DNA of 64,000 nucleotides from Octopus sinensis (taxonomy: Eukaryota): the NCBI RefSeq assembly GCF_006345805.1, contig NC_043004.1, forward strand, positions 63,674,001 through 63,738,000, read 5' to 3'. The number at the start of each line of letters is the position of its first letter. Position 1 is the stretch's first letter. The notes beneath the pieces are model-generated. The model ran no database searches, was not told where the DNA came from, and worked only from the letters and a program-made list of their open reading frames with translations. The translations under genes and the position numbers were made by a program. This document shows positions 1 to 64,000 of the stretch, one piece after another.

Positions 1-1640
1 TTACGTTACATAATCCATTTAAATCATATATTTTATGAATTTCTCACTCACACCAAACAAGGTAAACTCCACGTACTCCTCCGTTCCACCACACCCGATG
101 CCACCAACCCAAATCCTCCCCTACCCCCACTCCCTGTTACGCTTCCCTCCCACACTAGCCAAAGCTCCTGTCACTCTAATCTCCACACACATACCTCTGA
201 TCCTCTTCCTCACAGCCTTCCACTAATCCACCTCTCCCACTTCAATCACACCCATCTCTACTCCAGTTCCGTCGCTTGTTACCATTCCTCCAGATCTTCC
301 CCACTCTGTGGGGCAGCTTTCCATCTTCAGTAGGGGCCCGCGCTTCATACCAATCACTCCAGCCAGCAACGAATTTCGGACCCGTGGCGATATCCGCAGC
401 TTTGTGTGCCTTGTTAGGTTGTGGGCACTATTCCGCGACATTCCACCTGAATCTAATGCGGAGGACTGCTTCACTGTCCTGGGCCGCCGACCTTCTACTG
501 CCCTCTGCGCTCCAACCCCAAGTCCAGCTACCAACAGTGTCCTCCACTATCCATGATTTCATCTCCTCCTCCTGTCTCCCCCGCCTTCCCCCGCTTCCAA
601 TCTCATTGTCCACACACCTCCCACCCTCACAATTTACTTACTCCCCTAAATCCACAAACCTAACAAACCTGGCCGCCTCTTCATGCCTGGCTGCAGTTGC
701 TCTACCGAATTCATCTCCAGATACCTTGACTGCGTCCTTGGCTCCTAGTTGCTTCCTTCCCCTCTCACATTCTTGACACCAACCATGCTCTTCGTCTGTC
801 CAACTTTTTCTCCTTCACTCTAGCCCCTCTAATCATTTCTTCACTATTGACATCAAGAGCCTATGTACGGTTGTCCCTCACCACCAGGTGCTTCGTGCAC
901 TCCAACACTACCTTGACCTTCAACACAACCCCCTACCTGACACATCCACATTTCTTCGTCTGGCCGAACTTCTCTCCCTTATCTTATTTTCGTTCGCTGG
1001 TGATTCTTAGCAGCATTACTTGGGAGTGGCCATGGGGTCGAGAATGGGCTCCAACTATGCGAACCTGTTCGATAGCTACGTGGAGGCCCAATTATTCTCA
1101 AGTTTTACTGGTCCAAGTCCCGAAATATACGGTCGTTATATTGACGACTGTATTGATGCGACGTCACTCTCCCGCCAACAACTAGACTCCTTCCTCTATT
1201 TTGTCAAATCTTTCCATCCTACCCTCCACTTCTCCTGCTTCCGCCCACGTTGCCACATCTGGCCTTACCTCTCCAGCACCACCATCCTCAAAGGCACCCA
1301 TCATCAACAATATCATATCACTGACTCCTTCTCCTGCACTTCTAGATACGTTATCTACTGCATCTCCTGCTCTCTCTCAGAACGTCGGATAAACGGGACG
1401 CCGCTTAGCTCACGTATTCGCGGAACGCCTCCGAGACTTCAAACTCGGCAACAACACTCGAGTGTCGTGCCATGTTCGCTCTACCGGACATTCTTTACAA
1501 CACTTGTCCATGGTTAGATTGTCCTCGCACAGGGGCCATCCGCACTCCGTCTTCGCCGTGAAAAGGAATTAATCTTCTCTCTTCACTCCTTTCCTCCAAA
1601 TCTCCTCCCCTCTTCATCTAAACTCACTCCTCTCCTCTCT
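1..1640 (+). mobile_element. Degenerate Penelope-like element (RT, remnant of GIY-YIG C-terminus)
   Basis: ORF 1020-1517 reads GVAMGSRMGSNYANLF...GRYIDD...KSFHP, the PLE RT motifs (GxAMG, RYIDD, HPxxxF). Near 1530-1610 RLRREKELIFSLHSFPP resembles the PLE endonuclease C-terminus. Frameshifted. Confidence 0.75.
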
Positions 1641-2040
1641 CCTGCCTTCCTACTTCCTCCCTTCACTCCCAACCACCTCTCCTCTCCTCTCTTGCTCTGT
1701 CACCTACTTCCTCTCTTCACTCCTACCCACGTTCTACCTTTCACCCTCTCCTTTCATTGTCACGCCTCCATCGTTATCCCACCCTACATATTCCAACCCC
1801 ACCATCCCTATACATCGCATCCCATCCCCACCCCATCCCACATATTCCACTTCTACATACCGCACCCTACCTCTACCATCAACCCCCACGATTGCTTCCC
1901 CACCTTCGCCTCCCCCACTCCCCAACACCACCACTACACACGCCACTACACCACATCCTGTTACACCACATACTACCACACTAGCAACATACCACACCAC
2001 GCCAGACCACATCACAGTACGCGATCAGTACGCGATGACA
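1620..2040. repeat. C/CT-rich then CA/ACC-rich low-complexity tract
   Basis: Directly visible composition bias; the ORFs called here are P/H/T-rich artefacts. Confidence 0.55.
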
Positions 2041-2834
2041 AAACAACTAGACGCATGATGACAGAAATTTTAAAAAACACAACAAATTACTCGTTTTGTT
2101 TTTTTTCTTCTCTCATATCTACGTATTCTAAATATCAATAATGTACATTTGTAATAATATTCTCCGAATATTAACCTTGAAATTATTTACCCCAATGAAA
2201 CTTATTTGATCGCTTAAAAATGTTTGTCCCATTTCTACTTCGTAATTTTAAACTGTTTTAAAATGTCCATACATAATTGTACCATTAATAAAGAAAAAAG
2301 AAAATTTTGAACCTAGTTTGGTATGTATAGTAATAAATATATTTAAACACAACAATATGTTTTTCAAATTAAAGTGTGCTTTAAAACCCCAAAACAAATC
2401 CTCCTATATTTTTTCCTGCCAGGGTATATACTTCTTGCATCCATTCACACTCTTTTTCTTTCAGGAGTAGGGCTTCGTTTTAAACTGCCTCAATCTACTC
2501 AATAACAAACGTGGTCCAGTTTCGTTCCGATGATCTCTTTTTCTTGTAGTTTTCACACCTTCAATGTTTGGGAGTGCTGCATGAGTGTCTATGTCAACCT
2601 GCTACAACAACAAAACTTCAACCAAACATATATATATATATATATATATATATAACACGATTTCAGATATATATATGTCTACTACTCAAAGATGTGATGA
2701 AAGAAGACATGAAACGATCGTAGTGGATATTAATAATTGTTAAATTTCTAAATAATATAAATTAATTTACGTATTGGCTTAAGTCTTTCTTTGTTTGATT
2801 TGCATAATAGTGGTTTTGTCTCTAATTTAATATA

Positions 2835-2885
<51 letters not shown>

Positions 2886-3123
2886 ACGATTTCAGATTCC
2901 TATTTCAGAAATATATAGTTACATATGTATCTGACATAGATATTTTTTTATTTGAGCATTCCGCATATGCGTTCTTGTGATTACTTAATAAATGCCTAAT
3001 TTGAATGATTACCATCCTATAACGATATAATGTGAACGCAATTTTTTTAATTGGGTGAACGCAAATATTTTTCTTTTCTATACTCTATATAAATTGATAT
3101 TTTACATTCACGATTTATTACAG

Positions 3124-3229
3124 GGTTCAAGTTCCATTAATGAATTCGAAGGATTTTGCCGAAGCATTCAATTGTGAAAAAGGTTCGAACATGAATCCAT
3201 ATGTTAAAAGTGAAATGTGGGCGAAATAA
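3124..3229 (+). CDS. Terminal coding exon of an M13-family (neprilysin/endothelin-converting enzyme-like) metallopeptidase; upstream exons not found in window
   Basis: Acceptor ttattacag| then phase-2 exon (R)VQVPLMNSKDFAEAFNCEKGSNMNPYVKSEMWAK*, matching the M13 C-terminal consensus RxxGxLxNSxEFxEAFxCxxGSxMNPxxKCxVW. 106 nt, stop TAA at 3227-3229. Too short for the ORF track. Confidence 0.85.
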
Positions 3230-3639
3230 ATGAAAACCGTCATCTAGAAGTCTATATGTTTGTAATATGTTAGCATGAATGTAGAGGCATAGAAAATATC
3301 AATGGCAATTTACTTATATATCTCCACGATACAATCATTAATTATCCGAACTGTTGCCATAGTAACGAAGCTAAATTAGGCAGAGTGAAGCCGCTTAGCA
3401 AAGATTGACCTTAAACTCCGCTCTCATGGAAGTGATTTCTTCCATTCTATAAAATTCTACCTTTGACTGTCTTCTTACTAAATATATCTACTTCCATGAC
3501 TTTAAGTTTTATTCTAATTTAACTATCGCTCTATATCTCTCTTCCTATAAACTTTCTTTGACGTTAAATCTAATGACGGTTTTTTTTACAAAATTGAGAA
3601 CCTTCCCTTCATCATATACACATTCATCACGTTCTTTTA

Positions 3640-4147
3640 ACATGTCTGTGACGATCTGGGGGTGGCTATATCTTGGAAATTCCTGGGCCCAAGTGCTTCT
3701 CTTCATGGCAGGATTAATAATCAAGATTATTTAAGCATTTTATCTGATCTAATTCATCCTATGGTTTCGAAACTCTTTCCGGAGGGAAACACATTCGTTT
3801 AGAATGATAATGCACCAATTCACACAGCTAGAGTTGTTACCGATTGGCACGAGGAACATTCTAATTAAGCTGAACCCCTTATCTAGCCACTACAGTCACC
3901 AGATCTCAATATTATTGAACGTTTAGGGTGCATTTTAGAAAAAGAAGTAAGGAGTCGATATTCTCCAATATCATCACTACAAGAACTGGAGACTCTTTTT
4001 AGCTGAAGAATTGACAAAAATTCCTTTGAAAACAACTCAAACTTTGTGGAATTCAAGCTGTAATCACTGCCAAAGACGGTCCTATCCTATGCTAAAATAA
4101 ATTTGTTTAAAATTTTAATGTGTTTCCATTATTTTGTCTAACCCCTG
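3640..4147 (+). mobile_element. Tc1-like DNA transposon remnant (3' part of DDE transposase plus right TIR)
   Basis: Translates SVTIWG...NDNAPIHTARVV...QSPDLNIIE..., the Tc1 DD34E motifs, with stops. Ends in gtgtttccattattttgtctaacccctg, the reverse complement of a Tc1-type CAGGGGTTxGACAAAATAATGGAAAC terminus. Confidence 0.85.
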
Positions 4148-4319
4148 TTTGTGTATTTGTAACTACAACTCTACTAATGGCATGTCTATCAAGAAAGTTG
4201 TACAATAGCTGTATATCAACTATTACACAAAATGTGTATTCATTTAACAAACACTAAACTCGTGAAGTAATATTGTATTAACTTTTGGTGCAAGAAGAGT
4301 AATTTCGTCGCCGGGGATT

Positions 4320-4462
4320 AGTTGATTATTTCAAAACTAGTGCTCGACTGGTACGCCTTTATCAACCCCGATATGATGAAAGGTTGAGTCGAGTGTAAAG
4401 ATGAACAAAATGTTGCTCAGCTTTTTACCCAGCTGGCAAAGGATTCTATCAGCTCGCCGCCA
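4320..4462 (-). mobile_element. Decayed, internally deleted SINE (ggcggcgagctg-headed family)
   Basis: Reverse complement begins ggcggcgagctg and contains cctttcatc...cggggttgataaa...gtaccagt, similar to the copies at 11138-11367 and 27896-28127. Confidence 0.6.
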
Positions 4463-4479
4463 TATAATTGTAAAGCAAT

Positions 4480-7260
4480 TGTTGGGATGAGATGAACCAG
4501 AATGAAAGGGTTGTGACGTCAACGGCCAAGGGGACCCACATGAACTGGAAGGAACACTTCGTGGTGAACAGATACAAGTGGAGTGAGCTAACGGGCTTTG
4601 GTTGTAGCAGCTGTTACGTCTTAACTTAATACTGCTGGACAGCCAACAACGAGAAGTAGGTGAAACGTATTTTATTCCCCGCATTACAGTTCCAACATAT
4701 TACACGCAGTTTCGGCTCAGATATAAATATATTTTCCTATCGTTGTTGTACCCCTTCCACAAACTGGCAGCTATGATAAGAATCGGCAACAATGCCCTGA
4801 GTCCTATCTGTGACGAAAAAGTTGCAATTGCCTGAATCCGTAATATCAAGGTAGGGGCCAGGCTACAAGTCATTGATGATGCAGCAGGTACCTGGAGGGA
4901 CGTGCGTTGGCGCTAAACCTTGGTCAGGCCAGTGGACAGGGCACTGAGGCTCGAAGACTGGTCATGCTATCCCGTTTACCGGAGAAGTTCTAGAGAAGGC
5001 GGCACATCTAAACTTTGTAAATGGCTTTCCCGACGACATAGCGTTACGACTGTAACACCTTCTAGGCCACAAGAAAATGGCAATGAGCGAGCTTGTCACT
5101 GAAGCCCGCGTGTCGACGCGAAACATCGGTCGGAGAGTAGTGGCAATGACGGTTGCAAAATCCCGCGATGTAGAGCTACGGCCAATAAAGAACAAAGACA
5201 AAGTTGTCGTGAGCGACAGCGACTGTTCATGTGCCGGTGTTTCAATTGTCAGGGACCGCACATGGCAGGGAATTGCGCGGAGACAAAGCCCAGAGCGGTT
5301 TGCTGCCGGTGCGGGCAGACTGGGCATATCGCTCGAAACTGCAGGCAGGGGAAAGCTATGAGACGTTGCTACCGCTCAAATTCCGACTGCGAGAAAGTAG
5401 AAGTGCTAGTGCTGTCGCTACCCGTAGTTAGAGTCTTATTTGGGGAAAGCTGTTCAATGCCCTCTTGGATACGGGTTGTACGAAGTTTCTCGTGTGCCCG
5501 AGTCTGACAAAAAATGGAAGGGGTCAACCAGTGTTCTGGCGGTCGAGGGTAGCAGTGAAGTTGAGATAGCGGTGCGGGCACAACACAGATTGCAGGCAAT
5601 TGTGATCGACTATGTAGTAGACGCAGTTGACGTGGTGATGGGAAAAAGCGTGATCAACCGCCTTGGAAGTGTCAGTGTCGCAGAAATGTGGTCTCATTTA
5701 TTGTTGCTGAAGAACATGCTGAGCTGCTACCAGTATACCGTGAAACTACATGCTAGGAGTGAGTTTGAGTGAGAGGTAGACAGCTGGATTAAGGAAGGTG
5801 TTCTTTTCCAGTGGAAAGAGGAAGTGAGGAGTGGAGTGCTACCATTAACGGCAGTGATACAGCCAACAAAGTGGAAATTCAGGCCTGTACTGAACTTTCG
5901 AGAGATGAATGGCCATGTATTATTCCACATGAGCGGTGAGGTGACTAACGTCTGCGGTGAGACGCGTCGTGAATGTAGACAGATGACGAGGGCGGCGACG
6001 ATTGTGCACTTGAAGTCCGCATCTTTGCAGCTCTATATGACGGTAACTGTAGCGGTATGAGCTGGCGCTATACAAGAGCCACACATACTGTTCGACTAGG
6101 ATGAGTTTCCGGCTAATTTCCACACAATAGTTCATGGCGTCAGAGCTCAAATCTATTCTTTGAATGGTGGATAAGATAAGAAAGGCCACCAATTCCTTTA
6201 CAGAACGACATCTTTGTAGACGAGACTGTAGTATCTACTGCAGTAGAGACTGTAGTATCTACTGGAAATAGGAGGTGTCGAAGGGGAGGAAGCAACCTAG
6301 CTTCGAAATGCAGGTCATTACAATCACATCAACGTGGCTGATTTGAATGAAGCGCCGAAGTGAGTTAATTTGCCCTCAAATGAGTGCTGCACTCCATCGA
6401 AACATGAACCGATTCGGTTACCGTACCTGGCTGGTTAGGATCATCGATCACCGATGAAAAGAGGGCTCCAACCAAAGGGACTGCAGAGATGCTAGCAAAG
6501 CGCTGCCTAGAGGTTCAAAGAGAGCTAATTGCTAAATTTGCTTTGAAGCTGAGCGTGGTGTTAGCGCGTTCAGAAAGGAATACGGTAAACATTCTAACCA
6601 GGGTGAAAAAGGCCTAGTTGGAGGAAGTGGAAAATTCGAAACCGGGGAAAGCTGCAGAGTGTCATCTGAGTCACTCGGGACAAAGGAAACTGCATGCCAT
6701 GCTTTATATGGGCGCGGCCAGAACCTTGTATCTTGTCAGGAGAGTTGACTCCGACGTTACCTGACAGAGCATTCATAAGGTGGTCGGGATAGTGTCAATC
6801 CGTCGACCCTGCTCCGGGTGCGGACAAACAGGGAAACATCTAGGTAGAGCACTAGATGAGACGATTGGAGGTAGATATGACACACTACCGGTAGGGGAAG
6901 TATTGATGGTCGACTGCAGACTGATTCGGATAGCTATATGGATGGCAATGAAGACGGGCACTGCAGACGAGATTGTACGTACCCTGAGCGAGATATTCCT
7001 GTATCGGAAACCTATGGACGAATTGACAACGGCACCGCATTTCGTTTGGATATACTGGAAATGCTTGTTAAGAAGTGGAATGTGAACCGCTTTTTCAGAA
7101 CGGCATAGAAACTCAGTGGAAAGGGGATCGTGAAAAGACATCATTGCACGATCTGTCCTTCTTTGTCCCCTCTATGTTTCGCCCACCTGTGGGCAATAAA
7201 GAAATAAAGATATGTCAACCACATGAGTACAGGCCGAAGAGTGATATTCAGATTTCAAAG
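4480..7260 (+). mobile_element. Degenerate Ty3/Gypsy LTR retrotransposon (candidate 5' LTR about 4480-4761, gag, PR, RT, IN); no 3' LTR seen
   Basis: Zn knuckles CFNCQGPHMAGNC and CCRCGQTGHIARNC (about 5238-5342); protease LLDTGCT (5462-5482); RT-like FRPVLNFREMN and FVDE; integrase DNGTAF...GKGIVKRHHCTI (about 7025-7155). Order PR-RT-IN. TG...CA segment followed by aactggcagc (PBS-like). Confidence 0.85.
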
Positions 7261-7635
7261 GCCATATCCAAGTAAATCATCTGAATACCATGCAGAAGAG
7301 GGAAGACATGGCTTCGTGCATTTGGGGGATAAATCTAAATAACAATGTTAAATCAGTGATAAAAAAATCTACAGATGGAGAACGACCTTCTACTACCATG
7401 TTCTTAATGCTGAAATTAACCTCTCTGTCTATATATCTAACCTCTCTGTATTGTTGGTAAATGAAATAAGTATAAAAATGTGCATTGTCCATTTAAGTAA
7501 AAAAATTCTATATGTGGCTGAAGGTTGCTCTACATTTTAAAACCGATGTAATACTTACATTGTATAATAAAACGAATTAGCATGAAACGATTGTACTACA
7601 CTTCCTTGGATATCCCTGTTGCTTATTTGGATATA

Positions 7636-7672
<37 letters not shown>

Positions 7673-7844
7673 TTAAATAGATGTGTGCATGTTCCCCTTG
7701 TTTACAATTAACACGGAAACATAGATACATAGTTACCAGGGTAGCAAATGATCGCACAAGTAAGAAGTGCTTAAGACTTTGCTTTTAAAGGTAGAAAATC
7801 CGAGTTTACGTGAAATATTTTGCATAATATATTTTAAAAAATAT

Positions 7845-7970
7845 ATGGAGTTAAACGCAGGTGTTATTCAAATTGTTAATCTTTGAACACATGTTTCGAA
7901 GATATGATTGATATTATTCCAAAGGAATAAAATGGTTTAAAACAAGGTAATCTTCTCTGCGTTTAACTCC

Positions 7971-7972
<2 letters not shown>
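7845..7972. mobile_element. 128-bp MITE-like element with 16-bp perfect terminal inverted repeats
   Basis: atggagttaaacgcag (7845-7860) and ctgcgtttaactccat (7957-7972) are exact reverse complements, in AT-rich flanks. Confidence 0.5.
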
Positions 7973-7976
<4 letters not shown>

Positions 7977-8044
<68 letters not shown>

Positions 8045-8178
8045 GTACATACATACATACATACATATATATATATATATATGTCTATAATGGTAATAAT
8101 ATTAATAATAATAATAATAATGACAATAATAATAATTAATAATAATAATCATAAGTATTATTATTTTTGTCGTTGTTG

Positions 8179-8220
<42 letters not shown>

Positions 8221-8250
8221 TATTATTATTATTATTATTATTTTATTATA
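7977..8250. repeat. Compound microsatellite (TA)n-(TACA)n-(AAT)n-(TTA)n
   Basis: Directly visible. Confidence 0.9.
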
Positions 8251-8844
8251 TCAATAAGCGTCTGGTACGTATCTGGTAGTTTCCTGTTAAAGCAGGTACA
8301 CTTTCGCAGTTTTCGTTGTTTATTATGTTAATGAGAGGGGCGGAAGATTTTTATTAATGATTAAAATTGTTTCGATCCGTCTATTATCGATTCATCACGA
8401 GTGCGATACTTAACCACTGGTTTAGGAGGATCCCTCGGTGTAGATATGTCTCTTCGGGTGATATATTGATATAACTCGTAAAAATATTGATTGTTCCACA
8501 AGAAATCTTCTCGGTTCCTGTACAGAAGAACTACAAATTAAAGGATAAAGCTTCAGTTACACAGAGGATCAATAATAATAAGAAAATATTAAAAAGAATC
8601 AAACGCACAATATACCGAAACAAGTATTAAACAGAAGCCTTGACAGATACGGGTGTACAAACGCCCCCGCGTATGTTCTATCGCGCATTCTCATGCACGC
8701 ATACAAACACCCACGAATGTATAAGCTCGCGGACACGTGTGGTTTGGCGCACATACGTTCACATAGAGAATGTACTAGTGTTTGGTGTTTATAAGAATGG
8801 GAATGTTAGAGTTAAATTTAATTCAAACATGATTAGTAAGTAAG

Positions 8845-9330
8845 TTAACTGAAATTTATTGCCACTGCTTTATGTGAAAGTGCTTTTATATAAATGTAAG
8901 CTCCAGGGAGTCTTTTAGAAATTTTATTACTGATCATCTCATTTCTGCACAAAGTATGCAGGTATTCTGCGGAGCATAGCCGGCATTTCCTGGAAATGAT
9001 ATTATATGGTTTTGCGTGCCTTACTATGGATGAAGTTAAGTTATACTTAACTGTATGTTCCTTACGTTGCCATACAAAATCGGCCGTAGTTGTTGAATAT
9101 CTATTAATGAAATTCTTGAAGCTGGTGACTTGATTGCGATCTTTCAATGAGTCCGATGTTAGCCCGTATGTAAACATACGGTTCTCCTTTGTGTGTACGG
9201 TACATTTACATACAAAATTTGTACTCATACACAGGTTCATCAATAGGCATTTTCATTTTCCTCTGCAAGAGCATTTATATTTAGTTGTATACATGGTAGT
9301 ACCGACTTCCTTTTTCACGTCGTTACCGTG
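8845..9330 (-). mobile_element. Penelope-like element remnant (GIY-YIG endonuclease)
   Basis: ORF 8845-9243: VCKCTV...TYGLT...FVW...AKPY...CRLC..E, the pattern of PLE GIY-YIG domains (VYKCxV...YIGLT...IW...AxPY...CxLCxxE). Confidence 0.7.
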
Positions 9331-9928
9331 TTAACTGTATCTCAATTATTGCTATCACGTGAGGTTTCTCTCTATGGTGATCTTGAAGCCCAAGAAGGCA
9401 AGCGTGCTGATTAAGTCTTTCCTAAGTATGTCTAGTGTATGGCAACTTGCCCCCGTAGCAATGGCCAGGGCGTAGAGGCCAAAGTGTGAACTCTAGGACG
9501 GAGATTTTCGTACCATGCTTGTATTTTACAAAATTCTTATTTTTGGAATCCGCATGGCTACACCACAGCCGGAAACCAATAGCCAAGGCTGAGAGGAGAC
9601 AATACTTTATGTACGTGGTGGTTTTGCGACCGCAAGATGGCAGCGCGGCCGAAGATCGTTGAACGATGACGAAGGAATATAATCACCTAGGATTTTAACC
9701 TTTGAAACGAGGTTTTTTGCCCTCCTTAGTTTATAGAGGTCTCAAGTCAGCACTCTTCGGGGCTACAAGATACGTCATAAGGTGAAAAGGTGAAACCCTT
9801 TATGAGCGAGAAACTCAGGATGTCTCCAGCAATTGCCCTAGTCCACTATAATATATACATCATGCACTCACACGCACAAATACAAACACACACAGACACA
9901 CACACACACACACACACATACATATACA

Positions 9929-10215
9929 GGCGCTACAGTGGCTGTGTGATAAGATGTTTGCATCCCAACCAGATGGTTCTGGGTTCATTCCCACTGCATG
10001 GCAACTTGGGCAAACATCTTCTACTATTGTCTTCTTTCGAACAAATTCTTCTGAGTGGATTTGGTAGATGAAAACTGAAAGAAGTATGTCGTGTATATAT
10101 ATATATAGGTATGTATGCATTTTCGTATGTGTTTCTCCCTAACATCGCTTGACAACCGGTTCTGGTCTGTTTACGTCCCTTTAATCTAGCGGTACAGCAA
10201 ACAAGGACAATAGAA
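9929..10215 (+). mobile_element. tRNA-derived SINE with internal microsatellite
   Basis: Head with A-box-like gtggctgtgtgataag and B-box-like gggttcattccc; body gagtggatttggtaga...actgaaagaag; 3' catcgcttgacaaccg...gtttacgtccc. Related pieces at 12770, 38093 and 39725. Confidence 0.7.
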
Positions 10216-11137
10216 CAAAATAAACATGCAAGGTACCGCACGAGTGAAAATATATAGGAAAAAGTATTTGAACATATAGATGTCGTTTAAAGATGTTTAT
10301 CGATTTGACCGGTTTCACTTTTATAAAAAGAGATTTTCAAAAGTAAAATCTAAGCTTTTGTTATTTTAAAAAATGGATATCATAACTGTATTAAAATACA
10401 GTTATAAAGTTTTTGATAATGATGAGAAAATGTCAAGAAAATGTCAAGAAAATGTCAAGAAATAGAATCTTTGACAATGATAAGAACATGTTAAGACAGG
10501 CTTTGTGTTTAAACAGTTTACATGAAAGTGTTCAAAGAGAGGTAGTAAAATAAATGTATAATTATTTTAAGTTCAACAAAAATCATGATTGTACAGAAGC
10601 ATATTTACGGAACGAAATATATATACAGAATTTTAGGGGAATGACCAACCTTTATATAGAGTTGTATTTCGGTATGATAAGTTTTCGTTCTTTTAGCCAA
10701 AGATACACACGCACTATATATTCGCTATTCGCTCGTTTGTTCTTATGCTTATTCTAGCTAATGTTCTTTGTCACGAAATCTTTCGCTACACATCTGTGAC
10801 CACCTCAGTGACCATTTCCAACTCTCTGTGTGCTCTTGCTCCACTTGTTTCATACTTTTGCGTCCGTGTTTGTGCCCGTGCGTGTATCTGTGTGTGTTTA
10901 TGTCTGTATGCTAATGTTCTTAGTAGCTCTACAATCCTCCCCTCTCACGTTGTTGCTGCTGCTGCCCTGGAACCCAGGTCTTGGTAGAATTCCCGTATCT
11001 CTTGTAGGTGTGCTCGCCCACACTGCTGCCATCTTGGTTATTGTTGTTGTTATTGCCATCGTTGTCATTGCTGTTGCAGCTGCCGTTGCTATTCGTGTTC
11101 TAATTGTTGCGACCGTATGTGAAATTGCTGTATATGT

Positions 11138-11367
11138 ATTTCTTTACTACCCACAAGGGGCTAAACACTAAGGGGACAAACAAGGACAGACAAACGGATT
11201 ATGTCGATTATATCGACCCCACTGCATAACTGGTACTTAATTTATCCACCCCGAAAGGATGAAAGGCAAAGTCGACCTCGGCGGAATTTGAACTCAGAAC
11301 GTAGCGGCAAACGAAATACGGCTACGCATTTCGCCCGGCGTGCTAACGTTTCTGCCAGATCGCCGCC
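11138..11367 (-). mobile_element. SINE (ggcggcgagctggcaga-headed family), full length
   Basis: Reverse complement closely matches the + copy at 27896-28127 (B-box-like gagttcaaattcc, 3' gtttagccccttgtgggtagtaaa). Confidence 0.85.
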
Positions 11368-12004
11368 TTATATGTTGTATATGTTTGTGTGTATGTGTAT
11401 ATGGGCTCGCTTCCATATGTTATTTGTATCCGTGCCCCTAATATTTTTGTATCCGTGCCCCTTATTTATTTATCACAATTCTGTGATGAATATATTTATT
11501 TTTTATGCACACACTCATACACATACACAGACTCACAGACGCACTGATACATACGAGCGCACGAGCGTGTCTATTGTGCCTCTCAGTTCAATTAGAATAT
11601 TGTGAATTTTTATAGCCGAGCTTTTGTACTTTCCTATTAGTTATGGGAATTGATATTATCTCTCCTTATTGATATTGCTTCTGTGGCTAATAAATATTTT
11701 AAAGAGGCCTACTGTCTATGTATCAGCTGCGGGGAGATAAGTCAAAGCTATCTCTAGCGAACAAGCGTTATTCACCGATGAGACAAAGGAAGGCCAATTT
11801 CAAGTAATATTTTTGCCTCGGTGATGTGGTCAGTGGGGATTTAACTGGCGATAAAACATGTATGCATTATGCACGAAAAGGCTAAATGAGAATATACCGC
11901 AGTATAGATCGTTATAAAAGAACATCCACAATAATTTCGTTTTGGGATTTGGTTTGCAAGATTCTTTATATGAGTCCGTGTGCTGAAGCATATTCTGACG
12001 TGCC

Positions 12005-12250
12005 TGGGGAGAGTCATTTTCTTTTTGTGCCTTATTATTTAACACATTCACCGATAAAATTTCCACTTTTTTCTTATTTTTATTGTCCAAAAATTTTCGT
12101 TGCGACTTGCAACCTTTTCAATAGTCAAAACTATTGAAAAGGTTACAAGACGCAACGAAAATTTTAACACAATAAAAATAAGGAATAAGTGGGAATTTGA
12201 CCAGTGAATATGTTATATAATAAGGCACAAAAAGAAAATGACTCTCCCCA
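12005..12250. repeat. 246-bp imperfect palindrome (fold-back/MITE-like element)
   Basis: Arms tggggagagtcattttc...ccttttcaatagt and actattgaaaagg...gaaaatgactctcccca around a 4-nt loop (12126-12129). Confidence 0.8.
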
Positions 12251-12769
12251 GACACAACAGAATCCACAATAATGTGGGAATGAATATTATCCCTCGGTAT
12301 TAATACTACTTTTGTCGCTAATATATATTAGATCAAAGTATAACTGAGTGTTGTAACAGGTAATTGTTTTTTCTCCGTATTAAAGGAGATTGGATAGAGT
12401 TAATATTGAACTTAATTACTTGATGGTCATACGGAAATTAACATACCGATATGTGTTGCTATGGTTTATAAGTACAAAAAGGAAGATATAAACTAAGCCA
12501 GTAATAATGAAGATATCTAGTTGAAAGATGGGCCAAATAATGTTAAATGTTGAATGTTAGGGCATATTTAAACCGAGAGAGGAAAATCACATAAATTCAA
12601 TTAAGGATAGAAATGAGATGATTAAGACTAGCTTGAGCAAGGATAGAAGCGTTAGCTTTAGTACACTACTGGTAGAATGTAGTTCAGCTATATTTTATAC
12701 AACAGAAAGAGATGAGTTCAGTCACTTTGCGCAGCACCTTAGGCAAATGTCTTCTACTAGAGGCATTGA

Positions 12770-12990
12770 GCCAACCAAAACCTTGTAAGTATTTGTTGGA
12801 CGGGAATTGAAAGAAGCCAGTCGCGTGTAGATATGTATATATAAAGACACACACACACACAAATGTATTTATATAAATATGAGTGCGTGTGTGTGTACCT
12901 GTGTGTGTCTGGGTGTGTTTCCCCCATCACTGCTTGGCAGCCGATATTGATTTGTTTACGTCCCCGTAAACAAATAGTCATATAGAATAA
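12770..12990 (+). mobile_element. 5'-truncated copy of the 9929-type SINE
   Basis: ttgaaagaagcc...(CA/TG tract)...gtttacgtccccgtaa...tagaataag matches the body and 3' end of 9929-10215. Confidence 0.6.
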
Positions 12991-13000
12991 GCCCTATATG

Positions 13001-13102
<102 letters not shown>

Positions 13103-13189
13103 TGTATAAAAGATCGTGGGTAAGGCCAAAACAATGCTAAGTAAATGGCAAGCTAAGACCCCGTTTTCAAGAAAGTGATGGATCTTGCC

Positions 13190-13520
13190 GATGTGCGTGT
13201 GTGAAGTGGACATGCGCAGAAGGTTTTTGCTTTATCAACCAGGTAGCTTCCTGTGACTCCCTTCTATTATTGATCTTGGGTTTCTTTTGGTGTATGAGGA
13301 TAGCTTCAGAGAATCCAAGATTTCCCCTGTTCCACTGTGTTGCCTTGATGTGCTCTGTGAACTCCCGAGTCTGGCATTTCCGCAGATGTTTCTTCACGGA
13401 AGTGTCTGCCTGAATGTGTTCCTTAATCCGTATAAGCAGTTTTCTTGTCGTGCTTCCGATGTAGGATGAGCCACATTTGCCACAGATGATCTCATATACG
13501 ACATAGGTCTTCTAGCACAA
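13190..13520 (-). mobile_element. Penelope-like element remnant (GIY-YIG endonuclease); may extend to about 13990
   Basis: Minus-strand translation VYEIICGKCGSSYIGSTTRKLLIRIKEHIQ...EAILIHQKKPKIN: VY...C..C...YIG.T.R.L..R..EH and EAxxI...P.IN are GIY-YIG PLE hallmarks. Confidence 0.75.
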
Positions 13521-14489
13521 TTCAGGGTCATTGATGGGGCAGGTCGAACCCCGAAATATTTAATACAAAGTAAGCCTACCTTAATTCACATATTTGTTTT
13601 CTTGTGATTTACCTTGCATTTACCTGGCATTGTTTTGGCTTTGCCCAAGATCTTTTATACAATGTATTCTACAAGATACTTCGCAGTAATTATTCCATAT
13701 ATTCATGAGTGAGCAGATGTGTCTGAATCTGTTGATTACTTCAGGGGAGCTTTCGACCTGTCTTGGAAAGTTTTGCAATAGGGGCTTCAGAATTTTAGAC
13801 ATAAACCTAGCGATTTCGTATGAATATGGAAACACATCATATTTTGAAATCCCCAACAGACTCACACAAATACGCAGATACGCAGACGTATTGAGAGAGA
13901 CAGATCGAGGGACAGAACTAGGGAAAGCAAGAGAGTGATAGGGAATAAAATAAGTTAATACATTGCGAACTGATATCTTATGTGACACAACAAATAACGT
14001 ATATATATAGATGTGTACCTGCCTGATTGCAGGTATATATGTATGTAAATAAACGAATACAAACGCACAAGCTCTCTGTGTCCCACTCCCTCCCTGTCTT
14101 CTCTCTCACACACGCCCGTTCCAACACAAAACAAACACATTTTCACGCCTGAACTATCATATATATATAACTGCATTAGTATCTTCCGTATTTTGGAACA
14201 ATTGCACAGGATACAACCTTTTATAATATGGGTGTGTTGCACAAATAAGCACGGCATTTATCTCATGTTACTCATGCAGTTTATGACAATGGAAAAGATC
14301 TGCGTATTCAAATAGAAGATTTAAGAAGAACGAAATTCCATTTTAACAGCTACTTAATATTCCTAAGTAGGTCAAGAAAAGTTACAAAATCTCTCATTCG
14401 ATAACTTACATTAAACTTCCTTGTTATTGCGGCAGTCTGAATGTGTATATACACATGCAGGTATTTATGTAGTCTAGTCCGGCTTTTAT

Positions 14490-17400
14490 ATTTCATGTCC
14501 TGATACATTTCCTGCTGTGGCTGTGTAGTCCTATCCTGGACAAACACTCCATCTGGCAGGTACCGCAAATGTAGCGAAGACTGTTCCTGGCTGGTTGTAA
14601 TGCCATAGTTTCTTGTTGACGTCTCTTCTTTTCTTTCCATTTCTCCTCTCTCTCTCTCTGCCACTCCTTTGTATTCCCTCTTTTAGGTACGTCGCCATTC
14701 TCCACGGTTGCCGGCAACTGTCTCCCAACCGCTAATATTGATGTTGCAGGCCTTCGTGTCCCTTTTGCAAACATCCTTGTAACGTAAGATCGGTTTACCC
14801 ACAGACCTATTACCCCTAGCAAGCTCTCCGTAGAGTATGTCCTTGGGGATTCTGCCATCTTTCATACGGCTAACATGCCCAAGCCATCTCATACGTCATT
14901 GTGTGAGGAGTGCAAACATGCTTGGTATTCCTGCTTGCCTGAGGACATCTTTGTTGGGGATATGATTCTGCCATTTGATGCGGAGGATTTTTCGGAGGCA
15001 GCGCAGGTGAAAGATGTTTAGGCGACGCTCTTGGCGTGTGTATAGCGTCCAAGTCTCACTTCCATACAGTAGAGTGCTGAGTACACATGCCTGGTAGATC
15101 TTCATTTTCGTGGTCTTGGTCAGCTTATTGTTGTCCCAAGCCCGTTTGGAGAGTTGGGCCATCGCAGCAGCTGCCTTGCCAATGTGTATATTGAGCTCAG
15201 CGTCAAGGGATAGGTTGTAGGTGACGGTAGAGCCCAGATAGGTAAACTTCTCCACCTGTAGTAATCTGTGGTCTCTAATATGTATGTTTGAGATGTCCGA
15301 TGTAGCCTGGCTCATGATGTTGGTCTTCTTAAGGATGATAGCTAAGCCAAAGTCGTTACATGCTTGCTTAAAACAGTTAATGAGCGACATCATCAGCAAA
15401 TAACATCTCCTTGATCAGGACGTTTCTGATTTTGGTCTTGGAACGCAGGCGCGAGAGATTGAACATTTTCCCGTCACTTCTACTGTGCAGAAACACTCCA
15501 TCATCTGATGTCTGAAAGGCATGTGAAAGTAAGAGCGAGAAGAAGATGCCAAAGAATGTAGGAGCGAGGACACAACCTTGCTTTACACCGTTTTTTATTT
15601 GGAAGGCGGCTGATGTTGAACCGTTGTGCTGTATGGTGCCTTGCATGTCATCATGGAAAGACTTGATGATCCTCAGCAGCTTAGGTGGACATCCGATTTT
15701 TTGGAGCAGGATAAAGAGGCCTTTCTGCTTACCGAGTCAAAAGCCTTTGTTAGATCAATGAAGGCCATATATAATGGCATTTTCTGCTCTCTGGACTTTT
15801 CCTGAAGTTGGCGTATGGAGAATATCATATCGATAGTTGATCTGCTTCTTCTAAAGCCACACTGCGATTCCGGATAGATTCGAGAAGCAAGTAGTTGTAG
15901 CCTGGCCAGGATAACGCGGGCAAAGGTCTTTCCAACAGTGCTTAGAAGAGATATACCACGGTAATTGTTACAATCACCACGGTCACCTTTGTTTTTGTAA
16001 AGCGTAATGATGTTAGCATCCCGCATATCCTGAGGGACTGTACCCTCTTCCCAGCACTGACACAGAAGCTCATGAAGGTGCCGAAGCAGGATGATGTTTT
16101 GCCGGCCTTGATGATCTCTGAGGGGATGCCGTCTTTTTCCGGAGCCTTATTTCTTGCTAGGGAGTCAACACCCTTGGTGATCTCTGCTATAGATGGCGGA
16201 CTGTCAAGTTCGCACATGACTGGCAAGATCTTGACACTCTCGACTGCAGCCTCAGCCACTGTAGTCTCCCGTGAGTAGAGATCCTGGTAGTGCTCCACCC
16301 ATCTATCCATTTGCTTGCCTTGATCCCTGATGAGATCTCCAGTAGTTGATTTCAGAGGGGCTGACTTGGTTGCGGATGGACCGAGGGCCTTCTTCAAACC
16401 GGCATACATCCCACAGCTGTCGCCCCCGTCAGCAGCTGACTGGATACTCTGACAGATTTCCTGCCAATATCTATTTGCACAGCGTCTGGCTGTCAGTTGG
16501 GTTTTATTTCGTGCCTTTCTGAGTTCTTCGAGTGACTTTGTAGAACAGTCACTCTTGTATTGCATCAGAGCTGCACGCTTTGCTTCGATAACTGGCTCCA
16601 GCTCTAAGAGCCCAGCATTGAACCAATCTGGGTTTTGCCTTTCTCTCATGCCGAAAGTATCTATTGATGTCGTATACAAGGCTTCCCTGATATAGTCCCA
16701 CCTACTTTCAGCAGAGGAGTTTGGGCAGCTACTGAGGGCAACCTTGATAGAAGCAGAAAAACATTGTCGCAGTGGAGGGTCCGAGGTTCTGGTTGTGTTG
16801 ATGCGTGGTCGGCCCACTTTCTTGGAGCGATGGACTTTTTTAGGCAGAATCCTCACCCTACTTCTAATAAGTGAGTGGTCTGTGTCACAATCCACGCTGT
16901 GGTAACTGCGGGTCAATAGAGTAGAATTCAGAAATAATATCCGTGTAATGATCAGATCCAGCTGATGCCAGTGGTGAGATCTTGGATGTCTCCAGGATGC
17001 CTTGTGGGATGGCTTGTTGGTAAAGAATGTGTTTGTGATGCACAGGTTGTGGTATGTGCAGAATTCGAGTAGTCTCTAACTATTGTCATTCATGTTGCCA
17101 ATACCAAAGTGTCCAACACAAATGGGCCACGAATCACGGTCAGATCCCACGCGAGCGTTAAAATCCCCTAGAAGGTAGATATTTTCAGTCGTTGGTATAT
17201 TTTCTATGACACAGTTGAGATCTTTGTAGAACTGGTCCTTGGTCTCCTCTGAGCTGTAGAGAGTGCGAGCATAGATGCTGAGTAGATGTACTGAGCCAGA
17301 AGAAGTCGGAGAGGCAGTGAGAGGATACGCTCAGTGCCTCCTGATGGTGGTTCTATTGAGGAGAGTAGTGAGTTTCTCACTGCAACACCAACGCCATGTT

Positions 17401-18262
17401 TACGAGGTTCTTCTAGATCGCTTCCCTGCCAAAAGAAGGTGAAATCCTGCTCTTTGAGTTTGCCGTTTGAGGGAAGTCTTGTCTCCTGCAGCCCAGCAAT
17501 ATCTATGTTGAGCCTCTTTCGTTCACGGTCAATGATGGCCGTTTTCCTTGTGTCTTCAATCCTGAGTAGATCATCAGATATTCCAGGACACATGGTCCTG
17601 ACATTCCAGCTTGCCAACCGCAGAACTGGTGTTTTCTTGACTTTTAGTTGTTTGCCTGGTGCAGAGGTTGCAGGCCGCTTTTCGAGTCATACTCTTAGCT
17701 CCAAGCACCCAATGGAGCAGGCGGCCTGTAGCGGGTCAGCACCTTATTAACTGGGGGCTGCCCAGCTTGAGGTGGGCAGTAGCTAACCAATAGGACACGG
17801 AGGTCCCTCCCACCGTCGGAGGTAAACCGTAGCGCCCATATTTTACGCCAATCTGAATAGACTTATCACTCGTGACTGTTACCTCCCGTGTTGTTTCTGC
17901 AGCTTTTTACAGCAGCACTGAAGTGTCCTCTCCAGTTTTGCGCAGGCCTGGGCTAGAGATAAGAAAGTCCTGGGTAGCCCAATCGTCAGGTTTCCTCTCT
18001 CGACCTTGCTGATGTAGTCCAAAGGAGTGCAGTGCATTACGTTTGGCACCAGCTTGGTGGCAGGAGCTGCCGGAAGAGTGTCGAGTCGAACACTAAACCG
18101 CCTTCGAGGCTCCACTCCGGATTTCTTTGAAGGTTGTCTCTTTTCGTAACCCTGGATAGGGGCCCATACCGAGTACTGTCAGCCGGAGCCAGCTGAGCCC
18201 GGAACTCGTGTCAGGCAGGGTCGTCACTCCCTGAAGTAGTGAAGAAGTTCGCAACCCACTAC
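14490..18262 (-). mobile_element. Near full-length RTE (BovB-like) LINE, frameshifted
   Basis: APE: ASWNVRT, AGLQETRL, HGVG, YHSVDCDTDHSL. RT: NYRGISLLS, QCGFR, AFIDLTKAFDSV, GVKQGCVLAPT, LFADD. C-terminal FTYLGS, LLYGSETW, RWLGHVSRM...PK.ILYGEL. About 550 bp of 5' UTR up to a (TA)n tract. Confidence 0.92.
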
Positions 18263-18479
18263 CTTTATATATATATATATATATATATATGCATATATGT
18301 ATACATATGTATACATATACATATATAATATCGCGCCAGACCCGAAGATCATAAATTTGTCAAGCAGAACACAGGAATGAAATAACGTATTGCAGTTTCA
18401 AATTTTCCCCTATATCCACCCTTAATTTCTTAGAACTAAAAGCTGATACTGATCATTTTAACCGCCACTACCCACTTAT

Positions 18480-19280
18480 AGATTTCCTCCGCAATGAGAA
18501 TATAAATGACATATCAATTGTCAGAAATAAACCCCACTTCACCCCTACCAAAAGAATGTCAAACATTTAGATGCACATAGAGACACAATTTGGAAATTTC
18601 CCTTAAGTACCCGAATATGCAATCAAAAACTTCGTGAATAAAATGAGAAACCCTGTTAACACTGATGAATGACAATTCAGTTCTCCTAAAAGAAGCCGAT
18701 AGGGGAGGCGCGATAATGACCATGGACAATGACTGCTATAAATATAAAATATTAGAAATTCTAACAGAGCAAACTTATTACAAGAAAGAACCAAGGAACG
18801 CGGAAGAAAGCAATAATGGATAAAATCAAAACACTAATGAAAACCAAGATTCCTTCACAGGAAGGAATTTCTTCGGATTACCCAACATCCACAAAAGCTC
18901 CGAAATACAGAGGGCCATAAATGAAAAGAGAAGTCAACAGATAAACATACTAAGACTACTGACCTCAAACTCACACCAATAATTGCTGGACCTCAAGGTC
19001 CAACAAAACAGCTGAGTTGTTTTTTGGACATACTTCTAAAACCTGTATGCCCATTAATTCCCACCTATACACAGCACGGCATAGATTTTCTCCAGCGCAT
19101 TCTACCTACGGTCTCAGAAAGCACTATACATACAAGCTTTGACGTCGCCATTCTTCATACCAATATACCTCACGCTTTGAGCCTGGAAACAGTAAAACAC
19201 TGGATAGAGAAACATAGAGTACGGATAAATGAATACTTCAAACTGACTTCATCACCAAAGCCACACGTCTGGTACTAGAA
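18480..19280 (+). mobile_element. Penelope-like element fragment (N-terminal/RT start), homologous to 37270-38070 (-)
   Basis: DILLKP...TSFDVAILHTNIPH..L matches PLE RT motif A (xFDVxSLYTNIP); nearly the same peptide as ORF 37269-37523. Confidence 0.75.
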
Positions 19281-19433
19281 AGAAATATAATGTGCTTAGC
19301 AAAGGGGAATTTTAAAATCATATAATATATTATTATAACTGGAAGTGAAATAAGCAAAATAAAACTTTGCCAACAATTTCTAATGCCAACTTTTAAAAAA
19401 CGAAAATTATCCAAAAACTTACAATACTTAGTC

Positions 19434-20013
19434 ATATCAAAGGGACATGGAAATTAATTATAATGTTCACTTCCAGTGGCATAACTTGTACAAATTTAGT
19501 CCAAAGACTATATATTTGTCATAAAATACAGTGTACATTTAAACACATAAGGAATCCACTCGTGGGATTCAAAACTCTAGAAAGAACACCTAGGTTCTAT
19601 AACCACAAAATTAGGAATAAAATTCGACAGGAACGAAATGAAAAATAAAAACATTTTACCATCTAGTTTCCTGGACTAATTGGTTTCTGATTTTAGTTTA
19701 GCAAGTAAATACCATTTACCCGCTAGGTGAAATCATCCTCAAAACGTACACCTTGGGTTAAATATATAAACACGAGGCGATCAAAACTATGCGCCTCTTG
19801 TTTATATATCCTAATTTTTTCAAAACCTACTGCGCAGACGTAGTCCATCGCCGGCAGTAAAAAAAAAGCCAACTTTTCAATCCCACGATTGGATTCCTTA
19901 TGTGTTTAAATGTACCGTGCATTTTATGATTAATACATAGTCTTTGGACTAAATTTTTACAGGTTAGGCCACTGAAAGTGAAAATTTTAATTAATTTCCA
20001 TTTCCCTTTCATA
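19434..20013. mobile_element. About 580-bp MITE with about 140-bp imperfect TIRs
   Basis: 19434-19573 and 19873-20013 are reverse complements (the ORF track gives near-identical peptides on opposite strands); the right end abuts a TA repeat. Confidence 0.7.
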
Positions 20014-20309
20014 TATCTAACTATATATATATATAAGTGTATATATATATATATTTATATATATATATGTGTGTGTGTGTATGTATGTATGTATGTATGT
20101 ATGTATGTATGTATGTATGTATGTATGTGTGTATGTATGTATGTATGTATGTGTGTATGTATGTATGTATGTATGTATGTATGTGTGTATGTATGTATGT
20201 ATGTATGTGTGTATGTATGTATGTATGTATGAAATATAATTTTTTCTGAATCTTCAGATTTTTAAAACGATATTAAGTTAATATTCGATTTTTCACCCTT
20301 ATTATTTAA

Positions 20310-20422
<113 letters not shown>

Positions 20423-20448
20423 ATGACTGCGGATCGGGCAAATGAAGA

Positions 20449-21310
20449 TTCTAACTTCTCTCTACAAGCTTAGATATTAGCACGATTTTTTTCAGGAATC
20501 CCGACTCATATCTAAAGCTGCAGTTCATTACGCTACCGACATACGCGTTCAGTTCCGACATTATCACCCACAAGAGAGAAATGGGAGGTGGAGTCCCTTA
20601 GGAAACCAACAGAAGAGTGGATTTTGTCAGCAGAAATTCTAAAGCAAATAGATTCCGCTTCTTCAACATAGTGAGAGAAGAGCCCTCCTGAAGACCTCGA
20701 GAAGCTCTCTAACATTAACTCATCATCTGCAAAATCCAGAACTGTAATCTTAGTGTCATAAATACTCGGACCGGAATTCGATGTTCCACCATCCAGACAA
20801 GTATCCAGTCCATGCAGATATTGATCTTAGTTGGAGAATCTCCGATGGAATGCTCCGACGGAATGCAGATCCAAGTAAGAATTAGTCAGATGCTGACCGC
20901 AGTCCAAATTTCTTTAAGGCCACCATCGGCGCAACCACGCCGTAGTTTTTCTGAACACATCCCTGTACATCAAGAAACTTATTGATGTCGACATAACCTT
21001 CAAGCATCTCCAAACAAATGTTTCGCATAAGTTCGATGAGTATTGAGAAAGAAAGTATCTGGTGAGTAGTTCATCTCTTTCGTGTAAATGCTGACTGCTG
21101 CCACTACTTAAATAAGAGGCATGTAGATTGTTTTGCTCTCTGTTGAGAACAATCGGGACGAACTTCTTCCGTGAACGGAAATGAACACAAGTTTTGGAAA
21201 GTTGTCACAGTCGTGGTGTTCAGCACTAGATGAAGTATATGATCCCTTTTCCGGAGACTTTGCTAAAGGCCATAAGGCACATGCGCACAGCATCACGTAA
21301 GTATTGTCAA
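20449..21310 (-). mobile_element. Old RTE-type RT remnant inside triplication unit 1
   Basis: Decayed RT: LWPLAKSPEKG (VPLxKGKG), NFPKLVFISVHGR (NYRGITLLSVPGK), GYVDINK, KITVLDFADD, EEAESICFRIS. Confidence 0.7.
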
Positions 21311-21403
21311 ATAAAATATTTATATTTAAAATACATGATCTTGAATAACGAGGATATATATTCTGAGAATGTCTTGTAAGCAATTCAATATCGAAACAGT
21401 GTA

Positions 21404-21468
<65 letters not shown>

Positions 21469-22585
21469 GTCTGTGGGATGGGTTGTGTTTGTGGTGTGGT
21501 TGTTTGAGCTAGTGTTTCAGGTGTTTGTAGCAGTGGTCGTGATGCAGTATCTGTTTCGGGTGTATTCATCTTGCTGGCTTTATTTCAACTCTACTGCTTG
21601 TGTAGCTGACCTTTGTTACTATTTGTCCATAGATTTGTTTTCCTTTTTGTGTTTTTTCGTTTTTCTTTGGGATAGTTTGCATTGACATATTTAGCTTGAC
21701 AGCCAGCTCGTCTCTGTCCACTAGCATTTTTACTTTTCCCTCAGAGATGTTCACTCGCTAAAGAGATGATCTGGTAGCACCAGCGAAGGAAACGCTTGTC
21801 TTCCTCCAAACATTGCACGGGGTTCGCCTCTGAACACCCTCATCGCTGCCATCGTTGCTGTTGCTGCTGCCGTTGTTGTAGTAATATTTGCCATTGTTGC
21901 TGTTGTTGCTGCTGTTGATGGCCTCAAGCTTCTCGGTTTCACTAAAATCCATTTGCATTGCTTTTGTCGTTAACCGCTTCCTTGTTCTCTTCTCAGTACT
22001 GTTTGTTGTTGTACTGGCTCGTTCTTAGTATGTTCTCTGCTTAACTTCGTACTGCAACTATTAGTGATGGTGAGAATATGGTTACTTTTGTTTTTGTCTA
22101 TCTCACTATCTTTGCTGCTATTTTTCTTGCTGCTACTAGCGATGGTGGTGACGGATGTGGTGATGTTGACCCTGCTGATTTCCCGCGCTCTTTCATACTT
22201 CAGATCATTCTCATTGTTGCTGCAGCTGCCATCGCTGACAGACTTCGTCGCATAGGGTACAAGGTGAGATGGCGACGGAGGAAGAGGGAAATTTTCTTCA
22301 CCTGAGGGATGGTTGGTGGGAGATACGACCCCCTTCTCAATGCTGCGGTAAAGACAAATAGTTAGGCCATTTTGAATGTATGTTTGCTGTGTTTCAAAAT
22401 AGTTGAGCGTTTTATGAAGGCAAAAATATTGCCCCTTACGAGGCAAAAACAACCACAGAGCACCAGGCAAGAGATTCCTGGTCTTCCAACAACGAGTTGA
22501 AACAAGCACTAACGACAAAAAACAATAATTATAAAACACATTTACGTAGCCTCTTCGTAAACACGTGCTTACAATTCCACAGCAA

Positions 22586-22660
<75 letters not shown>

Positions 22661-23206
22661 CGTTTAGCGTCCGCTTTCCATGGTAGCATGGGTTGGACGG
22701 TTCAACTGGGGTCTGGGAAGCCAGAAGGCTGCACCAGGCCCAGTCTGATCTGGCAATGTTTCTACGGCTGGATGCCCTTCCGAACGCCAACCACTCCATG
22801 AGTGTAGTGAGTGCTTTTTACGTGCCACCGGCACAGGTGCCAGACGAGTCCATTTTACCATCTAGTTTCCTGGACTAATTGGTTTCTGATTTTAGTTTAG
22901 CAAGTAAATACCATTTACCCGCTAGGTTAAATTGTCCTCAACAGGTAAACCTTGGGTTAAATATATAAATACGAAGAGATCAAAACTATGCGCCTCTTGT
23001 TTATAGATCCTATTTTTTTCAAAACCTACTGCGCAGACGTAGCCCTTCGCCGGCAGTAAAAAAAAAAGCCAACTTTTCAATCCCACGATTGGATTCCTTA
23101 TATGTTTAAATGTACCGTGCATTTTATGATTAATACATAGTCTTTGGACTAAATTTTTACAGGTTAGGCCACTGAAAGTGAAAATTTTAATTAATTTCCA
23201 TTTCCT

Positions 23207-23345
<139 letters not shown>

Positions 23346-23479
23346 TGTATGTATGTATGTATGTATGTATGTATGAAATATAATTTTTTTCTGAATCTTC
23401 AGAATTTTGATATGCTAGGTCACTGGTTTTAAATTGATATTAAGTTAATATTCAATTTTTCACACTTATTATTTAAATT

Positions 23480-23594
<115 letters not shown>

Positions 23595-23679
23595 ATATAT
23601 ATATATAAATGCTTCTAAATTACTTGGGCTGCGTCTCTAAATGGTAGAGCATGACTGCGGATCAGGCAAATGATGATTC

Positions 23680-24540
23680 TAACTTCTGTCTACAAGCTTA
23701 GATATTAGCACGATTTTTTTCAGGAATTCAGACTCACATCTAAAGCTGCAGTTCATTACGCTACTGACATACGCGTTCAGTTCCGACATTCTCACCCACA
23801 AGAGAGAAATGGGAGGTGGAGTCCCTTAGGAAACCAACAGAAGAGTGGATTTTGTCCACAGAAATTCTAAAGCAAATAGATTCCGCTTCTTCAACATAGT
23901 GAGAGAAGAGCCCTCCTGAAGACCTCGAGAAGCTCTCTAACATTAACTCATCATCTGCAAAATCCAGAACTGTAATCTTAGTGTCATAAATATTCGGACC
24001 GGAATTCGATGTTCCACCATACAGACAAGTATCCAGTCCATGCAGATATTGATCTTTGTTGGAGCATCTCCGATGGAATGCTCCGACGGAATACAGATCC
24101 AAGTAAGAATTAGTCAGATGCTGACCGCAGTCCAAATTTCTTTAAGGCCACCATCGGCGCAACCACGCCATAGTTTTTCTGAACACATCCCTGTACATCA
24201 AGAAACTTATTGATGTCGACATAACCTTCAAGCATCTCCAAACAAATGTTTCGCATAAGTTCGATGAGTATTGAGAAAAAAGTATCTGGTGAGTAGTTCA
24301 TCTCTTTCGTGTAAATGCTGACTGCTGCCACTACTTAAATAAGAGGCATGTAGATTGTTTTGCTCTCTGTTGAGAACAATCGGGACGGACTTCTTCCGTG
24401 AACGAAAATGAACACAAGTTTTGGAAAGTAGTTACAGTCGTGATGTTCAGCACTAGATGAAGTATATGATCCCTTTTCCGGAGACTTTGCTAAAGGCCAT
24501 AAGGTACATGCGCACAGCATCACGTAAGTTTTGTCAAATG
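23680..24540 (-). mobile_element. Old RTE-type RT remnant inside triplication unit 2
   Basis: Copy of 20449-21310 (ORFs 23761-24135, 24110-24331). Confidence 0.7.
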
Positions 24541-24630
24541 AAATATTTATATTTAAAATACATGATCTTGAATAACGAGGATATATATTCTGAGAATGTC
24601 TTGTAAGTAATTCAATATCGAAACAGTGTA

Positions 24631-24689
<59 letters not shown>

Positions 24690-25806
24690 GTCTGTGGGAT
24701 GGGTTGTGTTTGTGGTGTGGTTGTTTGAGCTAGTGTTTCAGGTGTTTGTAGCAGTGGTCGTGATGCAGTATCTGTTTCGGGTGTATTTATCTTGCTGGCT
24801 TTATTTCAACTCTACTGCTTGTGTAGCTGACCTTTGTTACTATTTGTCCATAGATTTGTTTTCCTTTTTGTGTTTTTTCGTTTTTCTTTGGGATAGTTTG
24901 CATTGACATATTTAGCTTGACAGCCAGCTCGTCTGTGTCCACTAGCATTTTTACTTCCCCCTCAGAGAAGTTCACTCGCTAAAGAGATGATCTGGTAGCA
25001 CCAGCGAAGGAAACGCTTGTGTTCCTCCAAACATTGCACGGGGTTCGCCTCTGAACACCCTCATCGCTGCCATCGTTGCTGTTGCTGCTGCCGTTGTTGT
25101 AGTAATCTTTGCCATTGTTGCTGTTGTTGCTGCTGTTGATGGCCTCAAGCTTCTCGGTTTCACTAAAATCCATTTGCATTGCTTTTGTCGTTAACCGCTT
25201 CCTCGTTCTCTTCTCAGTACTGTTTGTTGTTGTACTGGCTCGTTCTTAGTATGTTCTTTGCTTAACTTCGTACTGCAACTATTAGTGATGGTGAGAATAA
25301 GGTTACTTTTGTTTTTGTCTATCTCACTATCTTTGCTGCTATTTTTCATGCTGCTACTAGCGATGGTGGTGACGGATGTGGTGATGTTGACCCCGCTGAT
25401 TTCCCGCGCTCTTTCATACTTCAGATCATTCTCATTGTTGCTGCAGCTGCCATCGCTGACAGACTTCGTCGCATAGGGTACAAGATGAGATGGCGACGGA
25501 GGAAGAGGGAAATTTTCTTCACCTGAGGGATGGTTGGTGGGAGATACGACCCCCTTCTCAATGCTGCGGTAAAGACAAATAGTTAGGCCATTTTGAATGT
25601 ATGTTTGCTGTGTTTCAAAATAGTTGAGCGTTTTATGAAGGCAAAAATATTGCCCCTTACGAGGCAAAAACAACCACAGAGCACCAGGCAAGAGATTCCT
25701 GGTCTTCCAAACAACGAGTTGAAACAAGCACTAACGACAAAAAACAATAATTATAACACACATTACGTAGCCTCTTCGTAAACATGTGCTTACAATTCCA
25801 CAGCAA

Positions 25807-25891
<85 letters not shown>

Positions 25892-26458
25892 TATAATAAT
25901 AATAATAATCGTTTAGCGTCCGCTTTCCATGGTAGCATGGGTTGGACGGTTCAACAGGGGTCTGGGAAGCCAGAAGGCTGCACCAGGCCCAGTCTGATCT
26001 GGCAATGTTTCTACGGCTGGATGCCCTTCCGATCGCCAACCACTCCATGAGTGTAGTGAGTGCTTTTTACGTGCCACCGGCACAGGTGCCAGACGAGTCC
26101 ATTTTACCATCTAGTTTCCTGGACTAATTGGTTTCTGATTTTAGTTTAGCAAGTAAATACCATTTACCCGCTAGGTTAAATTGTCCTCAACAGGTAAACC
26201 TTGGGTTAAATATATAAATACGAAGCGATCAAAACTATGCGCCTCTTGTTTATAGATCCTAATTTTTTCAAAACCTACTGCGCAGACGTAGCCCTTCGCC
26301 GGCAGTAAAAAAAAAGCCAACTTTTCAATCCCACGATTGGATTCCTTATGTGTTTAAATATACCGTGCATTTTACGATTAATACATAGTCTTTGGACTAA
26401 ATGTTTACAGGTTAGGCCACTGAAAGTGAAAATTTTAATTAATTTCCATTTCCTTTTC

Positions 26459-26567
<109 letters not shown>

Positions 26568-26726
26568 TGTATGTATGTATGTATGTATGTATGTATGTAT
26601 GTATGAAATATAATTTTTTCTGAATCTTCAGAATTTTGATATGCTAGGTCACTGGTTTTAAATTGATATTAAGTTAATATTCAATTTTTCACACTTATTA
26701 TTTAAATTTATATATATATAATATAT

Positions 26727-26855
<129 letters not shown>

Positions 26856-26939
26856 ATATATATATATATAAATGCTTCTAAATTACTTGGGCTGCGTCTT
26901 TAAATGGTAGAGCATGACTGCGGATCAGGCAAATGATGA

Positions 26940-27800
26940 TTCTAACTTCTGTCTACAAGCTTAGATATTAGCACGATTTTTTTCAGGAATTCAGACTCAC
27001 ATCTAAAGCTGCAGTTCATTACGCTACTGACATACGCGTTCAGTTCCGACATTCTCACCCACAAGAGAGAAATGGGAGGTGGAGTCCCTTAGGAAACCAA
27101 CAGAAGAGTGGATTTTGTCCACAGAAATTCTAAAGCAAATAGATTCCGCTTCTTCAACATAGTGAGAGAAGAGCCCTCCTGAAGACCTCGAGAAGCTCTC
27201 TAACATTAACTCATCATCTGCAAAATCCAGAACTGTAATCTTAGTGTCATAAATATTCGGACCGGAATTCGATGTTCCACCATACAGACAAGTATCCAGT
27301 CCATGCAGATATTGATCTTAGTTGGAGCATCTCCGATGGAATGCTCCGACGGAATACAGATCCAAGTAAGAATTAGTCAGATGCTGACCGCAGTCCAAAT
27401 TTCTTTAAGGCCACCATCGGCGCAACCACGCCATAGTTTTTCTGAACACATCCCTGTACATCAAGTAACTTATTGATGTCGACATAACCTTCAAGCATCT
27501 CCAAACAAATGTTTCGCATAAGTTCGATGAGTATTGAGAAAAAAGTATCTGGTGAGTAGTTCATCTCTTTCGTGTAAATGCTGACTGCTGCCACTACTTA
27601 AATAAGAGGCATGTAGATTGTTTTGCTCTCTGTTGAGAACAATCGGGACGAACTTCTTCCGTGAACGAAAATGAACACAAGTTTTGGAAAGTTGTTACAG
27701 TCGTGATGTTCAGCACTAGATGAAGTATATGATCCCTTTTCCGGAGACTTTGGTAAAGGCCATAAGGTCCATGCGCACAGCATCACGTAAGTATTGTCAA
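26940..27800 (-). mobile_element. Old RTE-type RT remnant inside triplication unit 3
   Basis: Copy of 20449-21310 (ORFs 27024-27206, 27373-27594). Confidence 0.7.
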
Positions 27801-27895
27801 ATGAAATATTTATATTTAAAATACATGATCTTGAATAACGAGGATATATATTCTGAGAATGTCTTGTAAGTAATTCAATATCGAAACAGTGTAAG

Positions 27896-28121
27896 AAAGG
27901 CGGCGAGCTGGCAGACACGTTAGCACACCGGGCGAAATGCGTAGACGTATTTCGTCTGCCGTTACGCTCTGAGTTCAAATTCCGCCGAGGTCGACTTTGC
28001 CTTTCATCCTTTCGGGGTCGATAAATTAAGTACCAGTTTCGCACTGGGGTCGATGTAATCGACTTAATTCCTTTGTCTGTCCTTGTTTGTCCCCTCTATG
28101 TTTAGCCCCTTGTGGGTAGTA

Positions 28122-28127
<6 letters not shown>
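27896..28127 (+). mobile_element. SINE present only in triplication unit 3
   Basis: Units 1 and 2 read gaaacagtgtaag-(AT)n; unit 3 has about 230 bp ggcggcgagctggcag...gtgggtagtaaacaa between those sequences. Confidence 0.88.
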
Positions 28128-28161
<34 letters not shown>

Positions 28162-29277
28162 GTCTGTGGATGGGTTGTGTTTGTGGTGTGGTTGTTTGAG
28201 CTAGTGTTTCAGGTGTTTGTAGCAGTGGTCGTGATGCAGTATCTGTTTCGGGTGTATTTATCTTGCTGGCTTTATTTCAACTCTACTGCTTGTGTAGCTG
28301 ACCTTTGTTACTATTTGTCCATAGATTTGTTTTCCTTTTTGTGTTTTTCGTTTTTCTTTGGGATAGTTTGCATTGACATATTTAGCTTGACAGCCAGCTC
28401 GTCTCTGTCCACTAGCATTTTTACTTCCCCCTCAGAGAAGTTCACTCGCTAAAGAGATGATCTGGTAGCACCAGCGAAGGAAACGCTTGTGTCCCTCCAA
28501 GCATTGCATGGGGTTCGCCTCTGAACACCCTCATCGCTGCCATCGTTGCTGTTGCTGCTGCCGTTGTTGTAGTAATCTTTGCCATTGTTGCTGCTGTTGC
28601 TGCTGTTGATGGCCTCAAGCTTCTCGGTTTCACTAAAATCCATTTGCATTGCTTTTGTCGTTAACCGCTTCCTCGTTCTCTTCTCAGTACTGTTTTTGGT
28701 TGTACTGGCTCGTTCTTAGTATGTTCTCTGCTTAACTTCGTACTGCAACTATTAGTGATGGTGAGAATATGGTTACTTTTGTTTTTGTCTATCTCACTAT
28801 CTTTGCTGCTATTTTTCATGCTGCTACTAGCGATGGTGGTGGCGGATGTGGTGATGTTGACCCTGCTGATTTCCCGCGCTCTTTCATACTTCAGATCATT
28901 CTCATTGTTGCTGCAGCTGCCATCGCTGTCAGACTTCGTCGCATAGGGTACAAGGTGAGATGGCGACGGAGGAAGAGGGAAATTTTCTTCACCTGAGGGA
29001 TGGTTGGTGGGAGATACGGCCCCCTTCTCAATGCTGCGGTAATGACAGATAGTTAGGCCATTTTGAATGTATGTTTGCTATGTTTCAAAATAGTTGAGCG
29101 TTTTATGAAGGCAAAAATATTGCCCCTTACGAGGCAAAAACAACCACAGAGCACCAGGCAAGAGATTCCTGGTGTTCCAAACAACGAGTTGAAACAAACA
29201 CTAACCACAAAAAACAATAATTATAACACACATTTACGTAGCCTCTTCGTAAACATGTGCTTACAATTCCACAGCAA

Positions 29278-29338
<61 letters not shown>

Positions 29339-29362
29339 TATAATTATAATAATAGTAATAAT

Positions 29363-31734
29363 CGTTTAGCGTCCGCTTTCCATGCTAGCATGGGTTGGAC
29401 GGTTCAACTTGTTTCTGGGAAGCCAGAAGGCTGCACCAGGCCCAGTCTGATCTGGCAATGTTTCTACGGCTGGATGCCCTTCCGAACGCCAACCACTCCA
29501 TGAGTGTAGTGAGTGCTTTTTACGTGCCACCGGCACAGGTGCCAGACGAGTCTGGCAAACGGCCACAATCAGATGGTGCTTTTTATGTGCCACCGGCACA
29601 AGGGCCAGGCGAGGCTGGCAACCGCCACCAACGGATGGTGCTTTTTACGTGCCACCGGCACGAGGCCAGTCGGGACGGCGCTGGCAACGGCCACGTTCGG
29701 ATGGTTCTCTTACATGCCACCGGCACTGGAATCTCAGCTGCAATTTCCATTGATCGATTCTGATTCTGATTCTGACTTGCCTCAACAGGTCTTCACAAGT
29801 AGAGTTTTGTGTCCCAAGAAGAGAAGATATGCATAAGTGGACTGGCTACATCTCGTGTAGAAGGCCACGGGTTATGGTCTCACTTGTCTTCCCGGGTCTT
29901 CTCACGCACAGCATACTTCCAGAGGTCTCGGTCTCTAGTCATTTCCTCAGTGAGACCTAAAGTTCGAAGGTCGTGCTTCACCACCTCGTCCCAGGTTTTC
30001 CTGGGTCTGCCTCTTCCACAGGTTCCCTCAACTGCTAGGGTGTGACACTTTTTCACACAACTATCTTCATCCATTCTCGCCACATGACCATACCAGCGCA
30101 AACGTCTCTCTTGCAAACCAAATCTGATGCTTCTTAGGCCCAGCTTTTCTCTCAAGGTACTTACACTCTGTCGAGTATGAACACTGACATTACACATCCA
30201 TCGGAGCATACTGGCTTCATTTCTTGCAAGCTTACGCATATCCTCAGCAGTCACGGCCCATGTTTCACTGCCATGTAGCATGGTTGTTCGTACACACGCG
30301 TCCAACAGTCTGCCTTTTACTCTGAGCGAGAGGCCTTTTGTCACCAGCAGAGATAAGAGCTCTCTGAACTTTGCCCAAGCTATCCTTATTCTAGCAGTTA
30401 TACTTTCAGCACACCCGCCCTCGCTACTGACTTGGTCACCTAGGTAACGGAAGCTATCAACTATTTCTAGTTTTTCTCCCTGGAAAGTAGCAGAAGTTGG
30501 TCTCAGATTATTTTCAGTGTTTATTGCTCCTGAGCATCTGCCACATACAAAAACTATCTTCCTAGTTAGCCTTCCTTTGACATTGCTGCACCTCTATGCT
30601 GATGAGCAAGGTCATCAGCATAGAGGAGCTCCCAGGGGCATCCTGTCTTGAATTCCTCCGTTATTGCCTGGAGGACTATGATAAATAGGAGGGGCCTGAG
30701 GACTGAGCCTTGGTGAACCCCTACCTCTACCCGAAATTCTTCACTGTACTCGTTGCCAACCCTCAACTTACTAGCAGCGTCCCTGTACATGGCTCGCACA
30801 GCTCTCACTAACCATTCATCTATCCCTAGTTTCCTCATTGACGACCAGATAAGGGATCGGGGGACCCTGTCGAAGGCTTTCTCCATGTCAACAAAAGCCA
30901 GGTACAGGGGCTTATCTTTGGCTAGGTATTTCTCCTGCAGCTGCCTTACCAGGAATATAGCATCAGTGGTACTTTTCCCTGGCACGAACCCAAACTGCAT
31001 CTCATTTAAACTAACTCTCTCTCTAATTAGTTGGGATATGACCCTCTCCGTAACCTTCATTACCTGATCCAACAGCTTGATACCTCTGTAATTATTTGTA
31101 TCTAGGGCGTCACCTTTACCTTTGTAGCAGTTGACTATTATACTGCTACGCCAGTCATTGGGTATGACTCCTTTGTGTATCACCTGCTTAACTTTACGGG
31201 TGACTAGGCTATAGCCGACACTACCAGATATTTTGAGCATCTCTGCAGTGATACCTGATGGGCTTTCCCCGTCTTCATGCTTCTAATTGCCTTACCTACC
31301 AAGGAACTGTCAACTCGGATAGCTGGTCCCTCTGTTGGGTCATCATTCGGCAGACTCTCTTTATCCCATTCATTTTCTTTATTCAGCAACATTTCATAGT
31401 GGCGTCTCCAAACCTCTCTCTTTGCATCCTCATTTACCGCAAGTGAACCATCTTCCATGCGAACACACTTCTCTCCTACCACATCACATTTCTCTCTCAT
31501 ACACTGTCTTGCAACACGAAACACCTCCAGTCTTTGGTCCTCACGGCGCAGAACATTGGCAAATCTTTTCTTATCTGCTTCCCCTCTGGCTAGATAGACC
31601 TGTCTTCTAGCTTCCCTTTTGGCAGTCTGATACAATTCCCTGCTACCACCATTCTTGCAGTCCTTCCAAGCCTGTCTCTTTTCTCTTATAGCCCTGTCTA
31701 CAACATTGTTCCACCACCACGTTTCCTTGGGACG
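29363..31734 (-). mobile_element. 5'-truncated RTE-clade LINE with internal deletion; 3' UTR intact
   Basis: NYRGIKLLD, MQFGFVPGKSTTDAIF, AFVDMEKAFDRVP, GVHQGSVLRPLLF, LLYADDL, FRYLG, LHGSETW, LRWYGHV, GRGRPRKTW. Its last about 190 bp are also at 22660-22850 and 25909-26099. Confidence 0.9.
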
Positions 31735-31760
31735 AATAATAATAATAATAATAATAATAA

Positions 31761-31804
<44 letters not shown>

Positions 31805-31995
31805 TGATGATGATGATGATGATGATAATGATGATGATTATACACTTATAAAAATCAGCATTGCTTGGAACTACAAGAATTGTTCGCAGTGTTCTCCAAG
31901 CATGTCCAGTTAACATATGTAACCTTAATCTGCTGGCTGAGATCAACTGACATTTTCCATCATACTCAGCAAAATAAGCGGTGAGTTTTCATATA

Positions 31996-32184
31996 TGGAA
32001 GCACTCCGTCGGTTACGACGATGAGGGTTCCGGTTGATCCGAATCAACGGAACAGCCTGCTCGTGAAATTAACGTGTAAGTGGTTGAGCACTCCACAGAC
32101 ACGTGCACCCTTTACGTAGTTCTCGGGGATATTCAGCGTGACACAGAGAGTGACAAGGCCGGCCCCTTGAAATACAGGTACAAC
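31996..32184 (-). mobile_element. 5'-truncated SINE (3' part of the 39056-type) with 10-bp target-site duplication
   Basis: Nearly identical to 39056-39244; flanked by ttttcatata at 31986-31995 and 32189-32198. Confidence 0.8.
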
Positions 32185-32348
32185 TAGTTTTCATATAACA
32201 ACGTCAACAACAATAATAATATACATTATTTATATTATTTACATTCGACGATATTTGTCCTCATCTTGTTTGTTGTTGCTGTAACCTCAAGCTCAATAAC
32301 CATCTGTTAAGCAACAACTAACCCCAAAGTATACTATCCACTCCAATT

Positions 32349-32576
32349 ATGAAGAAGAGAGAGGATGAGGCCAACAAACTTTCCACAGACTGTCTACTCT
32401 ATGTGAAAGGCCTCTCCGAAAAGATACAAAAGATACGCGGCCCATATGGCATCAGGACAGTATTCAAGAGTAATACAACACTTCGCAAATATCTCCTTCG
32501 AGTAAAACCAACAATAGAAGAGAATATGACCAAAGACCTTATGTACTCCATCCCTTGCAGCTATGGTAGGTTATAG
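32349..32576 (+). mobile_element. Penelope-like fragment (RT-endonuclease linker)
   Basis: LLYVKGLSEKIQKI...GIRTVFKSNTTLRKYLLRVK...LMYSIPCSYG matches the PLE LPYxxGxSExIxxI...FK...TL...VYxIPCxCG segment. Confidence 0.7.
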
Positions 32577-32699
32577 AAAAGCGTTGGGGGCGGTTATTGT
32601 GTCATGTTGCTATTTCTTGATGCTTGCACGAGCGGTTCGTTGTACAGCCTTTTGTTTATAACATTTCTGAAGACCGCCAACTTATTCTGTTTTTATTTT

Positions 32700-33600
32700 G
32701 CTGTATATGTTGTGTTAGTTTAGCAGGAATGTTATGCGTGGCTGTGTTTGTGATATCTGAATTTTATGTGTGGTTGTGCTTGTGATATCTGAATGGTGTT
32801 GTATGTGTGCCATTAATTCTATATTGCTTGTGTTTATTGCTGTGTAGTTGCAGGTTCGAGTTATGTGTGAGAACTGGGTTGTTTTGACTGGTACTGATGC
32901 TGTTGTTTTGGTTGCTCTTTTGTGTGTGGAAAGCATAGATGTCAGTGAATTGATTATTTTGTTTGCTGCTGTTGCTTTCGCTGTTGTTTTTGTTGTTGTT
33001 GTTGTTGCTGTCGCCCCTTGTCGATGCTGCTGTAATTTGTGTTACTGTTACTGTTGCGTTTTTTGCTCCAGTGGCCATCTGTCTCTGCTGGTACTGTTCT
33101 TGTCGCATTAGTTGCAGCTGCTGATGTTGTTGCTGTTGTACGGTTCTGTTATTCATGCTGCTGTTGTAGCTGTTGCTGTTGTATTCGTGGTGTCTGCAGC
33201 TGTGCAGCTACCGGCTGGATACTCTGTAGCAGCTACCGGCTGGATACCCCACTTGTGCCGGTGCGGAACTGGTCTAAAAGTAGCGGGTCATTCAGATATT
33301 TTGATTGTCTAAGGCAGAAAGCCTTTAAATGGTTTGTTTGGCAACAAAGGTGACATCTGGACTTTTCTACCGCTAGCTGTAGGGATCTTGATGAAATCTG
33401 GAATCTCTTGCAAAATCCGCATGCAATAAGATTTCCATCCCTCTACCACACCAATTTTCTCTTTTGCGACTCCGTGTTTGAAAACTTTTACATCTCCTAT
33501 CCATGCCATACACCGTGGCTGCTCTCCGTAAGGATATGTTTACTTCTGGTAGCACCTTCTGAGCCTTCGCAATTTACTCATACGCATCACATTCAGAGCT
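32700..33600 (-). mobile_element. Decayed LINE ORF1-like region with CCHC knuckle and N/Q-rich tail
   Basis: Minus frame gives CHLCCQTNHLKAFC (C-x2-C-x4-H-x4-C, 33314-33355) after EIPDFIKI, followed by AAC/CAG-rich low complexity. Family assignment is inference. Confidence 0.5.
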
Positions 33601-33894
33601 TTGTTGCTAATTTAGTTCTCAACAAAATTGAAAACTCTAAAATTTATTGGAAAGGATAGATTCCTAGCTACATTTCGGCATAAAAACTGAGATTGTGTCT
33701 AGTATAAAAAAAAGATTGCTTCAAAAGTTGTAGCAACATTTTTGACCTGATCTTATGTGGCTCTTTCAATCTTGCTCAATTCCAATGATATACATCTTTA
33801 TATTATTGTTCTCTGTCGTGTCTCTGCTTGCGCATCTGCTGGTGTTTTCGAGTTGGCAGTCGTGCGAGTTCTAGTTAGTTTTCTTCATTTCCTT

Positions 33895-34080
33895 GCAAAT
33901 TACCCTGCGCGCGTAAGTGAAAGTGAGATAATGTAATCCCTCGTCTTTCTCTGATTGTCTGTGTGTTTGCAGAATTACTGGAAAACGGATGGACCGATTT
34001 TCACTAATGTTGGCAGCAATACTTATTCGGTAAGTGGCTCAAAATGATGAAAGCATGGTTTGATTATCTTCAAAACTGGC
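33895..34080 (+). mobile_element. Possible HINE/DINE-1-like non-autonomous element remnant
   Basis: ttaccc...tgtctgtgtgtttgcagaattactggaaaacggatggaccgattttcact resembles the HINE/DINE core (ctgtctg...ggaccgatttt); termini not resolved. Confidence 0.3.
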
Positions 34081-34741
34081 GGACGTGTGAATCAAAATGT
34101 TGTCATAGGGCAGATATTTTGAGAAATAATTTATGTGTACGCAGCTATGCATCGTTTTGTTCTCAGTACTAGAATCTATTACTAGCGCATAAAAAACATA
34201 ATTTATATGTATTAAATACAATGATTACTACCCTGGTGACGGAGGCTCGATTCCTTTACGGCATGCATATTGTGTGCGTTACATCTACCAACATTATGAC
34301 TGACCTCTGAGCACATCGAAATAGCTATTGGATTTATAACATTGAACGTCCTCGCCATTAATTTTCTCATTTGCACTCATTGTAATTATGATCCATATCC
34401 ATTTCATTATACTTCAATATGCATCGTCGGAAAGCCTTCACATTTAGTTTCTTTAAATGTGCATGCATACATATATGCATATTTTGTGTTTAACACCAAT
34501 GCTATTATAATTATCATATGTAATTTGTTTATCCGTATAATTGTTTCCATATCCGCTCAAATTGATCCCTCTTCTAGCCATTCTTTACACAGCGCAATTG
34601 ATCACCCATAAAGACACCGGAGTATAAGTTTGCAGGACTTGAACCCTATCAAATTCTTTCTATACTGAGAATATCTGGATCTCATATCTTGATTATATAT
34701 GTATCTATAAGCATATATATATTTAGATATACATTCTTTTA

Positions 34742-34778
<37 letters not shown>

Positions 34779-35173
34779 CAACTTATATACATCATATTAT
34801 GTCTATCTATTCTTAGAAAACAAAACAATTATAACAATATACAAAGCATAATATGTTATACATGTATGTATATTGTTATAATTGTTTGTTTTTTAAATAA
34901 ATAAATAGACATAAAATAATGTCTAAAATTTGATGAATACCACCACTAAATCCCCTCCATTTCCTTATTGCCGTAAGAATTAAGGGTAAAACAATTTTTA
35001 CCCTCACCCATGTGTTACATTCGAAAAACCACTTGTGTATTAATAATTGAGTATACCAGCAGTATATTGGATAGATATTATCCCTTAGTTGGTTGGATTC
35101 ACAACCTCTAACTCTCTTGGACTTATATATATATATATATATATATATATTAGTATTAGTATAGATATTATAG

Positions 35174-35229
<56 letters not shown>

Positions 35230-36129
35230 TGTGTGTGCGTGTGTGTATACATATATACATACATAAATGCAAAGACACGCACGCACGGAAACATACGCAT
35301 ACACACACGGAAACATACGCATACACACACATATACATGGAAACAAGCATGCAGGCACAATAGAAGCAATTATATGTGCACAGCACATTCAAATATTTTT
35401 CGTTTGCTAAATACTCGATATGACTTTACAAGTTGGGAGTGTCGCACATAAGAAAATAGTAGGTCATATGATATTCATAAATGACTTGTTTATAAAAAAG
35501 TATTTTTCTGACTTAACTTCCTAAACGAATTCCACTCACTTTACCCTCTGTATTTCTTATTTATTTCTCCTGAGTGGTCAAGAAAACACGCAAAAGCTTT
35601 TATTCAATTCTGTAAACGACCTTCTTCATGCTATCTTCTCATTCAGACCTCTGTCTGGTACAAATTGAATATTTTTTTTCAAGATGGGCAAAATGAAATC
35701 TGAAGTAAATAAAATGAAATGGCGGATGTCGAGCGTGGAACTAAATCATATTTTCCTCTCTATACCCATTACAAATTTTCTGTCACAATTTCAATTTATT
35801 TCGATTCGAAAATGTCAACAGTCTCTTCCATTCGAAGAATGTTCACTTCAGTAACCATAAATATCTTTCGCTTCTTGGTATTGAAAACCCTTTGCATATT
35901 GTGTATTTGACGACCAAACTATTATAATTATCATATTTAATTTTCTTTATGCGAATAATTGGATCCGTATCTTCTCAAATTGATCCCACTTCAGCCATTA
36001 TTTACACAGCGGACTACAATTGTATAGTCGAGTCCCATGTGTAATTCGATATTTTGCATGAATAAACATTAAATATTAGTGTAATACGCCTAGAGCCACT
36101 CTAATATTTTAAGAGTAAAATTGAAGATT

Positions 36130-38070
36130 TCTCAGTTTTCTGTGAATCGATTTTGATGAAAATTTTCCCAGCATATTTTTAGATAATAACTCTGTGGAAT
36201 CTTGCGCAATTCCTTTTGTCGGGTGTGTTGTTTGTAGAAACTCGCACTTCAGCAAAGGGAATTGCCGTTTATTTTTCCCAACAATGTAGTTTCCCTTGCA
36301 TTTGGGTAAGTAATGCAGTATATAAAGTTCTGCATCTTCCAGTTCATATCTGCATTAACTTTGAACGAGAATCCACTCTTGAATTTTACGTGGGAAACAC
36401 TTTCTAAGCAATTAAAGTTGTTGTTATTGCATATTCCACATCTGTTATGTCCTTATTCTTTACGGAGAATTCTAATTCATTGTCTGATGTGTATTCTGTT
36501 TTTATGAGATTTTGTGGGTGGCGTCTACTGTTTCGTAAGAGGTTTTAATCAATCAGATTTCTCAATTTGAGGTTATTTAGAACTATACGTACGTTTGATT
36601 TTATGGTGTGAAAGATGTTGGCTTCTCCAGGATTGTGCGTGTTGATGAATGGAATCGTGTGTTCATTATGGTTTTCCTTTGGGGTCCTTAGCTGTGTAAG
36701 GCTCAGCTTCAACATCTTTTTTAATTCCCTCGTTTATTAATTGTAATTGGTATTTCTGTTTTGCTAGGAAGCCTTTGAGCCATTTGGATTTGACGTACTT
36801 TGTTGTCAATCACAATAGTACAGATACGTCTTGCTAGTCTGTATAGGATGTTCCTCTTGGTGTGTGAGGGATGGTAAGAGTAGAAATTGAAATACTGGTG
36901 CATGTCCGTTTTTTGAAAAAAATGTCTGTTGTGACTGTGGAGTTGTGTATTTTTATGTGAATATCCAGGAATGGTAATTCATTGCAACTTGATTCTGACG
37001 TGAATGTGATGGATGTGTGAAGTGTGTTGAGTATATTATTAAACTCATTTGATTTGTCCCAAAAGATGAAGTCATAATAGGAAAGCGTTTCCACATTTTA
37101 ATGACGTATTTCTTGGAATCCTGATTAAAATCTCTTTCCACCTCCTCAAAGCTTTTCTTACGAGAATCCCATAACTAGGTTAGTATGTGAGGGTGCTAAT
37201 CGCGCACACATAGCCGTGCCCTTTTATCTGTCGATATGTTTTATTATGGAATCTAACGCTGTTTCCGTCTAGTACCAGACGTGTGGCTTTGGTGATGAAG
37301 TCAGTTTGAAGTATTCATTTATCCGTACTCTATGTTTCTCTATCCAGTGTTTTACTGTTTCCAGGCTCAAAGAGTGAGGTATATTGGTATGAAGACTGGC
37401 GACGTCAAAGCTTGTATGTATAGTGCTTTCTGAGACCGTAGGTAGAATGCGCTGGAGAAAATCTATGCCGTGCTGTGTATAGGTGGGAATTAATGGGCAT
37501 ACAGGTTTTAGAAGTATGTCCAAAAAACGACTCAGCTGTTTTGTTGGGCCTTGAGGTCCAGCAATTATTGGTCTGAGTTTGAGGTCAGTAGTCTTAGTAT
37601 GTTTATCTGTTGATTTCTCTTTCCATTTATGGTCCTCTGTATTTCGGAGCTTTTGTGGATGTTGGGTAATGCGAAGAAATTCCTTCCTGTTAAGGAATCT
37701 TGGTTTTCATTAGTGTTTTGATTTTTATCCATTATTGCTTTTCCCCGCGTTCCTTGGTTCTTTCTTGTAATAAGTTTGCTCTGTTAGAATTTCCAATATT
37801 TTATATTTATAGCAGTCATTGTCCATGGTCATTATCGCGCCTCCATTATCGGCTTTTTTTAGGAGAACTGAATTTTCATTCATCAGTGTTAACAGGGTTT
37901 CTCATTTTATTCACGAAGTTTTTGATTGCATATTCGGGTACTTAAGGGAAATTTCCAAATTGTTTCTCTATGTGCATCTAAATGTTTGACATTCTTTTGG
38001 TAGGGGTGAAGTGGGGTTTATTTCTGAGAAATGAAATGTCATTTATATCCTCATTGCCGACGAATATTAT
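36130..38070 (-). mobile_element. Degenerate Penelope-like element (RT, thumb, GIY-YIG remnant)
   Basis: SFDVASLHTNIPH; YRQIKGTAM..LAP...NL; FTSE...ELPFLDI..TDIF; YFNFYSYHPSHTKRNILYRLARRICTI; PKCKGNYIVG near 36300. Confidence 0.85.
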
Positions 38071-38092
38071 AAGTTGAAAGTTCCCAAATTGC

Positions 38093-38156
38093 CACATAGT
38101 GGGACTAAACCCGGAACCATGCGGTTGGTAAGCAAGCTACCTACCACACAGCCACA
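38093..38156 (-). mobile_element. SINE head fragment (9929-type)
   Basis: Reverse complement gtggctgtgtggtaggtagcttgcttaccaaccgcatggttccgggtttagtcccact. Confidence 0.6.
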
Positions 38157-38990
38157 TAAAAATATGACTATTCATCTACTTCTAACATAAAATAGACAGT
38201 TGTTATACTCAAGTAAACTATCCACCTCCCTCTTGTCTTCTACACCCGCAATTTAGAAATAACAACTCTAAAATCATCCTCATAACACTTGTTCTCCTTC
38301 ACAAGCACCGATTTGTAATAGCTTAAAATGTTAACAATTAACACTTAACAACATGCTAAAACATGAATGACAAATAATCGTTACTGGTAAATATACAAAT
38401 ACTTATGTCTCCTAGTCGTTGAGGGTGATAAATCGTGTCCTTATTTGGTTCGAATTTGTATATCAAAACTATTTGAAAGTGTTTCATGGCTATATATAAA
38501 ACTAATTCATGGTTGGCTGATCTTCAATAAACAATGGGATTGCCCGTATGTAATGTGCCATATAAGCAGTAGGAGTAGCAATAAGATATTCGATCACAAA
38601 GACATTTAGAACACCGTGCCAAGAAGTCGATCTAAAGTAGGTAAGTGTTAAAATTTTCACTTGCGTCTTCTATAAACATTACGCATATTCGTACGTATAA
38701 AATATATGCTACATGAACTGAGTCAATTTTGTACAAAACTTCAGTAATTATTTAAGTATTTAAGTATCTTTTATCTTTCTATTTTTAATTGTTTCAATCA
38801 TTGGTTAGCACTTATTTTAAATCGAATGAATTGATCACAGTACTTTTTATTAAGCCTAGCACGTACTATTTCGCTCGGCTTTGCCGTTTTTTTATGATAC
38901 GGTGAAGTAAACAAATCAGAACTGTTTGTCAAATGGTGGTGGGTACAGCCACAACAAAAGAGACATATACACACACTCATATCTATGTAC

Positions 38991-39055
<65 letters not shown>

Positions 39056-39058
<3 letters not shown>

Positions 39059-39465
39059 AAGCACTCCGTCGGTTACGACGATGAGGGTTCCGGTTGATCC
39101 GAATCAACGGAACAGCCTGCTCGTGAAATTAACGTGTAAGTGTCTGAGCACTCCACAGACACGTGCACCCTTAACGTAGTTCTCGGGGATATTCAGCGTG
39201 ACACAGAGAGTGACAAGGCCGGCCCCTTGAAATACAGGTACAACAGAAACAGGAAGTAAGAGTGAGAGAAAGTTGTGGTGAAAGAGTACAGCAGGGATCA
39301 CCACCATCCCCTGCCTCATGGAGGCAGGGGATGGTGGTGAGCTTTTAGGTGTTTTCGCTCAATAAATACTCAGACATAAACACTCACAACGCCCGGTCTG
39401 GGAATCGATACCGCGATCCTATGACCGCGAGTCCGCTGCCCTAACCACTGGGCCATTGCGCCTCC
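39056..39465 (-). mobile_element. About 410-bp tRNA-derived SINE, full length, between (TA)n tracts
   Basis: Head ggaggcgcaatggcccagtggttagg...ggtatcgattccc (A/B boxes); 3' end ccgacggagtgcttcca shared with 31996-32184. Confidence 0.8.
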
Positions 39466-39466
39466 T

Positions 39467-39715
<249 letters not shown>

Positions 39716-39724
39716 ATGCATGTA

Positions 39725-39875
39725 CATATATGACGGGCTTCTTTCAATTTTCGGCTACCAAATCCATTCACATGTTTTTGACCGATTTCGAAGATATTAA
39801 AAGACGTTTTCCCAAATTGGCATGGAATTAGACCCATGTGAAATTGGACCCAGGTGATTGAAAAGTAAATCTCTT
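39725..39875 (-). mobile_element. Decayed 9929-type SINE body
   Basis: Reverse complement contains gaatggatttggtagccgaaaattgaaagaagcccgtc. Confidence 0.55.
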
Positions 39876-39955
39876 ATCAGACTGTTACAGATTCGCCCAT
39901 ATGTATATATATATATACATACATGTATACGTTGCATACATACCTGAACATAGAT

Positions 39956-40012
<57 letters not shown>

Positions 40013-40045
40013 ATATATATATGAATAAATAAATAAAACATATGC

Positions 40046-40078
<33 letters not shown>

Positions 40079-40172
40079 CATACATACATATTTTCATTCA
40101 TACATACATACATACATTCATTCATACATACATACATTCATACATACATACATACATACATACATACATACA

Positions 40173-40204
<32 letters not shown>

Positions 40205-40220
40205 CATATACGCTTGCGTC

Positions 40221-40339
40221 TGGGGTGAGTCATTCTCTTTTAGTAGTTAATCATTTAACACACTCACCGGTAATTTTTCTACTCATTTACTTATTTATTT
40301 TTCACAAAATTTCAGTGTCTTGGAACCTTTTCAATAGTC
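40221..40339. repeat. Single arm of the 12005-12250 palindromic element
   Basis: tggggtgagtcatt...aaccttttcaatagtc matches the left arm and stops at the loop. Confidence 0.6.
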
Positions 40340-41730
40340 GTTGACTCTGTCCGTTATCCGAGCTGCGTTCATTTTGTCTGTGCGTATGTGTGTGGATCAG
40401 TACGTGTGCGCATACACATATATGTATGTGTGCATGCATGCATATAAGTTTGTATATGCATGTGTGTGTAAGTCTGTGTGAGTATTTTTATATGTATGTA
40501 TGTAAGTTTTTTTTTCTTTCTGCATATTCACTTGTTTATGTTTTTTGTGTATGTATGTGTTTTTGCATGTGTGTGTGTGTGTGTGTCTGTACTTCTCTTA
40601 GGCAACATATTTAATGAAATCACTGGGAGCATCGACGATTCGGCATGAGTCGTCACAAGCAGCAACACTCCAAGTGTTGTTTTCCACTGCATTTTTCATC
40701 TAAAAAGTTTTTAACACCAGTGTCCGACATATCCACTTATCCAGCAGCATAATTTCGGAGAAATTCCACCTTCAGTACCGACATCACTTCAAACTAGCAC
40801 GTTTGCTGGAGAAGTAATGTGCATCTATTAGCATCTATTAGCTATTCCTGCAAATAACCATTGTTTTTATTTGTTGTTTATGAGAAAGTTTACTCGAAAT
40901 TAATGGGTGTTCGTAACCATATGTTACACAGTCAAAGTGGGGCAAGTGGATAGGATCACTTGTAGAATTCAAAAGTAAATCAATTATACGTGTTACGTGT
41001 TTTAGCCTTCTGACTACAGTAACTGTTAGGCCCAATCAACATTTCTTTATGCCAGTGTAAATAAAATAAATTACACAAATTGAAATAAAACAGGATTCGG
41101 TTTGATTCACACAAATGCATCGTAGATTATGATTTGTAATGTGTACAGTATCCCGTGAAGGGTGTTGGTAAAGAGAAATATATTAAAATATATACGGAAT
41201 GTCAATTGCCTATGCACTAATGACAGTTTGATAATAAAATATTATTCAAGACTATCAATTCTGAGTTACATAAGAGGTGGTGATTAAAATTATATGGCTT
41301 TAGATCAGTCAATTTCGATTATATTCAAAATATTCCCTTGTCGGATTTGCTAAGTTATTGCAGCGGCCCTTCAGTTTTTGTAAATCCTGTAAAAGTGATA
41401 GGAATGTTGGGTCGCCAACGATGTCTTTGCCGATACCCGTAAAACTCGAAAGTTTTCAGCAACCCCTCGTACATATTTCGCGCTGTGTTCCCCTAGTAAT
41501 TTCTTTTCTTTAAGAGTCATCAGTTGCAACTTGTTAATTCATATTTTCATCTCAGTGCTCAAAACTAAATTATCAGCTTAAATTTTACACTTGTGCATCA
41601 TTATCTCTTTGATGTTATGTCAGCTTCATTCTTGGAAAATCTTTTTGGTTTAATAACCCACTCGTAATGTTACTGTAGTCTAAGGAAATCTAACATGAGA
41701 TCTTTAACTTTTTTTTTTTTTACATTTCAG

Positions 41731-41763
41731 ACCGCTGAATAGTAGCGAGATGCCGGGAACAGA
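41731..41763 (+). CDS. Candidate micro-exon C, copy 0 (33 nt, PLNSSEMPGT)
   Basis: T-run-acatttcag| ... |gtaagta; only the phase-2 frame is open. Confidence 0.55.
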
Positions 41764-42527
41764 GTAAGTATTCGTTTATTGAAATACTTAAACGCCCCTT
41801 CGTTATGGTATCCGTTATATAAATACATTTATAAAGACATTGTTCCCCAATTCCTTTCTCTGTATACAATCATCACATACCCAGAGCATTACGTGATATT
41901 CACAAACTTCTTATTTGACAACCCCCAGAATTTTACATTACCATAAACCAAATTCGACATATACTTTGTGCAAATGTGTGTGTGTATGTAAGACTTTGTA
42001 CATATTTGCGCACGTGTGTGTATGTATGTATATATGCATTTCAATGTGTGTGCGTATGTATACGTATGAGTATGCAGAGGAACATGTATATATGCATATG
42101 CGAAAAGCACCAAATGTTTCATAGCTTCAATATGTGATAAAATATATGACAAATCCGAAATTTCGCAACCAGGTGCATATATATGCAAATAGGAACTACT
42201 GAGCGCACACACTTAGAATATATATGTGAATAAGATATATGTGCAGACATTCGTAAGTACGTATATGTGTAGAGACATGCGAATGTATGTATGTATGTAT
42301 GTATGTATGTATGTATGTATGTATGTATGTATGTATGTATGTATGCATGTATGTATGTATGTATGTATGTATGTATGGATGTATGACTCTATCTATCTAT
42401 CGATATATCTATCTATCTATGTATCTATATATGTATCTATCTTTCTATCTATTTATCGCTTTCTCTCTCTCACTCTATATCTACCTATCTTACTACCTAT
42501 CTATCTATCCATCTATCTATCTATCTT

Positions 42528-42632
<105 letters not shown>

Positions 42633-43589
42633 TTGTATACACAAATTCATGAGCATACATACCAACATATTGAGGGTCATGTATGTGTGAGTAAACGATG
42701 TGTAAATATACATATACACACAAAAACACACACACATATATATATATGTGTGTGTGTGGGCCTGTGTACTTGTGTGTGTGTGTACATGTCTGCGATTTAG
42801 TTTGTGTGTATGGATGGGTATGTGTCTGTGCTGTTGAACAATTTGCCAGATGCATTTCAGGATATATTTTATAATTTCATTAGGCAATTCCTATCTACCG
42901 TAAACTAAACATATTTTATTAGAAAATTGCTGACATTCTTCCCATGAAATTTCAGTCAACTTAATTTAATGAATTCACTAGGAGTATCGAAGTCTTGGCA
43001 TGAATTCACACTAGCAGCAACATTCCAAATGTTGTAATCCATTGAATTTAAATCTGATGAATTTTATGTACACTAGCCTCAATGTTTCATAATCATTAAC
43101 AATGTCAGGTAGGCATACTTGAATTTTACAATATATTTTGTATTCATGTGTGTGTGAGTGTTCGTAGAATTTTTGCGCACGTGTGTGTATGTATGTATGT
43201 ATGTGTCTGAGTATGCAGGCAGATGTATGTGTTTGATATGCGCGCATTCGTATGTATCTCCTTGCGTCGATATATACGAATGTATGTATGTATGTATGTA
43301 CAAGTGTATGTATGTACCTAAATATCGGTCGATCTAACTATCGGTATATCTATCTATTTGACTATATATCTATTTGTCTATGTAGCTATGTATGTATACA
43401 TGTATGTATATATGTATGTCTCCATCTATTTTTATCGTATATATCTCCCTCTAACCATCTATCTATCGATCTACCTATCTGTTTGACTATCTATTTGTCT
43501 CTATCTATTTATTTATATATATATTTATCTCTCCATCTATCTACCTGTCTGCCTGTCCGTCTGTTTATATATCTATCTCTCTATCTATC

Positions 43590-44013
43590 TGTATAACTTG
43601 AAAAGCAATGTGAGAATGGAGAGGCAGGTTTCCTCTATTGAAAGTTTCAAAAAATGAGGGTGAATGTGGCAGAGGTGGTTCGTGCGAGGGATGGAACCAC
43701 TTTTGATCCTGTTAATCGAGCAGAAAGAGAGAGAAGGAGCACTTTGCTCTGATGTGTTTGTTATTTCCTTGCCTGTCTTTTCCGTAGGCTTTTCTTTCCA
43801 CGGATAAACCTAATTTGGCTTCTTACATTTCAAAAATTTCTTCTGTGATACACAATCCCTTTTGATCGACTTCTTTTGGCCCCCGACCCCTTTTGATCGG
43901 AAGTTTACTTTTTTCCTCTTTTTCACTCCTTTTCTTTGTCATTTTCGAAAAGAAAAGCTCTACATTTGTATTTGTCCCTTCTGTGTTCAGCCTTGTGTGG
44001 TCAATAAAGTAAG

Positions 44014-44096
<83 letters not shown>

Positions 44097-44135
44097 GCTA
44101 TCTAGCTATCTATCTATCTAGCTATCTATCTATCT
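43590..44135 (+). mobile_element. 5'-truncated Tx1/L1-like LINE (ORF2 end, 3' UTR, AATAAA, (TATC)n tail)
   Basis: LKSNVRMERQV...FKK..VNVA is homologous to the end of ORF 45484-47064; caataaa then (tatc)n. Confidence 0.75.
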
Positions 44136-47100
44136 ACGCTTTCAAATGTCTGACAGGTTCCGACTAGACCACCTGAAGGCGCCAACGTGGCCATGGAGCA
44201 ACGGCATCGGGTCGTCGAGATCGTATCTAGATAGGATACTGTGTAGGACAGTAGATAGAGATAGCATAGGATGTCCACAATTCTACATAGTTAGCTACAC
44301 GGATCACAAACTTGTGACATGTACGCTAGACTTAGGTAAGTCACTTAGGCAGGGTCCCGGATACTGGAAACTAAACGCGTCTTTCCCATCGAGACAAGTT
44401 TTCAGAGACCGGATTAGCACACTAATAAAGAGGGCTTTGACGGGAGCCATCATCAACAACAAATGGTGGTTTGCCCTCAAGAGAGCAGTAAAAGCAGAAG
44501 CGATTAGGTACAGCAAAGCACTAACCATAGATAGAAATAGAGTAGAGGGTGAGCTAGTTAAGAAGCTAGAACAGGCAATTAGAAGCGGCATCGCATCCGA
44601 CGTTTTGGCGGCGAGGTTGGCCCTCGACAAATACTCCAACGCCAAACACGAAGGGTGTGTTTTCAGAGCTAGGATACGTGCTCTAAGGAACGAAGGTGTT
44701 GGAGCCGCGAGAGAGGCCCGGGTGGCAGAGGCGCAACAGGGCAACAAAGCCACCATTCAGTCTCTGGTAGATGAACAGGGGCGCGAATTGATCGAACCAA
44801 GTAAAATGTGTGAGGCCTTTCAACAGCACTTTGCCCGCCTTTTCGGGACAAGTGGCGGGCAAGAACGTAGGGTGGACTTCAGTGCCTACCTACACAGCCT
44901 ACCACGACTCTCGACAAGAGAGGCAGGGTGCTGCGAAGGTGCCATCACGGCGGCGGAAGTGCAGGACGCGATGGCAGAATGCTCGAGGGACAAGTCACCG
45001 GGTTTGGATGGTCTACTCTACGAGCTTTACAATTGTATGCCAGACTTGTTTGGAGATGTCTTGGTAGCGGTATACTGCAACTGGCAGCAAAACGGGAGCA
45101 TTCCTGGTTTTCTGAGCCGAGGAGCCGTAACACTGCTGAAGAAAGATCTAAACAAGTGAAATGTAATAGATAACTTTAGGCCCATCACTCAGCTTAATGC
45201 AGACCTGAAAATTTTGGCCAAGGTGCTAGCCAAGAGGTTGGCGCTTGTCATCGAGAAACTGGTCGACAAGGCGCAAGCATGCGCCGTGCCGGGCCGGACC
45301 ATCCATGACAACCTCCACCTGATGCGCTACATCATAGACAGGGTAGTTAACGAACCTGGCATGGGTGGGGCGCTGATCAATTTGGATCAATCGAAAGCTT
45401 TCGATAGGATGGACCATCGATATTTGGAGGCAGTCCTCAGAGCGGCTGGCTTCGGTCCCGTCTTCCGCGGCTAGATAGCCGCTTTGTACAGAGGCATACG
45501 TTCGGTAGTTCGTGTAAATGGACATCTATCGAGACCTTTCGACATTGCACGTTCGGTCCGTCAGGGATGCCCCCTCTCGTCGCTTCTATACGTATTGACT
45601 CTCGAGCCATTATTGCGGAAGCTGGCAACTTTGAGGGGCATCCCGCGAGAACTGGGATGCGGGACGAGCGTGTCTGTATACGCGGACGACGTCACCGTCA
45701 TTGTGTCTAGCCACGAGCACATCGAGCAGGTCGGCGAGACATTGAAAAACTACGAAGGGGTGACAGAAGCGAAAATCAACCGGGAAAAGTCAGTGGGCTT
45801 GCGACTAGGCACCTGGAGAAGCAAGCCCATGCCGTCCACCAGCGCCTCTGTCGTGCGACGCTGGACCGACGGTCCGGTCGAGTTGCTCGGGGTCTGGTTC
45901 GGTCCGGACCTCCAAGTGGAGAAGAACTGGAACGAGATAATGAGTAGGGTGGTCACTCTCGCCCGGCAATGGGCCGAGAGGAAACTGTCCCTAAAAAGTC
46001 GGGCGGAGGTGGCGAACACGTACATCGCGTCCGTCATCTACTACCGCCTGACCGTCGTACCTTGTCCCGACTCTACCATCACCAAACTAGAACGCATTCT
46101 CTTTCGCTTCTTGTGGAAAGAATGCGTCCCGATGGTCAGGCGATCCATTTGCTGTCAACACTCGTTAAAAGGAGGACTGGGCATGCCGTGGTTGATGATG
46201 CGCAGACACGCGCTGAGACTGCGACATCTCAGGCTCTTCGTAGACGACGGTGAACAGGTGTGGTCGCCGTTTGTGAGGCACGCTTTCCCGCAGCTCGTCT
46301 CCATGACCGAACTGCAGTCGTGGATCAAAAAGAGGCCGAGGAAGGGCGAATGGCACCGCGAGTGTCGCGTTGCTCTCAAGCAACTATGCCGTCCCGGGTC
46401 GACCTTGAGTGACTCCATCACAACCCAAGCATTCTATAGGGGATTAGTGGAGGTGAGGTACGACGACGACCTCGGGGTGAACTTGGACGTCGACGACGAA
46501 TACCTGACCCGCCTGTTAGGGACGACGTTCGGGCCAGGGCCCATGGACAACTTCCAGAGATCCCTGGCCTGGCAGTACTATCGAGAAGCGCTACCCGTTC
46601 GGGATAAGCTCTATAGGCATGGCTCGAAAAACACGGGGCCGACCTGCCCGAGATGCGGTCAGAGCGACGAAACCGTTCTGCACGCACTCGTGCAGTGTCC
46701 AGCAATTTCCGACCTGTGGGCTTATGTCGAACAACTGTTGTCACGTGTGGGACGAGTCGGTTTATCAGCTGAGTCTATCGTCAATATTGTCACGCCTCCT
46801 TCCTTCAAACGGGAAGGAAGAGCTATTTTCATCATCCTTGTGGCTATGGCGAAGGAATGTATCTGGTGGACGCGTCTGAAAGGATTGGAGACAAACACTT
46901 TCCTCTCTGGTCAATCTCTCATCAACTTCTTCAAGTACCACTTGAAAAGGAAAGTGAGAGTAGAGAGGCAAGTTTTGTCTAACGAATGTTTTAAAAAAAG
47001 ATGGGTAAATGTAGCAAGGGTGGCACGTATGAATGACGAAGCCACCTTGAGCATAATCCTATGAACCCAGAAATTGAAAACAGAGGGTTACCCACTTGCA

Positions 47101-47520
47101 ATCAAATGTGGTAACATATAACAATATTGACCGATGTTACCGTGGTCTTTTTTGTAGGCTTTTCTTCCAACGGATATACCTTATCTGCTATCCTTTTTAC
47201 ATCGTACATCATGACACTGTGATACACGATCCCTATTGATAGTTTTTTCCTCTCCCCCTTTTTCCTCTTTTTTCTTCCTTTTTTATTTTTCTTTTCCTTT
47301 TTTTCTTTTTTTCTTTTCTTTTTCTTTGTTTTTCCTTCTTCCACTTTTACGATCCCTTTTGATAGAAAACCTACGCCACTTTTTTTGTTTCTTGTTTATT
47401 GTTTTCTTTTGTTTTTTTTCCTCCCACAAAAGAAAAGCTCTACCTTGTAATTTGTCCCATCTGTGTGCATTCCTGTGTGGCCAATAAAGAAACTTATTTA
47501 TCTATCTATCTATCTATCTA
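44136..47520 (+). mobile_element. 5'-truncated Tx1/L1-like LINE with nearly intact ORF2 (APE end, RT, C-terminal Zn finger) and 3' UTR
   Basis: One frame 44146-47064 broken only by TGA 45157-45159 and TAG 45472-45474: SYLDRI, TDHK, WKLN, KSPGLDG, LDQSKAFDR, VRQGCPLS, VYADD, KINREKS, GGLG, CPRCGQSDETVLHALVQC. T-rich 3' UTR, AATAAA, (TATC)n. Confidence 0.92.
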
Positions 47521-47531
47521 TAAATATATCT

Positions 47532-50388
47532 GTCTTGACTGACGTGATGCCGCATCGGCTCCGCAGGTGACCCCTTTTTTTTCGAACATTTATTGTTTCA
47601 ATTTCTGCACACAAAGTACCCAGCTTTCGTTTGAGTGTGTTTTCAAGGGAGAAATTGACCCCCTAGAGGCAGTTTCATACCTATTTACATATCTCTTTTC
47701 ATCGATTTCCATGCCATATTTCTAAACTAATATGGCTAAGCGAAACCATGAAGCTGACCTCCCGACTCTACCAATGCTAGAGGCGAAGGAAGCTGAAAGC
47801 AAAGTCGTTCCGCGTGAACGCACACAAGCCTTTGATGGCACGAATGCTTCTGCTACTATAACCACTACGCCATCACCACCACAACCAATACGAATACTGA
47901 AAACAATTTTGCCGCAGCTTTGAAGTTAGAGAAAACAGTTCTATGCTTTTCCAAAGAAGAACCGCCCGCCTGTAAAGCGATGTTTAAAAGAGACGACCTC
48001 TGCATACAACTACACACACCACAAAACATCACAGAAAGAATCGAAACAAAAAATTCAGTTAGTTACCGAACACTCAGTCTAAAAACAAAAGCTATACGAA
48101 AAGGCCGCTCAAGAAAATGTTGAAAAATGTTTAAGGCCTATATAGGCCATTAATGATTACATTACAAGGGGTGACAGATTTGCCACGACTGAAGTTCGAT
48201 TCGACACTGAAGAAAGAGCCGAGGACATCTGCACAAAGTCCTTCCAATTTGAAAACCGGATTGGCCAAGAAATTGAAATTCTTGCTGAAATTAATCCGAT
48301 GATGTTCGAAAAAATTCTACATAGAATCCAATGAGAGAGGACATAGAAGGCAGAAAGCTACGTTGCTATGTTTGTAGTAGCAAAGCACACTTACAAATTA
48401 ACCGCCCACTAGCACAGAATCAATAACAACAGCAACAACAACGACTACAAGATCACGAAAAACAAAAATAACCACAAGGAAACCAAAAACCGTGCAAATA
48501 AACCAGCACTGTTACCCACACCGCCATATGCAGAACTAATTAAACAACTCTACAAACAAATAGAGGAACATCAGCAACCAACAAGTCAACCCAACCAAAC
48601 AACATCACCACCAGCGCCACCAAAAATAGAAACAACACCAACATCACCACCAATAACAACAACAACTTCAAAGGAGGAAGAGAAAACCAAAACGACTCAT
48701 ACCCCGCCCCCAAAACCCACACGCCACACCCCAACTGTTACCAACCAGCACCAACACCAATGACAAATTCAACACACTCAGAAGTAGACCCCAATACACT
48801 TCCCCTCCCACCTTCGGATCCTCCGATATGTCGTCAGATGAAGAAAACGACACAGGGGATTGGCAAGTGTCCACAACCAATCTGGCAAAATGTTGTATAT
48901 CATGCGAGAGGGAATTAGTTCGCAACAATAGAGGTGCGAGTCGCAAGTGAAGATAAGGCCAGGCAACACTCAACGTCACCTGTGAGATAGAACGAAGTGG
49001 TACTACTACCCATCTACTTAGGAAGGCGAACTTCCAACGTGAAGGTAGGATAAATCCCAGCGCGGTAGACGTCGCCTTGCTGGTGGCCGCTAACGTTTTG
49101 GGCTTGGAAGATAAAGTGACAATCCTCCATGCCTCGAAAATTCATCAACAAAATTGGTAGGGTCAAGGCCTGGAAATATTATCACAGGCCGCAGCGCAAG
49201 ATTACCTCAAATTGATTGCAGACATCATACGAGTAGGGGACGAAACGATCCTGAGATTAATGGTGGAGAGAAGAAAACCAAGCGATCTGAATGCCCTCCA
49301 CCAGTGAAAACAAAAGCTCCCCCACCCGCTGCGGAATCAGCCGCACATCCTACTGCGCTAGTGGTCTAAGAGACAAGCAGAGAGGAACAGCAAAACATGA
49401 AAAGAAAAGAAGCACAAACCTTGGACAGTGAATGAAGTGAAGTATCATGGAAGAAAAAGAAAGATCCCATCATTCTTCAACGGACGCTTTTCCCCAAACC
49501 ATGTGCACAGACACTGACTCCAAAACGGCTCCTACAGTCACCAGTCTCCAAACCTCCACCTGTTATACTAATCTCCCCCTCCCCACAGTTATAAACACTC
49601 GCAGAGCCCCCAAGATTCTCACACCCGTCCCACATAAAAATTATATATATCTGCGTATGATGCAAACAATTAAATTTGTTTAAATGAAATTGCCACAATT
49701 TAACAAAACGCACAAACATTTACTTGTCCTGATATCAGTGGTGTTCCCACCCACATAGATTTTATCTATATAGATAGGACCAACCACAAATGTTTAAAAA
49801 ATATATTTCCTGAGGAGGTTGGCTCTCCAAGAAAAAGTATTTTGACAGCACCCTATAATAAACTCATTGTGTCCCCACCAACCACGAATGATGAGGAGGA
49901 TTAACCATCCTCCAGGACTGTTATTTATCTTTTTGGTTTCCCTTAATGTAGGATATATAAATGTGCGCGGCCTGGGTTCGATAAGAAAGTAGGGTTTCCT
50001 CTCTGACGATCTCAGGTCGCTTAGACGGGATGTTGTTGTTATTACTGAAGCCAGACTGTGAGGGCTGCAGACTTTCTCACTCCTGTTAAACGACTACGAG
50101 AAAATTATTTCTCTATGTGAAACGGCAGGGGTGAGTGGCGTCATGGTTCTTCTCAGGAAGACTTTGAAGTTACAGATAAGAATAATCTTTGTTGACCCGG
50201 AGAGCTAGGCTGGTCGTCGTTGATGAGACGCACAGCAGTGGTAAGTCAGGTTGCTGGTTGTCTACCGTCTTTGTAGAGTGGGACAGTTCGACGTTTTTCA
50301 ATCTCTTGAAAATTCTCTAGGCACATAAAACACAGTAGTGGTGTTAGGAGACTTTATACAATCTGCAATGCACGCGTAGATTATGTTC
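47532..50388 (+). mobile_element. 3'-truncated, decayed Tx1/L1-like LINE: 5' UTR, ORF1, start of APE endonuclease
   Basis: ORF1 remnants from 47732; at about 49945 LNVGYINVRGL...ITEARL...GVMVLL...VDP..RLVVVD...VLGDF, the APE N-terminal motifs. Many stops. Confidence 0.78.
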
Positions 50389-50413
50389 ATAATTAATCTT
50401 GATTAATCCACAG

Positions 50414-50542
50414 CTAAGAACGTAAGCATGGGCAAAATGATGCTGAACTCTCTGCAAGGCATACTATTCTGCAAGCTCTCCGTTCAAATCTGTTCATATT
50501 GCTCTCAATGTCTGAAAAAATGCCATCCGTTTTGGGAAAGAT
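50414..50542 (+). CDS. Candidate exon A, copy 1 (129 nt; partly UTR, frame unresolved)
   Basis: cacag| ... gat|gtaagtc; the frame compatible with B and C reads ...MSEKMPSVLGK(I). Acceptor is weak. Confidence 0.4.
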
Positions 50543-50661
50543 GTAAGTCGATTACATCGACACCAGTGTTCAATCATTTCTTAATGTTGTAATTTATTCC
50601 ATAAGCCAAATACAGAAATCACAGCAGTAACATATGTTTCTGCTTTCCATTTAAATTTCAG

Positions 50662-50703
50662 ATTCAGGGGGGATGAAGTCAATGCGGATTCTTCGAGTTT
50701 CCC
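50662..50703 (+). CDS. Candidate micro-exon B, copy 1 (42 nt, FRGDEVNADSSSF)
   Basis: tttccatttaaatttcag| ... |gtaagtt; phase 2-2. Confidence 0.55.
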
Positions 50704-51563
50704 GTAAGTTCTTCGCTACCGACATATTTCTATCCTCACTCTGAATCCAGTACAGCCAATTAAATACACAGGATTTTAGGGACCACAGTACTCGTAACAA
50801 AACAACATTTATAGTCAATTTTGACAACAGAAGTTATCAAAATAAGGAGTGTCCTGTTTTGATATAATAGGCAGACACTAGTGTATTGAAGCAGCAAATA
50901 ATTGCTAGAATACAGTAAAGACGAATGATCAGTGAAATATTACCTTTCAAGTAATGGCTGATGGAGGAAATAACTGATTCATTGACAAAGATATAGCACA
51001 TTCCATTCAAGAGTGTCTTTTAATAGATATTTTCCTTGATTCACGTGCCCATTTCTAAATTTCTACTCTTCAGTTAATAATTAATCTTGATTCTTTCACT
51101 GGTATTTTAATTTTAGTGCGTAACATAAACCACAGAATGTCGATGCTCTCTTTCTAAAATTATTTCATACTTACCCTTGATCATTTCTGTATCCTGTCGA
51201 TATATCAATCTTATTTTGATAATCAAACAGATAGGAATGTTGGGTCGCCAACGAGGTCTTTGCCGATACCCGTAAAACACGAACCTTTTCAGCAACCCCT
51301 CGTACATATTTCGTGCTGTGTTCCCCTAGTAATTTCTGTTCTTTAAGAGTCATCAGTTGCAACTTGTTAATTCATATTATCATCTCAGTGCTCAAAACTA
51401 AATTATTAGCTTAAATTTTACACTTGTGCATCATTATCTCTTTGATGTTATGTCAGCTTCATTCTTGGAGTATCTTTTTGGCTTAATAACCCACTCGTAA
51501 TGTTACTGTAGTCTAAGGAAATCTAACATGAGATCTTTAACTCTTTTTTTTTTTATATTTCAG

Positions 51564-51596
51564 ACCGCTGAATAGTAGCAAGATGCCGGGAACAAA
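51564..51596 (+). CDS. Candidate micro-exon C, copy 1 (33 nt, PLNSSKMPGT)
   Basis: T-run-atatttcag| ... |gtaagta; only phase 2 open. Confidence 0.55.
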
Positions 51597-52249
51597 GTAA
51601 GTATGCGTTTATTGAAATACTTAAACGCCCCTTCGTTATCATATCCGTTATATAAATACATTTATAAAAATATTGTTCCCCAATTCCTTTCTCTGTATAC
51701 GATCATCACATACCCAGAGCATTACGTGATATTCACAAACTTCTTATTTGACAACCCCCAGAATTTTACAATATATTTTGTATTCATGTGTGTGTGAGTG
51801 TTCGTAGATGCTTTCGCACGTGTGCGTATGTATGTATGTATATATGTGTTTGAGTTTGCGAGCGGATGTATGTGTTTGAGATGCGCGCATTCGTACGTAT
51901 CTCCTTGCGTCGATATATACGAATGTATTTATGTATGTATGTATGTATGTATGTATGTACAAGTGTATGTATGTACCTAAATATCGGTCGATCTAACTAT
52001 CGGTATATCTATCTATTTGACTATATATCTATTTGTCTATGTAGCTATGTATGTATACTTGCATGTATATATGTATGTCTCCATCTATTTTTATCGTATC
52101 TATCTCCCTCTAACCATCTATCTATCGATCTACCAATCTGTTTGACTATCTATTTGTCTCTATCTATTTATTTATATATATATTTATCTCTCCATCTATC
52201 TACCTGTCTGCCTGTCCGTCTGTTTATATATCTATCTCTCTATCTATCT

Positions 52250-52673
52250 GTATAACTTGAAAAGCAATGTGAGAATGGAGAGGCAGGGTTCCTCTATTGA
52301 AACTTTCAAAAAATGTGGGTGAATGTGGCAGAGGTGGTTCGTGCGAGGGATGGAACCACTTTTGATCCTGTTAATCGAACAGAAAGAGAGAGATGGAGCA
52401 CTTTGCTCTGATGTCTTTATTATTTCCTTGCCTGTCTTTTCCGTAGGCTTTTCTTTCCACGGATAAACCTAATTTGGCTTCTTACATTTCTAAAATTTCT
52501 TCTGTGATATACAATCCCTTTTGATCGACTTCCTTTTGCCCCCGACTCCTTTTGATCGGAAGTTTACTTTTTTCCTCTTTTTTCACCCCTTTTGTTTTTC
52601 ATTTTCGAAAAGAAAAGCTCTACATTTGTATTTGTCCCTTCAGTGTTCAGCCTTGTGTGGTTAATAAAATAAG

Positions 52674-52764
<91 letters not shown>

Positions 52765-52765
52765 C

Positions 52766-52800
<35 letters not shown>
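52250..52800 (+). mobile_element. Duplicate of the 43590-44135 LINE 3' fragment with (TATC)n tail
   Basis: About 9 differences in the first 270 nt versus 43600-43870. Confidence 0.75.
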
Positions 52801-53227
52801 AAACAGAGTGTTACCCACTCGCAAACAAATGTGGTAACATATAACAATATTAACCAAGGTTACCGTGGTCTTTTTCGTAGGCTTTTCTTCCCACGGATAA
52901 ACCTTACTTGCTTTCCCCTTTACACCATATATCATAACACTGTGATACACGATCCCTATCGATCGTTTTTTTTCCTCTTCCCTTTTTTCCCCTTTTTCTT
53001 TTTTTTTTCATTTCTCTTTTCTTTGTTCCTTTCCTTTTCTTTTTCTTTTTCTTTTTTTCTTTTTTATTTTTTTTTTCTTCCCTTTTACGATCCCTCTTGA
53101 TCGAAAACCTACGCCACCCCTTTTTTTTGTTTCTTTTGTTTTGTGTTTTTTTTTATCCCCCAAAAGAAAAGCTCTACCTTGTAACTTGTCCCATCTGTGT
53201 GCAGCCTTGTGTGGCCAATAAAGAAAC

Positions 53228-53275
<48 letters not shown>

Positions 53276-53321
53276 ATTTCTCTCTATCTATCTATCTATC
53301 TATCTATTTATCTATCTGTCA
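52801..53321 (+). mobile_element. 3' UTR-only Tx1/L1-like LINE insertion with (TATC)n tail
   Basis: Homologous to 47077-47520 but about 12% divergent; AATAAA then (tatc)n. Confidence 0.7.
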
Positions 53322-56229
53322 GTCTTGACTGGCGTGATGTCGCATCGGCTCCGCAGGTAACCCCTTTTTTTTTCGAACATTTATTGTTTCAATTTTTGCA
53401 CACAAAGTACCCACCTTTCGTTTGAGTGTGTTTTCAAGGGAGAAATTGACCCCTAGAGGCAGTTTCATACCTATTTACATATCTCTTTTCATGGATTTCC
53501 TTGCCATAGTTCTGAACAAATATGGCTAAGCGAACCATGAAGCTGACATCCCAACTCTACCAATGCTAGAGGCGAAGGAAGCTGAAAGCAAAGTCGTTCC
53601 GCGTGAACGCACACAGGCCTTTAATGGCACGAATGCTTCTGCTACTATAACCACCACGCCATCACCAACACAACCAATACGAATACTGAAAACAATTTTG
53701 CCGCAGCTTTGAAGTTAAAGAAAACAGTCATGTGCTTTTCCAAAGAAGAACTGCCCACCTGTAAAGCGATGTCTAAAAGAGACGACCTCTGCATACAACT
53801 ACACACACCACAAAACATCACAGAAAGAATCGAAACAAAAAATTCAGTTAGTTACAGAACATTAAGTCTAAAAAACAAAGCTATACGAAAAGGCCGCTCA
53901 AGAAAATGTTGAAAAATGTTTAAGGCCTATATAGGCCATTAATGATTACATTACAAGGGGTGACAGATTTGCCACGACTGAAGTTCGATTCGATAGTGAA
54001 GAAAGAGCTAAAGATGTCTGCACTTTGAGTCCTTCCATTTTGAAAACCGGATTGGCCAAGAAATTGAAATTCTTGCTGAAATTAATCCGATGATGTTCGA
54101 AAAAATTCTACATAGAATCCAATGAGAGAGGACATCGAATGCAGAAAGCTACGTTGCTATGTTTGTGGTAGCAAAGCGCACTTACAAATTAACCGCCCAC
54201 TAGCACAGAATCAATAACAACAGCAACAACAACGACTACAAGATCACGAAAAACAAAAATAACCACAAGGTTTAAAGAAATAGAAAAATAAAGAAATAGA
54301 AAAACAAAAATAACCACAAGGAAATCAAAAACCGTGCAAATAAACCAGCACTGTTACCCACACCGCCATATGCAGAACTAATTAAACAACTCTACAAACA
54401 AATAGAGGAACATCAGCAACCAACAAGTCAACCCAACCAAACAACATCACCACCAGCGCCACCAAAAACAGAAACAACACCAACATCACCACCAATAACA
54501 ACAACAACTTCAAAGGAGGAAGAGAAAACCAAAAAGACTCATACCCCACCCCCAAAACCCACACGCCACACCCCAACTGTTACCAACCAGCACCAACACC
54601 AATGACAAATTCAACACACTCAGAAGTAGACCCCAATACACTTCCCCTCCCACCTTCGGATCCTCCGATATATCGTCAGATGAAGAAAACGACACAGGGG
54701 ATTGGCAAGTGTCCACAACCAATCTGGCAAAATGTTGTATATCATGCAAGAGGGAATAAGTTCGCAACAATAGAGGTGCGAGTCGCAAGTGAAGATAAGG
54801 CCAGGCAACACTCAACGTCACCCGTGAGATCGAACGAAGTGGTACTACTACCCATCTACTTAGGAAGGCGAACTTCCAACGTGAAGGTAGGATAAATCCC
54901 AGCGCGGTCGACGTCGCCTTGCTGGTGGCCGCTAACGTTTTGGGCTTGGAAGATAAAGTGACAATCCTCCATGCCTCGAAAATTCATCAACAAAATTGGT
55001 AGGGTCAAGGCCCGGAAATATTATCACAGGCCGCAGCGCAAGATTACCTCAAATTGATTGCAGACATCATACGAGTAGGGGACGAAACGATCCTGAGATT
55101 GATGGTGGAGAGAAGAAAACCAGGCGATCTAAATGCCCTCCACCAGTGAAAACAAAAGCTCCCCCACCCGCTGCGGAATCAGCCGCACATCCTACTGCGC
55201 TAGTGGTCTAAGAGACAAGCAGGGAGGAACAGCAAAACATGAAAAGAAAAGAAGCACAAACCTTGGACAGTGAATGAAGTGAAGTATCAGGGAAGAAAAA
55301 GAAAGATCCCATCATTCTTCAACGGACGCATTTCCCCAAACCATGTGCACAGACACTGACTCCCAAACGGCTCCTACAGTCACCAGTCTCCAAACCTCCA
55401 CCTGTTATACTAATCTCCCCCTCCCCACAGTTATAAACACACGCAGAACCCTCAAGATTCTCACACCCGTCCCACATAAAAATTATATATATCTGCGTAT
55501 GATGCAAACAATTAAATTTTTTTAAATAAAATTTCCACAATTTAACAAAACGCACAAACATTTACTTGTCCTGATATCAGTGGTGTTCCCACCCACATAG
55601 ATTTTATCTATATAGATAGGACCAACCACAAATGTTTAAAAAATATATTTCCTGAGGAGGTTGGCTCTCCAAGAAAAAGTATTTTGACAGCACCCTATAA
55701 TAAACTCATTGTGTCCCCACCAACCACGAATGATGAGGAGGATTAACCATCCTCCAGGACTGTTATTTATCTTTTTGGTTTCCTTAATGTAGGATATATA
55801 AATGTGCGCGGCCTGGGTTCGATAAGAAAGTAGGGTTTCCTCTCTGACGATCTCAGGTCGCTTAGACGGGATGTTGTTGTTATTACTGAAGCCAGACTGT
55901 GAGGGCTGCAGACTTTCTCACTCCTGTTAAACGACTACGAGAAAATTATTTCTCTATGTGAAACGGCAGGGGTGAGTGGCGTCATGGTTCTTCTCAGGAA
56001 GACTTTGAAGTTACAGATAAGAATAATCTTTGTTGACCCGGAGAGCTAGGCTGGTCGTCGTTGATGAGACGCACAGCAGTGGTAAGTCAGGTTGCTGGTT
56101 GTCTACCGTCTTTGTAGAGTGGGACAGTTCGACGTTTTTCAATGTCTTGAAAATTCTCTAGGCACATAAAACACAGTAGTGGTGTTAGGAGACTTTATAC
56201 AATCTGCAATGCACGCGTAGATTATGTTC
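53322..56229 (+). mobile_element. Duplicate of the 47532-50388 LINE (5' UTR, ORF1, APE start)
   Basis: Same 5' end gtcttgactgxcgtgatg and same ORF remnants. Confidence 0.78.
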
Positions 56230-56254
56230 ATAATTAATCTTGATTAATCCACAG

Positions 56255-56383
56255 CTAAGAACGTAAGCATGGGCAAAATGATGCTGAACTCTCTGCAAGG
56301 CATACTATTCTGCAAGCTCTCCGTTCAAATCTGTTCATATTGCTCTCAATGTCTGAAACAATGCCATCCGTTTTGGGAAAGAT
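56255..56383 (+). CDS. Candidate exon A, copy 2
   Basis: As copy 1; ...MSETMPSVLGK. Confidence 0.4.
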
Positions 56384-56502
56384 GTAAGTCGATTACATCG
56401 ACACCAGTGTTCAATCATTTCTTAATGTTGTAATTTATTCCATAAGCCAAATACAGAAATCACAGCAGTAACATATGTTTCTGCTTTCCATTTAAATTTC
56501 AG

Positions 56503-56544
56503 ATTCAGGGGGGATGAAGTCAATGCGGATTCTTCGAGTTTCCC
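56503..56544 (+). CDS. Candidate micro-exon B, copy 2
   Basis: Identical to copy 1, splice sites intact. Confidence 0.55.
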
Positions 56545-57402
56545 GTAAGTTCTTCGCTACCGACATATTTCTATCCTCACTCTGAATCCAATACAGCCAA
56601 TTAAATACACAGGATTTTAGGGACCACAGTACTCGTAACAAAACAACATTTATAGTCAATTTTGACAACATAAGCTATCAAAATAAGGAGTGTCCTGATT
56701 TGATATAATAGGCAGACACTAGTGTTTTGAAGCAGCAAATAATTGCTAGAATACAGTAAAGACGAATGATCAGTGAAATATTACCTTTCAAGTAATGGCT
56801 GATGGAGGAAATAACTGATTCATTGACAAAGATATAGCACATCCCATTCAAGATTGTATTTTAATAGATATTTTCCTTGATTCACGTGCCCATTTCTAAA
56901 TTTCTACTCTTCAGTTAATAATTAATCTTGATTCTTTCACTGGTATTTTAATTTTAGTGCGTAACATAAACCACAGAATTTCGATGATCTCTTTCTAAAA
57001 TTATTTCATACTTACCCTTGATCATTTCTGTATCCTGTCGATATATCAATCTTATTTTGATAATCAAACAGATAGGAATGTTGGGTCGCCAACGAGGTCT
57101 TTGCCGATACCCGTAAAACTCGAAAGTTTTCAGCAAACCCTCGTACATATTTCGCGCTGTGTTCCCCTAGTAATTTCTGTTCTTTAAGAGTCATCAGTTG
57201 CAACTTGTTAATTCATATTATCATCTCAGTGCTCAAAACTAAATTGTTAGCTTAAATTTTACACTTGTGCATCATTATCTCTTTGATGTTATGTCAGCTT
57301 CATTCTTGGAAAATCTTTTTGGTTTAATAACTCACTCGTAATGTTACTGTAGTCTAAGGAAATCTAAAATGAGATCTTTAATTTATTTTTTTTACATTTC
57401 AG

Positions 57403-57435
57403 ACCGCTGATTAGCTTCGAGATGGAGAAAAAAGA
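57403..57435 (+). CDS. Candidate micro-exon C, copy 2 (divergent, PLISFEMEKK)
   Basis: acatttcag| ... |gtaagta; only phase 2 open; 11/33 differences from copy 1. Confidence 0.55.
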
Positions 57436-57595
57436 GTAAGTATTTGTTTATTGAAATACTTAAACGCCCCTTCGTTATGGTATCCGTTATATAAATACAT
57501 TTATAAAAATATTGTTCCCCAATTCCTTTCTCTGTATACGATCATCACATACCAAGAGCATTATGTCATATCATTATGTGATATCTATTTTAATA

Positions 57596-58884
57596 GGGCT
57601 TGGAAGATAAAGTGACAATCCTCCATGCCTCGAAAATTCATCAACAAAATTGGTAGGGTCAAGGCCTGGAAATATTATCACAGGCCGCAGCGCAAAATTA
57701 CCTCAAATTGATTGCAGACATCATGCGAGTAGGGGACGAAACGATCCTGAGATTAATGGTGGAGAGAAGAAAACCAAGCGATCTAAATGCCCTCCACCAG
57801 TGAAAATAAAATCTCCCCCACCCGCTGCGGAATCAGCCGCACATCCTACTGCGCTAGTGGTCTAAGAGACAAGCAGGGAGGAACAGCAAAACATGAAAAG
57901 AAAAGAAGCACAAACCTTGGACAGTGAATGAAGTGATGTATCAGGGAAGAAAAAGAAAGATCCCATCATTCTTCAACGGACGCATTTCCCCAAACCATGT
58001 GCACAGACACTGACTCCAAAACGGCTCCTACAGTCACCAGTCTCCAAACCTCCACCTGTTATACTAATCTCCCCCTCCCCACAGTTATAAACACACGCAG
58101 AGCCCTCAAGATTCTCACACCCGTCCCACATAAAAATTATATATATCTGCGTATGATGCAAACAATTAAATTTTTTTAAATAAAATTTCCACAATTTAAC
58201 AAAACGCACAAACATTTACTTGTCCTGATATCAGTGGTGTTCCCACCCACATAGATTTTATCTATATAGATAGGACCAACCACAAATGTTTAAAAAATAT
58301 ATTTCCTGAGGAGGTTGGCTCTCCAAGAAAAAGTATTTTGACAGCACCCTATAATAAACTCATTGTGTCCCCACCAACCACGAATGATGAGGAGGATTAA
58401 CCATCCTCCAGGACTGTTATTTATCTTTTTGGTTTCCCTTAATGTAGGATATATAAATGTGCGCGGCCTGGGTTCGATAAGAAAGTAGGATTTCCTCTCT
58501 GACGATCTCAGGTCGCTTAGACGGGATGTTGTTGTTATTACTGAAGCCAGACTGTGAGGGCTGCAGACTTTCTCACTCCTGTTAAACGACTACGAGAAAA
58601 TTATTTCTCTATGTGAAACGGCAGGGGTGAGTGGCGTCATGGTTCTTCTCAGGAAGACTTTGAAGTTACAGATAAGAATAATCTTTGTTGACCCGGTGAG
58701 CTAGGCTGGTCGTCGTTGATGAGACGCACAGCAGTGGTAAGTCAGGTTGCTGGTTGTCTACCGTCTTTGTAGAGTGGGACAGTTCGACGTTTTTCAATGT
58801 CTTGAAAATTCTCTAGGCACATAAAACACAGTAGTGGTGTTAGGAGACTTTATACAATCTGCAATGCACGCGTAGATTATGTTC
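57596..58884 (+). mobile_element. LINE fragment (ORF1 end, APE start) within array unit 2
   Basis: Copy of 54942-56229. Confidence 0.75.
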
Positions 58885-58909
58885 ATAATTAATCTTGATT
58901 AATCCACAG

Positions 58910-59038
58910 CTAAGAACGTAAGCATGGGCAAAATGATGCTGAACTCTCTGCAAGGCATACTATTCTGCAAGCTCTCCGTTCAAATCTGTTCATATTGCTC
59001 TCAATGTCTGAAACAAGGCCATCCGTTTTGGGAAAGAT
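58910..59038 (+). CDS. Candidate exon A, copy 3
   Basis: As copy 2 but the second ATG is AGG (MSETRPSVLGK). Confidence 0.4.
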
Positions 59039-59157
59039 GTAAGTCGATTACATCGACACCAGTGTTCAATCATTTCTTAATGTTGTAATTTATTCCATAA
59101 GCCAAATACAGAAATCACAGCAGTAACATATGTTTCTGCTTTCCATTTAAATTTCAG

Positions 59158-59199
59158 ATTCAGGGGGGATGAAGTCAATGCGGATTCTTCGAGTTTCCC
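59158..59199 (+). CDS. Candidate micro-exon B, copy 3
   Basis: Identical to copy 1. Confidence 0.55.
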
Positions 59200-60058
59200 G
59201 TAAGTTCTTCGCTACCGACATATTTCTATCCTCACTCTGAATCCAATACAGCCAATTAAATACACAGGATTTTAGGGACCACAGTACTCGTAACAAAACA
59301 ACATTTATAGTCAATTTTGACAACATAAGCTATCAAAATAAGGAGTGTCCTGATTTGATATAATAGGCAGACACTAGTGTTTTGAAGCAGCAAGTAATTG
59401 CTAGAATACAGTAAAGACGAATGATCAGTGAAATATTACCTTTCAAGTAATGGCTGATGGAGGAAATAACTGATTCATTGACAAAGATATAGCACATCCC
59501 ATTCAAGATTGTATTTTAATAGATATTTTCCTTGATTCACGTGCCCATTTCTAAATTTCTACTCTTCAGTTAATAATTAATCTTGATTCTTTCACTGGTA
59601 TTTTAATTTTAGTGCGTAACATAAACCACAGAATTTCGATGATCTCTTTCTAAAATTATTTCATACTTACCCTTGATCATTTCTGTATCCTGTCGATATA
59701 TCAATCTTATTTTGATAATCAAACAGATAGGAATGTTGGGTCGCCAACGAGGTCTTTGCCGATACCCGTAAAACTCGAAAGTTTTCAGCAAACCCTCGTA
59801 CATATTTCGCGCTGTGTTCCCCTAGTAATTTCTGTTCTTTAAGAGTCATCAGTTGCAACTTGTTAATTCATATTATCATCTCAGTGCTCAAAACTAAATT
59901 GTTAGCTTAAATTTTACACTTGTGCATCATTATCTCTTTGATGTTATGTCAGCTTCATTCTTGGAAAATCTTTTTGGTTTAATAACTCACTCGTAATGTT
60001 ACTGTAGTCTAAGGAAATCTAAAATGAGATCTTTAATTTTTTTTTTTTTACATTTCAG

Positions 60059-60091
60059 ACCGCTGATTAGCTTCGAGATGGAGAAAAAAGA
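60059..60091 (+). CDS. Candidate micro-exon C, copy 3 (PLISFEMEKK)
   Basis: Identical to copy 2. Confidence 0.55.
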
Positions 60092-60251
60092 GTAAGTATT
60101 TGTTTATTGAAATACTTAAACGCCCCTTCGTTATGGTATCCGTTATATAAATACATTTATAAAAATATTGTTCCCCAATTCCTTTCTCTGTATACGATCA
60201 TCACATACCAAGAGCATTATGTCATATCATTATGTGATATCTATTTTAATA

Positions 60252-61540
60252 GGGCTTGGAAGATAAAGTGACAATCCTCCATGCCTCGAAAATTCATCAA
60301 CAAAATTGGTAGGGTCAAGGCCTGGAAATATTATCACAGGCCGCAGCGCAAAATTACCTCAAATTGATTGCAGACATCATGCGAGTAGGGGACGAAACGA
60401 TCCTGAGATTAATGGTGGAGAGAAGAAAACCAAGCGATCTAAATGCCCTCCACCAGTGAAAATAAAATCTCCCCCACCCGCTGCGGAATCAGCCGCACAT
60501 CCTACTGCGCTAGTGGTCTAAGAGACAAGCAGGGAGGAACAGCAAAACATGAAAAGAAAAGAAGCACAAACCTTGGACAGTGAATGAAGTGATGTATCAG
60601 GGAAGAAAAAGAAAGATCCCATCATTCTTCAACGGACGCATTTCCCCAAACCATGTGCACAGACACTGACTCCAAAACGGCTCCTACAGTCACCAGTCTC
60701 CAAACCTCCACCTGTTATACTAATCTCCCCCTCCCCACAGTTATAAACACACGCAGAGCCCTCAAGATTCTCACACCCGTCCCACATAAAAATTATATAT
60801 ATCTGCGTATGATGCAAACAATTAAATTTTTTTAAATAAAATTTCCACAATTTAACAAAACGCACAAACATTTACTTGTCCTGATATCAGTGGTGTTCCC
60901 ACCCACATAGATTTTATCTATATAGATAGGACCAACCACAAATGTTTAAAAAATATATTTCCTGAGGAGGTTGGCTCTCCAAGAAAAAGTATTTTGACAG
61001 CACCCTATAATAAACTCATTGTGTCCCCACCAACCACGAATGATGAGGAGGATTAACCATCCTCCAGGACTGTTATTTATCTTTTTGGTTTCCCTTAATG
61101 TAGGATATATAAATGTGCGCGGCCTGGGTTCGATAAGAAAGTAGGATTTCCTCTCTGACGATCTCAGGTCGCTTAGACGGGATGTTGTTGTTATTACTGA
61201 AGCCAGACTGTGAGGGCTGCAGACTTTCTCACTCCTGTTAAACGACTACGAGAAAATTATTTCTCTATGTGAAACGGCAGGGGTGAGTGGCGTCATGGTT
61301 CTTCTCAGGAAGACTTTGAAGTTACAGATAAGAATAATCTTTGTTGACCCGGTGAGCTAGGCTGGTCGTCGTTGATGAGACGCACAGCAGTGGTAAGTCA
61401 GGTTGCTGGTTGTCTACCGTCTTTGTAGAGTGGGACAGTTCGACGTTTTTCAATGTCTTGAAAATTCTCTAGGCACATAAAACACAGTAGTGGTGTTAGG
61501 AGACTTTATACAATCTGCAATGCACGCGTAGATTATGTTC
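60252..61540 (+). mobile_element. LINE fragment (ORF1 end, APE start) within array unit 3
   Basis: Copy of 57596-58884. Confidence 0.75.
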
Positions 61541-61565
61541 ATAATTAATCTTGATTAATCCACAG

Positions 61566-61694
61566 CTAAGAACGTAAGCATGGGCAAAATGATGCTGAAC
61601 TCTCTGCAAGGCATACTATTCTGCAAGCTCTCCGTTCAAATCTGTTCATATTGCTCTCAATGTCTGAAACAAGGCCATCCGTTTTGGGAAAGAT
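61566..61694 (+). CDS. Candidate exon A, copy 4
   Basis: Identical to copy 3. Confidence 0.4.
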
Positions 61695-61813
61695 GTAAGT
61701 CGATTACATCGACACCAGTGTTCAATCATTTCTTAATGTTGTAATTTATTCCATAAGCCAAATACAGAAATCACAGCAGTAACATATGTTTCTGCTTTCC
61801 ATTTAAATTTCAG

Positions 61814-61855
61814 ATTCAGGGGGGATGAAGTCAATGCGGATTCTTCGAGTTTCCC
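61814..61855 (+). CDS. Candidate micro-exon B, copy 4
   Basis: Identical to copy 1. Confidence 0.55.
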
Positions 61856-62549
61856 GTAAGTTCTTCGCTACCGACATATTTCTATCCTCACTCTGAATCC
61901 AATACAGCCAATTAAATACACAGGATTTTAGGGACCACAGTACTCGTAACAAAACAACATTTATAGTCAATTTTGACAACATAAGCTATCAAAATAAGGA
62001 GTGTCCTGATTTGATATAATAGGCAGACACTAGTGTTTTGAAGCAGCAAGTAATTGCTAGAATACAGTAAAGACGAATGACCAGTGAAATATTACCTTTC
62101 AAATAATGGCTGATGGAGGAAATAACTGATTCATTGACAAAGATATAGCACATTCCATTCAAGATTGTATTTTAATAGATATTTTCCTTGATTCACGTGC
62201 CCATTTCTAAATTTCTACTCTTCAGTTAATAATTAATCTTGATTCTTTCACTGGTATTTTAATTTTAGTGCGTAACATAAACCACAGAATGTCGATGATC
62301 TCCTTCTAAAATTATTTCATACTTACCCTTGATCATTTCTGTATCCTGTCGATATATCAATCTTATTTTGGGACGAGAATATGAATTAAACACAGATTCG
62401 AACTAGAATATTTTATTCATATTATTTTCAAATATGGGAAGAATGTCAGCATATGTCGGAGAAGTGTTTACATTGATTATATTGTCACTAGTGATTCAAC
62501 TTTTCTTATTTTATCACACATCAAGTATCAAAGGCGAATTAATCCACAG

Positions 62550-62678
62550 CTAAAAACGTAAGCATGGGCAAAATGATGCTGAACTCTCTGCACGGCATAC
62601 AACTCTGCAAGCTCTCCCTTCGAATCTTTTCATGTTGCTCTCAATGTCTGAAACAATGCCATCCGTGTTGGGAAAGAT
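62550..62678 (+). CDS. Candidate exon A, divergent copy (A')
   Basis: 129 nt, gat|gtaagtc; 10 differences from copy 1; no LINE upstream. Confidence 0.4.
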
Positions 62679-62800
62679 GTAAGTCGATTACATCGACACC
62701 AGTGTTCAATCATTTCTTAATGTTGTTGTATTTTATTCCATAAGCCAAATACAGAAATCACAGTAGTAACATATGTTTCTGTTTTCCATTTAAATTTCAG

Positions 62801-62842
62801 ATTAAGATTGGATGAAGGCAGTGTGGATTCTTCGACAGTCTT
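62801..62842 (+). CDS. Candidate micro-exon B, divergent copy (B', LRLDEGSVDSSTV)
   Basis: aaatttcag| ... |gtaagtt; 42 nt; only phase 2 open; 12/42 differences from B. Confidence 0.55.
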
Positions 62843-63029
62843 GTAAGTTCTTCGCTACCGATATATTATTATCCTCATTCTGGTTTATACATCTTATTTT
62901 CTCACATATTTCATTTGACAATCCTTATTCCTTATAATTACTATGTATGTAATACCTTGCACAACACTCTCTCTCTCTCTGGTTGCTCACTGACTATCCA
63001 TTAGGAAAATAGGACATATTCTTTATTTG

Positions 63030-63720
63030 TAGCAGTAGCTTTCTGTCTTTGCCAAGAAATGTAAAGATGAAAAACCCAACCGTAAATTCTATTCAAATGT
63101 TGTACTCAACTTCTTGCCCTAGAGCTTTGGCATAGTTGTTCTCAACAGAGGGCGAAATAATCTGCATGCCTCTCATTTCAGCAGCGGGAGGTTTCAGTAA
63201 TTACTCGAAATAGATGAAGTATAGACCAGGTAGTTACTTTCGAATTACTCATCGAGCTTGTGCGAAGCTCTCGTTTGGAGACGCTTGCTGGCTATATTGA
63301 CATCAGTAAGTCTTTTCACTTGATGGACAGGGATGTGTTCAGAAGAATTCTGGTGTTACGAGGCATAATTCTGTGGCGGTTAGGCTGATTGCGACCTTCA
63401 CGCAATTCATACTGCAGCCAGCATCTGACTGATTCCCACTCCGATCTGGCTCCGTCAGGGATGTTCCAAATAAAACCAGTATCTGCATGTCCAGGATAAT
63501 TGACCGGATGGTGAAACATTGAGTTCTGGTGCAACCATAGATGTAACTAAGATTACAGTCCTGAATTTTGAAAATGTTTCAGGTAATATATGTTGCAGTG
63601 CTTCTCAATGTCTCAAGGAATGCACTCCTTTCACTAAGTATAGAAAGCTGAATCAATTTGCCTTAAAGTTTCTTCTGAGAAAATCCAGTCCTACGTTGGT
63701 TTCACTAAGTTGATTTGCAT
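63030..63720 (+). mobile_element. Old RTE-type RT remnant, same family as 20449-21310
   Basis: Aligns to the reverse complement of 20760-21200 (ttgttctcaacagag, gggatgtgttcagaa, actaagattacagt); GYIDISK, KITVLNF. Confidence 0.65.
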
Positions 63721-64000
63721 TTTGAAACCACGACTGATAACATTATAAATATTGTACTATACATAGATACAAAGTATATGTGTATTCTTGAAAATATCAA
63801 TATTTCACTACTTCCTTATTCTGCCATTACAAGGAATGGATAACGTATACCATAGAATATTAAATTACCAAATGTAGCTCACTACGAAATCACTGAGGGG
63901 GCATAGGTAGAAGTAAGTATATAAAAATGGTGTCTTAAATCTAAGACACTTGCGTGGGTATAAACTTCTGCAACACAGAATAGCCCAACAAAATTTGCCT

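Follow-up and report, generated by a model that had tools for sequence, protein, structure and literature searches.

Micro-exon B' (62801..62842, + strand) lies in the 5′ part of what its sequence identifies as a gene for a neprilysin-family (M13) membrane peptidase of Octopus sinensis (gene copy g5), and we found that amino-acid-changing sites in B-type exons diverge faster than both the flanking introns and the synonymous sites. The C micro-exons and the transmembrane exons of the same genes are fast too, but the ectodomain exons are not. Positive selection on a predicted cytoplasmic tail and its membrane anchor fits this pattern best, while intron homogenization, relaxed constraint, and RNA editing fit it worse. 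In full, our reading is that B' is one of a row of tail micro-exons of an M13 peptidase, driven apart by positive selection that is sustained by a cytosolic or intramembrane antagonist, and to this reading as a whole we assign a probability of roughly 0.6; we are far more certain of the gene's identity and of the rate pattern than of the driver. The window is the entire 64,000-nt stretch analyzed (C8:63,674,001-63,738,000 of a 2.7-Gb genome), and 998 kb of surrounding DNA were also examined; positions prefixed with C8 are those of the contig, and all others are those of the window.

With an ectodomain exon as the query, the search returned the RefSeq protein membrane metallo-endopeptidase-like 1 of O. 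sinensis, and Pfam analysis of the gene product (P0003) recovered M13_N (E = 1e-30) and M13 (E = 4e-46), with domain scores of 107 bits for Peptidase_M13_N (cut-off 32) and 158 bits for Peptidase_M13 (cut-off 24.5). HExxH, GENIAD, and VNAFY are described as M13 family motifs (PMC2259306), and P0003 carries the zinc motif as HEILH at residue 614, the GENIAD-type third-ligand motif as ENIAD at 673 (with E instead of the preceding G), and the VNAFY-type substrate motif as the variant VNAVY at 572; variation in this last motif is recorded for M13 peptidases in the same source. All exons of the g5 gene model are placed at C8:63.7157-63.8316 Mb. In the gene models, X1 (777 aa) has one B exon more than the second RefSeq isoform, X2 (763 aa). 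Both isoforms start in exon C1 (P0001 and P0003 open at its Met) and continue through C exons, B', a further B-type exon (B''; C8:63,739,388), the transmembrane exon (C8:63,743,928-63,744,034), and the full peptidase domain. B'' and the transmembrane exon lie past the window end and are separated by a simple repeat, and ~20 exons of the peptidase domain follow 3′ of the transmembrane exon, outside the window. The C-like exon envisaged after B' in a preliminary description of this DNA is absent: B'' follows instead, and the stretch from B' to the transmembrane exon contains no exon of the C type. A 23-kb satellite with a period of ~66 nt (C8:63,806,980-63,830,245) fills the gene's last intron.

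A single hydrophobic segment with basic residues ahead of it occupies residues 81-105, and no N-terminal hydrophobic stretch is apparent by inspection. Because a type II layout, with a short N-terminus in the cytosol, is described for M13 enzymes (PMC3870290), we infer that the micro-exons, up to ten of which build the tail in tandem and which code for ~80 of the 777 residues, encode a cytoplasmic tail; both its topology and its function are predicted from likeness to the family. B' itself behaves as a symmetric exon (42 nt, phase 2-2) with TTTCAG/GTAAGT borders and a 100% match to residues 53-66 of P0003, i.e., tail residues of X1, and it is present in both isoforms, so that the micro-exon and the frame originally chosen for it stand. 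Four copies of micro-exon B (50662..50703, 56503..56544, 59158..59199, and 61814..61855, all +) are identical in sequence, one of them being included in isoform X1. The 33-nt C exons, also of phase 2-2, comprise C1 (41731..41763), which contains the annotated start ATG, C2 (51564..51596), C3 (57403..57435), and C4 (60059..60091), again all on the + strand, and an ATG stands at codon 7 in 12 of 13 C exons.

A recent tandem duplication (54942..62370, +), with a period of ~2.65 kb and 99.5% identity over 4,775 nt, has multiplied the B and C exons. Its unit consists of retroelement-like debris, a segment termed A, B, and C, and the four A-B blocks of the array show 0 to 2 differences per 342 nt. 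A genome-wide search found more copies of the B unit, some less than 0.5 Mb away and others on two small contigs. By inspection, the tail introns hold a remnant of a LINE-type reverse transcriptase and retroelement-like ORF debris (44200-47060 and 47500-50360), and part of the debris at 47500-50360 is repeated in every 2.65-kb unit; a second, distinct tandem duplication (19652-29552; period, ~3.2 kb) lies upstream of the gene. The segment A before B' (62550..62678, +) had been taken for the preceding exon, a view that did not hold up. It appears in none of the four RefSeq models (P0001, P0002, P0003, and P0005), its joining to B in frame as a whole meets a first-codon stop in eight of nine units and a frameshift in two of nine, and the GTAAGT at which it ends, the supposed donor site, is placed inside the core of a dispersed repeat with genome-wide repeat matches over that part. 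Judged from these features, A is probably intronic. In eight of nine units its 3′ end retains a short frame that opens with ATG, and this end may serve as an alternative start exon.

The neighboring gene copies g1 to g5 have a 5′ module in common, the copy in the window being g5. Blocks of at least 85% identity in other copies cover 69-96% of the g5 5′ region, and such blocks in g1-g3 cover less than 1% of its 3′ region. The ectodomains are of two types, alpha in g4 and g5 and beta in g1-g3, with ~36% protein identity between the types. Since the 5′ region is common to all five copies and the 3′ region is not, the tail-plus-anchor module appears to have been shared recently between distant ectodomains. 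B-type exons are also used in the RefSeq models of g1 and g4. Stops or frameshifts interrupt the ectodomains of g2, g3, and g4, and g1 has a 1-nt deletion in the HExxH exon, g5 being the only copy without a visible break; the breaks may be real or assembly errors, and some B versions may therefore reside in pseudogenes or carry assembly indels. Truncation of g1-g3 after the transmembrane exon, considered at one point, proved wrong, as the second (beta) ectodomain type follows, and a possible short terminal exon 3′ of the transmembrane exon in g1-g4 was rejected for want of splice support.

Several structures suggest that haplotypes or extra copies have recombined and vary in copy number, namely contig C9074 (L096-L099), in which a g1-type 39-nt B exon is joined to a g3-type transmembrane exon, and contig C8943 (L093-L095), which is g1-like with a single copy of a triplicated B unit. 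In addition, B2 of g4 is a mosaic exon that resembles B1 of g4 joined to B1 of g3. The 5′ module meets the alpha ectodomain at C8:63,744,644 in g5 and at ~63,576,600-63,578,500 in g4; an inverted-repeat element is located at this junction, and ~3.3 kb kept there in g4 are missing from g5. Assembly gaps are present at C8:63,635,444-63,635,543 and 63,351,135-63,351,234. Because the alpha ectodomain of g4 ends at the former gap and half of a beta ectodomain follows, g4 may be a mis-join.

The contrast between exon and intron was already apparent in the preliminary description, and its counts for B' versus B are largely exact: 12 of 42 exon sites are changed (altering 8 of 14 residues), the intron stretch 5′ of B' that was described as the A-B intron (62679..62800, +; 119/122 nt) has 3 substitutions along with a single 3-nt indel, and 4 of the first 40 nt downstream are changed, past which the B' and B contexts are non-homologous. 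Its figure of at most 2 synonymous changes requires revision: a single codon change is synonymous outright, and on the most favorable paths as many as 3 of the 12 differences could be. Compared with 17 changes in 299 flank sites, the excess in the exon is significant (Fisher test, p = 2.9e-5). Over the 900 nt upstream of B', its unit diverges from seven other units by 3.6-4.9%, and the worst 42-nt window there holds 6 to 8 differences against 10 to 20 in the exon, in all seven comparisons.

We identified 14 B exons across the five copies, 13 of them 42 nt and one 39 nt long, which amount to nine versions once identical copies (three in g1 and four in g5) are counted a single time. Nine of 13 C copies were kept; the g4 transmembrane exon, identical to that of g3, was left out, as were one g4 unit without a B exon and contigs C8943 and C9074. 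In 35 of 36 pairs the exons were more divergent than their flanks (ratio, 2.8 to 15), the exception being g3 B versus g4 B2. Specifically, 31 of 42 exon columns vary, compared with 41 of 259 in the upstream flank and 13 of 40 in the downstream one, with the variation sharply bounded at the acceptor, and tree length is 1.72 for the exon versus 0.25 for the flanks, the flank tree being star-like with low support. No paralog shows a frame-breaking change in B: phase 2 is open in 14 of 14 copies and the sole indel is 3 nt long, while stops occur in the other two frames in eight and three of the nine versions. The claim that B' and the C exons share the pattern also proved right (exons 30% versus flanks 9% divergence; omega 4.5, p = 0.026), and the transmembrane exons differ at 10 to 24 positions in ~104 nt in nine of 10 pairs (0 in g3-g4). 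As controls, 9 of about 20 alpha and 13 beta ectodomain exon segments were used, which gave 0-3.0% in exons versus 0.5-4.5% in flanks for beta (six of six pairs) and 0.6% versus 1.8% for the alpha pair.

Among the B exons, mean pN is 0.40 and mean pS is 0.10, and changes at variable columns number 13, 16, and 8 at codon positions 1, 2, and 3, respectively. A codon model gave omega of ~9 (13 codons, omega poorly bounded; 2dL = 15.6 versus omega = 1, p ~8e-5), and the same p was obtained with only the five versions of g1 and g5. Parsimony set toward synonymous paths yielded 5 synonymous and 46 nonsynonymous changes for B (p = 0.011) and 16 and 111 for B, C, and the transmembrane exon combined (p = 0.0015), although recombination among copies can inflate such tree-based counts. 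Neither C alone nor the transmembrane exon alone was significant by parsimony (p = 0.17 each), and the codon model gave omega of 2.0 (p = 0.088) for the transmembrane exon alone. The beta ectodomain has roughly equal pN and pS, which is consistent with relaxation or pseudogenes. All dN/dS values were computed among paralogous copies of one genome. A search for orthologs in other species in the 90% protein collection returned only P0001, P0005, and one unrelated-looking M13 protein; the closest other named sequence is a neprilysin of O. bimaculoides, 29% identical, in a library of 50% protein clusters that hides close relatives.

With regard to expression, the 21 sequencing runs listed include two presumed-RNA runs, X1 and X2, from one study, that contain parts of the paralogous transmembrane region. 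A 2,192-nt contig of run X2 carries the g5-type 3-nt deletion and substitutions; its first 109 letters align to the transmembrane exon only and the remainder fails to match the intron. Coding sequence from the transmembrane exon to the end of the gene should total 2,095 nt. The contig speaks for splicing of a g5-type transcript 3′ of the tail. No RNA run among the 21 is recorded as containing B', and at 88% likeness runs X1, X2, and X3 list no RNA contig over B' or B'' and no B'-B'' joint, which is not evidence of silence; the RefSeq models and the conserved frame suggest that B' is spliced into mRNA.

By domains and motifs, the octopus gene is a member of the M13 family. It resembles neprilysin, MMEL1, and ECE-1, as these are described (PMC2259306, PMC3870290, PMC2567069), in its type II layout (here predicted), short N-terminal tail, single transmembrane helix, and M13_N and M13 domains, and HExxH and ENIAD are both present; lineage-specific expansions are reported for the family in the same sources. 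It differs from these in that one tail-plus-anchor module is common to two distant ectodomains. In the account of ECE-1 (PMC2567069), the cytoplasmic N-terminus varies via four alternative promoters of one gene, whereas the octopus uses tandem micro-exons with dN/dS of ~9. For an O. bimaculoides neprilysin (P0014 and P0154-P0156), four isoforms are annotated whose only differences lie in the first 3 to 17 residues, in the manner of ECE-1. A role in venom was considered and set aside, as nothing ties the g5 gene to the neprilysin described from the salivary and digestive glands of another octopus (PMC12607849).

In its working the gene recalls the schistosome micro-exon genes (MEGs), which are described (PMC4350168) as sharing tiny symmetric exons (here 33 and 42 nt, phase 2-2), recent duplication, high dN/dS among paralogs, a transposon-rich context, and a potential for alternative splicing. 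It lacks two MEG-defining features. MEGs in that account consist mostly of micro-exons, which here encode only the tail, and their products have a signal peptide and, in these parasites, are secreted or exposed at the surface, whereas the octopus protein has a polar N-terminus before a signal-anchor, no signal peptide, and a variable part predicted to be cytosolic on an enzyme of a free-living animal. Tetherin/BST-2, as described in PMC9599465, is a membrane protein whose gene has expanded and in which viral antagonists drive positive selection on the transmembrane domain and the residues next to it; it has no homology to the octopus protein and is a restriction factor without micro-exon arrays.

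Rapidly evolving parts of membrane proteins usually face outward. In this locus, acceleration is limited to the predicted cytoplasmic tail and the anchor, with ectodomain exons no faster than introns, and because of this confinement a partner or antagonist inside octopus cells is pointed to. We propose that tandem and segmental duplication copies the symmetric micro-exons along with their introns and that exon number, exon skipping, and module swapping would give each gene copy a different tail. The tail would, in turn, set the sorting, lifetime or stability, and binding partners of the enzyme, which is likely because ECE-1 isoforms differ only in this part and localize differently (PMC2567069). 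A sustained excess confined to tail and anchor would most likely reflect conflict with a cytosolic or intramembrane binder, by analogy to tetherin. Viewed this way, the design of schistosome micro-exons extends to the intracellular segment of an ordinary enzyme family, and tails of 30 to 90 residues make a small, swappable, and testable module. A more tentative suggestion, possible but in our view doubtful, is that octopods have a MEG-like variability system facing inward, with swappable micro-exon tails and anchors under arms-race selection, in which the peptidases either would be what an intracellular pathogen, parasite, or selfish element targets or would belong to a cytosolic recognition system. 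We know of no antagonist for the octopus M13 peptidase of this locus, and we found no description of such micro-exon-built neprilysin tails in the literature searched (mainly open-access main texts).

Selection on the same exons could also operate with no antagonist, if it were driven by duplicated peptidases diverging in their sorting signals or by a role in reproduction, which we judge unlikely. The behavior of the ECE-1 isoforms agrees with this alternative, as does tail charge, which differs between an acidic g5 tail (19 D/E and 10 K/R in 80 aa) and a neutral g4 tail with two Tyr; moreover, Drosophila Nep4 is reported to be required in the sperm acrosome (PMC12658024). However, change in 31 of 42 columns and on most branches is better explained by repeated turnover than by a handful of single gains, the dileucine motif is absent, and CK2-like sites number at most one per tail.

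Non-selective explanations, even taken together, appear improbable. According to one of them, the exons are old or neutral and only look fast since the flanking introns have been homogenized by gene conversion or are held by splicing constraint. Recombination does occur in the cluster (the C9074 joint), and the star-like flank tree would agree with it, but exon synonymous sites lie near the flank rate (pS 0.10 versus ~0.05; at most 5 changes versus ~2 expected) while pN is 0.40, the 3.6-4.9% baseline holds across 900 nt away from splice signals, and ectodomain exons of the same duplicated blocks are not faster than their flanks; dN/dS above 1 largely refutes this explanation, which we consider very improbable. 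Mutation targeted to the exons, by cDNA-templated conversion with edited or error-prone copies or by local hypermutation, is more remote still. A-to-I editing is extensive in octopus, the edge of variation is sharp at the acceptor, and the synonymous rate is possibly up to twice the flank rate, but the substitution spectrum of B is like that of the flanks (A>G in 2 of 42 exon variants; transitions in 18 of 42 versus 27 of 59), the introns are retained, ectodomain exons are unaffected, and mutation alone would not spare synonymous sites. That B' is unused in mRNA or that the differences are assembly errors is scarcely credible, since, despite the lack of a listed RNA contig over B' in the presumed-RNA runs and the indel-like breaks and assembly gap in neighboring copies, errors would not be confined to exons, keep to the frame, and be nonsynonymous across nine versions, the 39-nt B version is found again in two separate contigs, and B-type exons occur in four RefSeq models of three genes.

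A third M13 gene in the region (P0023; C8:63,016,700-63,099,630) has CEIFR in place of HExxH and is likely a non-peptidase, as judged from this motif. No micro-exon array was found upstream of it with crude filters in C8:62.84-63.17 Mb, an interval that contains a 558-nt tandem repeat resembling mobile-element DNA. More M13 fragments are located at C8 63,105-63,112 kb, and other M13 loci in the genome are located at C26:12.50-12.80 Mb, C12:47.44 Mb, and C8:61.52 Mb.
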